Virus record (IMG/VR): IMGVR_UViG_3300027917_000033
Span: 1-64,000 of that record
Origin: a virus
Reading direction: 5' to 3' (one strand)
Length of the DNA: 64,000 bases
Below, piece after piece: positions 1-64,000 of this stretch. The notes under the pieces are model-generated. The model did not search any database and was not told the origin of the DNA. It worked only from the letters and a program-made list of their open reading frames with translations. Positions within the stretch are counted from its first letter, which is position 1, and each line of letters opens with the position of its first letter. A program made the position numbers and the translations under genes.

Positions 1-63
1 CGTCCGGGGGGGGGAGGGGGGGGGACCACGGGGAAGGGGGGAGGAGGCCCGGTGGGGGGTGGG
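1..63. repeat. G-rich low-complexity run at window start
   Basis: Several G5-G9 runs; may be a contig-end artefact or a G-quadruplex-prone terminus. Confidence 0.5.
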
Positions 64-91
64 CGATTTAATCTTTCGCGAGAGGAATATT

Positions 92-287
<196 letters not shown>

Positions 288-453
288 AAAAGTATTTTAA
301 AAGTATTTCGGAGGAGTTGATGGCTAGCTTCATAGAGGAAATGGCACCAATGTTCAGCTGGTGGTCACTCGTTTGGTTCATTACCGTGGTGGTTCTATTC
401 ATTCCAATAATCGTGACACATATCCTAACACGTGACTCATATGAGCATGAAGA

Positions 454-816
454 TTGATGTACAAGACCTTCCTGACGAAGACCATCCTGACGATCAACCA
501 CGATCATTTAATGGGCGGCAACTTGGCGGCGTTATGCATGTATGAATTCTTAAAGAATGACGCCACAATCCACACCACCACCATATACGAGCATGAGCTC
601 AAGAAATCTCACTCGGTATTCCAGATATCGAAGGGTGGTAAGAATGCTGACATAGTAGTATATGAAGATGGCAGAGTATTGTGCAAAAAATGGCTTAGCA
701 GAGGCATCACTGGACTAAAGGACCTAAAGTTTTGTGACCAACTTGGTACGCTCAAGACTAATTTATACGACCCAGAATGCTTCGATAAGATAAAGAAGTT
801 CATCACTAATTCCTAG
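454..816 (+). CDS. DPxS-motif family protein
   Basis: YEFLKND helix, IVVYEDG strand, C-terminal NLYDPECFDKIKKFI. Confidence 0.75.
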   Translation: MMYKTFLTKTILTINHDHLMGGNLAALCMYEFLKNDATIHTTTIYEHELKKSHSVFQISKGGKNADIVVYEDGRVLCKKWLSRGITGLKDLKFCDQLGTLKTNLYDPECFDKIKKFITNS

Positions 817-847
817 AAAACCGATCCCCAGATAGCAAACATAACAT
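804..847 (+). promoter_or_regulatory. Duplicated intergenic element with candidate promoter (gcaaacataac)
   Basis: cactaattcctagaa + aaccgatccc(c/t)agatagcaaacataacata recurs, split, at 3806-3820 and 3976-4007. Confidence 0.6.
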
Positions 848-850
848 AGG

Positions 851-1225
851 ATGGCGATCATGAAATGTCCGCGAAAAGCTGTATCGTATTCATTTCCGTA
901 CGATACGCACACGTACACCCAGCACATCCAGGATTACCAGTGCATCATAAGTCGCTACCTTCAAGAAATCTTCCCCTCCCTCATAATAGACGACGAAACT
1001 TGGTTGGACGTTATTACCATCAGCCACAAGAGAGTGGACACTTGGAAGCAGCTCAGCGATGGTCCATTTGTGGATATTATAATACGGCGGAACGGTAGAG
1101 TGGTGGTAAAGTACGTGGGAGATACGGATCATGAGGATGCCCAAGTGGAAGTGGAAGAGGTTGAGGTCTCCTTGTATGATCCAGAATCGTTGCCAAGGAT
1201 CTCAGAAATTGTGAGTAAGTTATGA
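851..1225 (+). CDS. DPxS-motif family protein
   Basis: SRYLQE, IIIRRNG, SLYDPESLPRISEIV. Confidence 0.8.
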   Translation: MAIMKCPRKAVSYSFPYDTHTYTQHIQDYQCIISRYLQEIFPSLIIDDETWLDVITISHKRVDTWKQLSDGPFVDIIIRRNGRVVVKYVGDTDHEDAQVEVEEVEVSLYDPESLPRISEIVSKL

Positions 1226-1641
1226 AGCTTAAGAACCTGCACGAAGCGGTACACCATACGGGGCCTGACGACTACAACATGATCGATCTAATCGTGCAGT
1301 ATATCGAGAAGAATACGAAGGGGCTGCGTGCGCACATCGTGCCGTCCTCAATCATCGGGACCGGGGGTGAAAAAATAATCGTTTCCGCAAAGGGGGAAGA
1401 CTGGAAACATACCAATTATCCGCCATCGGAATATTTCCGTAAGCCCCGTACCTCTCGATTGCTGAGCACGGTCGTCCCTAAGACACCGTTCGTCTCTATC
1501 CTACTATATGGTGACGGCCAGGTATTCATGAATTATGTCTCGATGGTCGTCAGCCACAGTAAGACCGTCTCCATTTATGAACCGGATTCTTTACAGAGAA
1601 TCGTGAAATTCATTGTGCAGGCGTATGAATACCCTACATGA
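1222..1641 (+). CDS. DPxS-motif family protein with MKLxxLxE leader
   Basis: MKLKNLHE; SIYEPDSLQRIVKFI; ATGA overlap. Confidence 0.85.
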   Translation: MKLKNLHEAVHHTGPDDYNMIDLIVQYIEKNTKGLRAHIVPSSIIGTGGEKIIVSAKGEDWKHTNYPPSEYFRKPRTSRLLSTVVPKTPFVSILLYGDGQVFMNYVSMVVSHSKTVSIYEPDSLQRIVKFIVQAYEYPT

Positions 1642-1652
1642 GAGCGCTGGCC

Positions 1653-2009
1653 GTGAGACTTAAGACCTTATTTGAGAGCGCAGAGGCCTACGGTGATCTG
1701 CTCCTTGCCTATCTGAACGAAAGGGGTATAGAAGCCAAGACCCGTCACCCTAAAATGAGTCTTGGTAGCTCAGAATATAAAGACGGGACGATGAGGTGCA
1801 TGACTATTGTGGTCGATATGCCTCAGAGGCCAACTTCTGAGTTACCACCGATTATCAGGATTCGGACCTTTGAAGATGGCCACACATTGGCATGGTGGAT
1901 AGGGGGCCCACCTAGGCCCAAAAATTTGGGCCTTAAGACGAACATGCACGACCCGGATTCTTACCAGAAGATAGAAGCCTTCATTAGGGAGCATCTTGAT
2001 GAGGCTTAA
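1653..2009 (+). CDS. DPxS-motif family protein with MKLxxLxE leader (likely GTG start at 1653)
   Basis: (M)RLKTLFE; YLNERGI; NMHDPDSYQKIEAFI. Confidence 0.8.
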   Translation: MRLKTLFESAEAYGDLLLAYLNERGIEAKTRHPKMSLGSSEYKDGTMRCMTIVVDMPQRPTSELPPIIRIRTFEDGHTLAWWIGGPPRPKNLGLKTNMHDPDSYQKIEAFIREHLDEA

Positions 2010-2718
2010 ATCCCTACATGAGAGCGCTGGCCGTGAGGTGGCCAATCTCCTCAGGGCATACCTGGAGGAGAACGGGATAGAAGTATCTCAGTTTAGAGAA
2101 TGGTCTATCAACAGTTCTCTGGGGATACAGAGAGGAGATAGGTGGGCACGCATAATGGTGCACGACAGTGGTAGAATAGACATTTCGTTAACCAGGGACA
2201 GGGGACCGAGCTACTGGAAGTGGGGGACTCCGCATCTAGACAAGCATCGCGTATTCAACTTCCACGATCCTGACTCCTTCCAGAAAGTGGAAGCCTTAAT
2301 TAGGGATCACTTGGACGTAGATGCACCTGGGCCAAGATTGCCGAGCCTACCCATCCATGAGAGCCAAAGGGTAGCGGATCCGTATACGGTAGCCGAGCTA
2401 CTGGCGAAGTTTATACGCGATGCCAGGCTTCCTGGCTACCCTACTGTAGAGGAGCCCTACAAGAAGTATAAGTTCCGGAACCTTGTAGGTCACTGTGCGA
2501 CCATTATTGTCAGGCGGCTTGCGCCTTCTACATCTGGGTTCGACCAAATAGCCAACATAGTTGTACACGAGGATGGTGACCTCATATGGCGGGTAGGTTT
2601 GTGTATCTCGGGTTGTGAAAATCCGATAATTGGGGTCTCTCAATACAGGGACAATTTCCACCGCCCAGAGTCGTTTGAGAAGATAGTGAATACGCTACGG
2701 GATTGGTGGATGAGATAA
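1996..2718 (+). CDS. Two-domain DPxS-motif family protein
   Basis: MRLKSLHE; YLEENGI; NFHDPDSFQKV and NFHRPESFEKI. Confidence 0.85.
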   Translation: MMRLKSLHESAGREVANLLRAYLEENGIEVSQFREWSINSSLGIQRGDRWARIMVHDSGRIDISLTRDRGPSYWKWGTPHLDKHRVFNFHDPDSFQKVEALIRDHLDVDAPGPRLPSLPIHESQRVADPYTVAELLAKFIRDARLPGYPTVEEPYKKYKFRNLVGHCATIIVRRLAPSTSGFDQIANIVVHEDGDLIWRVGLCISGCENPIIGVSQYRDNFHRPESFEKIVNTLRDWWMR

Positions 2719-2786
2719 TATGTTCAAACTCGACGACATCCGAGTGGACTGATCTGGGCCACCCACCACTTGAAAGGGGGAGCACG

Positions 2787-2867
2787 ATGAAATGTCCAAT
2801 GGGAGGCTGTTCTCGATGCGGGATCATGTGTGCTGGCGGGAAGCCAAAACCAAGACCCACCAAATGA
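2787..2867 (+). CDS. Cys-rich micro-protein (26 aa)
   Basis: MKCPMGGCSRCGIMCAGGKPKPRPTK; gggggag RBS; ATGA-coupled to next ORF. Confidence 0.45.
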   Translation: MKCPMGGCSRCGIMCAGGKPKPRPTK

Positions 2868-2947
2868 ACTGCTTTGCAAGGATCCTGATGTCAGGGAAAC
2901 CTTGTAGGAAATATGCCAGAATCCGCGAAGTCGGAAACCAAAGATGA
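2864..2947 (+). CDS. Micro-protein (27 aa)
   Basis: MNCFARILMSGKPCRKYARIREVGNQR; ATGA overlaps on both sides. Confidence 0.4.
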   Translation: MNCFARILMSGKPCRKYARIREVGNQR

Positions 2948-3306
2948 AACTTAGTAACCTGTACGAGAGCGCGAGGGACTTCACGAGGATCATTTATGAG
3001 TTCCTGAATGGCACGGAGGTGGCCGGGTCGATGCAGCTGATAGGCGGTGAATTGGCCCATTTCGTCAGAATATACGACGATCATGAGGCTATTACAGACA
3101 TCAAGGCAAACAACGTCGGAGAAGCAACCATAAAAGTGCGCAGGAGGATTCCACGCATGAAGTGGCCTAATTATGAACGGGACACACTTGGCCGGTGGTG
3201 GGCCACTGGGGGTCTGGCATTGGTGTTCGAGGCGAAGATCGACCTGTACGAACCGGGGAGCCTGGAGAAACTATTGGATTACGTGAGATTCCGGAAGACC
3301 GTATGA
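2944..3306 (+). CDS. DPxS-motif family protein with MKLxxLxE leader
   Basis: MKLSNLYE; DLYEPGSLEKLLDYV. Confidence 0.85.
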   Translation: MKLSNLYESARDFTRIIYEFLNGTEVAGSMQLIGGELAHFVRIYDDHEAITDIKANNVGEATIKVRRRIPRMKWPNYERDTLGRWWATGGLALVFEAKIDLYEPGSLEKLLDYVRFRKTV

Positions 3307-3632
3307 AGCTGTACGACCCTGATGAGTTACTGTCTTTTCTCTATAATTGCAAAATTACTGCCGATGATTTGTTGCTTGAGAAGATACTGGGGGAGTATCT
3401 AACAGAGAACGGAATTGAGGTGTACATGGACGGTGGGCTAGTTACGGTAAAGAAGGGGGTCTCTACTCAATTCTGCTTCGATTGCCTTTGCCTTCCTGGT
3501 ATTATCAGAGTGTTCTACATTGACAAAGTAAACTGGTCCCGTAGTGGGTTTGTTGATGAAGAGTTCTCGATATATGATCCGGAAGAATTGGAAAGGATGA
3601 TTAAATTTATTAAGGATTATCCTCGATCTTGA
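3303..3632 (+). CDS. DPxS-motif family protein (start at ATG 3303)
   Basis: ATGA overlap; YLTENGI; SIYDPEELERMIKFI. Confidence 0.8.
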   Translation: MKLYDPDELLSFLYNCKITADDLLLEKILGEYLTENGIEVYMDGGLVTVKKGVSTQFCFDCLCLPGIIRVFYIDKVNWSRSGFVDEEFSIYDPEELERMIKFIKDYPRS

Positions 3633-3811
3633 CGGCGATGAACAGAAAGTATGCCTGGATGGCCAGAGAAACAGAGTGGTTCAAGAACATGACAGAACCA
3701 CTGGAGATATTGCGTAGGCCTTTGGGAAGCCCTCGAAGCGTACGAAAAGTATGGCCGTCTAGGTTCTCAATGCGAAATATCGCAAACCGAAAAATCCGAA
3801 AATACCACTAA
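3629..3811 (+). CDS. Small basic hypothetical protein
   Basis: Coupled ORF in the same operon; no motif. Confidence 0.5.
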   Translation: MTAMNRKYAWMARETEWFKNMTEPLEILRRPLGSPRSVRKVWPSRFSMRNIANRKIRKYH

Positions 3812-3841
3812 TTCCTAGAAGTATGGAATTCGAGGTACATA

Positions 3842-3994
3842 GTGGCAAAGAAGGCTAAGAAGCTTGGTAGCCTAAGTAAGCTGAAGATTCTTCGCGCTTA
3901 TAATCTAGCTACAGATTCACTTACAATCAAAAGCGCTAACAAGACCAAGCGTAAGGCATCTGCACGCCCTCGAAAAAAACCGATCCCTAGATAG
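3842..3994 (+). CDS. Small Lys/Arg-rich protein (50 aa)
   Basis: GTG start after gaggt RBS; MAKKAKKLGSLSKLKILRAYNL...RKKPIPR. Confidence 0.55.
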   Translation: MAKKAKKLGSLSKLKILRAYNLATDSLTIKSANKTKRKASARPRKKPIPR

Positions 3995-4006
3995 CAAACA
4001 TAACAT

Positions 4007-4234
4007 ATGGAAGTAGACCCGTCACAGTTAATTGTTTCCTACTTGCACGAGAACGGCATAAAAGCAACCAATAGACCGGTTCACCCAGGATTGATTGTAT
4101 TTGTTGCAAATGAGGGGTGGAGATACGTAGATGTGGAGGATCATTTAGTGACAATAGATAAGTTCAAGGGTGACCTACACGATCCCGCATGCCTACAGAG
4201 ATTAACAGAATACCTGTGGAAATTGGGTGCGTGA
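4007..4234 (+). CDS. DPxS-motif family protein (minimal, 75 aa)
   Basis: YLHENGI; DLHDPACLQRLTEYL. Confidence 0.8.
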   Translation: MEVDPSQLIVSYLHENGIKATNRPVHPGLIVFVANEGWRYVDVEDHLVTIDKFKGDLHDPACLQRLTEYLWKLGA

Positions 4235-4608
4235 AACTAAAGACACTGCGTGAAACGACCGATGACGAAACTAAAATAGTGGTAGATTCCATCGTTGAAT
4301 ATTTCGTGGACAATGGAATTTTTGCTTGGAATCGCCACTACATGAACGGGGAAAAGACAAATGAAATATGTGTGAATGCTGGTGAGGGGCTGAAGATAAT
4401 TATGCTCTACCTTTTCCCACATAGGATACTGATAGGGTTTAATGCTATGCATCTGTCTTACAAACAGAAGAAAATACTACAATACGTGACACCCAGATTC
4501 TTAGGTGAAGTCAATATCAACGATCCGGATTCTTATTCAAAATTGCTGAAGATAGTTAAGAAGGCACTAAATGAAGTTAAAGATCTTATACAATTAGGAA
4601 CAACATGA
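4231..4608 (+). CDS. DPxS-motif family protein with MKLxxLxE leader (GTG start)
   Basis: (M)KLKTLRE; YFVDNGI; NINDPDSYSKLLKIV. Confidence 0.8.
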   Translation: MKLKTLRETTDDETKIVVDSIVEYFVDNGIFAWNRHYMNGEKTNEICVNAGEGLKIIMLYLFPHRILIGFNAMHLSYKQKKILQYVTPRFLGEVNINDPDSYSKLLKIVKKALNEVKDLIQLGTT

Positions 4609-4967
4609 AATTAGAAAATTTATACGAACGGGAACATGATGATAGTGATGTTGTAACAGTTGCCAACGCACTCATGACGTACCTGTCTGATAATGGAATT
4701 ATGAGCGTCAAAATTGGACATCCATTCCCGAGTGTCTATGATGATGGTTCGTGGGCAAAAGTGCAACAAATAATGGTGGGTAATATAACGATAGTTGTGC
4801 GCAGTAACGGAGTGGTGCGTATATGGCCATCGACAAAAGATACAAGGTATTTAGCATTAGAAGTCGATATACACGATCCAGATTCTTTCCCAAAGGTACT
4901 TGAATTCGTCAAGGCACAAAGCAATGCACGTGAAGACGTAATCGGTAGACACCGTCTGGGCTATTAA
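4605..4967 (+). CDS. DPxS-motif family protein with MKLxxLxE leader
   Basis: MKLENLYE; YLSDNGI; DIHDPDSFPKVLEFV. Confidence 0.85.
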   Translation: MKLENLYEREHDDSDVVTVANALMTYLSDNGIMSVKIGHPFPSVYDDGSWAKVQQIMVGNITIVVRSNGVVRIWPSTKDTRYLALEVDIHDPDSFPKVLEFVKAQSNAREDVIGRHRLGY

Positions 4968-5445
4968 TGAAGGAGGTGTCCGTGTGCCCACATGATGATT
5001 TCGACATCTTGTATGAAGATGAATTCTATGAAATTGTAGTAAGAAAATGTAAGGACTGTGGGCAAATCGAAGTAAACGCGGAGTGGGCTGATGTCGAGTG
5101 GCTCAGGTCCATTATAGCTGATATAGATTGATAATATGAAGCTTAATACACTATACGAAACGCTGGGTTCGGATTACCCAAGAGAAACAGTTATACGAGC
5201 ATTGTATAAATACCTTGTTGATAATGGTATCCCACGGTCGAAGATTGACGATGGTTTGTCCGCAGTCCTATATATTGGCGGAAGTCCTGGATCTTCGCCA
5301 CGTCGTAATTATATCAGGATTATCGACCCTGAAGATCACATTATTCATGTGGCGTATCATGGGGATCGTCCTCATTATTTAGCATTAGAAGTCGATATAC
5401 ACGATCCAGATTCTTTCCCAAAGGTACTTGAATTCGTCAAGGCAC
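4848..5445 (+). repeat. Identical 70-bp direct repeat (4848-4917 and 5376-5445)
   Basis: Both copies encode YLALEVDIHDPDSFPKVLEFVKA in different genes. Confidence 0.95.
4982..5131 (+). CDS. Small zinc-ribbon-like protein (49 aa)
   Basis: aaggaggtg RBS; CPH...CKDCG. Confidence 0.6.
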   Translation: MCPHDDFDILYEDEFYEIVVRKCKDCGQIEVNAEWADVEWLRSIIADID

Positions 5446-5801
5446 GTAAAGACGTGGTCGGTGAGTCGTTATATGAAGATCACCCATTACTGATCAACTT
5501 GATTGCCCAATATTTATTGGATAACGGAATCAGAAGCGAGAAGCTGGGTTCTTTTGGTAGCGCCCAGCTAGTCGTACCACCTGTATCACGCGCATCTCTG
5601 AAGTCTCCAGGTTTGCCATCTCGCCAGCAGATCAGGATTTGGGCTTTTGACAATGGGTTAATAGATGCCATCCATTATACCAATCCCAACATCGCCTCAC
5701 CTTTCAGGGTGCATTTGAACGTTCATGATCCAGGTAGTCTGGAAAAGTTGAAAGACTTCATCATGAAATTCGAAGATGTTTGGACGGCAGCTATAGCGTG
5801 A
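5136..5801 (+). CDS. Two-domain DPxS-motif family protein
   Basis: MKLNTLYE; YLVDNGI and YLLDNGI; DIHDPDSF and NVHDPGSL. Confidence 0.85.
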   Translation: MKLNTLYETLGSDYPRETVIRALYKYLVDNGIPRSKIDDGLSAVLYIGGSPGSSPRRNYIRIIDPEDHIIHVAYHGDRPHYLALEVDIHDPDSFPKVLEFVKARKDVVGESLYEDHPLLINLIAQYLLDNGIRSEKLGSFGSAQLVVPPVSRASLKSPGLPSRQQIRIWAFDNGLIDAIHYTNPNIASPFRVHLNVHDPGSLEKLKDFIMKFEDVWTAAIA

Positions 5802-6178
5802 AGCTATACACGCAGCTAATCTATGAATTTCTAAAAGAAAACGGAATCCAGTCTTATCATACGACAATTCTTAACTATGATTGCATTTTCATAACGATGG
5901 ACCCCCACTTCGCGGCAGAAGATTACCCTGGGGGATTCTTCAGGACCAACGAGTATAGTGCGATAGGGATATGGCCAAATGACAACGGTGTGGTGACGAT
6001 GGAATATGAAAATCCAGATTATAAGCCAGCTAGGACACTTCCATATGGCGGTGTCCGCCACATACACAAGTGGTATCCAGACACGATGGATGTCAACATA
6101 CATGATCCTAACAGCCTACAGGAAATACTGGCATTCATCAAGAAGTACCCAGACACATTTGATAGAAACTATACATGA
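5798..6178 (+). CDS. DPxS-motif family protein (GTG start)
   Basis: FLKENGI; NIHDPNSLQEILAFI. Confidence 0.8.
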   Translation: MKLYTQLIYEFLKENGIQSYHTTILNYDCIFITMDPHFAAEDYPGGFFRTNEYSAIGIWPNDNGVVTMEYENPDYKPARTLPYGGVRHIHKWYPDTMDVNIHDPNSLQEILAFIKKYPDTFDRNYT

Positions 6179-6462
6179 AACTCAATAACTTGTCAGAATC
6201 AGACGCCGAAAGGGCAAACCTGACATTGAGGGTGATCTATATGTGGTTGTTAGAAAACGGATGGTATGCTAATGCCATCAATATGCATGATTGGGAGAAT
6301 GTAATATTGTTTGATAATATCAGCATAGAAATAGATTATGACGGGGATGTACAAGCTATAACTAATGAAGAACCACATCACAGTATATATATTGATTTAC
6401 ATGATCCACAATGTTTTGGCAAATTAGCTGAATTCCTTAATGAGTACGAGCCAAAGAAATGA
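6175..6462 (+). CDS. DPxS-motif family protein with MKLxxLxE leader
   Basis: MKLNNLSE; WLLENG; DLHDPQCFGKLAEFL. Confidence 0.85.
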   Translation: MKLNNLSESDAERANLTLRVIYMWLLENGWYANAINMHDWENVILFDNISIEIDYDGDVQAITNEEPHHSIYIDLHDPQCFGKLAEFLNEYEPKK

Positions 6463-6788
6463 ATATAATCGCCGGGCAACTAGATTTTAGGACAATTACG
6501 ACTTGCCTGAAAGAATATCTTAATGACAATGGCATCACGAGGGTAATAACAGTAGGTGAGAATCTGTTAACATGCGCAGACCTGACGATATCTCTTAACG
6601 GGTATAGCAAGGAGATACAAAACAGTTCTTGGGCAACCATAGAAATATTTGATGATGGAAAATATAAACTGGTCATAGTTGTACGCCGTAGAGACCGATA
6701 TAGTAATGAGATCAATTATGGCTCTGTTTATGATCCTGATAGCTTTCCTAAGATACTTGAATCTATAAAGAAGCGCTATGAAAATTAG
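6459..6788 (+). CDS. DPxS-motif family protein
   Basis: YLNDNGI; SVYDPDSFPKILESI. Confidence 0.85.
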   Translation: MNIIAGQLDFRTITTCLKEYLNDNGITRVITVGENLLTCADLTISLNGYSKEIQNSSWATIEIFDDGKYKLVIVVRRRDRYSNEINYGSVYDPDSFPKILESIKKRYEN

Positions 6789-7488
6789 CGAGTTATACGA
6801 ATCGACACTACTATGGAGTACTCCCAATAATCGGAGAAAGGTGAACGCTTGGGCCAAAGCTATCAGTGAATACCTCAAGGAAGAAGGTTTCCCGGCGCAC
6901 CGCCCATGTATAGATGAGATAGTGGTCGCCAAAGAATATGGAACCCACCCCCACACTAGAATAGTTGTAAACACAGATGGGCAAATAAGTGTGTGGCACG
7001 TGGGGCCTACCACAAAGCCATTTGAAGTGTCTATTTACGATCCGGACAGCTTCGAGATAATAAAAGAGTTCGTTAGTCGCTACAAATATGACCTTATAAT
7101 AAGTCGTGACGACTGGGTACGAGGACGAGGGCCTGTCGCCGAAGATACATGGCAGACAATGGCGGCAAGTTCAGAAGCGCTCGCCGCTTTAGCGTCATAC
7201 CTAGAAGATGATGGTTTTTATATAAAATCTCTTGTGCCATGGCGCACTATCACTGGCAGCAAAGGTCACTATCTCAGTGTGTATATGTCACCAGAAGAAA
7301 GCCGACGGGCAGAGTTTTTTAGACTAGTAGTAAGTTTACCAGATGATTCGCTAAAAGCAAGAATATACAGGTTGGGACCTGCTGCTCAACATTTATACGG
7401 AGAAATGTCAAACATGTTATTTGACTTGGCAGAACCGGGTTCATTCCGAAAAATAGCAGCAAGAATGCGCGAGCTGGCCGGGTATTAG
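6778..7488 (+). CDS. Two-domain DPxS-motif family protein
   Basis: MKISELYE; YLKEEGF and YLEDDGF; SIYDPDSF and DLAEPGSF. Confidence 0.85.
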   Translation: MKISELYESTLLWSTPNNRRKVNAWAKAISEYLKEEGFPAHRPCIDEIVVAKEYGTHPHTRIVVNTDGQISVWHVGPTTKPFEVSIYDPDSFEIIKEFVSRYKYDLIISRDDWVRGRGPVAEDTWQTMAASSEALAALASYLEDDGFYIKSLVPWRTITGSKGHYLSVYMSPEESRRAEFFRLVVSLPDDSLKARIYRLGPAAQHLYGEMSNMLFDLAEPGSFRKIAARMRELAGY

Positions 7489-7502
7489 TATTTTAAATCC
7501 TA

Positions 7503-7772
7503 ATGGGTTGTACTACTGCATCATGTATCCGTATGCTTGTAGAAGAACTGGGTTTACGGTGTTCAGAAATCCGTCCCCCCACGTTGCTTAACCCATGTCT
7601 ATATATCTATAAACGTGGCCAAGCTCCTATCATGTGCCACATAAGAGATAATGGCAACATTGACCTAAAGGCGACATATAGCAAAATAACCGTCAATATT
7701 TATGACCCAGAGTCGTTCCCTCGCATTAAAAAATTCATAGAAGCGGCGTTCTCCTCGCGCTACAAGTGGTGA
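7503..7772 (+). CDS. DPxS-motif family protein
   Basis: NIYDPESFPRIKKFI. Confidence 0.8.
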   Translation: MGCTTASCIRMLVEELGLRCSEIRPPTLLNPCLYIYKRGQAPIMCHIRDNGNIDLKATYSKITVNIYDPESFPRIKKFIEAAFSSRYKW

Positions 7773-7830
7773 TCCGATAAACACTTCATAGAAAAACTAA
7801 TCTCTGATAATAAACCAACAAAAATAGAGG

Positions 7831-8001
7831 ATGGTAAAATTTGGAAGAATCTTGTGCTTCTTTGGCTTGCACGATTGGGTGGAGAGCAATTGCCCGATCC
7901 GCAAAAAGCTTGGTAGAGGATATTTTGTATACTGGGAATGTACCAGATGCTCTACTAGGGCTATTTCGTCTGGTGACAATACCAAAGTTATTGAGCACTA
8001 A
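7831..8001 (+). CDS. Small Cys/His zinc-finger-like phage protein (56 aa)
   Basis: LCFFGLHDW...ECTRC; gagg RBS; caaaaatag upstream. Confidence 0.6.
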   Translation: MVKFGRILCFFGLHDWVESNCPIRKKLGRGYFVYWECTRCSTRAISSGDNTKVIEH

Positions 8002-8132
8002 CAATGATGTTACGCCAATATTCAGAAGAAGCAAATAAAGTTATTGAAGACGGATGCAAAACGAGGCCAGCGGCGAGGGCATGGAGTGCAAGATCGACAA
8101 GCATTCCCAAAAGCATTGAATTGGCTTAAGAG

Positions 8133-8489
8133 GTGGATCACAAAGCCGTAGGTTTGTATCATTGTATGTCGCTATTGCATGATTATCTTGGGGAAAATGG
8201 GATAAAATGTAATTTATTTACACCAAGGGACATAATTGTTAATTTCAGCAAGAATGCCTCAGCGGTGGTACAAATTAGTAATAATGGAAAGATTTCTATA
8301 CACTCCACACATACTAAACTAATCCAACACTCCACACATACTAAACTAATCCAACACGGTAAATCGCGTCCACCAATCTGCGGCACCACCACCAGTATCG
8401 TATTAGCAGAGTTTGATATATACGATCCGGGAAGTTTCCCAGAAGTGTCTGCACAATTAAAGCTAATGGCTAGCATAATAAATGATTGA
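8133..8489 (+). CDS. DPxS-motif family protein with internal 9-aa duplication
   Basis: YLGENGI; DIYDPGSFPEV; HSTHTKLIQ twice (8301-8354). Confidence 0.85.
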   Translation: MDHKAVGLYHCMSLLHDYLGENGIKCNLFTPRDIIVNFSKNASAVVQISNNGKISIHSTHTKLIQHSTHTKLIQHGKSRPPICGTTTSIVLAEFDIYDPGSFPEVSAQLKLMASIIND

Positions 8490-8796
8490 TGAAGTAGAAG
8501 CAGTATTGGAAAGCCTGTGTGCCTGGTTGGAAACGGAGGGGATTGCAGCTATTTATTCTAAAGTGTGGAAGCAGATCCACATAGTAGACGTCACAGGATC
8601 GGTGATTGTCGCAATAATTAGAATGAGTTACGGAGGCGACGGACCATGGCTGTCAATCAAAAATGATTCGGTAAGCTCGCTGATGCCTTTTGGCAACGCT
8701 CCATATACCAATCAGAGTATATCATTGTTTGAACCGGATGCTTTCGAAAAAGTGGCAAAATCATTAAAGATTTCTTTGAAATTTAATAGAAAATGA
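8482..8796 (+). CDS. DPxS-motif family protein
   Basis: WLETEGI; SLFEPDAFEKV. Confidence 0.8.
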   Translation: MIDEVEAVLESLCAWLETEGIAAIYSKVWKQIHIVDVTGSVIVAIIRMSYGGDGPWLSIKNDSVSSLMPFGNAPYTNQSISLFEPDAFEKVAKSLKISLKFNRK

Positions 8797-9062
8797 AAGC
8801 GTACGACAGAATTATATCAAAGTCAGAGAAATTAGCAATGGTAGGCCAGTATGTGGAAGACCATGGTTACGTTGTTGAAGATTCTCCAATTGAAGGTTAC
8901 ATAAAAGTTACCTACGAGGACTACGTTGTTGCCATGATAGGCGACAAAACTGGTTCAGAAGTGCTTGTACTGGGTGATGGAGCGAGAACGTTCAATATCG
9001 CCAATCCAAAATCGTTACAGCAAATAATTAAACATATTAGCAAACTCAAACGTAAACTGTGA
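8793..9062 (+). CDS. DPxS-motif family protein
   Basis: YVEDHGY; NIANPKSLQQII. Confidence 0.75.
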   Translation: MKAYDRIISKSEKLAMVGQYVEDHGYVVEDSPIEGYIKVTYEDYVVAMIGDKTGSEVLVLGDGARTFNIANPKSLQQIIKHISKLKRKL

Positions 9063-9439
9063 AATTAAAGCATTTACATGAAGACGTTTCCGACGTCCAG
9101 ATCGTAATACATACAATATATGAATACTTGAGTGAACGAACTGGCCGCCCAAGAGAAGTGCCATTGTATCCATCTAAACCAGATATTGAAGGTACAGGCA
9201 ATGCAACACTTAACGTTTATAGTCCTGAAGGTTGGCTAATCACAACATTTGTTGTGAAGGACGGGACTTTTGTCTATGCACGAGGGCCGTGGGGCAGCAG
9301 AGTTCCTGGGGGACATTTCAACCTAGCGGATCCAAATTCGTTAGAAGAAATGAGGGAATTATGCTATAATATATACAACGGAAAGAAAAAGCGATCTTAT
9401 GGAAGAACACGACTAAGGCCTAGGCAGGGAACTCCTTGA
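9059..9439 (+). CDS. DPxS-motif family protein with MKLxxLxE leader
   Basis: MKLKHLHE; NLADPNSLEEM. Confidence 0.85.
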   Translation: MKLKHLHEDVSDVQIVIHTIYEYLSERTGRPREVPLYPSKPDIEGTGNATLNVYSPEGWLITTFVVKDGTFVYARGPWGSRVPGGHFNLADPNSLEEMRELCYNIYNGKKKRSYGRTRLRPRQGTP

Positions 9440-9821
9440 TATATTTCCATCCGACTTCAGCTAACAATCCCTTATCAATAATTTCGTCCATTATATAAAA
9501 GCAATCTGGGTTCGCCAAACTGACTTTCACCATGCCCTTTACCTCTTGATATCTATCGCAATCATCAAAACAATCAAACGAAGTTCTTTCGAGCCTGTTG
9601 CATTCACTGCACGTGAACGATTGCGGTATACCTATCATTAATTCGACTTCGTGGTCTGCTAGGCGTGTAGTGTCAAATGACTTTTCTATGTTGATTTCTA
9701 TTTCGTTTTCTTCTGTTTGAACCCAGAATCTGACAGTTCTGTCATATTCACCATAAACTTCAACGAATATCCTTTTATTTGATTTTAACCACTGCCTCAA
9801 TATGTCTGCACTGCCATTCAT
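9420..9821 (-). CDS. Divergent DPxS-family protein with Cys insert
   Basis: WLKSN helix; CSEC...CFDDC; SLANPDCF. Confidence 0.6.
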   Translation of the reverse strand: MNGSADILRQWLKSNKRIFVEVYGEYDRTVRFWVQTEENEIEINIEKSFDTTRLADHEVELMIGIPQSFTCSECNRLERTSFDCFDDCDRYQEVKGMVKVSLANPDCFYIMDEIIDKGLLAEVGWKYIKEFPA

Positions 9822-9824
9822 ACA

Positions 9825-10085
9825 TTAGTCGATACGCCAGACTCTGAAACCTATCACTTCGTAGTCATCGTTTCTAACAGTTCTGGTGGTGTATTTCTGG
9901 TTCTTTCTTTTGCCCCAAATAGACGCCGCACTACTCACAACACTGAGCGGATCTTTCGAATGGGCAACATCTTCAAGCGGAACAAAGAATGAGTCGCCAA
10001 CCCTCATTTTGATGAATGGATATTTTCTGTTAGCGCCGTAGTCTATTTCTGGAATTTCCTGTCCTTGTTCTACTTCGTATTTCAT
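9825..10085 (-). CDS. Small phage DNA-binding-type protein
   Basis: KYPFxxMxVGDSFFVP...FRVWR pattern common in phage small proteins. Confidence 0.6.
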   Translation of the reverse strand: MKYEVEQGQEIPEIDYGANRKYPFIKMRVGDSFFVPLEDVAHSKDPLSVVSSAASIWGKRKNQKYTTRTVRNDDYEVIGFRVWRID

Positions 10086-10091
10086 GCGTCC

Positions 10092-10700
10092 TCATTTCGG
10101 CGGTGGCCAGACTCCGTCTATTATATGATCCCTAATAGCCTCTTTTACAGTTAAGTATAATTCATCATTGATTTTGGCTGCCAATGATTTCGGTTTTTTG
10201 CGCATTATCTTGGCAAGCTTCTTAATAGTGTCATCCTCGATCTTATCATCCCACAATACCCTTGATTTCTGTTTTTTGGAGTCTGCTTCGCCATATTCCA
10301 TAGATGACGAATGGAACATAAAATAGGTATTTGGTGTAGCAAACCGTCTCTTCTTTGGACCAAATGCAACCAATTCTGCGGCTGCCGATTCAACTCTCCC
10401 AGTAGCAATTAAGTTGACTGGGCTCTTAGATCTGAATATAGCATCCAACATGACGTATGACTCATGTACTTCTCCGCCATCGGAGTTAATAAAAATGTTG
10501 ATATGCTCTCTGGAATCTTGATTCAATAGTACTAAGGACCAGATTAGCTTTGCTGCCATGCTGGCGTCTATTTCACCAGATAAATAAATTGTCCTTGTCT
10601 TCAGATTGTAAAACAATTCATCTCTGATATTGACAGATACCTTGGGTGCTGGAATTGTTACTTTAGTTTTCGGCTTAGTATCTGTCTTTTTGGGTGGCAT
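10092..10700 (-). CDS. clpP: ATP-dependent Clp protease proteolytic subunit homologue
   Basis: RTIYLSGEID, INSDGG, catalytic Ser (VESAA) and His (FMFH), EAI...IID; likely start MPPKK at 10700. Confidence 0.85.
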   Translation of the reverse strand: MPPKKTDTKPKTKVTIPAPKVSVNIRDELFYNLKTRTIYLSGEIDASMAAKLIWSLVLLNQDSREHINIFINSDGGEVHESYVMLDAIFRSKSPVNLIATGRVESAAAELVAFGPKKRRFATPNTYFMFHSSSMEYGEADSKKQKSRVLWDDKIEDDTIKKLAKIMRKKPKSLAAKINDELYLTVKEAIRDHIIDGVWPPPK

Positions 10701-10701
10701 C

Positions 10702-11697
10702 TTAATCCCAGTCTTTTTCGAGTGGCTCCGAATATGTAATATCATCCATTCTAATAGTCGGGATATACTGGCCTGCCACCTCAAGTTCCAGTATCCATCC
10801 ACCAATGACTGGGTGCAGCCCCAGCCGCTTCAAGAAAGTATTCTGTGATTCAAAGCACGGAACCATGTATGCTTTGACATCTAGATAATCGATGTAAAGC
10901 ATACTATGAAGATGCCCAGCGGCTAGAATCTTTGGTCTGGCTTCTGGCGTCAAACTCTCAATGAATTTCTGCAGCTTATAACTCAGGGCGTAGGATTTAC
11001 CGCCCATAGGGTGGTGCAGATACATCTTGATATCATCTGTCAGATTCACGTACGCACCTGCCTGACCTAAATACTTCATGTCGTTACGGGCATCGGCAAG
11101 AGCGTGGCCGATATCGGCCCCACCCCTCTGGTACCATGACAGATCGTGGTTGCCTGTTATGAAGTACGTCGTAATTCCGGCTTCATTTGGATAGTACTCG
11201 ACACCATACTCAAGAGCACTATCGAAACCGGCGATAAAAATTTCGTATTCTTGCCCCCGGTACACCTTGCCATCACCAGCAAAAATGTCACCTGAGTGGT
11301 ATACCTTGGTAACACCTGCATCAGAACATCTTTTATAAAAATCTTTTAGGTGTGTCAGTTGCTGGTTGTGGCTGCACAGATGTGTGTCACTTACCAGACC
11401 GATCCGATGCACGGTGCCGGATTTCAATTTGTGGTCGAAGATCTGGTCCTCTGGCCTGTCAAGATCAACCTTATGGATGAAATATCTTCCATCTTTGTCT
11501 TGTTCTACAGCGACGTTGATCTTAGCCAAATCCACCAACATGGCATTCAAGCCTTTAGGTGGCACATTCAGCTCGTTGCACAGGCCATTAAAATCGTGCT
11601 TTGGCTTTTCGAGAAGAGCAATGAGCTTTTCTCTTGGTGTCTGCCTCGACTTGGGCTTCGAGGCAGCTACGGCCTTCTTTCTTTTCTTGCTAGCCAT
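10702..11697 (-). CDS. Calcineurin-like metallophosphoesterase with N-terminal HTH-like region
   Basis: SDTH, SGD, GNHD, HP, GHLH motifs. Confidence 0.85.
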   Translation of the reverse strand: MASKKRKKAVAASKPKSRQTPREKLIALLEKPKHDFNGLCNELNVPPKGLNAMLVDLAKINVAVEQDKDGRYFIHKVDLDRPEDQIFDHKLKSGTVHRIGLVSDTHLCSHNQQLTHLKDFYKRCSDAGVTKVYHSGDIFAGDGKVYRGQEYEIFIAGFDSALEYGVEYYPNEAGITTYFITGNHDLSWYQRGGADIGHALADARNDMKYLGQAGAYVNLTDDIKMYLHHPMGGKSYALSYKLQKFIESLTPEARPKILAAGHLHSMLYIDYLDVKAYMVPCFESQNTFLKRLGLHPVIGGWILELEVAGQYIPTIRMDDITYSEPLEKDWD

Positions 11698-12579
11698 TTA
11701 GTCCTCCGAGAGGAAAACATCGAACCTCTTCAACACGTCGCCCGGGAGTGCTAATCTTATTTTGCCACTTTTGCATATTTTCTTTATAATAGGTGCAGAC
11801 CTTAAAATCTCGCGTCTCATAAAAGTTATATCTCTTTCGTATTCAAGTATTTTCTGTTCGAGATCAGCGATGCTCATTCCGACGTTTCTGCCGTATGCTT
11901 TTCTTTCAACTTTTTTGTGATCTCTTGGTTTTTTACTCTGCGTGACTTTGCTTAATGATACCTTTATTAAGTGTGGATGCCTACGATGGATGTTCGATAC
12001 GGCTGTTTTTAATTCATTCATAGCGACTTTCGGCCTGTTCCTGAACTTGTCAACGATGAGCATCTGGCCTTGAGGTTTTAGTGACCTAAGCAACCCGCCA
12101 GCATCAACTGGAAACTTGCCGTCGTCAATGAACATCTGTACTTCTTCGCTACAGTCATTGACAGCCATCCAAATCCTAGCAGCTCTTTCTTTTACACCGC
12201 ACGCCTTTGCTATGTCTTTTACGGGTACGCCGTACTTGTCATTCAAGATCTTAAGATAATGAGCTCTTTGGCTTGGGTAAAACCCTTGGCGGTGGTGATT
12301 GATGGTCAACCTGAGGAAGCTCGCGTAAGCATCGGGGCCCATCCCGTTTTGTGGCTTCCTTACAGATGCTTTTATTTTGTTCCATTTCAACCTTCTGGCC
12401 GCTTGTACCCTTCTACTACCATCGGCTAATATGTATTCGTTGTCACTAGCTACAACAATTACGGGATCTTTCAAACCTTCTGTCTCTAATGAGCTAGTGA
12501 TGGTGCCATCGTCTTTTTCTATACGACGATGCTTTAAAGGCACCCTGATAGACGCTAGATCAATGTTTCTGATTCTCAT
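11698..12579 (-). CDS. ParB/Srx N-terminal domain protein with HTH
   Basis: SLETEGLKDPVIV...LADGSRRVQA; DIAKACGV. Confidence 0.8.
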   Translation of the reverse strand: MRIRNIDLASIRVPLKHRRIEKDDGTITSSLETEGLKDPVIVVASDNEYILADGSRRVQAARRLKWNKIKASVRKPQNGMGPDAYASFLRLTINHHRQGFYPSQRAHYLKILNDKYGVPVKDIAKACGVKERAARIWMAVNDCSEEVQMFIDDGKFPVDAGGLLRSLKPQGQMLIVDKFRNRPKVAMNELKTAVSNIHRRHPHLIKVSLSKVTQSKKPRDHKKVERKAYGRNVGMSIADLEQKILEYERDITFMRREILRSAPIIKKICKSGKIRLALPGDVLKRFDVFLSED

Positions 12580-13462
12580 TGTTTGTCCAAAAAGGAGAAT
12601 AATCAACAGATGCTTTGTCTAGTAGCCGCCTTACTTCCTTTACCACCAAAGCATCTTGTAATGCCATAACGCTATTTGTGTACTGTTTTGTTACAACCCT
12701 CTTTTCTTCGCTCATTGTCCTTAGCTCATCGTTCAAAGCCCGCTGCCTGGCTTGAACAGCCCTGGTGGAAATACTATCAATCTTGCGAATTGACCTGACT
12801 TCTTGCTTTAACGATCTACCCTTGAGCCCTTTTTCAATAGCACGGTTTATTATTAATACCTGCTCTCTCATATTTGTAAGTTGTGTAATCGCCAGGGCGT
12901 CGTCTAAGCTAAATCTGCCATTACCGAGATGCTTCCTTAGGGCTGGCGTAGCGTGTTCTAATGCCCTCAATATACCTCTGACGGTCTTGACGCGCATATT
13001 GTATTTCTCTGCTATTTCATTGATAGAAAGCAAACCACGGTCAGCTTCCATCAGCTGCGCGACTTCGTATGCCGTCAACTGCTTCCTTGCTTCATTTTCA
13101 ATGAAAAACCTTTTGACCCTTTCCTTATTGTCTATCATTACGATTTCGGCTGGTATAGTTTCAAGACCGACTTCTTTGGCCGCACGCAGCCTCCTATGGC
13201 CCCACACCAACTGATATTTCCAGTCCTTACCCTTGCCACGCTTGCGAGCTTTCCCGCGTTTTCTCTCTTTAATTGGTGTAACCTGGATTCTTACCAACAC
13301 ACCATACTGTCTGATACTATCCTTCAATTGCTCAAAATCATCTTTTCTGGATTGGCGATCGAGGAATGGCTTGATTTCATCAATTGGTATATCGATTTCT
13401 TGAACCATATGATTCATCCATAATAGCAAATGAGATGCCTTCCATTTATATATTTGGCTCAA
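12560..13462 (-). CDS. ParB/Srx N-terminal domain protein with HTH
   Basis: LKDSIRQYGVL...LVWGHRRLRAA, ENEARKQL; start may be at 13408. Confidence 0.85.
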   Translation of the reverse strand: MSQIYKWKASHLLLWMNHMVQEIDIPIDEIKPFLDRQSRKDDFEQLKDSIRQYGVLVRIQVTPIKERKRGKARKRGKGKDWKYQLVWGHRRLRAAKEVGLETIPAEIVMIDNKERVKRFFIENEARKQLTAYEVAQLMEADRGLLSINEIAEKYNMRVKTVRGILRALEHATPALRKHLGNGRFSLDDALAITQLTNMREQVLIINRAIEKGLKGRSLKQEVRSIRKIDSISTRAVQARQRALNDELRTMSEEKRVVTKQYTNSVMALQDALVVKEVRRLLDKASVDYSPFWTNNENQKH

Positions 13463-13542
13463 AGTTTAAAGACGATATATCTTCTTGGCAAGAGAATACA
13501 ACAGAAACCATTCTTTGGTACCAAGGACGTATTTTAATTATT

Positions 13543-13935
13543 ATGGATGAATTATTACTAATACAAGATGGAATTAATCATAACTTGGAGCGCGGAATAA
13601 TAATTAATTGGGAGTCTCCACCATATATAATATGGAATATGAGAAGATGCGCAGGAAGTGTAATAATTCGCATACCACACATAATTATTATAGATGACTA
13701 TCATGGACTAAATAATGGAAAATTTGACATTCACGAACCAGAATCACTACAGAAGTCTGCAGCACTCATATCACTAATATGTAAAAAACATAGGGCTAGG
13801 ATCAAGCACGAGAGAATCAAACAGAGGAAATTGGACCGCAAATGGATAGAACCCCAGAGTAAGGCGATGAAGAGCATCATGAGAGCGGAGAAATTCAACA
13901 ATAAAAATCTTATACACCCAAAGCGAGGAAGATAG
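13543..13935 (+). CDS. Hypothetical protein with DPxS-like motif
   Basis: FDIHEPESLQK; likely start MDELL after gtattttaa motif. Confidence 0.6.
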   Translation: MDELLLIQDGINHNLERGIIINWESPPYIIWNMRRCAGSVIIRIPHIIIIDDYHGLNNGKFDIHEPESLQKSAALISLICKKHRARIKHERIKQRKLDRKWIEPQSKAMKSIMRAEKFNNKNLIHPKRGR

Positions 13936-14103
13936 AATACAAGATACAGCACTAGGTTAAATGGCTATTTTGATGCGATGACAAAAAGAGGAGCAAGCTG
14001 CAATTGCCGCAGCATGACGATTGGGATTGCTTGGATGATCTAGGGTCAGTTTGGTAAGGTAGCCAACCTCGCCAGGGCTAGAATCAGCTCACAAATATAA
14101 AAC

Positions 14104-14205
14104 ATGGATGAAAGAGAAAAAGTAAGCTGTTTCTGGTGCGCCGCAATAATCCTTTCCACCGTTATAGCATGCGTAGTCTTTGGTCTATTCGTCTATTACA
14201 ATTAG
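14104..14205 (+). CDS. Small membrane protein (33 aa)
   Basis: One hydrophobic stretch; caaatataa just upstream. Confidence 0.45.
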   Translation: MDEREKVSCFWCAAIILSTVIACVVFGLFVYYN

Positions 14206-14217
14206 CAAAAATAATTT

Positions 14218-14466
14218 GTGGACGAAGCCAAAAACCGCTTTGTATGTTGCGCTTGCAGACGCATGCAGACCAGCCTAGATGAAGAAGCTGCAGAGCTTAT
14301 TGGCTGGCGCAAAATAGACAATAAATGGGAGTGCCCTTTTTGTACTGGTAACACAGGAATGCTAGAAAGAATATTTGAAAATCTCGAAGACATGGAAGAA
14401 GTCTTTGGCGAAGATAACGAAGAAGATGATGACGAAGATGAAACTAAGGATGATTTAGATGACTAA
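14218..14466 (+). CDS. Zinc-finger protein with acidic tail
   Basis: CCAC...GW...CPFC; D/E-rich C-terminus. Confidence 0.7.
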   Translation: MDEAKNRFVCCACRRMQTSLDEEAAELIGWRKIDNKWECPFCTGNTGMLERIFENLEDMEEVFGEDNEEDDDEDETKDDLDD

Positions 14467-14773
14467 GCCATGGCCCAGATCAAAAACTGCAAATATTGGT
14501 GTTATTGCTGGTGCGCGCATAATTGATGGTAAGCCAAAAACCTCTTCAAGTACTATATCAAAGATATGCAATATGATGGATAAAATTGAAACCAAAAAGA
14601 AAGCATCAAAAGGTGATTATGAGTTGCCTAGATTGCCACCTAAAGGAATGCGGTTTGGACCGCCAAAGCCTCTCGGAAGCCACGGGGAGCCACAAAAGGC
14701 TCCGATTAATACCAGAATAGCCTCTAACCGACGAACGGGCAAGGGAAGCCAAAAGAAACACATCGAAGGTTAA
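14459..14773 (+). CDS. Basic low-complexity hypothetical protein
   Basis: K/P/G-rich ORF overlapping the previous stop. Confidence 0.55.
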   Translation: MTKPWPRSKTANIGVIAGARIIDGKPKTSSSTISKICNMMDKIETKKKASKGDYELPRLPPKGMRFGPPKPLGSHGEPQKAPINTRIASNRRTGKGSQKKHIEG

Positions 14774-14985
14774 ACGGAGATATCATCCCTGGCTATCAGT
14801 AACCCCTCTGGTGTCTTTCCGATTATCAATCCATATGATACTCTGAATTTTCTCCGTATTTCGTATAATAATATTGTACATGTATCGCAGACCGGCATGT
14901 TTATGCCGTTGCGCGAGATATAAGTAAGATCCTCTGTCAATCGTTGTATTGGGCTGTTGCACAAAAAACAGCTGTCTGGTTTCAT
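14770..14985 (-). CDS. Small zinc-finger protein
   Basis: CFLC...CDTC; coupled. Confidence 0.6.
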   Translation of the reverse strand: MKPDSCFLCNSPIQRLTEDLTYISRNGINMPVCDTCTILLYEIRRKFRVSYGLIIGKTPEGLLIARDDISV

Positions 14986-15380
14986 TCTTCTGGAATTGCC
15001 TGAATCAATTCTCCGAATTCTGCTTCTGGATCAAAATCAGCTTCATAGGCCATAGCAACCACACCTGGTTCGACACCTTTGGGTGTTGTCAAGCCCTGCA
15101 GTATGCACCTATCACTAACTTCCACTGCTTTAATGCACAGTTCTGTCCAATCTTTCATGTTTTTGTAATAGTACAACCCCTTATGGGGAACACCTTCTTC
15201 TACTATTGTCCTAACCTCAAGCACGCCGCTCTCGTTTGGCACCGCTTCGATGATATCGTATACGTTGACGTCTCCCATAATAATATTAAGAGATTTATAT
15301 AGATTATTCTTCCTGTCTATTACCTGGGCTATGATTAATTCATTGCCGCATAATATATTAGCCAGACCTGGATCCCTCAT
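14982..15380 (-). CDS. Hypothetical protein
   Basis: Part of a coupled minus-strand run. Confidence 0.65.
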   Translation of the reverse strand: MRDPGLANILCGNELIIAQVIDRKNNLYKSLNIIMGDVNVYDIIEAVPNESGVLEVRTIVEEGVPHKGLYYYKNMKDWTELCIKAVEVSDRCILQGLTTPKGVEPGVVAMAYEADFDPEAEFGELIQAIPEE

Positions 15381-15702
15381 CCGTGCTCTCCTTAATGATT
15401 GGGTTAAGCGTTATTCTCGCCATAAAAAGATCGCCATCAGTATAATCGATCGGATCGAGTTCTATTCTTCTGATCTCATCAATGTGTTTGCCGTCTATTT
15501 CGCATTTAAACTGAAATCTTCTGATATGTGATGGTTTTTGGGATTGGTCTATAGATCTTATCTTTAACGATCCGATTTCGGCATCAACAGATGACACTTT
15601 TGTCAATACTTCGATTCCAAATTCACGAATCAGACTCATGACGTCTTGGTATTTAGATCCTGCAGCTTCTCTAAGCTTGCTCTGAAACTCTAACGAGTTC
15701 AT
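15358..15702 (-). CDS. Hypothetical protein
   Basis: Coupled ORF. Confidence 0.65.
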   Translation of the reverse strand: MNSLEFQSKLREAAGSKYQDVMSLIREFGIEVLTKVSSVDAEIGSLKIRSIDQSQKPSHIRRFQFKCEIDGKHIDEIRRIELDPIDYTDGDLFMARITLNPIIKESTDEGSRSG

Positions 15703-15893
15703 TTAATCCTCCGCTTTTGTTTCCTATATATGTTAAGCACAACTAGCTTCCCATCTTTATCCTCGACCACTCTTGTAGTTAACCCCTGCTGCTTCGCGCC
15801 TTCGAAAGCTACCGTCTCTGGAGTCAATTTGAAGTCAAGCATTGGCATATCATGCCATTTGCCGCTATCGTCTTGGAATTGTGCTCTTTTCAT
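15699..15893 (-). CDS. Hypothetical protein
   Basis: Coupled ORF. Confidence 0.6.
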   Translation of the reverse strand: MKRAQFQDDSGKWHDMPMLDFKLTPETVAFEGAKQQGLTTRVVEDKDGKLVVLNIYRKQKRRIK

Positions 15894-16273
15894 ACTTTAC
15901 CCCGCTTTCTGTTTATTCTTTCTCTCGCCGCTTTCCTAGCGTGTTCTCGCTGGCACTTTACACATCTTTTTATTTGGCTCACGTTCTGTGGTCTTACCGA
16001 TCTATAATCACCACAATTTATACATTTTATACTGTATGTTTCGCCGTCAAATTCTAATTCAGTATCGTCTCCGATGTCTTTAACATATTCAATCGGGATT
16101 GTGCGCTGGTTACCTTCGTCATCATAAACATCAGCGAATAATCCACAATCGTTTTTGTATTCCCTTATGAAAATCCCAGTAAATCCTTCGACAAGCACCT
16201 CGATACCAACCACCTTTGTTTTAAATGTAGTTACTTTTATCGGATCACCTTTGGCATATGTATCAGTTGCCAA
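15890..16273 (-). CDS. SH3/KOW-like plus zinc-finger protein
   Basis: KGDPIKV strand pattern; CINC...CVKC. Confidence 0.6.
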   Translation of the reverse strand: MATDTYAKGDPIKVTTFKTKVVGIEVLVEGFTGIFIREYKNDCGLFADVYDDEGNQRTIPIEYVKDIGDDTELEFDGETYSIKCINCGDYRSVRPQNVSQIKRCVKCQREHARKAARERINRKRGKV

Positions 16274-16889
16274 GCAGCTTCTCCATCAACATGGTGTCTA
16301 CCACTGATTTCCATAGCCTGCTCTTGCCAAATTTGTCTTTGATTCTTGATTCAAGGTATTCCAGGTCAGTGTCATTTAGAATGCCCTGCATGTCATTGAT
16401 TGCTTTTTCTATCATGGCCTTTGATGCAAATTTCATCCCAGTACCTTGTGTCTTTAGCAATGATACGCGTGTTCCTTTGATATCAACATAGATTTCAGAA
16501 TTTTCATTCTTTTCCTTGTTCCACTTGACACACAAGTCAATGTAGTTTATTTCCCTTTTAGCTACTTGCCCAGGCTTCCATGAAACTAATTCTTCTTTTG
16601 CTACGATTGGGACGTTAAGTCCAACATCGACCAACAAGTCCATTTTTTCCGCAAAATATGAGTCATCAAGATGTTCCATGCCTTCTGGTTTCTTAATTGG
16701 TGGCAACCCAAGATAATCTCTCAGAGTTTTATGCTCTTTGTATTTGAATTTATTGTCACAATGAGATTCCCAATGCTTCAAACATAATGGGTACCATCTA
16801 TAATACAAAATGGATGTTTGACCATTGCAATGGCCGACGCAACATCTTAATTTATTTTCTGGTATGCGCTTCTTTTTTCTCTTTTCCAT
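16263..16889 (-). CDS. Hypothetical protein with N-terminal Cys/His cluster
   Basis: CCVGHC...CLKH; likely start MEKRK after gtatttaa motif. Confidence 0.65.
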   Translation of the reverse strand: MEKRKKKRIPENKLRCCVGHCNGQTSILYYRWYPLCLKHWESHCDNKFKYKEHKTLRDYLGLPPIKKPEGMEHLDDSYFAEKMDLLVDVGLNVPIVAKEELVSWKPGQVAKREINYIDLCVKWNKEKNENSEIYVDIKGTRVSLLKTQGTGMKFASKAMIEKAINDMQGILNDTDLEYLESRIKDKFGKSRLWKSVVDTMLMEKLLGN

Positions 16890-16913
16890 AAACGTTAAAT
16901 ACGGGTTACTGAC

Positions 16914-17261
16914 ATGAAGTGGCACGACGAAGAACTGGCATTGAATGGCACACCAAGCGATGTTTTGGCAAGTCTTATTGGCAAAGCTGATGTTAGCGAC
17001 GACAAAGTCGTTGTGTCACTGTGTGTGTATATTTCGCATATGCAAGAGACTGCATCAGTGGTATGGAAAAGTAAAACTATCAGATTGTGGAAACAGTTTG
17101 ATACTATCACAGCTGAAGACATATCAGATAAGTTCGCCATATGGGTTTCTAAGTTTCATAGCAGGACAAAAGATTTTCTTCAGCTCATTAGAAATTGTGC
17201 AATCAAAGCGAAACCAGATGCTATGAAATGGTTTATGGCTAAATACCAATTTTGGAAATGA
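16914..17261 (+). CDS. Hypothetical protein
   Basis: Fills the gap between minus-strand genes. Confidence 0.6.
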   Translation: MKWHDEELALNGTPSDVLASLIGKADVSDDKVVVSLCVYISHMQETASVVWKSKTIRLWKQFDTITAEDISDKFAIWVSKFHSRTKDFLQLIRNCAIKAKPDAMKWFMAKYQFWK

Positions 17262-18234
17262 CTAAGTTACATTTATCTGCTTCGTTATAATACCCAAACG
17301 CTTCGAACATCGTCTGTATCCTGCTGAGGTAAGTATGCTTCCTTATCACCTCTGATCTTAATTTTATAGCCTGAGCCTGTCTTTCCTCTGGCGACATTTT
17401 AATATATGTATCACATAGGTCCATGTAGTTATCTGGGTCTGTTGCTAGCGGTAGAGCGTCGGACGAGAAAAATCTGTCGATACCATGCACTGGGTCTGAA
17501 ACTGCAAGTGCTCCACTAGCTGCAACTTTGAATATCCTTTCTGGAATATCTATACCATATTTCGTGGTGTGTGGTTCTACAACACATGGACATATTTTGG
17601 CAGAATTGAACAGTGACTGCACCTGGCCCTGTGAAGCCTTTCCTTTCCATAAATCCTTAGGGCCACTCCACCCAAGCCAAATCGTTTTGTATTTCCTCGC
17701 TACGGGCAATAAATACTTGTCCATATTTATTGCCTTATATCCCCAGTATCCGCCTACCCAACCGACATCACAGACTAAATTTGGAACGGTTGGGCCAGGA
17801 GCATACAGCGTTGTATCAGCCGCATTTGGCATCCCAACAATGTCTATGTCATGGTCCCTCTTCCATCTATACCACCACTGAACCATATCATCTTGTAGAC
17901 CATATCCAAAAACAAATATCGGATTCTGCGCCAAAGTCCATTTTATCGCATCAGCACTTTCGTTGATAACTGGACCACCTGGAACCTGCATAACTTCATC
18001 ACAATACGGGTTGACATGGATGGCTACTTTTGCCTTGTGTCCGCGTGGGAGTTGTTGACGCCACCCAGAACAACCAATATAAATATCAGGAGGATTCCTG
18101 TCCCAGGTGTTTTGGTCGCCGTCCCATAGCAACGGCTTGTGGCCCATTATTCTTAACGCATTACACCATCCCTTCGCTATTTCAAAAAATGCGCCGGACT
18201 TAGAATTGGTTACAAATACGGTGAGTTTAGACAT
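17239..18234 (-). CDS. GT-B glycosyltransferase (CgeB/GT4-like)
   Basis: NAAD...DVGWVG, ERIFKVAASGA, HTYLSRI. Confidence 0.8.
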   Translation of the reverse strand: MSKLTVFVTNSKSGAFFEIAKGWCNALRIMGHKPLLWDGDQNTWDRNPPDIYIGCSGWRQQLPRGHKAKVAIHVNPYCDEVMQVPGGPVINESADAIKWTLAQNPIFVFGYGLQDDMVQWWYRWKRDHDIDIVGMPNAADTTLYAPGPTVPNLVCDVGWVGGYWGYKAINMDKYLLPVARKYKTIWLGWSGPKDLWKGKASQGQVQSLFNSAKICPCVVEPHTTKYGIDIPERIFKVAASGALAVSDPVHGIDRFFSSDALPLATDPDNYMDLCDTYIKMSPEERQAQAIKLRSEVIRKHTYLSRIQTMFEAFGYYNEADKCNLVISKIGI

Positions 18235-20131
18235 ATTTCCCCGCTTCTGAATATTTTGCTTTAATTTGTGCCACTAAATGATTTAAATACTCTAGCCTAC
18301 TCATGTCCCTGTTTATAGCTTTTAGTAAGTCTTTGTTTCGTGCATGCCTATCATTCCACCCTGGAGTTCTTGAATGCCAGAGATGGAACATATCAACAGA
18401 ACGTGTATTGAAGAATCTGGTATTATCCTTCAGTCTTTCGAAGAAATCGCAGTCTTCTACACCATACCCCTCAAATGCTTCATTGAAACCACCAACTTTA
18501 TAATAAAACTCTTTCTTGAAGGCTATTGATCCGCCCTCAAAATACCCAACTGCCCTCTCGCAGTTATATCCTCTACTAAGATTGCCAATCTGGCACATAT
18601 GCAACGTAGATTGCCGATCAAGATACAGGACTTTAGATCCGATATGGCATGAATCAAATCTTATTAACACATCAACAATTCGTGCCACGTAATCTACTGG
18701 AACGATTATGTCAGCATCGTGTAAGATCACGTTTTCGTACGATGTAGCAGAAACTGCAGCGTTGAAAGCTTTTGATTTATTAAAATCCTGGTTTGGTCTC
18801 TGATTGGCAACAAACATGTAACGGAATGGTTCACCTTCTTTGCCATTAAATCTTCGTTCTTGATCTTGTTCTACCACAATGATTTCTATTTCTGGATATC
18901 TCTGTGCTTTAATGTTTCTGATCACCATATTGACGCAGTCTGATCTTCCAATATCTCTTACCGGTATGACTACTGATATGGCAGGAACATTGGCTTTTGA
19001 CGTAGCACTTATGTGAATTCTGCTTTTATCATTGCGCAGATTAGCATACTTGGCCTTGTTCTCCCTAAGGTGCTGCCCCTTTGTAATCAATGCAGATTTT
19101 TCTCTATGTATGGCAAAGAACCTGTCAGATCCTTCTACGTCGTGGAACCCGTATGGCTGTAACCCGGCAACACCAACCCTGTTTGACCAGTCCACATGTT
19201 CCATGCCATACTGGCTTAAAGCTTCATCGAAATAACCAACTGCATCAAACGCTTTGTCATCAAAAGCCATTACAGCACCATGCGGCTTGTCGGTTACTGA
19301 ATATATTATTTTGCCATTGACTGATTTCTTCTGGCTCTGCTGCCTTGACGCACCGTGCAATCCTTCTTGGCGATAACAGAAATGATGGTACCCAGTATTC
19401 TGCATTGCTTCAAAATAGAATCTCTCCCAAGCGTGTGATAGAATTTCGACATCGTCATTTAATATGATTTTGTATTTAAACCGTTTTAAACAATTCATTA
19501 GCCGGTTTGTGTTGCCAGCTATGCCAATATTTGTTGAATTCTTTAATACTATGATGTCTGGCTGTTTGTCCAACCAATCTTTTAAGCTTTCATTTGTTGA
19601 TCCATCGTCGCTTATAAATATAGTCGTCCTTGACAGATCTGTGTACTTCCTAATTGAGCCAATTAATCTCTGTAGCGGCTTTAACCTGTTAAAGCTTAGA
19701 ACACCGACACCTATTCCATCACTTATCGCCACCTGTACATCTTGAACAGCTTGATTGTAAAGATCCGCAGCGTGACCCAGTGCTTTACCAACTATTGGTT
19801 TATTGCCAACGTATCTGGACCTCCCGCTTCTTACCCCCCTGAATGATTTCTTGACAACCTGCCTAGCCCTTCTAACCGTCCTCATCGACTTCTGTTTTTC
19901 GCCCATCACCCTGATATTTGGTACCTCTTGGACGACATTCATCTGTGGTGGTGATAGATTGTCTTCACCAAGAATTCTGACGACTCTTAGAAATTTTGGT
20001 GTGTATCGATCGATGAACCAGTCTGATAGGACTATTTTAGAGAATTTTGATACCCTTACCTGTTCCCTGTTGGGACCGACGATTTGAATAGCGTGTGGAT
20101 TCGGATTAACATATTCTACTAGTCTAGCCAT
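18227..20131 (-). CDS. Double GT-A (family 2-like) glycosyltransferase
   Basis: SDDGS, LNDD, YGMEHVD; second domain ISVVIP, HDAD, GGFNEAFEGYGVED, HLWH. Confidence 0.85.
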   Translation of the reverse strand: MARLVEYVNPNPHAIQIVGPNREQVRVSKFSKIVLSDWFIDRYTPKFLRVVRILGEDNLSPPQMNVVQEVPNIRVMGEKQKSMRTVRRARQVVKKSFRGVRSGRSRYVGNKPIVGKALGHAADLYNQAVQDVQVAISDGIGVGVLSFNRLKPLQRLIGSIRKYTDLSRTTIFISDDGSTNESLKDWLDKQPDIIVLKNSTNIGIAGNTNRLMNCLKRFKYKIILNDDVEILSHAWERFYFEAMQNTGYHHFCYRQEGLHGASRQQSQKKSVNGKIIYSVTDKPHGAVMAFDDKAFDAVGYFDEALSQYGMEHVDWSNRVGVAGLQPYGFHDVEGSDRFFAIHREKSALITKGQHLRENKAKYANLRNDKSRIHISATSKANVPAISVVIPVRDIGRSDCVNMVIRNIKAQRYPEIEIIVVEQDQERRFNGKEGEPFRYMFVANQRPNQDFNKSKAFNAAVSATSYENVILHDADIIVPVDYVARIVDVLIRFDSCHIGSKVLYLDRQSTLHMCQIGNLSRGYNCERAVGYFEGGSIAFKKEFYYKVGGFNEAFEGYGVEDCDFFERLKDNTRFFNTRSVDMFHLWHSRTPGWNDRHARNKDLLKAINRDMSRLEYLNHLVAQIKAKYSEAGKYV

Positions 20132-20145
20132 TTCGCAATATATAC

Positions 20146-20523
20146 TTACTTAAGGATAAAGTCTGAATGGTCTTTATCTGGAGGTGGGTAGCTCGGAGAA
20201 GATTGTCTTGGTGGTTTAGCTTTGGCACTATAGCCATAGTACCATCTTTTCCTGTCTTGTGAATGTTTTTTATTCATTGGTTGCCAAACCAATTTTTTAG
20301 GTTGTGTCGTCTGATCTCCAAATTGTACCTGGGATTTGTTAAAGTTGTCTTCGTCGTCGTCTTCCATCAACCCGAATACCGGCCTGCTATTTGCAAACGA
20401 CAAGTACCAGCGCATGTGGCCGCGTGGTTTGGATACTTCAGCGTCTGCTTTGTTACTTAAAATCGATGGCTTGAATGCAATCGCGCCAACAAGAGTAGTT
20501 TCGTATATCAAGTCTAGTTTCAT
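20146..20523 (-). CDS. Hypothetical protein with MKLxxIxE leader
   Basis: MKLDLIYE. Confidence 0.65.
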   Translation of the reverse strand: MKLDLIYETTLVGAIAFKPSILSNKADAEVSKPRGHMRWYLSFANSRPVFGLMEDDDEDNFNKSQVQFGDQTTQPKKLVWQPMNKKHSQDRKRWYYGYSAKAKPPRQSSPSYPPPDKDHSDFILK

Positions 20524-20862
20524 CTAATCTCCTGGGAAAAGATCGGCAACATCGGCTCCCTTTGCTGCGCTTCTTACAATCTTTTCGTTTAAACTATTGG
20601 CTATCGACATTAATTGGTCGGCAATTGCTGACAGATTTGATCTGGTCGAATGGTCGTCGTATCTGCTACCCAGAACTATCCCTACTTTGTTGACGTCTGA
20701 CGCTGTTTTAACGAGCCAATCCTGTGCTCTTGTGAGTAGATCGACGCCATCTTCGGTGGATTTTTGGGCAGCTTCGGATTCTTCTTGTGGTGCCTCTGGC
20801 GCTTCTTCCGCTCCCAGCCCAAGTAAGCTATCGTAGTTTTCTTCTGGTTTTTCTAGTGGCAT
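20524..20862 (-). CDS. Hypothetical acidic helical protein
   Basis: Coupled ORF. Confidence 0.65.
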   Translation of the reverse strand: MPLEKPEENYDSLLGLGAEEAPEAPQEESEAAQKSTEDGVDLLTRAQDWLVKTASDVNKVGIVLGSRYDDHSTRSNLSAIADQLMSIANSLNEKIVRSAAKGADVADLFPGD

Positions 20863-21418
20863 CTGCTGTGCTCAATCCATAAAGCGGCAATATTTTACCA
20901 TCTCTAATAATAGTTTTGAACGAACTATGCTTTAAAATCACATATCCCAATTCAGGCAGCTTTTCCTTTAAATCATCGTCAAATTGCTTTATGTCTATGA
21001 TTTTCTGTGTTTGGACAACATTACCGCAAAGGTCTTTCAGCATTCCAGGGCCAGCCATTTTGTCTAGTGAAACTCTTATGTCGACCAACATATCATCTGA
21101 GAAGTAAAACTGCGCAAATTCAATTCTTCCAGCTTTCATTAATGGCAATAGTTTATCAACATGCTCGCGAGCGCCATCTGGAGGGTCTATCATATTGCCG
21201 TCAAAATCCCCGCACCTTATGCCGATATTGCCTTCGTGGTTGAAGACCAATATAGAATACCCACTCAATTTATATCCTTCAATGACGTATACCAGCCTAC
21301 CACTGAGCTCTGGTACTTCATCTATCGCCAGTATTGGTGGATAAGATTGTGGTATTGGTAGGTCAGATATACCAGACAATGGTGCTTTTGATGCTTTTGA
21401 TTGCGGCATACTTTCCAC
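20828..21418 (-). CDS. Hypothetical protein, faint ligase/nucleotidyltransferase resemblance
   Basis: YKLSG resembles KxDG; weak. Confidence 0.45.
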   Translation of the reverse strand: MESMPQSKASKAPLSGISDLPIPQSYPPILAIDEVPELSGRLVYVIEGYKLSGYSILVFNHEGNIGIRCGDFDGNMIDPPDGAREHVDKLLPLMKAGRIEFAQFYFSDDMLVDIRVSLDKMAGPGMLKDLCGNVVQTQKIIDIKQFDDDLKEKLPELGYVILKHSSFKTIIRDGKILPLYGLSTADATRKTRRKLR

Positions 21419-21731
21419 CTTTAGATGTATGTATATCGGCGATGTCTATGATCTTTTTGGCTTTCTCCATCTTTTTATTGCGGAGTAGCAGCAAAAGCAT
21501 TGGTAACCCTGCTGTAACTACTTCAATTGTTCCGTCACTGCCCAACTGGCTAACTACACCATACCAATGTGTTAACCAACCATGATGCACTAAGAAGTCA
21601 CCAATCGCAGGCTTCCATTCTGAAATAGTATTATAATGCGCTAGATCAACCTGCAAGTTTTTCATATCCATCCCAAAATCCTCAACGCCCAAGCAATACA
21701 AATGCTGATTGGGATTATATTGATAGCCCAT
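21363..21731 (-). CDS. Hypothetical protein
   Basis: WKPAIGDF SH3-like pattern. Confidence 0.65.
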   Translation of the reverse strand: MGYQYNPNQHLYCLGVEDFGMDMKNLQVDLAHYNTISEWKPAIGDFLVHHGWLTHWYGVVSQLGSDGTIEVVTAGLPMLLLLLRNKKMEKAKKIIDIADIHTSKGGKYAAIKSIKSTIVWYI

Positions 21732-21821
21732 CTAGCCATCATTTTGGTTGGCGGATTGCCTATGAATAAGCTACGTATATAAAACCACGCAGAGGCAATT
21801 CCTACGCCGATGAATAATACT

Positions 21822-22196
21822 TCAATTATCTCTTTTAAGTTCGCCATTCCAAGGATTAAATACCCACTTGACATCATCGACCATCCACACAATGGACGTT
21901 CCCTCCCTGCGCCCACCCATTTTGTCTCTTATGAAAATATCAAGACCTGGGATCGAATCGTTTACAACCAATGGCGCTGGTTTATAGCCGCCAAATGCAT
22001 CTTCGTCTACGTTTTTGATATGCTCTTTCGAATCGATCCTAGTTTTTATTAAATTGAAACTATCAAGCAACGTCTTTCTCGCCTGCGATTCCACTCCTGG
22101 CTGGTATCTCTGCAGCATCTTTCTCAGTTCTATTTCGTTCCTGATAACCACTTTCTGTGGCTGCTCCTCCTTCTTCATTCGTGCCTCCGAAAGCAA
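21822..22196 (-). CDS. Hypothetical protein
   Basis: ORF in minus-strand run. Confidence 0.6.
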   Translation of the reverse strand: MLSEARMKKEEQPQKVVIRNEIELRKMLQRYQPGVESQARKTLLDSFNLIKTRIDSKEHIKNVDEDAFGGYKPAPLVVNDSIPGLDIFIRDKMGGRREGTSIVWMVDDVKWVFNPWNGELKRDN

Positions 22197-22584
22197 TGAT
22201 AAACGGATCTTTATTCAACCATCTGTTTATCGGTTCATGGGTAATATTTGACAGTCTGTGTAGCACGAGTATCTTGACTATATAATTGGCCGAACCAAAT
22301 AATATAGCCTGAAATACCGAATCAGCCAATCCAATTTTGGCGAAAATCTGGCCTAACTGGTTGTTAGCTGTTATGATATCCCCGGGAACAAACAGAGCGG
22401 CGACTACACAAACCCAAACCGAAAGGCAATATCCACAACTTAGTAGTGTGTTTAAATACCACCCAAGGATCTTGGCCTGTGTAAGTTTGTCCCTCATGAT
22501 TATAAAAATTTCTGACTCTGTTTCTATTTCAACCGCTGCTTCTATAGCTATAACCGCAGCAGCCCATATCAGTATGTCGTTCAT
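22063..22584 (-). CDS. Membrane protein (DUF1360-like CxxCxSVW)
   Basis: LLSCGYCLSVW and hydrophobic helices. Confidence 0.65.
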   Translation of the reverse strand: MNDILIWAAAVIAIEAAVEIETESEIFIIMRDKLTQAKILGWYLNTLLSCGYCLSVWVCVVAALFVPGDIITANNQLGQIFAKIGLADSVFQAILFGSANYIVKILVLHRLSNITHEPINRWLNKDPFIIAFGGTNEEGGAATESGYQERNRTEKDAAEIPARSGIAGEKDVA

Positions 22585-22772
22585 TGTTTAGCCCTATATG
22601 CACAGGCCGGATTTGCGCATTTCAGAGTGACCCTTGGTTTTCTGGTGCCATAGTCATATGCATGTATTTTCCTTAAGATCGAACCACACATTGGGCACTT
22701 TTTCCCTCCTCTTCCGCTCCTCACTCTGATGCTTCTTGTTCCGACTTTTTTGGCCTTGCCGCAACATGCCAT
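22581..22772 (-). CDS. Small basic zinc-ribbon protein
   Basis: MACCGK...CPMC...CANPAC. Confidence 0.65.
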   Translation of the reverse strand: MACCGKAKKVGTRSIRVRSGRGGKKCPMCGSILRKIHAYDYGTRKPRVTLKCANPACAYRAKQ

Positions 22773-23302
22773 TTTTTATCCCTTTGAAACATAAACTCCG
22801 GATTTACACTGGAAATCAGTGTCTTCCACCTAAATATTTTTGGGGTTGGTACATCATCATACACATCCAGAGTAAATCTTGGAGTATTGTTTGGTATTCC
22901 TAACGCTGACTCTCCTTCTTCCGTTAAAGCTACGAAATCTTCTTGGTAATCTGGCTTAAACATCATGAATGGCAGTTTGTGTATGGACACAGCATCCTCT
23001 ATGCATTGCTTCCACCAACCTGTGAAAGCCGCTATCTCTGGATTTTTCAGTATAGCGACGAAGCTAAATGATTTTCTGCTTTTGGCTTCAACTGAGAATA
23101 CGAAATGCTTATTGTCACAAATTATATCACCACAAAATACATAATCTGCGACTTTTACCCCTCCAGCTTTATTCCATCCGCCAGAGCCAGGAGTCTTGCG
23201 AAAATTTACTCCGGTAAAATCGGTAAGTAATTTGGCTGCTCTGGATTCATACCTCTTACCCTTTGCCTTTGATCTTTTCCCTATTTTGCTGTGATCAGCC
23301 AT
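22721..23302 (-). CDS. Holliday junction resolvase (Hjc-like PD-(D/E)xK)
   Basis: KGKRYE, RKTPGSGG, GDI, VEAK. Confidence 0.8.
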   Translation of the reverse strand: MADHSKIGKRSKAKGKRYESRAAKLLTDFTGVNFRKTPGSGGWNKAGGVKVADYVFCGDIICDNKHFVFSVEAKSRKSFSFVAILKNPEIAAFTGWWKQCIEDAVSIHKLPFMMFKPDYQEDFVALTEEGESALGIPNNTPRFTLDVYDDVPTPKIFRWKTLISSVNPEFMFQRDKKWHVAARPKKSEQEASE

Positions 23303-23331
23303 ACATTTTATTTACGGTTGGAATGGCAAAA

Positions 23332-23353
23332 GTAAATATAGATAGAAGGAGGA
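23332..23353 (+). promoter_or_regulatory. Candidate late promoter gtaaatatagata plus AGGAGG RBS
   Basis: Same 13-mer at 30499, also before AGGAGG and a + strand gene. Confidence 0.55.
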
Positions 23354-23357
23354 AATT

Positions 23358-23603
23358 ATGGCTACAGCTCACGTCGTAACATATGGACCGAAGCGGATTG
23401 GGGCCGATGGAGAAGCACTTGGGCAGGGGGCCCTTATTTCAGAACATGCTACATCCAGCACGGAAATGAGGATATTTCCGAATAATAATGTACCAAATTC
23501 TGAAAATTATCCAACTATCGAAGCATATTTGACGAATGAAGCGACTGACGGATTTGAGCCCAAAATAATTACAAACACTATGATAGTTACGTATAAGCCG
23601 TAA
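23358..23603 (+). CDS. Hypothetical (possibly virion) protein
   Basis: Strong RBS; isolated + strand gene. Confidence 0.7.
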   Translation: MATAHVVTYGPKRIGADGEALGQGALISEHATSSTEMRIFPNNNVPNSENYPTIEAYLTNEATDGFEPKIITNTMIVTYKP

Positions 23604-24492
23604 GATTCTGGAATGGTCCGAGATATCTCGGTAGGTCAACTTTAAGTCCCCGCACTTTATTATCCATAATTGTCTTTTCTATCCTGACACGGTTAAATTT
23701 AACTGGTGAAAATTGTTTCGCCTCAACATATGCGCTGTTGTCTGCTAGATATGGGCACAATGACAAATCAATTAATTTCCTATTGGTATTAAATAGTTCG
23801 TGCCCAACATGCACCAACTCCCCGTCGATCATGGCAACGGCTTTGTCCGAATCCAAAAACTTTTGTCTCTTCTTGGGGTCTTCTGCCATCTCTCTTGATC
23901 TGACTTCACCTACATTGTAATAACCAATTAGATTGTCGGACTTGTCGCCCATTAGTGCCTTAGTTACAATGACATCGATGGACGGCTTTGGCAACACTTG
24001 TTGGTCTTTTGATAACGGATTATATATTGAAACATGGCCGTATTTGTATGGAATCTGCTGGAAGTCCCCGTCACTTGATACAATTACAGTTTTTCCATTG
24101 TTTATCGAGCAGAATGCATATATTAAATCGTCTGCTTCCATAGCAGGCACGTAGTATTGTCTACAATTCATGTCCTGGAAAAACAGAATAGCTAAACTTA
24201 ATTGGCGTTTCAATTCTTCGCGTATATTGAACCCTAGATCCTTGTACTTATCAACCCTGTGCTCTTTATAATATGGCAGTATGCCTCTGCGCCATACTTC
24301 GTTTCTTGGGGCATCCCAAAAGACATGCACGGCTTTGGGTTTTAGTAGATTAATATAATTGCTTAGAAACCTTATCAGTATTACCGCATAATCATGCCCA
24401 GTACTCTTAAAATAAGAGTCGTAATAGCCAGCAAAAATTGCTCGATATATCGAGTTTTTGCCATCAATTAGTAGGTGTTCAACATCTTCCAT
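23587..24492 (-). CDS. 5'-3' exonuclease / flap endonuclease (T4 RNase H-like)
   Basis: LLIDG, VFWD, YKEHR, EADDLI, SSDGDF, GDKSDN. Confidence 0.9.
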   Translation of the reverse strand: MEDVEHLLIDGKNSIYRAIFAGYYDSYFKSTGHDYAVILIRFLSNYINLLKPKAVHVFWDAPRNEVWRRGILPYYKEHRVDKYKDLGFNIREELKRQLSLAILFFQDMNCRQYYVPAMEADDLIYAFCSINNGKTVIVSSDGDFQQIPYKYGHVSIYNPLSKDQQVLPKPSIDVIVTKALMGDKSDNLIGYYNVGEVRSREMAEDPKKRQKFLDSDKAVAMIDGELVHVGHELFNTNRKLIDLSLCPYLADNSAYVEAKQFSPVKFNRVRIEKTIMDNKVRGLKVDLPRYLGPFQNLTAYT

Positions 24493-24500
24493 ATAAGGAA

Positions 24501-24524
24501 TGGGGGCAGGTTTCCCTGCCCCCA
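24501..24524. terminator. 10-bp stem hairpin downstream of the SSB gene
   Basis: tgggggcagg-tttc-cctgccccca. Confidence 0.55.
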
Positions 24525-24551
24525 CCCGCACTACCATGAGCACCGGAGAGG

Positions 24552-25598
24552 TTAGATATTATCGTCCTTAATTTGCCCCATTAGTTTTTGTAACTCAGGA
24601 TCATCGATTTCACTAACTGAAGATTGTGGCTCTGGCGCTGATTTTGGTGCTGGCGCTGACGCCTTCTCTGGTTGCGTCGATTTGGTGCTGCTTGGCATAC
24701 ACTCCTCTTCGTCTTCGTCACTCTTTGGCGTGCTTTTCTTTGGTGCATCCTTAGGCGTTTCAAGGGCATCTGTGCTTCCGGTGCCGACTTTACTCAGCAT
24801 TTCGGTCAGAGCAGCAACATCTCTAGGTGGCACCTTATCCCAGATATCAAAACGCTGGTCAAGAATCGTTTGAATTTCATCGCTTGAATCTGCCAACTGG
24901 TATTTGCTGGTCAAAAACTTGGACTTTTCGTAGTTATTGTACCCGCCCTTGTGCGTTATTTCAAGCTGGAAGATCAAGCATTCGTGTGGATCATAGAAGA
25001 TGCCCCATGGAAGCGGATCCTCAGCATCTCCTGGTCCACTACGCATTAATACTTCTTCAGTCTTATCAAAGACTGTTTTTGGCATATTGTACCACATCAC
25101 CTTACCATGTAGGTCAGTTGGGTTAACTTTCGACGGTGGGAAGTAAATGTTGACATTGAATGATGGCCTCGGCAGATATAGCTTGCTGATCCTCCTGCGT
25201 TCTTCTTCAATGTCAGTCTGGTTTCTGAGCTCGAAGCCCAGCTCACACCATGGGCATTGCTCGTCGTCAAATAGCCTTGGGCATCCGTATGGCCTAGTAT
25301 TGATCCAATGCAGCCCGCCATTTACCGAGAAAGATACTTCTACAAGTCGTCTCTCTTCGATGGTTTCGGCTGATGGTTCTTGCCCGGCAACTTTATACAT
25401 GGTTTTTGTTACTGTGCCCCCAGCGCACTTCTCCCCCTTTATCAGCCCAGGCAATATGATAAATCTGAATTTAGCTGTTTCATCAGGTTTTACGTTAGGG
25501 GGCCTAAATTGATTTGGGTCTCTACTCCCACTTTTCTGTTCTTTCATTCCCTTTTGAATTTTAGCTAACAATTTTTGCCTCTGTTCTGAATCCATCAC
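24552..25598 (-). CDS. gp32-like single-stranded DNA-binding protein
   Basis: FRFIILP, H...CP...CPWCE zinc site, YEKSKF, acidic tail; replication context. Confidence 0.8.
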   Translation of the reverse strand: MMDSEQRQKLLAKIQKGMKEQKSGSRDPNQFRPPNVKPDETAKFRFIILPGLIKGEKCAGGTVTKTMYKVAGQEPSAETIEERRLVEVSFSVNGGLHWINTRPYGCPRLFDDEQCPWCELGFELRNQTDIEEERRRISKLYLPRPSFNVNIYFPPSKVNPTDLHGKVMWYNMPKTVFDKTEEVLMRSGPGDAEDPLPWGIFYDPHECLIFQLEITHKGGYNNYEKSKFLTSKYQLADSSDEIQTILDQRFDIWDKVPPRDVAALTEMLSKVGTGSTDALETPKDAPKKSTPKSDEDEEECMPSSTKSTQPEKASAPAPKSAPEPQSSVSEIDDPELQKLMGQIKDDNI

Positions 25599-25603
25599 TC
25601 CTC

Positions 25604-26089
25604 CTAAGTCGATTCTCTCTGCTCTTGGCGCTTAAATCCAGCTAATGACCGGAGATGGTCAGATTTCATCTTGATTGCGTCAACTATGTTGTATAACTTA
25701 CCCATAGTTCTATTCGCAAGGATAAGTTGAGTCTCTATCCTTAATAGCTCATCATCCTTTTCGACCAATTCCCTAAATACCTTTTCCGGGATTTTTGGCC
25801 AATCTTCTTTTCTCGATTCCTGTATGATCATTTCATAGGCTATAGCTCTTCTCCTTTTTGCTTTTCTATCTAAACTTGCTACTGTCGCTTTCTGTTCGCT
25901 ATATACAGCAGCCCAAAATGCAAACTCTTGCGGAGTTGTAGTTAGGTCTTCCTCCAATGTTTCGTAGTCAATCTTTAAATCGGGTCTGAAGTCTCTTTCT
26001 ACGATATTCTTTTCACCCATATCGACTCTGATTCTGATAACCCGCTTTATTAAATCTTCACTCAGATTCTCTGAGAACCAGTCCTTCAT
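25604..26089 (-). CDS. UvsY-like recombination mediator
   Basis: Helical ~160 aa between SSB and polymerase; C-terminal IVDAIKMKS..LR pattern. Confidence 0.55.
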   Translation of the reverse strand: MKDWFSENLSEDLIKRVIRIRVDMGEKNIVERDFRPDLKIDYETLEEDLTTTPQEFAFWAAVYSEQKATVASLDRKAKRRRAIAYEMIIQESRKEDWPKIPEKVFRELVEKDDELLRIETQLILANRTMGKLYNIVDAIKMKSDHLRSLAGFKRQEQREST

Positions 26090-27195
26090 CTGAAATCCCT
26101 ATAAAATTTCCATTCTTTCCAAACCTTCCCGATATATACTCTCAACGGGAATCTTGGGAACTCATCTAGCGGCTTTATCATGATATCAGATGCGGCTTTT
26201 ATGATATGTGGAACCAATCCGGGCCTGCTAGCAAATACGACCGAATCATGTGTTTCAGTCACCAGATACTTCTTTAATTCAGGTGCCATGCGTATCAAGC
26301 TTGATTGCATAGCATGCGCAACCGTTCCCTGCAGCACAGCATTAAATACACTTTTTTCGTCTCTGTCACCAATTTTAAATCGTCTACCTAGCAAAGAACT
26401 CAGGTAGCCATCCTTTGCCAACTTTTGTGCCTGTTTGATCATCCACTCTCTTAATTCAGGAAATACTTCCAATATTGGTGACTCCAAATCTATCGAGTAT
26501 ATTGTTCTAAGATATAGTCTTTTGCATTCATCACGAGGTATGTCTAATGCTTCGCTCAGCATCGTGTGTGGGTCTGACTTCTGAAAGCTCTCATTTAGGT
26601 ATTCGTCATTAGAAAACGCTGCGGCAGCTCTAATGTCAGCTGCTATCCAATCAAGACAGACTAATACGTCTTCGTCATTGCCGGTGTTTATTGGCGTACC
26701 ATTCGTTATGCCTTGCATGTTATATCTAGTACATCTAGACCTACCTGTAAACGTATCCAATTCATAGCTAGGGTAGACACGTTGCTCATCTAGGTACAAT
26801 TCTCTGCTTTCCATAACCTTATAGACTTCAGCGCTTCTGCCAAGCAAGTTCCGCCATTTGGTCGGTTGTGGGTTGGCGCTGATGATTGTTTGGAATAACA
26901 TCGCAAGTTGCTTGTCGCTTGCTCCGTTCGGTACGTGAATATTTAACTGGTTAAGCTTGCTGGTATCGAGTATGTTGAAAGCGTAGAGATGTGCTTTAGG
27001 GTTGTTTAGTAGAACCTGTGTTTTGCTTGATGTAATTATTTCTGATATCTGACTGATAGTTTTGTTAACTTCATACAAAGTTTTCCCGGTCCCCTTAGCA
27101 TACAATGGGTATGTGCTATTGTGCTCGCCATCGTTTATAAATGTAACTAGCGGCTTTGGTGGCGTGTTGCTATCGAATGCCGTAAAGATGATCAT
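26086..27195 (-). CDS. Minimal family A DNA polymerase domain
   Basis: TFTGR, motif A LDWIAADIR, motif B RxxxKxxxxxxxY, QGT, motif C THDS. Confidence 0.85.
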   Translation of the reverse strand: MIIFTAFDSNTPPKPLVTFINDGEHNSTYPLYAKGTGKTLYEVNKTISQISEIITSSKTQVLLNNPKAHLYAFNILDTSKLNQLNIHVPNGASDKQLAMLFQTIISANPQPTKWRNLLGRSAEVYKVMESRELYLDEQRVYPSYELDTFTGRSRCTRYNMQGITNGTPINTGNDEDVLVCLDWIAADIRAAAAFSNDEYLNESFQKSDPHTMLSEALDIPRDECKRLYLRTIYSIDLESPILEVFPELREWMIKQAQKLAKDGYLSSLLGRRFKIGDRDEKSVFNAVLQGTVAHAMQSSLIRMAPELKKYLVTETHDSVVFASRPGLVPHIIKAASDIMIKPLDEFPRFPLRVYIGKVWKEWKFYRDFR

Positions 27196-27584
27196 GTATA
27201 ATATTGGCGCTTCTTCTTCGGCTTTCGTAGATTGTTTTTTATCTCGTCAACTTCTCCGGGTTGCCTAAGACTTGCGTATGGGTCTTCTCCTTTGTCTAGC
27301 TTGTATAGATCCATGTCTCTTTGACAACCTTTTCTGTCGAGATAGCCATATCCACGAATGTAAGATACTGGTGCGCCAATGCCCTCAAGAGTTTTGATGG
27401 CTTCTCCGTTGCATAGAGGGCACTTGATAGGTGGGTCCAATAACATCCGATGTCTTTCTTCCCATACTAAATCACCGCTCTTTACAGCGACAATTGTATT
27501 TTTTATGGTATTCTTTTTGCCTGTTTGTTTCTTAAGATCATCAAATTTACACCCCTTAGCACATCTATAATGATATGTTGGCAT
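27192..27584 (-). CDS. FmdB-family zinc-ribbon protein
   Basis: MPTYHYRC...CPLC. Confidence 0.75.
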   Translation of the reverse strand: MPTYHYRCAKGCKFDDLKKQTGKKNTIKNTIVAVKSGDLVWEERHRMLLDPPIKCPLCNGEAIKTLEGIGAPVSYIRGYGYLDRKGCQRDMDLYKLDKGEDPYASLRQPGEVDEIKNNLRKPKKKRQYYT

Positions 27585-28925
27585 TTAACCTCCTATGGCT
27601 TTGTATGGATCTACCTGGACAACCATTGTATCATAATTTACTTTAGCGCTCAATGTTCTGAATCTCGGCCCATTCCTGTTTTTGGCTATATAAAATCTGA
27701 TACGATTCTGCTTGTATTCGTCAGGAGTTTGGTTTAGACTAACCACATAATCTGAAGGCATCATTTTGCCATATGATTCTGCTGCGCGATTGACGTCGAT
27801 CAAATTGCCGCCATCACCAGGTCCGTTCTTGCCTTTGTCTTTCTTGACTTCCCTATTTGTCTGTGTTGCAGTAAACAGCAATACATTTTCCTTCTTGGCC
27901 AACCCACGCAACTCAGTAGATACGCTCTTTTGCTTTATATAATCTTCCTTATTATATGCGGACCGCCTTGAAACCATCAGCTCCAAATAATCGATGATAA
28001 CCACATCAGGGTTCCAGCCCTTCGTCCTCTTTAACCACTTTATGACCTGGTGTATAGTATCGACACTAATTTCATCTGGCGGAAACTCATAAATTATTAT
28101 ATCACCGCTAGACCCGGCACGTTCTCTATCAATTCGTTCAACCATTCTGTCTTTGTTTGAATATCTTTGTGAAATCGGCATTCTAGTAAAGACACCGCTG
28201 TACCTCAATTTAGTCTTGTGTGTTGAGATCTCCAATGTTATGTGCAGGACTTTCTGGTTTGCTCTGAAGCACATAGCACCGGTATTGACTAGTATCATAG
28301 TTTTCCCAATACCGGTTGGTGCCATCCAGACAAAAACATCGCCCTTTGTTGGCCCACCCTCATTGATCCATCTATCAAGATCTTTAAAGCCGGTCGTAAG
28401 TTTTACCTCTGTGCTTGTATCAAATATCGTTTGATATGTCTTAAAGAATTGATCACCAGTCTGTGATACATCTACTATCCTTTGGGCATTTTCTACTATG
28501 TCGCCCAATGAGTCAAAATCGCCTCTGTCATATGCATCCATTGCGTCTTTGCTGTATAGTAAACCGTAAGCTTTTTCTCTTGCCCATCCGATAAGAGTGT
28601 CTTTGACAACCGGGATCTCCCTTGGATCAGATTCGCGGTCGATTATGTCTATGACGTCCTGGTATTCGTCATCTACTGTAAGCCTTTTTAATGCTATATC
28701 TTTAACCATCTCCCGTGTTGGTACGATTTCGTGCTGCTCATACAACATATCTATGATTGCGAACACGTATTGTACGGCAGGATTGTTGAAATATTTTACG
28801 TCGAGGTGTTGGCCAACTGAACTATAAAATTCTGGTGAGGAGAATGCTAATGATATTATTGCTTTTTCTTCATTTGGTCCAAATGGTTGGTTAAGACTCT
28901 GATCCATTAGGAAAATGCTTATCAA
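27585..28925 (-). CDS. dnaB: Replicative DnaB-like (gp41-type) helicase
   Basis: APTGIGKT, ITLE, IIDYL, TATQTNR, KNRNG. Confidence 0.92.
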   Translation of the reverse strand: MISIFLMDQSLNQPFGPNEEKAIISLAFSSPEFYSSVGQHLDVKYFNNPAVQYVFAIIDMLYEQHEIVPTREMVKDIALKRLTVDDEYQDVIDIIDRESDPREIPVVKDTLIGWAREKAYGLLYSKDAMDAYDRGDFDSLGDIVENAQRIVDVSQTGDQFFKTYQTIFDTSTEVKLTTGFKDLDRWINEGGPTKGDVFVWMAPTGIGKTMILVNTGAMCFRANQKVLHITLEISTHKTKLRYSGVFTRMPISQRYSNKDRMVERIDRERAGSSGDIIIYEFPPDEISVDTIHQVIKWLKRTKGWNPDVVIIDYLELMVSRRSAYNKEDYIKQKSVSTELRGLAKKENVLLFTATQTNREVKKDKGKNGPGDGGNLIDVNRAAESYGKMMPSDYVVSLNQTPDEYKQNRIRFYIAKNRNGPRFRTLSAKVNYDTMVVQVDPYKAIGG

Positions 28926-29226
28926 TCAGTTCATTGATTTTGTTTAGTTTTCTGGTTAGGGCAGCTCTAACCAGAAGAAAGGCTTCCTCCATGCCTATCA
29001 GTTCTCTTTCATCAAAATACATCGTCCTTGGGTTCTTGAGATCTACCATGTCCATGACAGTAGCTTCAGATGGCAATCTCTGAGCAACGTCTATTGTGTA
29101 AAGCCATTTGCCCCTTATCCTGGTGACCCCTGTAATTTGATACGCTTCTAAATGACCGATTTTGGCCGATGCTAGAAGATATACTATATCAGTTATGCTC
29201 CACGTCGGCGCAGGCGTCGTCGTCAT
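28891..29226 (-). CDS. Hypothetical protein
   Basis: ORF between recA and helicase. Confidence 0.65.
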
Positions 29227-30238
29227 TCTTGATTCTCCTAAGCGGCATCATTTCATCTAGAACTGCTTCCATCAGCTCGTCATAGATTTCCTGGTTATTT
29301 TTGAGGAATTCTACAGCCGCTTGTTTTCCATTGCCGACTCTAAAATCATTGTAACTATACCATGATCCTGACTTGTCAAGCTTTTTGCTCTTCACGCCAA
29401 GATCAATAATTTCCGATTCCCTACATATTCCTTCACTAAAAACGATGTCGAATTCTGCTTTCCTGAATGGTGGTGCTACTTTATTCTTAATGACATTGGC
29501 TCTTACCCTGTTGCCTATTTTGTCTTTACCGTCTCCACTGTCTCCACCTCCCTTGGGTGCATCGATAGATGACACACGCCTCAAATCGATTCGCACGGAG
29601 GCATAAAATTTCAATGCACGCCCACCGGGAGTGGTTTCTGGGCTGCCAAACATCACGCCTATTTTCTCCCTCAATTGGTTGATAAAAACTAGCGCGGTCT
29701 TGCTTTTATTAACGATACCTTTAAGCCTACGACAGGCTTTCGACATCAATTTAGCCTGGGCACCGATATTCGCATCCTTGTACTCACCGTCTAATTCAGC
29801 CTGTGGAACCAATGCGGCCACCGAGTCAATTATTACAATGTCTATTTTGTTTGATTTACACAGGATCTCAGCTATTTCAAGAGCCTCTTCGCCACTATCT
29901 GGCTGTGAAATCATCAACTCATCGATATTAACGCCGATATTTCTGGCGTATTGAAAATCCAATGCGTGTTCTACGTCAACAAACGCTGCCGTACCACCTC
30001 GTTTTTGGGCTTGTGCTATGGTTTCTAGCGCGAGGGTCGTCTTGCCGCTTGCTTCTGGGCCGAATACCTCGCATATGCGCCCCCTCGGGATTCCGCCAAC
30101 GCCAAGAGCTATATCTAAATTAATAGACCCGCTTGGAATTGATTCAATGTTCTTGTTGACGACTGTATCACCACGGATAATTGCGCCTTCGCCAAATTTC
30201 TTGCGTATTTCTTCAAAAGGATCAATCTGATCTACCAC
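29189..30238 (-). CDS. recA: RecA recombinase
   Basis: [56 protein letters not shown]. Confidence 0.98.
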
Positions 30239-30476
30239 TTTTGTGCTCCTTAATCTTCCGGTTTATATAGCTTTGTGGGCTGTAAGACGCGACTAGTCTT
30301 ATCGCGTTCAATGGCGCTCTCACTATTGTTTCGTCTTTGGCTATCATCACATCATATCCGACTATAGCTACTATTGACCAGTCGCCGTCTGGTGTGGCTG
30401 CTCTGCCACGTGGGCCAGATACGAATTTAATATTCTTAGCAGAGATAATTCTAACTATGTCAAATTGCTTTAGCAA
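30222..30476 (-). CDS. Hypothetical SH3-like protein
   Basis: FDIVRI...WSIV. Confidence 0.6.
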
Positions 30477-30528
30477 TTTCTCAGCATCCTAATCAAATGT
30501 AAATATAGATAAGGTATAGGAGGAAAGA

Positions 30529-31221
30529 ATGGCTCTCACCGATAAAGAAAAAGCTTTACTAGAAGCAATTTCTACCATGCTTAAGCAGGACGCAAAGCTT
30601 GGGTTGCCCATTTCTAGCGAGACCTCACATACTTCTCAGTTTAGGTGGGAAGGTATTGATGACGCTTTCGCGCTGAAAGTATCTAAGTCTCCATTTGCTG
30701 AATCTATCAGCTCGGCTTTCTTTGCTGTGCATAGCCACAAATATATTGACAATCCGACGTTCAAATTATCTTTTGACAGAGAGATGTCCGCCAGGGCTGT
30801 ACCGACGCCAGAGAAAGAACGTGCATTCAAATACTTAGAAGAAATGACAAAGGAACTATCCGGCACCAAACTATCTGAACATGATGCTGGATGGAATCCT
30901 AATATAGCAGATATTGCCGATATGACAAGGAATGCTGATAATAGGGATTCAGAACAGAGCAAGCCATTCACTGGTGGTGGGCCCGCCCCAGATGGTGAAA
31001 GGGGCGGGAAGGGTGGAATCTACATGGAAGGATTCGAAGACGAAATCAAACACGACGGCTGGACGATAACATATAAGGTCACACCGGCTGATGATTCCAT
31101 GAAACTCACGTTGGTAGAGGCCAAAAACGAGTCTGAATCGGTGGTTGATCAAGAAGAGATCCTCAAAAAACTCGATATGGCTGAAGAAGAATTCTGGAAA
31201 TTAATTGCTAATGGTAATTGA
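30529..31221 (+). CDS. Hypothetical protein
   Basis: AGGAGG RBS and candidate late promoter at 30499. Confidence 0.75.
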   Translation: MALTDKEKALLEAISTMLKQDAKLGLPISSETSHTSQFRWEGIDDAFALKVSKSPFAESISSAFFAVHSHKYIDNPTFKLSFDREMSARAVPTPEKERAFKYLEEMTKELSGTKLSEHDAGWNPNIADIADMTRNADNRDSEQSKPFTGGGPAPDGERGGKGGIYMEGFEDEIKHDGWTITYKVTPADDSMKLTLVEAKNESESVVDQEEILKKLDMAEEEFWKLIANGN

Positions 31222-31528
31222 TGAGCAATCACTCCAAACAATATCTAGCAGGCTAAGAAACCCGCTCGAAAGAATATGTCTAACCGGTATTGATGAATGG
31301 AATCCCATATTCTCAAATGGATATGGGTTTGGCAGTGATAAATTAGTCATACGGATGAAACCTGTCCACGATATCGACACAGATATAATTGGAATAGATA
31401 CCAATCACATATTAGAAGTATTGCGTATAATGATCGGTGACATATGCTCCATTGAAGATCTAGAAGTTGTGCAGAGAGATGGATGCACAGGATTCTTTAT
31501 TGTAGTAGATCTTAATGAACTTATCTAA
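31205..31528 (+). CDS. Hypothetical protein
   Basis: Coupled ORF. Confidence 0.65.
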   Translation: MLMVIDEQSLQTISSRLRNPLERICLTGIDEWNPIFSNGYGFGSDKLVIRMKPVHDIDTDIIGIDTNHILEVLRIMIGDICSIEDLEVVQRDGCTGFFIVVDLNELI

Positions 31529-31832
31529 TTTACACACGATGAGAATAGCTTTTGACAAATACAAAGCTTTGCTAACTAAAGAACTAGACCCCAATAGCCC
31601 AGAATTAACCGGGCAGCCAGCAGAGCCAACACTAGGCCTGCCATCACAACCAGCTAGAAGTGGTGTACAGGACACCCCGCTTAAAACGCGCCACAGGAAA
31701 TATTTCGGCGCATATACAAATCAACCAGCCACTGATAAGATTGGGTACCCAGATCAGGTGTGGAGCAACATCAAATCATTAAGCCCTAGCAGCAAGAAAA
31801 TCAGACCATACAACGTCAACAGCCATCATTGA
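31515..31832 (+). CDS. Hypothetical protein
   Basis: Coupled ORF. Confidence 0.6.
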   Translation: MNLSNLHTMRIAFDKYKALLTKELDPNSPELTGQPAEPTLGLPSQPARSGVQDTPLKTRHRKYFGAYTNQPATDKIGYPDQVWSNIKSLSPSSKKIRPYNVNSHH

Positions 31833-32590
31833 CGTTCAAAAATACCGCCACCATTACACTTTGGGCATGTTTGCTTTGGGTCTGTGCGAGCCTTGCCGCT
31901 GCCGCCGCATGCAGGGCAATCATTGATATTGTATCCACTTTTGCCGAAATGGTGAGAGTTGTCATTGGCCTTCGATGCTGCTGCCATAGATTCAAACCTT
32001 CTCTGTAGTTCGCGATTTCCAGTCTTAACAATTCTTATGTCGGTATTTCCGCCTTCGTTGTCAAATATCCTCTTTGGTAGCGGAATTGGTCCTCTGGTTG
32101 ATGTCTCGACTACTTGATTCTCTTTGGCAGTAGTTTGTATTTTGCAATATGCGAGATCCTTTTGGCTGTATCCTGAGTGGCTTTCGACGCCGCTTGGCGG
32201 TTGTGTTGTTGGCTCTACTGGTGTGGGGCTCTCTGCTATCGGCTCAGCAATTGGCTGCTTTGTTTGCCTGTTTTTCTGGGGCACCAGCTTATGTGGTTTT
32301 GTGCTTATTGGTGCTGGTTTATGAACTGGTGGTTGCTTGCTTATAACTGGTATATTGTTGATATCAACCCCAAGCTCAGCAGCAAGTTCCTGGAGCTGTT
32401 TCATTTTCTGCTGTCGCTTCTGTTCTTCAAGCCTATTCTTACTATCTCTTTCGAGTTGCTGTCTGATAGACTTTGGGGTCTGGTCTTCGCAATTCTCACA
32501 CAAAGCTACAGTATGTGGTTGTCCATCAACTTTAACGGTCAGGGTAGTATTTAAATTGACAGAACCACAAAACAAACATTTACCGGCCAT
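31826..32590 (-). CDS. Zinc-finger protein with DnaJ-type CxxCxGxG repeats
   Basis: CLFC...CENC; CPACGGSG, CPKCNGGG. Confidence 0.75.
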   Translation of the reverse strand: MAGKCLFCGSVNLNTTLTVKVDGQPHTVALCENCEDQTPKSIRQQLERDSKNRLEEQKRQQKMKQLQELAAELGVDINNIPVISKQPPVHKPAPISTKPHKLVPQKNRQTKQPIAEPIAESPTPVEPTTQPPSGVESHSGYSQKDLAYCKIQTTAKENQVVETSTRGPIPLPKRIFDNEGGNTDIRIVKTGNRELQRRFESMAAASKANDNSHHFGKSGYNINDCPACGGSGKARTDPKQTCPKCNGGGIFERQ

Positions 32591-32601
32591 GGAGACCTCC
32601 G

Positions 32602-33003
32602 ATGGAAGATAAGATAGAAATCATCGAACTTGGATTGGACGAAGATCTTAAGAAGGATATTGAGGATTCGGCTAAATTGTCAGACGACATACAAATTAAA
32701 TTGAAAAACCAAGTACAAGGTATGACCAAACAAATGATAAATAAGAAAGCCCAAGAAAAGAAAAAATGGGAAGGAAAGTTAGATATTATATATGAAATTC
32801 TGTTAGAATCATACGAACGTGATCCACAGAAGCATGTTCCCAAAACTACCATAATAGAAGCCATATCGTGTAGTGACAAAGAACTATCAAGTACGATCTT
32901 GCGGTTTAAGCGTTATTTAAGAACCACCAAGGAAGACAAGTGGACATTGATGCGTAAAAAGGTTAGGGGCATAACTAGTTACGCACTTGCTCCCTTTGCC
33001 TAA
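32602..33003 (+). CDS. Hypothetical (possible winged-helix) protein
   Basis: Helical ORF; weak. Confidence 0.6.
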   Translation: MEDKIEIIELGLDEDLKKDIEDSAKLSDDIQIKLKNQVQGMTKQMINKKAQEKKKWEGKLDIIYEILLESYERDPQKHVPKTTIIEAISCSDKELSSTILRFKRYLRTTKEDKWTLMRKKVRGITSYALAPFA

Positions 33004-33700
33004 GCCCAACAATCAATCTGCACAGCAAGCTAACCTGTCTACTAAAAGCCTCTTTTCTAACTTTGTCGGCTAAATTTCTAGGAGATGGATGATATATTGC
33101 AAATATTTTCTTGCCAGCCAATTCTGAGTGAGTTAGCTTCCCAAGGGCTTTTGCGTATATTGCGTCCGGGCAGAAATGGTTGAATGAAATAGCTCCAAGC
33201 GTAATCAAAAAATCTGGGTTTAATATGGCAAGTTCCATTTGCAAGAACGGGTGGCATTTCTGGATACTATCATACTCTGGCTTAGCATTATTTTCTGTAT
33301 AGCATTTGCAAATGTTGGTTATGTAAAAATCCTTCCGTTCTAAACCATTCTTTTCTATTTCTCTGTTGAAATTTATGCCAGCTTGCCCCACGAATGGTTC
33401 ATCCTGATGGCACTCATTGACTCCTGGATTTTGCCCGACTATCATATACTTACTAGGTGTCATAGTGCTAAATACATGCTGGTCATACCCGTAGTGTTTT
33501 CTGCCGAGATGGCACATGATGCAATCTTTACAAGTGTCTCTTAGCGATCTCAGCATTGTTATTCTGTCGTCGTTCACTGGTTTCCAATCGAAGTGTCTGA
33601 TCTCCCTAACAATTCTATCTTCTTCACTGTTGTACACTAAATAATTTCCGAATCGAAGTGGCAATATCATAAAAATAATCCCATCTAGCATTACTACCAA
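32975..33700 (-). CDS. udg: Uracil-DNA glycosylase, family 4 (Fe-S)
   Basis: CxxCHL, GQNPG..E...PFVGQAG, TNICKC, ITLG, YHPS. Confidence 0.92.
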   Translation of the reverse strand: MVVMLDGIIFMILPLRFGNYLVYNSEEDRIVREIRHFDWKPVNDDRITMLRSLRDTCKDCIMCHLGRKHYGYDQHVFSTMTPSKYMIVGQNPGVNECHQDEPFVGQAGINFNREIEKNGLERKDFYITNICKCYTENNAKPEYDSIQKCHPFLQMELAILNPDFLITLGAISFNHFCPDAIYAKALGKLTHSELAGKKIFAIYHPSPRNLADKVRKEAFSRQVSLLCRLIVGLRQREQVRN

Positions 33701-34526
33701 TACATGTTATGCCATCTTCTTCTAAGCGCGATAGGATTCCAGCCGGTGGAGCGCCAAGTGGGAAAGCTTCCTTGATGCTTGTTTCGGCTATTATTTTATA
33801 TCTATTCTTCGTCATACGTGAAAATAACTCTTCGGCGAATGGGACCGATTCATTTGAAAAGAATTGATATAGCCCATCACCAATCATATTAACTTTCCAA
33901 AATGGGATTTGTTTGTCACCTATGAATACTCTTTGAGCGCCTTCTAAATTGAAGAAATTAGTATTTATCAAGAATAAGTAGTAATCGGAGGATTCCAGAT
34001 CAGCCTGCATTCCACAGATATTCATCAAAGCGTTTAGTGGTATAGTGCTGATGATAGAGTCGTACTGGGTTGGTTTGTCATTTATTACGATGTAATGGTC
34101 TTTAATTGACGATACAACGGTATTAATATTTCTTTTAATTTCGTCGCTATACTTGTCAAGCAGCAAATCGTGCAAGAATTTTGCGGCAATGAACGCAGAA
34201 CCCTCATTGCAAAGAAGGTGCGATGCTAACGGGTGTGGATTGTCACCATAAATCTTATCTATAACCGGCCCAATCCAGGCTTTCTTGTTAAATAGTAACT
34301 CCCCACCGAGCGACACCGCCACTGGGAAATACAGTGGGATTGCATTGATGGCCAAGTCGTCTAATAGTTTTGTTGTCTCATCAGTGCGTTTTATTTCAGC
34401 GTCTGCTGTCGGTATGTTGAACGAATAGTATCGTGACTTTTTAAATGGAATAATCTTATAACTCGGCCCAAGAACATGGCGAGCTATAAGGCCGTTTATA
34501 CCGCTGCCCAATACGAACTTATTCAA
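33624..34526 (-). CDS. FAD-dependent oxidoreductase-like protein
   Basis: N-terminal LGSGING dinucleotide motif, IISTIPL, CIGxxARWDY. Confidence 0.65.
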   Translation of the reverse strand: MNKFVLGSGINGLIARHVLGPSYKIIPFKKSRYYSFNIPTADAEIKRTDETTKLLDDLAINAIPLYFPVAVSLGGELLFNKKAWIGPVIDKIYGDNPHPLASHLLCNEGSAFIAAKFLHDLLLDKYSDEIKRNINTVVSSIKDHYIVINDKPTQYDSIISTIPLNALMNICGMQADLESSDYYLFLINTNFFNLEGAQRVFIGDKQIPFWKVNMIGDGLYQFFSNESVPFAEELFSRMTKNRYKIIAETSIKEAFPLGAPPAGILSRLEEDGITCIGSNARWDYFYDIATSIRKLFSVQQ

Positions 34527-35040
34527 CCTTCATTTCCCCGGATGCGATTGGATCTTCAAACCAATCAATGTCATCGCCTTCAATCTTTGGTTCGATTGTC
34601 TTTGGTTCTGGCTCTGGTGGCTCTGGTGGCTCTACAATTTCTGGCACTTCCTTTGCCTCTTCCAGTTTTTGCTTTTGCGGCACATCGAGATATGCGTTTT
34701 CTATTTCCTTCTTCAACCCTTCTGCTCGCTTCAACTGTTCAACAGCACTAAGTTTAATCATTTCAATTTCTTTTTCACCAGCCCTGCAATTCGTACATAT
34801 TACCCTTTCTTTGTCCTCTTCCTTGATTATGTCCTTGACGGTAAATTGAATCATTTGGGCGCATTTTGGACACACTGTAATGTACACTGTTGGCAATATC
34901 AAATTGCCATCTTTATCGCGTCCTTGACCAGTATAATCCTTCCCATCCCATTGGGTCGGCCTAGCGTCAACAAATTCATCGCCTATACAAATGTTGCGCA
35001 GCTCAAAGGCTGGAATCGAATTTTCTCCTTTCACGACCAT
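34519..35040 (-). CDS. Zinc-finger hypothetical protein
   Basis: CPKC...CTNC; Pro/Glu tail. Confidence 0.65.
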   Translation of the reverse strand: MVVKGENSIPAFELRNICIGDEFVDARPTQWDGKDYTGQGRDKDGNLILPTVYITVCPKCAQMIQFTVKDIIKEEDKERVICTNCRAGEKEIEMIKLSAVEQLKRAEGLKKEIENAYLDVPQKQKLEEAKEVPEIVEPPEPPEPEPKTIEPKIEGDDIDWFEDPIASGEMKVE

Positions 35041-35474
35041 CCCCCTTTCTTATCGCGGTTTTGTCTAGATTCAAGAAGGTGCTTCTTCCATTTTTCGCCA
35101 CATTCGAAACACATATTGAAGTCCATATGCTTGGGAATTACTTCAGATGGTCCCTCTTCTTTTTTGTTTTTATCTACTACCACCTTGGTTACAATTAATT
35201 GGTAGTACGTGAAAGACGCTCCCTTGCTGTACTTCGGGCACGAATCACATTTTATCTGTAAAGGGGTGATAGGGCCAAGGTTTTCAATACACTTATTCTT
35301 GATGTTAGCAAAGCATGATTCACATATATCACATGAATCAATCATTTTGGGCGGCGATGAAAACCCACCGTTAACTGAAATTTCTACTCTGTCGAACGAA
35401 TAATACGTGAAATCATTTCTATATGCCGACGTACAGATATCACACTCTATACCATCCTTTGATTTAAGAAGCAT
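35031..35474 (-). CDS. Double zinc-finger protein
   Basis: CDIC, CESC, CDSC, CFEC. Confidence 0.7.
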   Translation of the reverse strand: MLLKSKDGIECDICTSAYRNDFTYYSFDRVEISVNGGFSSPPKMIDSCDICESCFANIKNKCIENLGPITPLQIKCDSCPKYSKGASFTYYQLIVTKVVVDKNKKEEGPSEVIPKHMDFNMCFECGEKWKKHLLESRQNRDKKGGWS

Positions 35475-37827
35475 CTTTCATCTCCAGTGGAAGGATAATC
35501 GACCCAGGCCTTATGTTGAAACTAGAGTATTCTTCCTTCCATGCAACCCTGATTCGTATTCCGACTCCTTCCTGAAACAAAGATGGGTCATTAATTGACA
35601 ATTCGCTATTCCAGACCATGATTTTGGCCAGTTCTACACCATCAGTCACCATCATTTGCATGAATTCACCACTAGCGCCTCTGCGCATTTCTAAACTTTC
35701 TATTACAGCTTCCAGTATTCCATGTGTTTTGGCGTCTGTTACAGTGTGGCCTTCGCAATTGTAGGCATCAAGCGGCGAGTTCCAATAATACCCAAGATAC
35801 TGTTTCTCAAACGCGAGTTTTTCGGTAAACTTGTAATCGTCATATAGTTCTTCTATCTTAGTTAATGTTGGGTTTGGTTTTGGTTTCCAATTTTCTATGC
35901 TCTTAGGCACCTTTTTTCTGTTTGGGTATTGCACAAGATACTCAGCTTTTCTACGCTGTCGTTCCTTTATTATATCAGATTCTTGCCATGCAAGTTTTTC
36001 GTTGACTTCTTTCTTGATTTCCTTGTGTTCTTGGCCGGAAGTAGTATATTTGTAAAGGTACCAATGCCACAAAGCTCGCCGGTTTGGGCATATTTCGTTA
36101 AATGCGCCTAGCTTTATTAATCTCTCAAAAACTGTTTTATTCTTACCCGCTTGGACTATGAACTCATCTATTGAATCTGTGCTTCTTTCGCCAGCTATTT
36201 TCTGGGCAGCTTTGATACCTATACCTTTTATGCTTTCAAGCCCAGGCGTAACCATGTCTCCGTCAACAGAGAAAGTCGGCCCAAGCTTGCGAAAATTAAT
36301 AGCACCAAACTTAACACCTTCGGCTCTGGCTATACCCATATATCTAACTAATTTGTCGTGTTTACAATTAGACATCACCGCAGCCCACCATTCTGCTGGG
36401 TAATGTGATTTGAGCCACAAACACCTGTACGAAATAATTACGTAGGCTATCGCATGGCTAAGGTTGAAACAATACCTAGCAAATGATTCGATTTTGCTCC
36501 ACCATTCAATTGCCTTTGCGCCCCCTATTGTCTTGGTTGCGCCATCTATTACTTTGTCTTTAACCTTGGCAAGCTTGTCGGCCCACTTTTTGGCAACGGC
36601 TTTGCGTGCTGCTTCAGCTTCTGGGATTGAGAATCCACATATGTCGGTGAAGAATCTACTTAATTGTTCTTGGAACACTATAATATTGTATGTGTCTTTT
36701 AATATCGCTGTAATCCTTGGGTCCTCGTCGTCCTTCCATGATTGGCTGCTTGAATCTCTGCGTTTGATATATTCATCAACTAGAGGCAATGGCCCTGGTC
36801 TGCCAAGAGACGTATAAATCACCAGATCATTAAAGTTTTTAACACCGCCCTTTTGCAGAATGCTCTTGGCGAGGTCTGTCTCAAACTGAAAAATTGTTTC
36901 TACTCGTTTCTGGTCAGCCATTTTGATGGCCAGTGGATCACTAAACCTTATCGGTTCTCGTTTCCCATCGGCAAATACTTCCCATCCAGCTCGATCTTCT
37001 TCCGGGTCCATATTATCCCAATCTATGACCACCCCCCTATTGCCTTCAATTAATTTCTTGCAGTTCCAAATGTGTAACAAATTGGTTAGGCCAAGTATAT
37101 CGAATTTGACGAATCCAAATTTTGATAGCTGCGTGCTCCTGCCTTCTGTCCATGAAGAGGTCCATTGGCCGCCGCTTATTGTCAATGGAATATGGTCTTT
37201 GACAGGAACACTAGAGATAATCAGCCCACCAGCATGCCTACCCTGCGTTTTGATAAGTTTCACAAGTTTGTACGCCAGTGAGACTACGTTCTGGTTTCTG
37301 TCGGCATAATCTTTAAATGCCGGATAAGCATCCGCTGCCTCATCATAATCCATGTCATCAAACTCATCCGGGAGTGTCTTTGTAAGCTTTTGTATTTCGT
37401 CTATGTCTATCCCAAGAGTCCTGCATGTGTCGATTAATGCTAACTTTGGCTTGTACGTCTGCCATAAGCCGACACTGCACACCTTATCGACTCCGTATGT
37501 ATCGGCAGCATACTTCTTAATGTGGTCTCTAGCGATTGGGAGGAAATCAGAATCAATATCTGGATAATCAGGATGATATTGAATGTTTGGTTTTATGCCA
37601 GCTTCTACCGGATCGATATCGGTCAGGCCAAGTAGATGCAGCAAAACAAGACCGTTTGGATTGTCGTCGAGTTTCTCATTCTTTTCATATAATTCAACCC
37701 AGTAATCGGCCATTCCTTGCAATTCTATCTGTTCAAACTCGTATGATAGGCGTTTAGAATATGGCTTTGTGTCCGGTTTCTTAGTTAATGCAACGAGTGC
37801 AATCTTTTTGAGCTCATTCCAAGTCAT
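35464..37827 (-). CDS. dnaE: DNA polymerase III alpha, catalytic/C-terminal part
   Basis: PDIDSDF, GRHAGG, KFDILGL, IFQFE, RPGP, YCFNLSHA, IKGIG, OB-like end. Confidence 0.92.
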   Translation of the reverse strand: MTWNELKKIALVALTKKPDTKPYSKRLSYEFEQIELQGMADYWVELYEKNEKLDDNPNGLVLLHLLGLTDIDPVEAGIKPNIQYHPDYPDIDSDFLPIARDHIKKYAADTYGVDKVCSVGLWQTYKPKLALIDTCRTLGIDIDEIQKLTKTLPDEFDDMDYDEAADAYPAFKDYADRNQNVVSLAYKLVKLIKTQGRHAGGLIISSVPVKDHIPLTISGGQWTSSWTEGRSTQLSKFGFVKFDILGLTNLLHIWNCKKLIEGNRGVVIDWDNMDPEEDRAGWEVFADGKREPIRFSDPLAIKMADQKRVETIFQFETDLAKSILQKGGVKNFNDLVIYTSLGRPGPLPLVDEYIKRRDSSSQSWKDDEDPRITAILKDTYNIIVFQEQLSRFFTDICGFSIPEAEAARKAVAKKWADKLAKVKDKVIDGATKTIGGAKAIEWWSKIESFARYCFNLSHAIAYVIISYRCLWLKSHYPAEWWAAVMSNCKHDKLVRYMGIARAEGVKFGAINFRKLGPTFSVDGDMVTPGLESIKGIGIKAAQKIAGERSTDSIDEFIVQAGKNKTVFERLIKLGAFNEICPNRRALWHWYLYKYTTSGQEHKEIKKEVNEKLAWQESDIIKERQRRKAEYLVQYPNRKKVPKSIENWKPKPNPTLTKIEELYDDYKFTEKLAFEKQYLGYYWNSPLDAYNCEGHTVTDAKTHGILEAVIESLEMRRGASGEFMQMMVTDGVELAKIMVWNSELSINDPSLFQEGVGIRIRVAWKEEYSSFNIRPGSIILPLEMKDAS

Positions 37828-38198
37828 TCTTCCCTACATAATTGTCTAGCCTCGTCGCTTTTATCAAATACCACCTGTATATCTTTATCAATAATCAGAT
37901 CTCTTATTTCTTCAACTAGCTCTCTGTTGGATTTCGGCGTAAGGTCCCATGTAATTTCCTTTCCGTCTGTTTTATATTTCGTCATATTTGCTACATATTG
38001 GTTCGGCGTAGTTACTGTGACGTTCTCAATCTTGACACCCATTGCGGCAAATTTCATAGCTAATAGTTCAACACTATTAACTGTTGCGTTATCTCCGCCA
38101 TCATACACAAATGTCTTCTTTTTGTCCTTGTCTTTAACGATCACACAGAACTTAGTACCGTATTTGCCACTGACGATACCAGCCGTTTCAATCTTCAT
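37824..38198 (-). CDS. Degenerate RNase HI-fold protein
   Basis: TVNSVELLA, TTPNQYV, SNRELVEEI resemble RNase HI but two catalytic Asp are missing. Confidence 0.5.
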   Translation of the reverse strand: MKIETAGIVSGKYGTKFCVIVKDKDKKKTFVYDGGDNATVNSVELLAMKFAAMGVKIENVTVTTPNQYVANMTKYKTDGKEITWDLTPKSNRELVEEIRDLIIDKDIQVVFDKSDEARQLCREE

Positions 38199-38611
38199 GA
38201 AAGCATCTCCAAGTGTGGTATCCCAACAGACTTTGCTAATCTTTTGGCCGTTTTTAATGATGATTTGTGCCAGTCCAGAATGGCATCAACGTCGCCTTTG
38301 TCTACATCTGGCATAGTTTTCCCAATTGTCGATATTTCTTCGGGCCTAAGATTCAATATTTCGCAGAATCCAAACACTAGTGCGCGTAACGTGTGTATGA
38401 TCATGGCACCAACGTCTTCGACAATTCTTGACTCGTCTCCATTTTCATATGCTGCTGCAATCAATGATTCAACAACATCCGGCCATTTAAACATTGAATG
38501 TACAGCTATGAATTGGGTTCTACCAGCGCCTACAATCGATATATAGGCTGCTTCTAATTGCTTGGTTTTATTGATTAACTCTTTTAACTGATTTAATTTC
38601 GTTGGCGTCAT
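38195..38611 (-). CDS. Hypothetical protein
   Basis: Coupled ORF. Confidence 0.65.
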   Translation of the reverse strand: MTPTKLNQLKELINKTKQLEAAYISIVGAGRTQFIAVHSMFKWPDVVESLIAAAYENGDESRIVEDVGAMIIHTLRALVFGFCEILNLRPEEISTIGKTMPDVDKGDVDAILDWHKSSLKTAKRLAKSVGIPHLEMLS

Positions 38612-38945
38612 ATATGTCTAACTTTAATTCTCCTTCGGCTATTCTTATGCCCGATTCAGTACCTTGTATCAGTAGGTGATTGTAAGGTAAGATATTCAAA
38701 GCTATTCTCTTATTCGATGGTATCCGCCACACCCTACCTATTTTGTTATCATAAATATTTACAATTGTGGATATCATTTCCTTTAGTTTCGATATGTTGT
38801 CCAACCTGGCAAAAAACCTCAATTCGTTTGTGAAGTTTTTGTGCGTTGTATTCAAATAGCAATCATCACTGTTTCCAGTCGGATCTATCATTATACTAAT
38901 AGCGCAGAACCCTCTCGACCTTAGTAACTCTATTGCATCGATCAT
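38568..38945 (-). CDS. Hypothetical protein
   Basis: Coupled ORF. Confidence 0.6.
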   Translation of the reverse strand: MIDAIELLRSRGFCAISIMIDPTGNSDDCYLNTTHKNFTNELRFFARLDNISKLKEMISTIVNIYDNKIGRVWRIPSNKRIALNILPYNHLLIQGTESGIRIAEGELKLDIYDANEIKSVKRVNQ

Positions 38946-40333
38946 TCTGCTTTTACATTCAACAGATAACCACCCCTGCTTGGTGACAAAAACCTATTAA
39001 ACGACAGCTTCCATTTTAGTGGATTGAGGCTATGAATTCCTAGCAGATAACATAGCAGTGAGCCGCCCGCTGATCCTCGCGCTGGGCCAACGTCCCATCC
39101 ATTATCTCTTGAATATTGTACTAAATCCATCATTATCAGGAAGTATGATGCAAAACCTTTTGATATTATTCTCTTAAGCTCCTTTTCTACCTGTTGTTTG
39201 TGAGTTACCATTTCGCCGTCCATATGGTATTTAGTCTCGTCGTTGAATAAATTGTGCTTTTTTAGTCTGTCAAATGCAAGCAATGTCAGTTTTCTGTCGG
39301 CATCTGGTATAGACGGCAATTTTGGCGATAGGTCCGGATCGAATCCGTCGCACTTATCTGCTGCGATAATTGTATTGTCACATATCTCTTCGAATTTGTC
39401 GATTGTTACACCATTGCTGTAGCCTTCATCATAAAATGTGGTCCTTAAGTCCGCTCTCGTCTTAAAGAACTGTTCATCCGAATTGACTATAAATAATTCC
39501 GGGTTATCCATCGTGGTGTTCTGGTCTATTGCCATCATGCATTTTTGAACTTCGAAGTCCTCTCTCTTGATGTAGTGACTATCGTTGGTCAACACACCCT
39601 TTATCCTGAATTTATCAGACCAGCCAGCACACATCGCGAACGCCTCTATAGATCCTTCTAGGTCTTTGCCTGGCATTTGCATTTCAATGTACAAGTCATC
39701 TCCGAATATTTCATACATTTTGTGCAACCAATCTTTGGCGATGTCCAAATACCTCTTGGCCGCCGATCTGTTTTTTTCTTTCATGGCCAAGTATGCTAAC
39801 CTGATTTCGTGGCATAGCGGGCCGTTTAGGCAGCCAGTTAATACAAGCAAGCCTTCCCTATGCTTGTCCAGTCTATCGAGCCAAACCCTTGGTTTGTAAT
39901 AGAATCCTATATCCCACGCAGTTGATGTCATATGAATTAGGTTACGATACCCAACTTTGTTTTTGGCCAGTACTGTCAAATGTCTTTGCCTCCTCAAGCG
40001 TTCATATCTCTCAGGGTCAACCAGCTTCAAGGAGGCCCATTTTTGTCCACTAGCCTGGAATTCTTTTAATTCATTGTGATAATCATTGTAGTACACTTCG
40101 CAACCTGCGATGAATTTCACCTTATGCTTTTTGGCGGCAAAATATGCGTCTGGAAATGATGCTAGACTACCATGGTCTGTGATTGCTACGGCTGGCATTC
40201 CAAGTTCAACGCATCTTTCCATATAATCGTTTGGTGATGCTATTCCGTCCAATGGTGAAAATATTGAATGGGTGTGTAGATGGACGAAATTAGTTGGACC
40301 TGGATATTTATCTGCCATCTGGCTCGACGTCAC
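38942..40333 (-). CDS. dnaE: DNA polymerase III alpha, N-terminal part (PHP domain)
   Basis: FVHLHTHS, AITDHG, GCE, YYKPR, TNDSHY, GPARGSAGGSL, FNRFL. Confidence 0.92.
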   Translation of the reverse strand: MTSSQMADKYPGPTNFVHLHTHSIFSPLDGIASPNDYMERCVELGMPAVAITDHGSLASFPDAYFAAKKHKVKFIAGCEVYYNDYHNELKEFQASGQKWASLKLVDPERYERLRRQRHLTVLAKNKVGYRNLIHMTSTAWDIGFYYKPRVWLDRLDKHREGLLVLTGCLNGPLCHEIRLAYLAMKEKNRSAAKRYLDIAKDWLHKMYEIFGDDLYIEMQMPGKDLEGSIEAFAMCAGWSDKFRIKGVLTNDSHYIKREDFEVQKCMMAIDQNTTMDNPELFIVNSDEQFFKTRADLRTTFYDEGYSNGVTIDKFEEICDNTIIAADKCDGFDPDLSPKLPSIPDADRKLTLLAFDRLKKHNLFNDETKYHMDGEMVTHKQQVEKELKRIISKGFASYFLIMMDLVQYSRDNGWDVGPARGSAGGSLLCYLLGIHSLNPLKWKLSFNRFLSPSRGGYLLNVKAE

Positions 40334-40610
40334 TGACTCTTCTTAGTCTTTTCCTAGCGGCTAGCAATTTATTTTTTATCTCGTGGAGCAAGTCGTAACG
40401 CCCATCAGAATCGTCACTTTCACACAATTCAATGACTTCGCCAATCATTTCAATTGCATTCTGGACGAGGACGACAACTGCCTGTTTCTTTTTGAACACC
40501 TCAGCAGTCTTTAATTTTGGATCGCCAATTATTTTTAGGAATATCTGGCGTTTTGCAAATTTTGCTTCAGTAGCAAGCTCTTCCATGTCCATATTCACCA
40601 CATCCTCCAT
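40308..40610 (-). CDS. Hypothetical protein
   Basis: Helical ORF overlapping dnaE start. Confidence 0.65.
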   Translation of the reverse strand: MEDVVNMDMEELATEAKFAKRQIFLKIIGDPKLKTAEVFKKKQAVVVLVQNAIEMIGEVIELCESDDSDGRYDLLHEIKNKLLAARKRLRRVSDVEPDGR

Positions 40611-40637
40611 TCACCACATATTAAATACTATATATAC

Positions 40638-40672
40638 GCAACGAGGCGGAGTCGTCATCTCCGCCTCGTTGC
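40638..40672. terminator. Perfect 14-bp inverted repeat
   Basis: gcaacgaggcggag-tcgtcat-ctccgcctcgttgc. Confidence 0.65.
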
Positions 40673-40700
40673 AGAAGGAGCTGCCCGAGTGGACTAAAGG

Positions 40701-40958
40701 CTATTCATAGGCGAATTCAGTCGCCAAATCATACAAATCCTCATCACTTTGGTCGATTAATGTTGGGATTAAATAATTCCACCATCTTACTAATATAGAA
40801 CATTCGCTTCCATTTAAAATGATTGGGCGTCCCGATCTTAATTTCCTCGCAATTGTTTTATCGGCTTCTATCGTATCCCCTACGAACTGATACCACGTGA
40901 TGGCTGTCATCACGAGGTTTGGTGGCAATACCACCAATCTTTTCGTAGTCTCTGCCAT
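40701..40958 (-). CDS. Hypothetical protein
   Basis: ggag RBS; gtatttt motif upstream. Confidence 0.65.
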   Translation of the reverse strand: MAETTKRLVVLPPNLVMTAITWYQFVGDTIEADKTIARKLRSGRPIILNGSECSILVRWWNYLIPTLIDQSDEDLYDLATEFAYE

Positions 40959-41021
40959 GTTAAATCTCCGTTTACGCCTATTTACTAAAATACATCTGTA
41001 ACCACAAGTATATAAGCGAAA

Positions 41022-42776
41022 TTAAGCCGCGACATATGACTCCACGAATCTAACCGAGCAGGTCCAATCCCATGTCTCTGAATTGTTTCCAGTTATCCTA
41101 ACCCTTATGCTATCGCCACTAGTATCAAGTGCGGCTTGTAACGTAGAGCCAGTTCCAGCCGATTGATTATTTCCAAGCGGCCCGCCAGCAGGAACCAAGA
41201 CAGCACCGTCAAGAGCTGCATCCAAATACGCCAGTTGATCATCATGCCCAAAAGACGCAGCGTCATCTGATGTTCTCTTTTTGGCTGCAATTAGGATCAA
41301 TAGTGAATATGCCTTCCACGGTTCAAGAGGCATATCCAATATTGTCTGTGTTGTATTGGTGGTAGTTTGCAAGTACTTTATGATTTCGCAACTTTGCGAA
41401 TGGCCAAGACCAGAAGTCCTGTTCGAGCCGAAAGCTTTCTGGTCAGCTCTGTAAGCATCGGCGTAATATCCCTGGGCGAAGCCACGTGCGGCATATGAAC
41501 GGCAGTTTTCGCCTTGGCAGAACGACCATTCTGCGTTGTTAACTACTGTATTGCTGGAGCCCTGCAGAAATGAGTTGTTCTCATCGGCAGTATTACCATA
41601 TCCCTGCAACAAATTATAGTCGTTGTTACTCGCTTGTACTGTATTAGTATCGCCTTGTATGAAATTGAAATTGTTTCCAGCGCCAGAACAAGTATTATCT
41701 GTCCCTTGCATGAAGTTGCCAGAATTGCCAGTGCCAGTGATGTTGTTACTTAAGCCCTGCAGGAAACAATAGTCGGCCCCGGCAATGCCATTACTCTTAC
41801 CTTGTATGAAATTGTAATTGTAATACCCATACTCACCGAACACACCACCAGTGTAATTGCCATACCCTTGTGTCATACACCCATAACTTTTTCTAGATAC
41901 AGCATTGCCCTCGCCCTGTGCAAAACTATTCTTGCCACGACCTGCACCATATGGTCCAACAGCGGCGGCTATGTTGTTTGTGTCACCTTGTGCGAAAGAA
42001 GACGCAGAATTGCCGTAGATGGTATTGTTATAACCCTGTGCCATACTATTCGGCGATGATGCGTATATTATGTTCGTGTCGCCCTGTGCAAAGCAGTTGT
42101 CTGAATATACATCGTTGTCGCTGCCGATTGCAGAGCTATTCGATACTGCTGTCGGATAAGCTCCAACTGTATTGCCAGTGCCTTGGGCTATGCCTTGAGA
42201 AGCATATACAGAAATCGAGGAGCCCTGCACAAGCATGTCATAGGTATTAGCACCATAATATCCGACTACCAGGGTTGCGCCTTGAGCGAACGCACGCTGC
42301 GTGTAGTTGACGACGACGTTGCCTTGTACCATGGCTATCTGACCGTAGCTAAGAGCGCCTTTACCTTGCGCAAACACGTAAGCCGCACCAACTGACCCGG
42401 CCCCATAGCCCTGTCCCATCACACAATTTGAATTAGCTATAATACCACGCCCCTGCGCTAACGAATAGTTGCCGTTTGCAGACGATGACCAACCTTGGGC
42501 AAACGAGCCAACGCCGCTCGCGGATGCAGAGTTGCCTTGCGCGAACGAATGGTTACCACCGGCAGCCGAAGAGTTTCCCTGAGCAAGCGCGTTGTCACCA
42601 GCTGCCGTGGGGGCCACTGCACCCTTACCAATGCCAGCATTCGTGCCAGCGCCATCAGTGAAGAAGCCTGTGCCATCTGGTGCTGGGATTTCGATAGCAC
42701 CAATCATCTCCGTGATCATTTCCCATTCACGCTGCATCCCAGCCCATTTGTCAGGGAATGTGTCTAATACGCTCAT
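41022..42776 (-). CDS. Fibre/adhesin-like protein with YadA-head-type beta-roll repeats
   Basis: Many ~14-15-aa repeats containing [AFML]QG; G/N/S-rich. Confidence 0.75.
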   Translation of the reverse strand: MSVLDTFPDKWAGMQREWEMITEMIGAIEIPAPDGTGFFTDGAGTNAGIGKGAVAPTAAGDNALAQGNSSAAGGNHSFAQGNSASASGVGSFAQGWSSSANGNYSLAQGRGIIANSNCVMGQGYGAGSVGAAYVFAQGKGALSYGQIAMVQGNVVVNYTQRAFAQGATLVVGYYGANTYDMLVQGSSISVYASQGIAQGTGNTVGAYPTAVSNSSAIGSDNDVYSDNCFAQGDTNIIYASSPNSMAQGYNNTIYGNSASSFAQGDTNNIAAAVGPYGAGRGKNSFAQGEGNAVSRKSYGCMTQGYGNYTGGVFGEYGYYNYNFIQGKSNGIAGADYCFLQGLSNNITGTGNSGNFMQGTDNTCSGAGNNFNFIQGDTNTVQASNNDYNLLQGYGNTADENNSFLQGSSNTVVNNAEWSFCQGENCRSYAARGFAQGYYADAYRADQKAFGSNRTSGLGHSQSCEIIKYLQTTTNTTQTILDMPLEPWKAYSLLILIAAKKRTSDDAASFGHDDQLAYLDAALDGAVLVPAGGPLGNNQSAGTGSTLQAALDTSGDSIRVRITGNNSETWDWTCSVRFVESYVAA

Positions 42777-42814
42777 ATCTCACCTTGTTATCTGGCCTAT
42801 GTTATATTTGAATA

Positions 42815-43618
42815 TTATCTGTATCCGAAGAACTGGTTAAAGAATGAATGCGATCTCATAATGTGCATTACTACTGTTGGGTTGATTATATTCTTCCATT
42901 CGTCCATAGGTGGAGCCTTGACTTCTCCGCATCCCTCGTGCGGGAATTTATGCAAATAATACGCATCTGGGTCGGTTGAGGTATTTTCTACGTTTTTGAA
43001 ATCATGTTCGTAGTAGTCTTCTTCCAATATGTCATAAATTTCGCGCATCATTGCGTCCGGTCGATCTACCAATCTTTCATACCTTACAAAATTAACTGGC
43101 AATTTACGATTTATGATATCGTAAATGCCGTTCAGGGGTCCGCCGACGATCCCCTGATTGCTAAACGCAAATTCTGCCCTTCCCATCATCGTCTTGCGTT
43201 CGCTGTTTTGTGCATAATCGAATAGTGGATTTTTACGATGCTGTTTTTCTATAGACGCGAATACCTCACGTAAATCTCTTATCATAACTAATATTTTGCT
43301 GTTTGGGTACACCCGTCTCAGCGGCATAACTAAATGAGTCCACCCACGGCTTTTGTCAAATATTACAGCCCTGTCGTCGTTTCTCGCGTGCCAATTATCC
43401 GAGAATGCGCGCAAAGAACGTTCGAGGCGATCTTCTGTGCCTTTACGATCAGCGTCTAGATCACCTTTAACTTCGAAAGCGTTGCTCCACGTGTTTATTA
43501 TGTTGTTCCATATAAGTGGCAACGCACTGGTGCTAGTCGCCCAGAATTTTGGGTTTTGGTTCAAGATATTACACAGGAGTGTGCTTCCACTCCTAGGCAG
43601 GCCGGTTATGACGTGCAT
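42815..43618 (-). CDS. Sulfotransferase
   Basis: GLPRSGSTLL (5'-PSB loop), DKSR, RDLREVFAS (3'-PB), RYERL. Confidence 0.88.
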   Translation of the reverse strand: MHVITGLPRSGSTLLCNILNQNPKFWATSTSALPLIWNNIINTWSNAFEVKGDLDADRKGTEDRLERSLRAFSDNWHARNDDRAVIFDKSRGWTHLVMPLRRVYPNSKILVMIRDLREVFASIEKQHRKNPLFDYAQNSERKTMMGRAEFAFSNQGIVGGPLNGIYDIINRKLPVNFVRYERLVDRPDAMMREIYDILEEDYYEHDFKNVENTSTDPDAYYLHKFPHEGCGEVKAPPMDEWKNIINPTVVMHIMRSHSFFNQFFGYR

Positions 43619-43905
43619 CAGACGTTAATATCCTCGTCGCCAGACATTTTGTGGGTATTGACAAAGGCTCTCATGTTATTTATCATTGAGACAGCTTCGT
43701 CTTTGTCAGCCCCCAGCAAATCAAGTATTGCAGCTTTGTTGCCTGGCGCGGCGGCGACGATGCCTTTGATGTTTTTCAATATTTGCCGTTGAATCCTTAC
43801 CGAACGACCAAGCGCCCTCCTGATGGTGATTGCTGCTTGTTCGTTTTTCTGTGTGTTTGTTAGAGAGATTTGGCCCCGTGCTTTTGCGTTGTCTGCTAGG
43901 CCCAT
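43618..43905 (-). CDS. Hypothetical protein
   Basis: aggag RBS before MGLAD; caaatataa upstream. Confidence 0.65.
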   Translation of the reverse strand: MGLADNAKARGQISLTNTQKNEQAAITIRRALGRSVRIQRQILKNIKGIVAAAPGNKAAILDLLGADKDEAVSMINNMRAFVNTHKMSGDEDINV

Positions 43906-43949
43906 CGTGTTGTCTCCTGCATAATTTTTATTATATTTGAATAGGCTGT

Positions 43950-44345
43950 TTCCCACCAACCGCATCCCACTAACTAAAGAGTTGGTGGTTAGAAGGGCGA
44001 CTCTAAAAGTTTGGAAGACCGAAATGAAGGTCGGAAAACCAATTTCTTAAAGATGCTACCTTCGCGGCGGTACCTAAACGGGTCTACGATTGTTTCCTTC
44101 GCTTTCCCGACCCATTGGAGGCTCAACCGCCGGGTGCCTTCACACCCGAAGCCCAGAGGCCATCTCACGATGCTGACTGGTCCCAGTTATGAACAGCGAA
44201 ATTCACTGGGGAGCACTCGGTCCCAATAGGATTTTACGACATCTTTTGATGAAGGCCCGACGTGAACTGGTTGTTTAAAGCCTAACCCGCACAAGCGTCC
44301 GTGGGTCAAGCGGGCACCACGGAAGAACGTTTTGAACGGCTTCAA
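43950..44345. ncRNA. Candidate structured non-coding RNA (family unknown)
   Basis: ~400-nt gap without credible ORF; nested stems and an H-type pseudoknot (44286-44323). Confidence 0.5.
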
Positions 44346-44387
44346 CTTAGATACATTTGACTGACGAACGCGCAAAAATAGCGTAGA

Positions 44388-44876
44388 ATGAAACTAAAAT
44401 CATTGTATGAATCTGAGTCTGATGAATCTCGCATAAAACGACTTCGGGATTCTGTAACAATACCATCATCTAAAAATATTTATAATGACATGATCGGAGT
44501 GTCGGAAAGACTGGCGATAGTTGGGCAATATTTAAGTGATTGGGGCTTTCCAGTTGACCCAGTAAGTAAACCATCAACTGGTCATCCCCCATTCATACGG
44601 GTATGGAATAATGAACACAAAACCGGTGTCGTTGCAATATCTGTTAGAGCATTGGTATCGGGTTATAAAGTATTTGGGATTCCTACAATTGGCCCATCTG
44701 AAGTGTTTATAGAAAAACTTGGTAGCAATATGCGAAGAAAGTCAGCGAATCTGTGGGCCAAAAAAGTCGATTTGGCTAAACCTAATGCACTGCAAACAAT
44801 AAAACAAATAGTCGAAGAAATGGTTTTTCTGCCAAACCAAAGACGTGATCATTTAGTGGACCCAGATGAATCCTGA
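44388..44876 (+). CDS. DPxS-family protein with MKLxxLxE leader
   Basis: MKLKSLYE; ERLAIVGQYLSDWGF resembles 8793 ORF; DLAKPNALQTI. Confidence 0.8.
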   Translation: MKLKSLYESESDESRIKRLRDSVTIPSSKNIYNDMIGVSERLAIVGQYLSDWGFPVDPVSKPSTGHPPFIRVWNNEHKTGVVAISVRALVSGYKVFGIPTIGPSEVFIEKLGSNMRRKSANLWAKKVDLAKPNALQTIKQIVEEMVFLPNQRRDHLVDPDES

Positions 44877-45390
44877 AGAAATAGCCAAGTTGATCACGGA
44901 AGATCCCGACGTCTTCGAAGACTGGGATGAAGCTGATATAGGATTGGTGGAAACGATGAATCCAGAGGATATAGCCAAGTTGATCACGGAAGATCCGGAC
45001 ACTCCGGACATTCTGGATCTCGTAAGTCAAAAATTATTCGAATTAGGCTATAGCCACGAGAACAGGTGGGGCGGATTATTGATTCGCCCTGAGCAGCTGA
45101 ACATCGAAGGCGTAGAAGACTGCGAAGGGCTTTATATCGAAGATAAAGGCCAAGCCAACATTAACATGATCATGATAGACAAGAACGCGCCTGAGGCTTT
45201 CGGTCCTGGAGACTTCACGCCATGGTGGTCGGGGACCTTCCTGAAGAACATCTGGCGTCGACCAACAGGTTACTTTGACTATTGGTATCCATTGAATTTG
45301 GCTGATCCCGAAGAATATGAAGAATTTGAAGAAATTCTTAAATGGTCGATGGAAGATTGGAGAGGCTATTGGAGACTGGGTCAACTGTGA
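44866..45390 (+). CDS. Protein with two ITEDPD leaders and a DPxS-like domain
   Basis: MNPEEIAKLITEDPD, MNPEDIAKLITEDPD; NLADPEEY. Confidence 0.85.
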   Translation: MNPEEIAKLITEDPDVFEDWDEADIGLVETMNPEDIAKLITEDPDTPDILDLVSQKLFELGYSHENRWGGLLIRPEQLNIEGVEDCEGLYIEDKGQANINMIMIDKNAPEAFGPGDFTPWWSGTFLKNIWRRPTGYFDYWYPLNLADPEEYEEFEEILKWSMEDWRGYWRLGQL

Positions 45391-46229
45391 ACCCTAAAGA
45401 TATAGCCCGGATGATTACTGAAGACCCGGATATGACGGAAGATATAGACGACCTGACAATATTGGGGTGGTTCAAAGAATATCTTGAAAATAGCCCGATT
45501 ATTGCGAAGGCTTTTGAACACGGTCGCTTTGGCAAGTTCATCAGGTACGATTTTGAAAACTTTGGGCCTGTCCAGAGCAAACCGTGGGTGCGTCTCAATA
45601 TAACGACATCTGCACACAGTGGCGCTGTAATTGTACACAATGGCAAACTTGAATTATTTAATTATTTCATGCCAAAAACGCGCATCGTAGACTTGGCTGA
45701 TCCGAACGCATTTGAACGTGCTACAGAGATTATAGTAGAGCTATTGTTCGCTGGTCCTGCTCGTCGGGCTTTCCAGACAGAGGAAATGAATCGCCCTGAC
45801 CCAGAAAATACAATCAGGTTGGTCGAAGAAGACCCGAACGCTAAGTCTATAGAAGAAATAGCGAGTGAGGTGCGTTTAAAGGCAAGCCAACTAGGGATTG
45901 ATCTTCCACCGACATCGGTCATGTGGACAGATAAAGACACTAGTCATTATGATTTTAAAGATATCTATATAAGCCAAAGGGATGCTGATGATGCATTTGC
46001 GATTGTGGCGCACGAATATGGACACGTTTTGTATGATATGCTGTCAAAAGAACAGCAAGACATGTGGTTTGAGTTGGTGAATAAAGAAGTCTTCAATGGC
46101 AAATTATATCCTGCCCATGGTGACGAAGTTTTTGCTAGAAGTTTCCAACACGTGATCGCAAATGAGTCAGAACCAGCTTATGAAGCTGCTAGAGATGCAT
46201 TTTTTAAAATAATGTCATATGAATCCTAA
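45387..46229 (+). CDS. ITEDPD leader + DPxS domain + zincin metallopeptidase domain
   Basis: GTG start coupled to prior stop; DLADPNAF; HEYGH...DEVFA. Confidence 0.75.
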   Translation: MNPKDIARMITEDPDMTEDIDDLTILGWFKEYLENSPIIAKAFEHGRFGKFIRYDFENFGPVQSKPWVRLNITTSAHSGAVIVHNGKLELFNYFMPKTRIVDLADPNAFERATEIIVELLFAGPARRAFQTEEMNRPDPENTIRLVEEDPNAKSIEEIASEVRLKASQLGIDLPPTSVMWTDKDTSHYDFKDIYISQRDADDAFAIVAHEYGHVLYDMLSKEQQDMWFELVNKEVFNGKLYPAHGDEVFARSFQHVIANESEPAYEAARDAFFKIMSYES

Positions 46230-46953
46230 AGACATAGCTCGGCTGATCACTGAAGATCCTGATATCTTTAACGAAGACTGGGAAGAATTAGGCATCGAAG
46301 ATCCATTTGCTATTGATGAAGACGAAATTAAAAAGAAATGGACTGCGGCATTAATGGATGCGATGGGCCAAGAATGGGCGTCAATACTAAATGAGAATGA
46401 TAAGGAGCAGATCCTTGCTGATCAAGATAAGTTCGTAGAGATATTAAAATATGCTAAGGAGGTGGCAGAGAAAAGATACCCGCAGTATACTGTAGACGAG
46501 TATTTGCGTAATGCCGCCATATCTGTGGTGGCTTTCCAGGTGAACATGAGAACGCCCAAGAAGGCTCCTCCAGAAACTCCGCCAGAGACGAAGTATACGG
46601 TTTTCCTCTCAGACCCAGAAATGATGCTGGAATTAACCACCAACCCGCAAAACTGGAAGAATTACATAGCGATTATCAAAAGAGAGCTAGGAGACGGTCC
46701 TTATTATTGGCAGCAATTTGATTCTGATACTGGAATGTTATACAATGGACTTTATGCTTACCCAGTGCCAGACGAGCACGTGCTGGAATATTATGACGTA
46801 TGGTGGATGTATGTAAATATTATCGAAAAAATAACAGACCCTGAAGAGATTGCCAATACCATACCAGCAATGGGCGACTATAACCTAGGTGGCATCGTGG
46901 TATTCAAAAACATGAATGATTTGCTTACTAGGTGGGAGCCACTTAGTTTATAA
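46219..46953 (+). CDS. ITEDPD-leader hypothetical protein
   Basis: MNPKDIARLITEDPD. Confidence 0.8.
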   Translation: MNPKDIARLITEDPDIFNEDWEELGIEDPFAIDEDEIKKKWTAALMDAMGQEWASILNENDKEQILADQDKFVEILKYAKEVAEKRYPQYTVDEYLRNAAISVVAFQVNMRTPKKAPPETPPETKYTVFLSDPEMMLELTTNPQNWKNYIAIIKRELGDGPYYWQQFDSDTGMLYNGLYAYPVPDEHVLEYYDVWWMYVNIIEKITDPEEIANTIPAMGDYNLGGIVVFKNMNDLLTRWEPLSL

Positions 46954-46976
46954 AGGCCGGGTTATCTGGCCTTTTT
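46952..46976 (+). terminator. Rho-independent terminator
   Basis: aaaggccgg-gttat-ctggccttttt. Confidence 0.7.
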
Positions 46977-46986
46977 ATGAGAGAAT

Positions 46987-47712
46987 ATGGAACCGATAGA
47001 CATAGCTCGGCTGATTACGGAAGACCCGGATATTGCAGCCGATTTCTTTCATGGATACAGATCGTATGGCGACAGAACCAATATGTTGAGGATTTTGGAA
47101 AATGGCATAGCCGTCCCAGATACTATGGAAACATATTGGAGTTGGGATCCTATTCTTTATTATTGGTATAACAAAGACGCAACGCCGGGATATAAGAAAG
47201 GGAGACTTGTTGGTAATATCGTAGAGGTAAGGTTCACAGAAAATGATCCGAACGTGGGTGGTTTTGGGGATGGCCAGCCTCTATATGCGTATATGGTGGC
47301 TAGAGACAAAGAGTGGGTTGACAAACATCATATGGCTAAAGCGGAAAATCTACTAGACGAATTACCACCTGCAATGAAAAAATCATTCCTAGACCTGCAG
47401 CAGCAAATTACAGGAGATCCAAAATGGCGTGGTGATTGGATGTTTGCTGGCATTTTGCCTGACTACCACAAACAGGCAGCTGTTGATTGGTTTAGAGATG
47501 CAAGACGATACTTGTCGGCAGTTGGTACGGCATCTAGTCATGAATTTAATTATGTTGGCCCTATCATTTCGTTTGGTGACCCAAATAATACTTCAATAGT
47601 TGGTATTTACGAATTATACAAAGATACCGGAGAAATCTACAAGGCATATTATACTTGTGGATTGTCGAAAATCGGATCGGACCTTTTCGCGTCACACAGA
47701 AAAACAACATGA
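46987..47712 (+). CDS. ITEDPD-leader protein, possible ADP-ribosyltransferase fold
   Basis: MEPIDIARLITEDPD; FFHG...ILENGI...YWS...HEF. Confidence 0.55.
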   Translation: MEPIDIARLITEDPDIAADFFHGYRSYGDRTNMLRILENGIAVPDTMETYWSWDPILYYWYNKDATPGYKKGRLVGNIVEVRFTENDPNVGGFGDGQPLYAYMVARDKEWVDKHHMAKAENLLDELPPAMKKSFLDLQQQITGDPKWRGDWMFAGILPDYHKQAAVDWFRDARRYLSAVGTASSHEFNYVGPIISFGDPNNTSIVGIYELYKDTGEIYKAYYTCGLSKIGSDLFASHRKTT

Positions 47713-47819
47713 AGAAGCCAATTGAAGTTAAGCCGCAGCCAATTAGTTATGGCTGTGTAGGATTGGCTTTATTTGCACTGGCGGTTATCATCACAATTGT
47801 TATTGGGATTTATCTATGA
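47709..47819 (+). CDS. Small membrane protein (36 aa)
   Basis: ATGA-coupled on both sides; one hydrophobic helix. Confidence 0.55.
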   Translation: MKKPIEVKPQPISYGCVGLALFALAVIITIVIGIYL

Positions 47820-48247
47820 ATACAAAAGACATAGCCATGTTAATCACTGAGGATCCAGATGTGGCCGAATCGCTAAGAATACTCATTTTAGATGATGATC
47901 CACATCCTGATGACCCAGACAACTTTTCAAAAGCTGGCCAATTCAGAATTAAGGCATTCAAGAAGAAGTTTATCGGGCATGTTGTTAAATGGGTTAGAAC
48001 CGCTGAACAGGCTATAGATGAACTAGCAAACAACGACTGGGATGTGTTGTTCCTGGATCACGATCTTGGTGGCGAAATATATGTAGATTCTGGGCCTGGT
48101 ACAGGTTACGAAGTGGCCGTGTGGCTTGAGAAAAACCCAGACAGACAGCCACCGCAGATATTCTTACACAGCCTAAATTCTGTTGGTAGGCAAAATATGC
48201 AAGCGGCCTTACCAAATGCAACGCAAACGCCGTTCGCGTGGAAATAG
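47816..48247 (+). CDS. ITEDPD leader + cyclic-phosphate-processing-type receiver (cREC) domain
   Basis: ILILDDD, VRT, LFLDHDLG, TGYEVA, HSLNSVG. Confidence 0.8.
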   Translation: MNTKDIAMLITEDPDVAESLRILILDDDPHPDDPDNFSKAGQFRIKAFKKKFIGHVVKWVRTAEQAIDELANNDWDVLFLDHDLGGEIYVDSGPGTGYEVAVWLEKNPDRQPPQIFLHSLNSVGRQNMQAALPNATQTPFAWK

Positions 48248-48284
48248 AGGCAAAGATAATTTATGAATACATTGTGTGCGAAAC

Positions 48285-48692
48285 ATGAATGATATTAAGA
48301 AAATAGCAGGCCTGATCACTGAAGATCCTGATGTGATACAGGAAACCGGTTTATCAGATTTGTATGAACAAGAAGCAGAATTATTAAAAGCATTATGGGG
48401 ATACCTTGAGGAAGAAGGGATCCAAATGGAGGCCGGGTCTCATCTAACTCGTGGTGTGCCAAAAGGTATGACCAGGCATCCTGAAACTGGGCCGCAATTG
48501 TGGAGAAGATCTCCAAATGGTAGGATTGATATCTGGAAAACACCAGGGCGACTGGCAAAGAGTGACCACGATTACACTGCATCTTACGATGCCGGGTGGT
48601 CATCTAAAGGGCGTTTATATTTTAGATTCAATGTATGTGACCCGGAATCGTTCCCAAAGGTTAGGGATTTCATTTTAAAGCATACAACATGA
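48285..48692 (+). CDS. ITEDPD leader + DPxS-family domain
   Basis: IAGLITEDPD; LSDLYE; YLEEEGI; NVCDPESFPKVRDFI. Confidence 0.85.
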   Translation: MNDIKKIAGLITEDPDVIQETGLSDLYEQEAELLKALWGYLEEEGIQMEAGSHLTRGVPKGMTRHPETGPQLWRRSPNGRIDIWKTPGRLAKSDHDYTASYDAGWSSKGRLYFRFNVCDPESFPKVRDFILKHTT

Positions 48693-49048
48693 AACCAGAA
48701 GACATAGCGAAAAGAATCACTGAAGATCCTGATGTGATACAGGGAATGCCAGATTTGGTTGTGCCATACACCCTGTTTGACGATGATGATTATGAAGTTG
48801 CGGTGTCTGTCGGTGGCGATTTAGACGATACAATGCTCCAGGACATACTGTTTGCCAAAGAAAAACGTACTGGCAGACTATTGGATGGTGACGAATTTGC
48901 CAGTTTGAACGCTGCTGAGGGCATAGATTATATAGGACAACTTGAAGATCGGATTAACGAATATTATGCAGATGCTGGGATGATAGACGACGTCGATGCT
49001 TATAAACGCACTAAGGAAGACGAATTACTTGGAAGACACGGATATTGA
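48689..49048 (+). CDS. ITEDPD-leader acidic hypothetical protein
   Basis: MKPEDIAKRITEDPD; very D/E-rich. Confidence 0.8.
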   Translation: MKPEDIAKRITEDPDVIQGMPDLVVPYTLFDDDDYEVAVSVGGDLDDTMLQDILFAKEKRTGRLLDGDEFASLNAAEGIDYIGQLEDRINEYYADAGMIDDVDAYKRTKEDELLGRHGY

Positions 49049-49425
49049 AATTGCCGGTGTTATATGAAGAAATAGACAAGGCTAGTTATGATGTAGCAGA
49101 ACTGCTCGTAAAATTTTTGCAAGATGTTAAACTTCCTGGCAACCCTGAAATAGACAGCCACTCTCCCCCGTGGCGGGCTGGCCGATCGAGTGCTGCTGCT
49201 GTAATTACAGTTAGAGCACGTATTGCATGGCGTTTTCAATTTCAAGCACTTGCTAGAATAATTGTGTATGATGATGGAACGATTGACCTGGCAACTGGAT
49301 TGTGTAAAAAGGGCGATATGGTACCAAGGATTGGCGCGAGTCATTGGCAATATAATTATTATGACCCAAAATCATTTGGGAACATAGAGAGACGTCTTAA
49401 AGAGTTGTTCGGTAAATATTTTTAA
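49045..49425 (+). CDS. DPxS-family protein, paralogue of second domain of 1996-2718
   Basis: VAELLVKF...LPG, IIVYDDG, GLC, IG, NYYDPKSF. Confidence 0.8.
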   Translation: MKLPVLYEEIDKASYDVAELLVKFLQDVKLPGNPEIDSHSPPWRAGRSSAAAVITVRARIAWRFQFQALARIIVYDDGTIDLATGLCKKGDMVPRIGASHWQYNYYDPKSFGNIERRLKELFGKYF

Positions 49426-49432
49426 TATAGCA

Positions 49433-49490
49433 GGGGCGAAGCTCACGAAGCTTCGCCCCCTGGTGTTGATCTCCGACGATCAACACCTTT
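49433..49490 (+). terminator. Two tandem hairpins, second followed by ttt
   Basis: ggggcgaagct/agcttcgcccc and ggtgttgatc/gatcaacacc. Confidence 0.65.
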
Positions 49491-49515
49491 AGCACCCCGT
49501 TTTAATTTTGATGTT

Positions 49516-49728
49516 ATGATATTATGGGTACTGATGGATCCGAAGAATATGTCTCCGGTACTTCCGGGCTCAACTTGGATATATCGCGGTCTGATGATCT
49601 TTGTTGTCGAAAGTTATGCAATAGATGACGAATGGATCATTACTGCGGTAACTAGGGATGGAGATTCGATGGTTATTTCTACAAATATAGAGAAATGGCT
49701 TGAAGATGCCGATTATCTGGAGACATAA
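49516..49728 (+). CDS. Hypothetical protein
   Basis: Short ORF in + run. Confidence 0.55.
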   Translation: MILWVLMDPKNMSPVLPGSTWIYRGLMIFVVESYAIDDEWIITAVTRDGDSMVISTNIEKWLEDADYLET

Positions 49729-49729
49729 G

Positions 49730-50083
49730 ATGGTTGACTTTGTGCATCCGTTCCCAGGCAAGAAACCAGGTGACAAAATCACGAAGCAAGAGCTGATTAG
49801 TGCTCTTCGCCTGTCACTATGTGCTGAAGAAGAAGCAACTCATCTTTACGACACAATAGCCGAATATACAGATGACGAAAGAGTCAAAAAAGTCATGAAG
49901 GATGTGGCCAATGAAGAACAGGTACACGTTGGCGAATTCCAAAAATTATTAGATCTCATGGAAGATGACGAAGAGGAGAAAGTAGGGGAGGGTAAGAAAG
50001 AAGCCGAAGAGAAAATAGAATCTATACAGAAACAGATAGCAGATTTTATCACAGAGGACCCGGATTGGTCCGTTAGTAAATAA
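49730..50083 (+). CDS. Ferritin-like (rubrerythrin/encapsulated-ferritin type) protein with C-terminal ITEDPD
   Basis: AEEEATHLY...DVANEEQVHVGEF di-iron pattern; QIADFITEDPD at end. Confidence 0.82.
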   Translation: MVDFVHPFPGKKPGDKITKQELISALRLSLCAEEEATHLYDTIAEYTDDERVKKVMKDVANEEQVHVGEFQKLLDLMEDDEEEKVGEGKKEAEEKIESIQKQIADFITEDPDWSVSK

Positions 50084-50087
50084 TTAT

Positions 50088-50684
50088 GTGGATCGTACGC
50101 TACATATAGTATGCGGCGGACATAACGCCGGTAAATCGGTCTTTTCAAGATACTTGCAGATAGGTAAGAAAAATATCTATAGGCTGTGTTTTGAAGAAGT
50201 TGCATATAGTATAGGTGTTGGCCCAAATCAAGACAAGATTTTCTATCAAATGCTTATGCTGTTTTTGAACAGTGGTGATGCAATTGTAGAGGGCATCAGA
50301 TTCAACGACAGGGAAATGAGGGAAAGAGTGATAACAATAGCTGGTGCGATGTCGCCCAGAATTGTTGCATATGTGATGAAACGACCAGTAGAAGATTGTT
50401 ACGATGAGTATTATTCCAATGATGAAGTAGAAATTAGCCACACACTAGATTACCCTAAATTAGACGAGGGTGTCAATAGAGTTATTTCTGTGTCATGGGT
50501 AGACTCAACAGAGCCAGTAGTATACGGTGATGAAGTATTGATGGTAAAACCAAAACTGACCACTGTTTATGAAATTGACGACAAAAGCCCAATTGTTGTT
50601 AAGCCAAAGAAGAATATAATCAAACGTAAATTGGAACGCAATAAACGCAGTTATATTATTGAGAAGCCAAAAAAGAATGGTTGA
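50088..50684 (+). CDS. P-loop kinase-like protein
   Basis: IVCGGHNAGKS; PKLDEG; PNK/AAA_33-like. Confidence 0.55.
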   Translation: MDRTLHIVCGGHNAGKSVFSRYLQIGKKNIYRLCFEEVAYSIGVGPNQDKIFYQMLMLFLNSGDAIVEGIRFNDREMRERVITIAGAMSPRIVAYVMKRPVEDCYDEYYSNDEVEISHTLDYPKLDEGVNRVISVSWVDSTEPVVYGDEVLMVKPKLTTVYEIDDKSPIVVKPKKNIIKRKLERNKRSYIIEKPKKNG

Positions 50685-52824
50685 AATTCCGTCACCACCA
50701 AGATTGCCTACATATGGTATGACAGATGGCGACCAGGTAATGGATGGTAATGGAAATATTTATGAATACAATGCTGAGAAAAACGAATGGATTTATCGAG
50801 GGCAGATAGAAGTCCCCGCACAGGTATCGTACGAAAATGATGGTGTGATATATCCGGAAGTATATCGAAGATTGGCTTTAATCCAGGAACTATTAGATCG
50901 TGGCATAGACTTTGGGCTATTTAAACTTGATACACCTGGCAGGATTCCATATTACTACTACTTTTATTCGTCTGACGATTTGATCAGGTTTTACCCACAA
51001 TCGAACAGCAGGCTTGGTATTGAAATTGATCGCCCCAGGTTGTATCAGAAACTGCTGAGAAACTGCTGTGTCGGTCCTAAGGGTGAGACTGGAGCAAAAG
51101 GCACAACTGGTCGTGCTGGGATACCGGCAGCCGATGAAGAATTTAAATCACCGACGACCGTTACGTCTGGTAGTTTCGAATTTTCTACGACAGTTAATAC
51201 ACCAATAGACACTGATATTTCTATTAGGTTGTTCAGGGGCAACACGGTCCTTGTTGAATACCTGGTCTCAATTGCCAGTAGCTCTGACATCATCACTGCT
51301 GGAGGGGCTCAAAATTTAACAGATATTGAGAAGCAAGCGGCAGAATTAGAATTTGAAGCGAGAGGTAAAGTTGAAGAAGGCAAAATTGAAGACGCTATCG
51401 ATAAGTATCAACAAATTGTTGGTTTGGGGGTTGGTGTAGAACGCGTACAACTGATAATCGATTCTCTACAAGAGACGAACCAAGTGCCAGATGAGCAGAT
51501 ACCATTGACTATCATTATTTATGATGATGACATAAATGTAGACATAACGAACACTGAAATTAATTTTGATCCTGACAATAACAGATTGTGGGGGATGCTA
51601 TCGTTTACAGCTGGCGACGGTGATATCGCTAGCTGGCAGTATAAGGCAAGACAGAGAGGACCAAAGGGGTCAGCTGGCAGTGATGGGTCGGCCTTTCTTG
51701 AAGTTACCTCTCAGACGATAGGCGATTCATCAGTCACTAGTGGTTCTGCGGTAGTGTCGGTCAGGAAATCTGATTTAACAAATAACATAGTATATCTATC
51801 AAGCGATTTACCAACGGATGTATGTGTTAGTAATCTGGCACTAAGTGCGAGCACTTTGCCAATCGGAGACATTCTGTCATCAAAATATGTTTCGGCCAAA
51901 GTGACTACTAGGCGTTGTAAAGACATTGGATCATATGAATATAAGCAGCCTGAATACAGCACACCACCATTAGAACTACCTGCATGGGAGCCAACACCAG
52001 ATTGTGTTTCGGCAGCTAGGTATAGTTCTTACAAATTTGAATGGTGGGACTCGACAGATCCTAAGTATCCATTTAGGATAGTAACTCCGCCGAGGCCAAA
52101 TGACCAATGTTGTCAAGAACCGTTCTTCTGGTGTCCAAATGTAGGAGATAACCCCTGTGGCGTCAACCATTGGAGGTGTGGTGGTCTTGAGAAACTTCCA
52201 AGTGGTGCTGCAAATGCGCAGGGCCTGTCCTGTGATGGGACTGCTATGGAGCCAATCATAAAAGCTCCACAACCACACCCACCTGATTGTGATTGCGACT
52301 GTGACAGCCCTATTGCTTTTGAATTGCAAGATGGTGGTTTGTTAATAGGGACTGTTATTCTGGGGCCAACTGGCGAAGACAGCCATTCGCTCGTCGAATA
52401 TAGTGTAATAGATGGTAGAACTGACACCTACAAAATCAATTTTAAATCGTCTGGATCAATGCAGGCGACTATTAGTTTAGATTGGAAGCCGGAAATTTGT
52501 GGGGGTAAAGATAAAGAAGAAAAGAATTGTCAATTTATTGAAGAATGTGAAGTTCATACTACGGTGGTGTTTGAAGACAATAATCAGAATGCAGAAATAG
52601 ATGGTGGAGGTGCTTCTGAAATCACGACTCTTCCTGGCTATGCTACATTTAATATTACACCATTGTCAGGGACTGAAGTCGATGTGAACATGAGCATCAT
52701 GGTTAATGATACTAGATCGCAGTGCTGCAGAGGCTATTCGATCAGGATTGGCGGTAGTTATACAGGAACGCCAGTTCAGAGTACTGGTGATGTTCAAATT
52801 GTTGATATGAACTGGACACCATGA
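50677..52824 (+). CDS. Large Cys-rich probable virion protein with short collagen-like segments
   Basis: GPKGETGAKGTTGRAG, GPKGSAGSDG; many CC/CxC motifs. Confidence 0.65.
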   Translation: MVEIPSPPRLPTYGMTDGDQVMDGNGNIYEYNAEKNEWIYRGQIEVPAQVSYENDGVIYPEVYRRLALIQELLDRGIDFGLFKLDTPGRIPYYYYFYSSDDLIRFYPQSNSRLGIEIDRPRLYQKLLRNCCVGPKGETGAKGTTGRAGIPAADEEFKSPTTVTSGSFEFSTTVNTPIDTDISIRLFRGNTVLVEYLVSIASSSDIITAGGAQNLTDIEKQAAELEFEARGKVEEGKIEDAIDKYQQIVGLGVGVERVQLIIDSLQETNQVPDEQIPLTIIIYDDDINVDITNTEINFDPDNNRLWGMLSFTAGDGDIASWQYKARQRGPKGSAGSDGSAFLEVTSQTIGDSSVTSGSAVVSVRKSDLTNNIVYLSSDLPTDVCVSNLALSASTLPIGDILSSKYVSAKVTTRRCKDIGSYEYKQPEYSTPPLELPAWEPTPDCVSAARYSSYKFEWWDSTDPKYPFRIVTPPRPNDQCCQEPFFWCPNVGDNPCGVNHWRCGGLEKLPSGAANAQGLSCDGTAMEPIIKAPQPHPPDCDCDCDSPIAFELQDGGLLIGTVILGPTGEDSHSLVEYSVIDGRTDTYKINFKSSGSMQATISLDWKPEICGGKDKEEKNCQFIEECEVHTTVVFEDNNQNAEIDGGGASEITTLPGYATFNITPLSGTEVDVNMSIMVNDTRSQCCRGYSIRIGGSYTGTPVQSTGDVQIVDMNWTP

Positions 52825-53177
52825 GACTGTGCGACCTACATGAAGCAGCCGATAAAATGGCTGCTATAAAGAGAAAAGTTAGAAAAAGAATAATGAAGGG
52901 CGATAGTAGGCTCAAGAAGTTATTAAAATCCACAAATTATAGTATTGACAATGTGATTTACGCAATCAAGAAGGGTGAATGTATGAGCAACCCGGCTTCC
53001 GATGCGAAAGCATTGGGACCAACTTATTTAGAGCAAACCATCTCTAATATCTTACGTGACATGCTTCAAGATAGAGAATTCCCAATCATGAAGCTAAACA
53101 GCATCAGGAAATACTTTGGGTTAGTTAGATTGAACCACAAGGAATTAAGACTTATATCCTATAAAACTTCTGTTTAA
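52821..53177 (+). CDS. Basic hypothetical protein with MRLxxLxE leader
   Basis: MRLCDLHE. Confidence 0.65.
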   Translation: MRLCDLHEAADKMAAIKRKVRKRIMKGDSRLKKLLKSTNYSIDNVIYAIKKGECMSNPASDAKALGPTYLEQTISNILRDMLQDREFPIMKLNSIRKYFGLVRLNHKELRLISYKTSV

Positions 53178-53224
53178 TTCTCCCACCCTGTTACGTATCG
53201 GTATTTGACCTGTATATAAAGCGT

Positions 53225-54283
53225 ATGGACAAGATTATCATAGCTGCGGACATACACTGTGGTGTCAGAGGCAAGCTTGATGACTGCCTGTGGGCTTTAA
53301 AGACCATAAGACAATATGCTAGCGATAATAGCATCGATGTGGTAGTGATCTTGGGCGACTTATTCCATGACAGGGTTAATTTAAACATCAAAGTGATATC
53401 TGGTGTTGCAGATTTTCTCGATGAAGCGAAGTACAAGTACAACCAGGAATGGTTGTTATTTCCTGGCAACCATGACATGTTCATGAGGCATTCGTGGAAC
53501 GTTAATTCGCTCCGTCCGATAAAAAGGCTAGTTACCCTTATTGATGATGTAGCATTAGTCCGTATAGAAGACAGAAAATTCAGAATTGTGCCATTTATAC
53601 AAAAAGAAGAAGTGTTCAGCCGTGTTCTAGACAGGATGGAAGAGAAAATAAGCGGAGATGAGGTATTGTTGACCCATGCCGGTATTTCCGGTGCGAAATA
53701 TAATTCATGTTTTTTGATGCAGCATTGGGGCATTATAGATTTCACAAACACCAATTTCTCAAAGGTGTTTGCTGGTCATTTCCACTGCATGCAAGAATAT
53801 GGGAATGTACACATACCTGGTAGTCCTATTCCATTTAGATTCGATGAAGGCATGGTTGACCACGGGTTCTTTGAATTTGATCTTAATACTAACCAGACGA
53901 AATTCGTTAATATAAATGTCGGCAGAGAGCTGGTAGGCGGTTCGTTGCCACCAGATTATGTGACTATTCCGATAAATGATTTAAGTGATGTTGATGTATC
54001 GAACAACAACATAAGAGTATTTCTTGATCAGGAGAACAAATCGAGGGATGAATTAGACAGAATCAGGAAAGATTTGATGGATCGTGGCGCTATTAAAGTA
54101 GCATGGATGAAGACGAAAGAAGAAGACAGAGAGGTTCCTAGCGGTACAGCATCTCTGGAGCCATCGTCGTTATTAGAAAAATTCATCGAGTTTGATAAGC
54201 CTAAAGGTCTCAATAAGCAATTGCTTCTTTCATTAAACAAGCAGATTATGGAAGAAGCGTTCGACGCGAACCCAAATGAATAA
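53225..54283 (+). CDS. sbcD: SbcD/Mre11 (gp47-like) nuclease
   Basis: ADIH, LGDLFH, GNHD, TH, GHFH, GSP; adjacent Rad50. Confidence 0.9.
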   Translation: MDKIIIAADIHCGVRGKLDDCLWALKTIRQYASDNSIDVVVILGDLFHDRVNLNIKVISGVADFLDEAKYKYNQEWLLFPGNHDMFMRHSWNVNSLRPIKRLVTLIDDVALVRIEDRKFRIVPFIQKEEVFSRVLDRMEEKISGDEVLLTHAGISGAKYNSCFLMQHWGIIDFTNTNFSKVFAGHFHCMQEYGNVHIPGSPIPFRFDEGMVDHGFFEFDLNTNQTKFVNINVGRELVGGSLPPDYVTIPINDLSDVDVSNNNIRVFLDQENKSRDELDRIRKDLMDRGAIKVAWMKTKEEDREVPSGTASLEPSSLLEKFIEFDKPKGLNKQLLLSLNKQIMEEAFDANPNE

Positions 54284-56432
54284 GTTGATCATATCAAGTG
54301 TTGAATTCAAAAATTTTCTCAGTTATGGAGACTATGAAACCCAAGTACGCTTGGAGGATAGCGGCCCAGTCCTGATAGTTGGTGACAAATCAGAAAATGG
54401 TTCGAGAGATTTTGGCAATAGTAATGGCGCTGGGAAATCGACAATAACGACAGCCATCCTATGGTGTTTGTTTGGCAGGACATTTAACAAGGCGAAGCCA
54501 GGCGACAAGGTAGTAAATTGGTATACTGGGAAAAATTGTTATGTCACGATTAGAACAGCCGATGGTTGGAAGATCACGAGGACCAGGAAATCTGATAACG
54601 ATAATGAACTGGCTATAAATTATAACGGCGAAGACAAGACATTATCGACACCGACCAATACACAAAAATTTTTAGATAGACAATTTGGGCTTGATTTCGA
54701 TATATTCACGTCTAGTATGTTCTTCGGGCAGTTTTCAGCACCATTCTTAGGGTTGGGCGATCAAAAGAGGAAAGCTGCCCTGGAGAGGTTGTTAAACTTA
54801 GATAAACTCAATTTATGGTCATTAATTTCGAAAGATAAGGCTAAGAAATCAGAATCAGCGATTGGGAAATGTACGATAAAGATAAACGGGTATGAATCTG
54901 AGTTAGCTAAGCACCAAGAGCATAAAGACGCCATGGAGAAACTTGCCGATGATTATGAAAAAGTCAAAGCTGGTAAACTTGCGCAACTGCGCAAAAATGT
55001 AAATCTTAAAGAAAAAGAACGTGATTCAATAATAGTTCCAGACGTTGACAGACTTAGGATCAGGTGGGATGCTATCAACAAAATCCACGAGAAATTAAAG
55101 GATTATGAAACCAGGAGGAATACTACTTCAAATCAAATTGCACAATTGAAATCAAGTATACAGAGAAACATTCAAACGATAGAAAAGCATCAAGATCAAC
55201 TAAAAGGGTTTGAAAGTTATGATATTGACTCCATACGCTTGCAGAATGCTGAAAATAATAAGAACGATGACGAGAGAGCTAGGATTAAGTCGGTTATAGA
55301 TAACCTTAGAAGAAACTTGATAATGAGGCAGGCCACAAAGGACGCCAAACTATCATCTATAACCGAATGGGAATCTCAATCTGGCAAAATATGTCCAAAC
55401 TGTAAACAAAACATAGATCCAGATCATACCAGCCACATCTGTGACCCCATACAAAAGGAAATCAATGAGATTTCCGAACAAATTGAAAGACTAAACAGAG
55501 AAATCGATGAATGGAATGAAAAATTCGGTCAAATAGCAGAAAACATCAGGCTTATATCTGTTGAGGAAGCCATTAAAATAAATTCATCATCAACAATGAT
55601 GAAAGAAGAAGTAAACAGGATGAAGTCTGAGAATGAGGCGTCTATCGAAACAATAGATAAACTGAGTTCAGAAGTTTCGTCAATCAATGTGTTAATAAGT
55701 AAAGTTGGTGAACAAATACAAAAGTCTATCCCGGATATGACAATTGACGAAGCTCTTGAAATAAAGCACAGTAGGAAATTGGTTGAGAATGAAATATTAG
55801 AACTGAACAACAAAATCAATGAGCTCAACAGGGAAAACAATCCGCATGAAGCATCATTGAATTTGATAAAGAACCAAATAAAATCAACGACTGATAATAT
55901 GAACAAAGCGATTGAAGCCAGAGACAGGTTGCAATTGCTATATTCGCACCTAACTTATATCCAATCTGCCTATGGCGACAGGAAGAAAATCAAGAAATTT
56001 ATATTGACTAACCTCATTCCGTCATTGAATCAGAGAGTACAATATTACTTGGAATCATTCGAATGTGATTTTGGCATCGAATTTACACCAACATTGTCCA
56101 TATTGCCGTCTAAATGGGATTATGAATTCTGTTCGGGTGGCGAACAGAAGAGGATAGATATGGCGATAATGTTCGCGCTGTATGACTTGTACGTTGATAT
56201 GTATGGTCAGCAGTGTAACGTTATGGTTCTTGACGAAGTAGATGGTAGATTAGATAGCACAGGTATCGAATCATTTATATCAATTATAATGAATGACTTC
56301 TGCAAGAAGGATGGGATACATCCTGACACAATAATGGTCATTAGCCACAGACAAGAGATGCTCGATGTGTTTCCATCGAAACTGTTGGTGAGGATGGAAG
56401 AGGGATTCTCTTTTATAGAACCTATTATTTAG
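54276..56432 (+). CDS. sbcC: SbcC/Rad50 (gp46-like) ATPase
   Basis: NFLSYG, NGAGKS, coiled coil with CPNC hook, SGGE, LDE, ISH. Confidence 0.92.
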   Translation: MNKLIISSVEFKNFLSYGDYETQVRLEDSGPVLIVGDKSENGSRDFGNSNGAGKSTITTAILWCLFGRTFNKAKPGDKVVNWYTGKNCYVTIRTADGWKITRTRKSDNDNELAINYNGEDKTLSTPTNTQKFLDRQFGLDFDIFTSSMFFGQFSAPFLGLGDQKRKAALERLLNLDKLNLWSLISKDKAKKSESAIGKCTIKINGYESELAKHQEHKDAMEKLADDYEKVKAGKLAQLRKNVNLKEKERDSIIVPDVDRLRIRWDAINKIHEKLKDYETRRNTTSNQIAQLKSSIQRNIQTIEKHQDQLKGFESYDIDSIRLQNAENNKNDDERARIKSVIDNLRRNLIMRQATKDAKLSSITEWESQSGKICPNCKQNIDPDHTSHICDPIQKEINEISEQIERLNREIDEWNEKFGQIAENIRLISVEEAIKINSSSTMMKEEVNRMKSENEASIETIDKLSSEVSSINVLISKVGEQIQKSIPDMTIDEALEIKHSRKLVENEILELNNKINELNRENNPHEASLNLIKNQIKSTTDNMNKAIEARDRLQLLYSHLTYIQSAYGDRKKIKKFILTNLIPSLNQRVQYYLESFECDFGIEFTPTLSILPSKWDYEFCSGGEQKRIDMAIMFALYDLYVDMYGQQCNVMVLDEVDGRLDSTGIESFISIIMNDFCKKDGIHPDTIMVISHRQEMLDVFPSKLLVRMEEGFSFIEPII

Positions 56433-56444
56433 CAAATATAAACT

Positions 56445-56990
56445 ATGATTAATCCCAAAACACAGAACCGTATTAGAAGATCCATCCAAGAAGAGCTGAT
56501 AAAGAGATTGCTTGTTAAATATTTTAAAGATAAAGGATTCTCTGAATCATTCGATAAAATGATATTTCCGCCGATGATATTCGATATGCCATATATGATT
56601 CCAGAGTTATTAAATAGTGTCGAAGTTGTTCCGTTTGTCGAACAAATGGATCCAATAACTAATGTAGTGACGATAGGATGGAATTTATTTGTACTAGGCA
56701 CAAACAGGATGTTTCTTGGTACTTCTACGCATCCCAATCTGATGGAATTCCGCAGAAGTTTGATGGGTCAGCACGGGCAGAAATTGCCAAGCGAAATGAA
56801 AAAGACACCGAAGGCGATTATTGAATTTGTAATGAATATAGTTGGTCGTAACAAGAATGCAATTACGGAATTCCCACCAAATACTAGGATGCCAACCATA
56901 AACAATATGATACCGCCAATTGGTGCTAACAGGCCTAGGATTGGCCCATCGATGTCTGGTGGGTGGTATGAAAGAAATAGGCCGGTTTAA
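56445..56990 (+). CDS. Hypothetical protein
   Basis: gcaaatataa upstream. Confidence 0.7.
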   Translation: MINPKTQNRIRRSIQEELIKRLLVKYFKDKGFSESFDKMIFPPMIFDMPYMIPELLNSVEVVPFVEQMDPITNVVTIGWNLFVLGTNRMFLGTSTHPNLMEFRRSLMGQHGQKLPSEMKKTPKAIIEFVMNIVGRNKNAITEFPPNTRMPTINNMIPPIGANRPRIGPSMSGGWYERNRPV

Positions 56991-57328
56991 CTAAAATCCA
57001 TAAGATCTGCTACCTGATCTGCTTCTTTCCCGAATTTTTCTCTGGGCACTTCTCCGTCGTCTGTATATTCTAAGGTTAGCTGATAAGCACCGCTGTAGCC
57101 TTCTGCTGCTGATACTTTATCCATTAGCTCTGAGCGAACGTGGTCGTCCATTTGCGTCTCTGGCACCCAAACTTTTCTGACTATTTTAACTTTTTTGGCG
57201 ACCGGACCAGCATGAATATTAATTATGTCGCCAACTCTTATTTTGTCTTGTAGCTGGAATGTATATGTCTTCTTGCCAGATTTAATATCTTCCGCGTATT
57301 TGTCGGGCAATTCGATAGCTAAGCTCAT
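56987..57328 (-). CDS. ASCH/PUA-domain protein
   Basis: KYAEDIKSGKKT...VGD. Confidence 0.7.
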   Translation of the reverse strand: MSLAIELPDKYAEDIKSGKKTYTFQLQDKIRVGDIINIHAGPVAKKVKIVRKVWVPETQMDDHVRSELMDKVSAAEGYSGAYQLTLEYTDDGEVPREKFGKEADQVADLMDFS

Positions 57329-57344
57329 TGGTCAATCCTCCGTT

Positions 57345-58976
57345 TTACATTTGAGGAGAATCTGGCCCCATTCCGAGAGCAAGCATTTGGATTTTAATCA
57401 TTGATTCGTATCTCTTAACTTGATTGGCGCTGATTCCTAAATAGTCAGCAATATCAGCCTTTTTGGGGTTGCTGCCATAGGTCTTCTTGAAGTCGGCTGG
57501 CGGGTCCACTTTGATGGCAATATATTTTATGGCCAGATCTGGCAGTTTTTCAAGTAGTGTACGCATAGCATCCCTACTAAGTAAGGAGTTAAAACTTGCG
57601 GACAACATATCCTTGTCTGCTATTTGCGACTCTAGCACATCCCTAACAGTCTTATCGCTATCATTGCTGTGTGGCTCATCAAACGATCTCGTCTGGTTGA
57701 ACCTCGTTTCGACAATCTTTCTTGATATTATTGGCTGATCGCCGTTTGGATATACGTAGATTCCTTCATTTTCTACGGCTTTGACACTAACGTTATAACC
57801 AAGAAACTCGCGTTTGATTTCTGCAATTTTGATTGTCATTGCCCGGGGGAGCAAATTGGTTTCAGTTTTGATCAAATTGTTATCGATTTCAAATTTGATC
57901 GAATCTTTGGAGTTTTGTAGCATTGAGGCGATGAGCTGCAAAGCCACATCCTGGGCTTCACCCTTAACCACTCTCGTTATTTTAGTCATTGGTCTCTTAT
58001 TCTCCTTTAGTATCTGGCCAAAGAATTCCCACCCGAAAGTCTTCATCAACTTGAACATCTGTTTATCGTCAAAGATGACCGACAGGTTGGGCGTCTTGGC
58101 CCTGATGATCAGATGGATCGGACTAAGGCCTTGGATGACGATATAGTGCGGCTTACCTTGTGACACAGTGAACTTGTCTTTTAATTTGTCATAAGCCAGC
58201 TGCATCATTTTGAGATCTGAGCCGATTATTGCTGGTCTAGAACCATAACCAAGTTTGATCCCAGATGGGAAGGCTTGTGTTATGGTTACTTTTTTGCCTA
58301 AATCTGGTCCGGATACAATTTCGACAACATCGCCTGGCCTAATTGGTGTTTTGTCAAACGTCCCGAACGGACCACTAAAAATTTGTCTGTGGCTGTTCCA
58401 CCATGGCGTCATCGGCCCCAATATTGTGCGACCATCCCTGCTTATGGTAAACTTGGTCTGATCGTTTGGGTTACATAACAAACCACGATCACTAATAGAG
58501 ACTGTTTTGGTGCTGTCCGGTGTACAAATATGAATTGTGTGCTCTGGCGGGATTGGCAAATTTTCGTTAATCAATATCGAGACGTTACCAATCTCGATGA
58601 TGTTGTTATCATAAATGATCCCCTTTTTCCTGGATTTTTTGCCATTGACTAAGCATTCACCATATGCACGGTATTCTAGTGGGGTATGGTATGTTACTGA
58701 GAGGACTGCTCTCCATGCAGCGATCCAGAATTCAGTTTCTGCGGCATCTGAAAGATCTCGGTATTCACCCTTTATTGTTCTGGCTAGCTGCTTTTTGAAT
58801 TCGCTTTTGTGCGGGGCCATTTCCGGGTCATCGATCAGTCTTTTGGTAATTTGATCGATGTTTATGCTTTGGTCCCGGTTGAGGTTCTTGGAGGTGAAGT
58901 TGACGAGACTTCCCCTTACGCAAAGACGGGCTACTTGCATCTTCTGCTCCTTCTTTTTTTCTTCCCGAAATGTCAA
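57345..58976 (-). CDS. Divergent sigma70-like factor with large insertion
   Basis: Region 2-like EFWIAAWRAV; region 3.2-like SFDEP...TVRDVL; region 4 HTH DIADYLGISANQVKRY. Confidence 0.55.
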   Translation of the reverse strand: MTFREEKKKEQKMQVARLCVRGSLVNFTSKNLNRDQSINIDQITKRLIDDPEMAPHKSEFKKQLARTIKGEYRDLSDAAETEFWIAAWRAVLSVTYHTPLEYRAYGECLVNGKKSRKKGIIYDNNIIEIGNVSILINENLPIPPEHTIHICTPDSTKTVSISDRGLLCNPNDQTKFTISRDGRTILGPMTPWWNSHRQIFSGPFGTFDKTPIRPGDVVEIVSGPDLGKKVTITQAFPSGIKLGYGSRPAIIGSDLKMMQLAYDKLKDKFTVSQGKPHYIVIQGLSPIHLIIRAKTPNLSVIFDDKQMFKLMKTFGWEFFGQILKENKRPMTKITRVVKGEAQDVALQLIASMLQNSKDSIKFEIDNNLIKTETNLLPRAMTIKIAEIKREFLGYNVSVKAVENEGIYVYPNGDQPIISRKIVETRFNQTRSFDEPHSNDSDKTVRDVLESQIADKDMLSASFNSLLSRDAMRTLLEKLPDLAIKYIAIKVDPPADFKKTYGSNPKKADIADYLGISANQVKRYESMIKIQMLALGMGPDSPQM

Positions 58977-59032
58977 AATATTTGGCCATTTATCTGGAGT
59001 GTATTTTACGCAATAACCTTAAGGAGACAAAA

Positions 59033-59461
59033 ATGTACGTGATATCAGAAGAACTGGAATTTGATTGGACACAATGGCAGCAAGATGGTAATCTCTATGC
59101 CTGGGAGAGGTTGCAAGAACAAATTTACAAGATGTGCATGGGTATCGCAATTAAATTTCGCCCCATAAATGAAGAAGAGCACCGAGAACTGGCACACGAA
59201 TCATTTGTGCTTACTATGGCCAAAATAAGGGATGGACGGCTTACTTTCGACGACAGGGCTCCAGTGTTTAATCTGCTGACAACTACAATTTTCAGGCACC
59301 TGTACAGCCTAAAGAACAAAGACAGCAGGCGGCGTAACGCGATGAATAAATACGCTAAGAAAATCTTGAATAAGTCTCAAACCAAAGAACAATTATCAAC
59401 CTCGCAATTAAATCACATTTGGGACTCTCTGTCAAGTATTGGCGTTACATCGCAAAAATAA
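59033..59461 (+). CDS. gp55-like late sigma factor
   Basis: aaggag RBS; IYKMCMGIA...ELAHES...PVFNLLTTTI resembles gp55 region 2. Confidence 0.55.
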   Translation: MYVISEELEFDWTQWQQDGNLYAWERLQEQIYKMCMGIAIKFRPINEEEHRELAHESFVLTMAKIRDGRLTFDDRAPVFNLLTTTIFRHLYSLKNKDSRRRNAMNKYAKKILNKSQTKEQLSTSQLNHIWDSLSSIGVTSQK

Positions 59462-59465
59462 TTAT

Positions 59466-60458
59466 ATGAAACTGAAACCAAATTTACGCCCAAGACCTAA
59501 TCTACTCAAGACCCCGAAGATACCGGCATCTATATCCGTACAACCTAAGAACGCGGTTAAAATACCTACGATTCATTCGAAGCCAATATCTGTTGTTAGA
59601 GCTGTTACAAGAAATAGGCCAAAACCGGTGGCTAGGCCAAAACCAAGTGGCGTCCAAACAGTTTCGAAGAAAGCTTATGTTGTCAGGAAGCGGTCACTAA
59701 CTAATGTCCGCCCCAGCCATCTGAGGAAAGCACACGATGCTCTTCTTGGGAAGCATACCGACAAGATAAGAGAATTGATCGGCTCCGGACATGGTAGAAT
59801 ATTAATTATTATTGCGTGTGGGCCGTCCGTAAATCAAGCAGATTTCGAAAAGCTGAAAGAGCATTCAAAAATTGACTTTTTATGTGTGAACAAGCCAGAC
59901 ATGAGGGTTTGGCCATCTAAATATTGGGTATTCTGTGACCAGTCCCAATACAATAGGAACCAAGAATATTGGCCAGGGTATAAAGGCACCATTATCAATG
60001 CATCGTCGGTAAGGGCAAACCACCCAAAGCAGATCCTAATAAGAACATTGGCTGGTAAAGGATTTTCTAGAGATATGACTAAGGGGTTTCACATAGGTAG
60101 ATCTACTACATATGCGTCAATGCAAGTGGCACTGTATATGGGATACAACAAAATCTACATTTATGGTTGTGACATGAGTGCTGTTGATGGCCAAATGCAT
60201 AGGTATGGGCAAAACCCTGACGTTTCAAACGAAAATAGGCTGAAGAGATTCGATAAAGAAGCTGAAAATTATGATTGGGCTCTTCGCGGCATGAAGCAGC
60301 ATGAAATAGACAAGTTCTTTTTTTGCTCATCACATAATCCTTATGGTTTTGCCGATATGTTTGGTAGGCTTGACCAAATAGATGCGCATATAACTATTTT
60401 GCGAGAAGCCAATGAATTAATGACCAAGAAAGAAGAATCTGAGCTAGCAAAAATATAA
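59466..60458 (+). CDS. Maf/MptE/sialyltransferase-like Rossmann protein with basic N-terminus
   Basis: IIIACGPSV, CVN, STTYASMQVALYMGYNKIYIYGCD. Confidence 0.7.
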   Translation: MKLKPNLRPRPNLLKTPKIPASISVQPKNAVKIPTIHSKPISVVRAVTRNRPKPVARPKPSGVQTVSKKAYVVRKRSLTNVRPSHLRKAHDALLGKHTDKIRELIGSGHGRILIIIACGPSVNQADFEKLKEHSKIDFLCVNKPDMRVWPSKYWVFCDQSQYNRNQEYWPGYKGTIINASSVRANHPKQILIRTLAGKGFSRDMTKGFHIGRSTTYASMQVALYMGYNKIYIYGCDMSAVDGQMHRYGQNPDVSNENRLKRFDKEAENYDWALRGMKQHEIDKFFFCSSHNPYGFADMFGRLDQIDAHITILREANELMTKKEESELAKI

Positions 60459-60480
60459 TGGATTTTTAAGGGAACGCATT

Positions 60481-60993
60481 ATGGCCAAAAAGGGTGCGCC
60501 AATGGGCAAGGGAAATGTTGGTAAAACTTCTTCAAAGACTTCGGCCAAGGGTGCCCACGGAGGCGGCATTAAATTTGGCCAGGTTGTGCTTGGCAGTGGA
60601 TTCAAGACTATTAACAAGGGAATCAATAAAGCAAAATCTGCAGCAAAGCTACCAAAACCAAAGAATAACATTTCTGAAAGCACAAGCCCGCTAACTAGGC
60701 CTCCAGTGTCGCTTGGGAATGGATTTGGAACAAATCCGTATCTTAGAGCTGAGGCCAAAGCCGTCAGCAAGAAATGGGGGCAGTCTGCGTTAAAGAAAGC
60801 TGCCAAGCCGCCCTCGAAAGGTGGTACCAAAGGCTCTCTGCGCCGCATGATGGGCAAGGGTGAAGGTGAGAAAATAACTAGATCTGAACTTAAGGCGGTG
60901 ATTGATAACCCAAGAAGTTCTGCCAAAAAGAAGCAAAAAGCATTAGCAATATATAATCTTGGTGGTGGGGCGAAGGGCAAAAATGGGAAATAA
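60481..60993 (+). CDS. Lys/Gly-rich basic protein (possible DNA-condensing core protein)
   Basis: Very K/G/A/S-rich; caaaaatataa upstream. Confidence 0.65.
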   Translation: MAKKGAPMGKGNVGKTSSKTSAKGAHGGGIKFGQVVLGSGFKTINKGINKAKSAAKLPKPKNNISESTSPLTRPPVSLGNGFGTNPYLRAEAKAVSKKWGQSALKKAAKPPSKGGTKGSLRRMMGKGEGEKITRSELKAVIDNPRSSAKKKQKALAIYNLGGGAKGKNGK

Positions 60994-61027
60994 ACATTAT
61001 TTGCCTGTTCATGCGTAGTCGTATTTA

Positions 61028-61651
61028 ATGTGCATGAACCTATTAAAAAACACCAGTTGCTATTTGGCAGGCCCGGTTGAGCACGACAAGAAAGCCACAT
61101 CTTGGAGACAGGATGTGGCTTCTTTCTTATCGGCCAGAAGCGTCAGATCGTACGACCCGCTAATTAAACCACCATGGTTGGACGACATATGCCATGTTGA
61201 TCCGTCTTTATATAAAAAAGCACTAGACGGCGAAACGCAGGTAGACGAAATAAACGGCAAAACGATCGAAATAAAGCCGAGCGACGTTATCGAAGCAAAT
61301 CATATGATGCGTGTTGCTTGCATGCGTATCGTACACGCGGTTGATTGGGTGATCTGTTATTTGCCCATCAAATTCACTGTTGGAACGTTCGAAGAAATAT
61401 TCGAAGCAATCCGAGTCGGCAAACCTGTGTTCTTCTGCTGTCCTAATGGCATACCGTCAACATGGATCTTGTCTGCTGTTGCACGGAATATGAACGAACG
61501 AGAGCGCTATTTCTTTGAAGATTGGGATTCACTAAAAGAGCATATTGTTAGCATAGATATGGGTCTTGTAAAGTTGGACCCAGTTAAGTGGATGTTTTTG
61601 GCGTGGCTCGACTGGGACAAGTACCCGATAGAAACACCGGCATGGAGGTGA
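61028..61651 (+). CDS. Nucleoside 2-deoxyribosyltransferase / dNMP N-glycosidase-like protein
   Basis: YLAGP, WR, YDP, GTFEE (catalytic Glu motif GTxxE), KPV. Confidence 0.78.
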   Translation: MCMNLLKNTSCYLAGPVEHDKKATSWRQDVASFLSARSVRSYDPLIKPPWLDDICHVDPSLYKKALDGETQVDEINGKTIEIKPSDVIEANHMMRVACMRIVHAVDWVICYLPIKFTVGTFEEIFEAIRVGKPVFFCCPNGIPSTWILSAVARNMNERERYFFEDWDSLKEHIVSIDMGLVKLDPVKWMFLAWLDWDKYPIETPAWR

Positions 61652-61654
61652 AAA

Positions 61655-62323
61655 ATGTATAATATAACCGGGAAAATGGAAATCAACATGATCACTCCGG
61701 AGATTGATCCCGCCGCAACATCGAACTTTGCCATGAAATATAGATGCCCGGCAATTGTAATGAAGCCAGAATTTGTTCCGGCCATGATTGTTGATAGGTC
61801 AGCGAAGAGCGGGCAGTATAAAATTATTTCCGCAATCGATTTCCCAAACGGTAAGAATTTTGCCCTAGATAAGCTCAAGAACATTGATCCGATGGGGTTG
61901 GAAGTTGATGGTATGGATATCCTACTGTCGCAGAGGGCCGAAATAGATGTGATGAATGAGCTGAAGACTCTGAAAGAGTTGATCAGGCAGACGATAAACC
62001 CGGCCATGAGCATCAGGGTTGTTCTTAGATGTCATAGTTCTGAATGGAGTAACGTTAAGAACTGTTTTGAAGCAATCAAGAAGCACGCCCCCGATATGAT
62101 TCGTGTAGACCCACATCTTGAATTGCCTAAAGTCGGTTTGGAAGAACATATTGAGTGTTATAGGAAACTGCGCGAAGTGATTGCCAAGCCAGTTAAAATC
62201 TCTGGTAATGTTGATCTAAAGACCATCGAAGAGATTAGTAAAATAGATAAGAATGCCAGATTCGACGTCAATCCGAAGCAGGCATATAATATCGTGAACG
62301 AATTAAACAAAAGAGAGGAATAA
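61655..62323 (+). CDS. DeoC-like TIM barrel, catalytic Lys apparently replaced
   Basis: AIDFPNG, DGMDI, IRVVL, DMIRV (cf. DFVKTS), VKISG. Confidence 0.65.
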   Translation: MYNITGKMEINMITPEIDPAATSNFAMKYRCPAIVMKPEFVPAMIVDRSAKSGQYKIISAIDFPNGKNFALDKLKNIDPMGLEVDGMDILLSQRAEIDVMNELKTLKELIRQTINPAMSIRVVLRCHSSEWSNVKNCFEAIKKHAPDMIRVDPHLELPKVGLEEHIECYRKLREVIAKPVKISGNVDLKTIEEISKIDKNARFDVNPKQAYNIVNELNKREE

Positions 62324-63580
62324 ATGTTTAATACTAACGACATCTTCCATCCAGGCAAATTGACTATCTGCATGGATGCCAGTGCAGGGAGTTCTGGCAA
62401 GGGAAAAGTAGCATCATTCATCTGCGAACACGCAGACAATTGGCAATTTTGTTGCAACACGTTCTCGGCTCAGGCTGGACATTGGGTGAAATTCGAAGAT
62501 AAAACATACTTTTATCAGACCTTCAATAGCTGTGCATATTCTGATAAGTATGAAAAGATGTACATAGGGCCCGGCGCTTCTATGGAATACGAGGCCTTTT
62601 TCAACGAGATGGAAGAGAACAATATTGCGCCGGAAAGAATAGGCATCCACCCGCTATGCGCAATCATTCAAGGCAAAGACGCCGCTTTTGAACGCGGAGA
62701 AGTGGATCTGGATGGAAATCCGGCCAAACACACGGGAACTATGGAGAAAGGTTCTACTTGCCACGGGGTGGGAGTCTGTCGTGCCAGGCGCGTCCTGCGC
62801 AGATCAGATGTCTTGTTGGCCAAAGACGTGCCAGAATTGCAAAGGTTTGTATGCGATACGACCGAGGAGATCACAGGCCGTTTGGAAGCTGGTCAGGCTG
62901 GGCTCCTTGAGATAGCACAAGGATTCCAGTTAAGTCTAATGTTGGAGAAAATGTACCCGTTTACAACAAGTAGGAATGTTACCGTTGCCGCTGGCTTCGA
63001 TGATATGATGCTGCCAATAAAGTACGCTGGTGATATCGTCATGAATTGCCGCACATATCCGATTAGGATTAACAGCAACAAATACCTTGACCCAGATGAC
63101 GGCCACCATCTGGTATGGGATGAAATAGAGCAATATAAGAAAGAGGGCAGGGAGATTACGATATACAAAGGCGATTCAGGACCTGGATACAGTGACCAAA
63201 AGGAAATCAGTTGGGATCATCTGACCGAAATCAGCGGGTCGCCAGAACCCATAATGGAAATGACATCCGTAACCAAGCTTCCTAGGAGGGTGTTCACATT
63301 CAGCCAAGAAAATATCAAGCAAGCGATCAAGTACAATGACACTGGTTGCACGATTTATTTGTCGGTGAATTTTGCTAACTATGTCGATCATGAAATTACA
63401 GGCAAACGTGGCGTGGTGGAACAGCCAGCGCTAATTGGTGATAATCTTACTAGCAAATTTAAGGTATGGATACAGCGTAACATATTACCGCTGCTGGGCG
63501 ATAATGTCAAGTTGCGGTTTGTTGGCACCGGACCCCTTACTGATGACATGATTGTGGTTGGCGAAACATGGCCGGAATGA
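62324..63580 (+). CDS. purZ: Adenylosuccinate-synthetase family protein with PurZ signatures
   Basis: GSSGKG, AGH, QGF, YPFTTSR, RTYPIR, TSVTKLPRRVF, NFAN, GTGP. Confidence 0.82.
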   Translation: MFNTNDIFHPGKLTICMDASAGSSGKGKVASFICEHADNWQFCCNTFSAQAGHWVKFEDKTYFYQTFNSCAYSDKYEKMYIGPGASMEYEAFFNEMEENNIAPERIGIHPLCAIIQGKDAAFERGEVDLDGNPAKHTGTMEKGSTCHGVGVCRARRVLRRSDVLLAKDVPELQRFVCDTTEEITGRLEAGQAGLLEIAQGFQLSLMLEKMYPFTTSRNVTVAAGFDDMMLPIKYAGDIVMNCRTYPIRINSNKYLDPDDGHHLVWDEIEQYKKEGREITIYKGDSGPGYSDQKEISWDHLTEISGSPEPIMEMTSVTKLPRRVFTFSQENIKQAIKYNDTGCTIYLSVNFANYVDHEITGKRGVVEQPALIGDNLTSKFKVWIQRNILPLLGDNVKLRFVGTGPLTDDMIVVGETWPE

Positions 63581-64000
63581 AGAAAATTGTGATCACTGGC
63601 GGTGCGGGCTACATCGGGTCGCTTCTCACTGGCAAGTTTATAGACAGTGGGTATGAAGTCGCGGTCATTGATAAGTTATTGTTCGGTGGCGATCATATGC
63701 TGTGCTATAATCGTGACCAATTTTCTTTGCACCCATATGATATAATGGATATGCCAGATGGTCTGCTTAGCTCGATATGCAGTGGTGCCGATGCAGTTGT
63801 ACATTTGGCAGCATTGGTTGGCTTCCCGGCCTGTCAGCAAGTAGGCCCTTCCGTGTCTAAACGTTACAATGTTGATACCACAAAGAAAATGTTTGATATT
63901 GCGAATGCCGAAGGAGTGGAGAGATTCGTTTTTGCATCTACATACAGCAATTATGGTAAATCATCAGATGGTAAGCCTGTAACTGAGGAATCGCCTCTAA
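63577..64000 (+). CDS. NAD-dependent epimerase/dehydratase (truncated by window end)
   Basis: MKKIVITGGAGYIGS, VVHLAALVG, FASTYSNYG; ATGA-coupled to purZ. Confidence 0.9.
   Translation, partial: MKKIVITGGAGYIGSLLTGKFIDSGYEVAVIDKLLFGGDHMLCYNRDQFSLHPYDIMDMPDGLLSSICSGADAVVHLAALVGFPACQQVGPSVSKRYNVDTTKKMFDIANAEGVERFVFASTYSNYGKSSDGKPVTEESPL

Follow-up and report, generated by a model that had tools for sequence, protein, structure and literature searches.

A long-form PurZ-clade synthetase gene in a jumbo-phage fragment that carries a split DnaE

The stretch of phage DNA analysed here (the window, 64,000 nucleotides) carries an intact gene of the PurZ clade whose product, judged from its conserved residues, most likely makes N6-succino-2-amino-2'-deoxyadenylate (dSMP) from dGMP; because this long-form PurZ is intact, 2-aminoadenine (Z) is plausible in the DNA of the phage, though the helper genes differ. 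PurZ in small phages is the enzyme for replacing adenine with Z in DNA, and the known Z genomes are those of small siphoviruses and podoviruses, every one of which encodes its own Z-selective polymerase together with enzymes that destroy dATP. The source contig represents ~24% of the genome of an uncultured jumbo phage from marine sediment, and only two public runs, both from 2017 and from one marine-sediment sample, contained the window, which was kept there as contigs. The reading that we prefer, with a probability of about 0.6, is that the ORF encodes a long-form PurZ, that its dSMP is converted to dZTP, that the phage DNA is at least partly Z-substituted and, more speculatively, that the genes upstream replace DatZ and MazZ. 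The features concerned are given in Table 1.

Table 1. Positions, strands and supporting evidence of the features of the window considered in the text.
Feature	Position	Strand	Evidence
Family A polymerase-like protein, small, 369 aa, without exonuclease domain	26086..27195	-	PF00476 2.3e-14
DnaE C-terminal part: remaining core, fingers, HhH	35464..37827	-	PF07733, PF17657, PF14579
DnaE N-terminal part: PHP domain and start of pol III alpha core	38942..40333	-	PF02811 3.9e-42, PF07733 9.8e-27
NDT-superfamily protein, 207 aa; candidate (deoxy)nucleotide N-glycosidase or deoxyribosyl transferase	61028..61651	+	Fold, weak PF15891
DERA/DeoC-fold TIM-barrel protein, 222 aa; function inferred only	61655..62323	+	AF2 model, Foldseek
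PurZ-clade synthetase, long form, 418 aa	62324..63580	+	ORF, motifs, PF00709, PHROG 1211, PDB matches, residue maps, trees
NAD-dependent sugar epimerase/dehydratase	63568..64000, on to 64566 of contig	+	PHROG 540

Residues and phylogeny of the synthetase

The reading frame of the synthetase is uninterrupted and starts at an ATG, 6 nt 5' of which lies the Shine-Dalgarno-like purine-rich AGAGAGGA. The deduced protein matched Pfam PF00709 (E 4.7e-15), PHROG 1211 '2-aminooxy adenylosuccinate synthetase' (E 4.7e-31) and the phiVC8 PurZ structure 6fm1 in the PDB (E 1e-21), where S-2L PurZ was also matched; by these E-values the similarity is far above chance. The four motifs that the original prediction had named were all present, GSSGKG at residues 22-27, RTYPIR at 243-248, TSVTKLPRR at 314-322 and NFAN(Y) at 349-353, and the equivalences claimed for E. 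coli PurA (D13, T271, R303 and TKLD) were each borne out by MAFFT alignments with E. coli PurA from NC_000913.3. Numbered from Met1, with mature numbers in brackets, S23 corresponds to E. coli D14 (D13), I247 to T272 (T271), L319 to R304 (R303) and N349-F350-A351-N352 to T331-K332-L333-D334, that is, to the TKLD motif; the pairing of I247 with T272 follows from that of R248 with R273 and of P246 with S271. Alignment of 28 family members revealed that G22, S23, S24, G25 and K26, R243, T244, P246, I247 and R248, T314 to K318, P320, R321 and R322, and N349, F350, N352 and Y353 were invariant. Ser occupied the D13 position in all 37 aligned family members, and the same holds for 100% of 147 phage PurZ sequences according to PMC12884076.

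Mapping of 33 contact and loop residues indicated that nearly all dGMP, aspartate-loop and ATP contacts of S-2L PurZ are retained in the window protein. With the S-2L number first and the window number in brackets, these are G22, S23, G25, A50(51), G51(52), H52(53), G130, S131, T132, R146(159), Q190(199), T205(215) and R240(248), together with T273(314), V275, T276, K277, L278(319) and R280(321), and N305(349), F306(350), N at 308(352), G335 and P336. An adenine-specific phosphate-donor pocket made up of N349, F350, N352, Y353, G403 and P404 replaces TKLD, the reference residues being N305, F306, Q308/N297 and P336 in S-2L and F295 and Y298 in phiVC8. As to the donor itself, PMC12884076 gives the preferences of PurZ0 and PurZ as ATP and GTP 'respectively', while ATP/dATP is given for S-2L and phiVC8 PurZ in PMC8342488, and the latter reading is adopted here. 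Two further features favour a deoxyribonucleotide, namely L319 at R303, with loss of the R303 contact, and I249 at V241, a hydrophobic residue packed against C2'. Seven of the twelve PurZ-diagnostic residues listed by metaGPA (bioRxiv 10.1101/2025.10.22.683976) were identical in the window protein, and another, S273, was T, as in S-2L and PMBT28.

Two phylogenetic trees, a careful one of 48 rows and a quick one of 148 rows with the same topology, placed the window protein inside the PurZ clade and apart from PurA and PurZ0; the PurZ assignment was upheld by residues and by phylogeny alike. In the 48-row tree the clade whose members have Ser or Gly at D13 does not include the archaeal GDEGKG PurA (support 99/96), the first branch is formed by the PurZ0-type references, and a 36-row clade (100/99) joins the PurZ of phiVC8 (PDB 6FM1), S-2L, SH-Ab 15497 and PMBT28 to a 19-row long-form clade (100/99) that includes the window protein. 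These four references and the window protein have in common Ser at D13, Ile at T271, the loss of R303 (Leu in the window protein, S-2L, SH-Ab and PMBT28), a T-x-V-T-K aspartate loop and an N-F-x-N/Q-Y ATP pocket; identity is only 25-29%, and the window protein is ~50-75 aa longer. PurZ0 was represented by Microbacterium phage Sucha and Arthrobacter phage Pumancara, which we take to be PurZ0 phages. The actinophage PurZ0 resembles the window protein in its Ser at D13 and in its PIR motif, while it lies outside the clade that unites PurZ with the window protein and, at the nucleotide-base pocket, has T-M-x-D instead of N-F-A-N. PurZ0 phages named in PMC12884076 are Wayne and Ghobes.

Archaeal short PurA (PDB 5K7X/2D7U) shares the short architecture and gave the same PDB E-value as phiVC8 PurZ (1e-21), but it has GDEGKG and PTRV, without NFxNY, and the entire Ser/Gly13 clade is its sister group. 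In the archaeal and bacterial paralogues that have Gly or Ser at D13 (GGEGKG/GSEGKG) the ATP pocket is missing, and their branches lie below the clade of PurZ.

Relatives of the window protein numbered 608, on contigs of up to 370 kb. Among the best 150 of 1338 phmmer matches in 1.84 billion representatives, the D13 position was Ser in 110, Gly in one and Asp in none, the other 39 being unreadable by the search pattern. Inteins were found in all four long homologues tested, and these, with the strict conservation seen in hundreds of relatives, point to an important function. A tblastn search of 50,697 phage records matched 87, every one a PurZ-type phage or Flavobacterium phage MaF61, and when 24 kb of the window was compared with the same records by megablast there was no match; among them there is no cultured close relative of this phage. 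MaF61 (168 kb) was the only cultured phage found with a long-form member, a putative adenylosuccinate synthetase (32% identity, E 3e-50) with GSSGKG, PIRI and NFVNY that falls inside the 18-19-row clade of the window protein. Its gene lies among structural genes, between scaffold and terminase, and MaF61 encodes its own adenylosuccinate lyase; the MaF61 paper makes no mention of the synthetase gene or of DNA modification.

The upstream module and a putative route to Z

The synthetase gene is the last of a module in the order NDT-superfamily protein, DERA-fold barrel, PurZ, and the genes of the operon abut or overlap, the stop codon of the barrel gene abutting the PurZ ATG. The 222-aa barrel had no Pfam (DeoC included), PHROG or NCBIfam match. 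Its AF2 model (pLDDT 92.9) gave Foldseek matches of which the top ones listed were nearly all deoxyribose-5-phosphate aldolases (best E 1.8e-12, TM 0.75), the exceptions being two designed enzymes derived from DERA, and its Atlas structure matched DeoC clusters at TM 0.84. In a weak hhalign alignment (probability 0.2%) R149 stood opposite the Schiff-base K167 of E. coli DeoC, the K167 column being R, K or N across 11 barrel members, and a K was found at a K201-like 'K-x-S-G' in 9 of the 11.

The 207-aa protein, with a weak PF15891 match under the cut-off (6.2e-5), was modelled at pLDDT 88.4, and Foldseek returned nucleoside 2'-deoxyribosyltransferases first (E 5.8e-6), followed by MilB/BcmB N-glycosidases and DNPH1. 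Y12, E18, G119 and E123 are invariant in its family. It shares the NDT fold with DmtZ, the NDT-family helper of the PurZ0 system, which is a proven dAMP hydrolase/transferase (deoxyribose-5-phosphate) according to PMC12884076, and with the DNPH1/MilB N-glycosidases. Its Y...E and G-T-x-E-E fall, tentatively, where DmtZ has Tyr6, Asp12 and Glu103 in an hhalign alignment with the Pumancara DmtZ-DutZ fusion that was not significant (E 0.068), and phmmer gave no match to that fusion; unlike DmtZ, it has a ~50-residue insert and is neither fused to nor beside a dUTPase. Hhalign of the 222-aa family with E. coli DeoC was likewise not significant, and neither family yielded a significant match when its profile was searched against PDB sequences; it was the folds alone that were informative.

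Among 18 PurZ loci the DERA-fold gene was found beside PurZ in 12 and the NDT-like gene in 11; all three genes occurred together in 11-12 of the 18, in each of the 12 closest NDT-like loci and in G023, a complete record of 320 kb. Another 23, more distant NDT-like genes lay in records without PurZ, two of them 100% complete. Nine of the ten ORFs neighbouring PurZ in G023 had no Pfam match; the remaining one, close to the NDT/DERA genes, encodes a thymidylate kinase. Downstream, the epimerase/dehydratase gene overlaps the PurZ stop by 13 nt, gave GalE-like NCBIfam matches that were all under cut-off and is kept at this place in only three of the 18 loci, two of which are near-identical; it is probably a passenger of the PurZ transcription unit. 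Scans for promoters and terminators around the operon gave results no better than shuffles.

In the route that we propose, the enzyme would bind dGMP, aspartate and ATP/dATP and form dSMP, as the conserved contact residues suggest, and host adenylosuccinate lyase and kinases would convert dSMP to dZTP, as in the established Z pathway. The phage replisome, presumably consisting of the split DnaE, DnaB, a gp32-like SSB and the small PolA-like enzyme, would then insert Z opposite T and so yield DNA that is at least partly Z-substituted. Speculatively, and at the level of folds, the two co-transcribed upstream genes may stand in for DatZ and MazZ, the NDT-superfamily protein by removal of dAMP or base exchange, as DmtZ does in PurZ0 phages, and the DERA-fold protein by disposal or handling of deoxyribose 5-phosphate. 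Two observations speak against such a helper role: the distant NDT-like genes in records that have no PurZ, and the Arg that seems, from the weak alignment, to occupy the Schiff-base position of the DERA-fold protein.

Replication genes and known Z helpers

The DnaE (family C) context on which the original prediction laid weight is real and is made up of two minus-strand genes, between which three small ORFs lie (37824-38945); a family A polymerase-like gene is also present in the window, and family C is therefore not the sole polymerase. The best match of DnaE was to a 595-kb uncultured phage (30% identity). DnaE is likewise split in G023 and in a second related record, G011, and both also carry PolA-like homologues of ~370 aa; the window PolA-like protein matched Taq/Klenow-type PDB entries over residues 242-359. 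The five larger related records comprised two with a split DnaE, one with a full-length PolA and two with neither by Pfam; in these records long-form PurZ does not go hand in hand with DnaE. In the literature search no paper was found that connects PurZ with jumbo phages or with DnaE-type phages.

The four reference phages are siphoviruses or podoviruses of ~40-48 kb with MazZ/DatZ adjacent to PurZ and with DpoZ or PrimPol, whereas the window is a jumbo-phage fragment with a split DnaE and without MazZ/DatZ or DpoZ/PrimPol neighbours. Searches of the contig (~24% of the genome) with PF12917, PF04447 and PF00692 found no DatZ/HD_3/YfbR-like, DUF550 or dUTPase-family gene, nor was a MazZ homologue found there; PF04447 and PF12917 were searched in this contig only, and DUF5664 only through the SH-Ab fusion protein. 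As phmmer queries, 19 helper and DpoZ proteins taken from six Z phages, five of them DpoZ, matched nothing in the contig. HD_3 was found in none of 18 related records and MazG in only two, both in distant subgroups. DutZ, present in 98 of 98 PurZ0 phages according to PMC12884076, was not found in the contig of the window. A dUTPase-like gene beside PurZ in two related loci (L005 and L006) was considered as DutZ and rejected, as it is dCTP deaminase-like (PF22769, 4.6e-29); a dCMP deaminase occupies the corresponding place in other loci, and these dCTP/dCMP deaminases belong to ordinary pyrimidine metabolism. No purine-pathway gene was found among twenty further ORFs of the contig, and only two of the five larger related records encoded adenylosuccinate lyase, the two most complete ones not being among them. 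The window also carries a UDG-superfamily gene; NDT and UDG domains are associated with restriction-resistant dZ contigs in bioRxiv 10.1101/2025.10.22.683976.

The helper searches, which found no DatZ, MazZ, DUF550 or DutZ homologue in the contig or related records, bear on an alternative that we consider unlikely, in which the PurZ reaction takes place without a Z genome: Z would be minor or partial, or the chief effect of the enzyme would be on purine pools during infection, through a drain on dGMP and dATP, and no Z genome would arise because nothing keeps dATP from the replisome. In accordance with it, the replicase is a DnaE without known Z selectivity, S-2L PurZ can itself consume dATP (PMC8342488), and full replacement requires both dZTP synthesis and dATP removal according to PMC12697855. 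On the contrary, the conserved three-gene module with its NDT-superfamily enzyme parallels the dAMP-removal route of DmtZ, the helper searches span only 24% of this genome, and the important function indicated by inteins and strict conservation in hundreds of relatives argues against so minor a role.

Substrate specificity and significance

Comparison with all four PurZ references revealed changes in the pocket, Y/F21 to A21, N49 to Q50, T53 to W54, V241 to I249 and G256 (phiVC8 numbering) to T301, and an insert of 32 residues at 251-282, so that the specificity of the window protein could differ. The NCBIfam PurZ model NF038379 scored 135.1 bits (E 2.8e-39, residues 14-338), below its 300-bit cut-off, and the archaeal-type PurA model NF003295 scored the same (135 bits). 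A shift in specificity, by which the long form would take another 6-oxopurine nucleotide as its substrate (dIMP, dXMP, GMP or a modified dGMP) and initiate synthesis of a different adenine analogue, agrees with this score and with the different helper genes, with A21 in place of the aromatic residue that flanks the 2-amino group of guanine and with the position of the insert next to the 2'-position gatekeeper I249. It is nevertheless improbable, as S23, T314, the T-S-V-T-K-L loop, R159, Q199, T215, R248 and the N-F-x-N-Y ATP pocket are PurZ-like, F is kept at position 21 in 7 of the 37 aligned family members, and a deoxy substrate would still be expected, given the loss of R303 and the greater bulk of I249 compared with V241. 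That the gene encodes an ordinary PurA (adenylosuccinate synthetase), an auxiliary metabolic gene raising AMP synthesis, is very hard to credit in spite of the PF00709 match and of relatives named 'adenylosuccinate synthase' in several database sources, for the PurA hallmarks are absent (GSSGKG for GDEGKG with Ser for the catalytic Asp13, L319 for R303, NFAN for the GTP-specificity motif TKLD), the PurA equivalog models gave 41-135 bits against cut-offs of 368-445, and in the trees the protein falls within the PurZ clade and not with the PurA of bacteria or archaea.

A wider proposal, that the genomes of DnaE-type jumbo phages are substantially Z-substituted in the absence of DatZ, MazZ and DpoZ, by means of long-form PurZ and an undescribed NDT/DERA route that clears deoxyadenylate, is put forward tentatively, as less likely than not. 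The question of Z is directly testable because MaF61, a cultured phage, has a long-form member of the clade. If Z is present in giant phages, the range of Z-DNA would come to include a different class of viruses and a replisome of bacterial type (family C), new helper enzymes of use for the production of Z-DNA in cells would be indicated, and part of environmental jumbo-phage DNA would be resistant to many restriction enzymes. If the wider proposal holds, Z-DNA would be common among the giant phages of sediments and waters.

Identity and phylogenetic position of the synthetase

Analysis of the PurZ ORF indicated that it is intact and part of a tightly packed operon, since its ATG directly follows the TAA of the gene upstream, with AGAGAGGA just 5' of that ATG, and its 3' end is overlapped by 13 nt by a downstream epimerase gene. 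The original prediction had named the motifs GSSGKG, RTYPIR, TSVTKLPRR and NFAN, and each was found in the ORF, the last as NFANY. Alignment with E. coli PurA (from NC_000913.3, mature E. coli numbering) bore out the four replacements claimed: S23 corresponds to D13, I247 to T271 and L319 to R303, while N349-F350-A351-N352 occupies the place of the TKLD motif.

The protein matched the Pfam adenylosuccinate synthetase domain (E 4.7e-15) and PHROGs family 1211, '2-aminooxy adenylosuccinate synthetase' (E 4.7e-31). The closest solved structures were 6fm1, 6fko and 6tnh (E 1e-21), whose sequence is identical to phiVC8 PurZ, and the archaeal short PurA 5k7x/2d7u gave an equal E-value; 7odx, with a chain named PurZ, gave 1e-15. 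The NCBIfam PurZ model (cut-off 300) and archaeal-type PurA model (cut-off 368) both scored 135 bits, and therefore the protein lies between these families and in neither by curated thresholds.

Phylogenetic trees were constructed from the window protein, 13 close relatives, homologues from 17 IMG/VR loci, the listed representatives of an exhaustive search (330-485 aa, readable P-loop; six rows dropped), eight named phage proteins, PurA of E. coli and two other bacteria, two archaeal GDEGKG PurA and six paralogues from archaea or bacteria in which D13 is Gly or Ser. Sampling is biased towards relatives because rows were chosen from matches to the window query, and the rooting depends on the three bacterial PurA. 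The 148-row quick tree and the 48-row careful tree had the same topology. All Ser/Gly13 sequences group in one clade whose sister is archaeal PurA (support 99/96, 48-row tree); within this clade two actinophage proteins taken as PurZ0 branch first and the Gly/Ser paralogues next. The four experimentally studied PurZ (S-2L, phiVC8, SH-Ab 15497 and PMBT28) form a 100/99 clade with a long-form clade of 19 rows (support 100/99), which contains the window protein and that of Flavobacterium phage MaF61. The PurA/PurZ/PurZ0 phylogeny proposed with the original prediction thus placed the window protein inside the PurZ clade, with the PurZ0 stand-ins outside, in both trees; it belongs to a distinct long-form subfamily of PurZ-clade enzymes.

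A word-indexed search returned 608 relatives at E <= 0.001, the best 120 of which showed 53-88% identity on contigs of up to 369,862 bp, and the exhaustive search returned 1338 representatives at E <= 0.001. Among the best 150 of these 1338 the D13 position was Ser in 110, Gly in one and Asp in none, the other 39 being unread (fragments or variants outside the pattern used). All 87 matches among 50,697 phage records were known PurZ-type phages except the top match, MaF61 (168 kb, 32% identity); the MaF61 paper makes no mention of its PurZ-clade gene.

Hint or intein-splicing domains occur in four long homologues of 752-824 aa (P0121, P0122, P0126, P0129), three of which also carry a LAGLIDADG endonuclease; the inteins appear to occupy at least two sites, close to the G-S-T loop and the T-S-R motif. 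At L027:7878-10561 a PurZ homologue (52% identity) lies in two pieces about 1.2 kb apart (model positions 1-298 and 288-412), which points to a frameshift, an intron or the insertion of a gene; no NDT-like or barrel gene occurs within 8 kb. This 441-kb contig is binned as a Pirellulales MAG and may be a mis-binned giant phage. The Archaeoglobaceae and Methanophagales MAGs G018 and G020 each carry two short PurA-type genes (L028, L087, L088, L096), a canonical GDEGKG gene and a GGEGKG paralogue that branches basally to the PurZ clade.

Genome and replication genes

The window covers the opening 64 kb of an IMG/VR record of 87,842 bp, for which CheckV estimates a completeness of 24%, corresponding to a genome of roughly 350 kb. 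The contig opens with a G-rich run at 1-60 (GGGGGGGGGAGGGGGGGGG...), probably a contig-end artefact of sequencing or assembly.

Features of the window
Feature	Position	Strand	Remarks
Two adjacent ParB-like genes; two glycosyltransferase genes	11698-13462 and 17239-20131	-	one glycosyltransferase of 634 aa with two GT2-type domains
Replication block	23587-28925	-	DnaB, zinc-ribbon protein, PolA-like, UvsY-like, gp32-like SSB, 5'-3' exonuclease
Family A polymerase-like protein	in 23587-28925 block	-	369 aa, without exonuclease domain
UDG-superfamily gene	32975-33700	-	PF03167, 1.6e-26; close to DnaE
Split DnaE	38942-40333 and 35464-37827	-	two genes, three small ORFs between (37824-38945), one with a weak RNase H match
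RecA, flap endonuclease, SbcCD			in window
207-aa gene	61028-61651	+	NDT superfamily
222-aa gene	61655-62323	+	DERA fold
PurZ	62324-63580	+	418 aa, ATG start

The family C replicase context named in the original prediction holds for the window and not for the long-form subfamily as a whole. The split DnaE and small PolA-like gene are also present in G011 and in the complete 320-kb record G023, while among other long-form PurZ records G010 has a full PolA and G007 and G012 have neither polymerase gene by Pfam. No description of PurZ in jumbo phages or DnaE-type phages was found in the literature searched, partly by listings.

The genes upstream of PurZ and the Z-pathway helpers

Comparison of the window with 17 loci, of which L002 and L003 are near-identical, revealed the order SbcD, SbcC, four unknown genes, 207-aa gene, 222-aa gene and PurZ in 11-12 of the 18, sometimes with a small ORF and a dCMP deaminase between the 222-aa gene and PurZ. 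The model of the 207-aa protein (pLDDT 88.4) matched nucleoside 2'-deoxyribosyltransferases best, followed by MilB/BcmB N-glycosidases and DNPH1, and Y12, E18 and E123 are invariant in its family. The 222-aa protein was modelled as an eight-stranded barrel (pLDDT 92.9) whose structural matches were essentially all deoxyribose-5-phosphate aldolases; the canonical Schiff-base lysine position is apparently Arg in the window, in a weak alignment.

A scan for NDT-like relatives found 36 loci. All 12 of the closest, 10 of them on contigs already in the comparison, have the barrel gene adjacent and PurZ within 3 kb; in G023 the pair is present about 25 kb from PurZ, and no PurZ was found in the records of 23 more distant relatives, two 100%-complete giants included. 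The G023 pair (L135, G023:C1:144000-154000) is followed by dCTP deaminase-like, canonical dUTPase and thymidylate kinase genes, a nucleotide-metabolism cluster apart from PurZ.

PMC12884076 shows that in PurZ0 phages DutZ works alongside DmtZ, an enzyme of the NDT family that hydrolyses dAMP and acts as a deoxyribose-5-phosphate transferase. As judged from folds and synteny, the window module may follow a similar logic, but it lacks DutZ and has an added DERA-fold protein. The pair might form a new pathway of deoxyadenylate clearance, a lead held at rather less than even odds. In the metaGPA preprint (bioRxiv 10.1101/2025.10.22.683976), NDT and UDG domains are associated with restriction-resistant contigs and listed for dZ contigs.

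The searches detected no known Z-pathway helper: YfbR-like, PF04447 and dUTPase gave no match at E <= 1 in the phage's own contig (24% complete), and phmmer with 19 proteins of six Z phages, helpers and DpoZ, had no hit there either. Among 18 related records HD_3 was found in none, MazG in two, both from distant subgroups, a generic HD domain in four (two over cut-off) and dUTPase in six. In two loci the dUTPase-like genes next to PurZ proved to be dCTP deaminases. Two of five larger related records encode an adenylosuccinate lyase of their own; the two most complete have none.

Predicted specificity and product

The window protein was compared with the S-2L PurZ contact residues given in the structure paper (PMC8342488). 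The guanine and phosphate pocket (G22, S23, A51, T145, Q199, R159, T215, R248), the aspartate loop T314-S315-V316-T317-K318-L319 with R321, and the adenine pocket for the phosphate donor (N349, F350, N352, G403, P404) are kept, and I249 takes the position of V241, which packs against C2'. The window protein shares Leu at R303 with S-2L, SH-Ab 15497 and PMBT28. Of the 12 residues by which the metaGPA preprint distinguishes PurZ from PurA, seven are identical (S14, P233, Y244, W252, T262, F295 and Y298, phiVC8 numbering); at S273 the window protein has Thr, which S-2L and PMBT28 also have.

An enzyme with shifted substrate specificity is conceivable. A21 stands in place of the aromatic residue beside the guanine 2-amino group (of 37 family members, 29 have A and 7 have F), the pocket also has Q50 for N49, W54 for T53 and T301 for G256, and a 32-residue insert occupies 251-282. 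Judged by its contact residues, the window enzyme would most likely use dGMP, aspartate and ATP or dATP. We put at about three in four the probability that it makes N6-succino-2-amino-2'-deoxyadenylate (dSMP); the odds that the phage DNA holds substantial 2-aminoadenine are about even.
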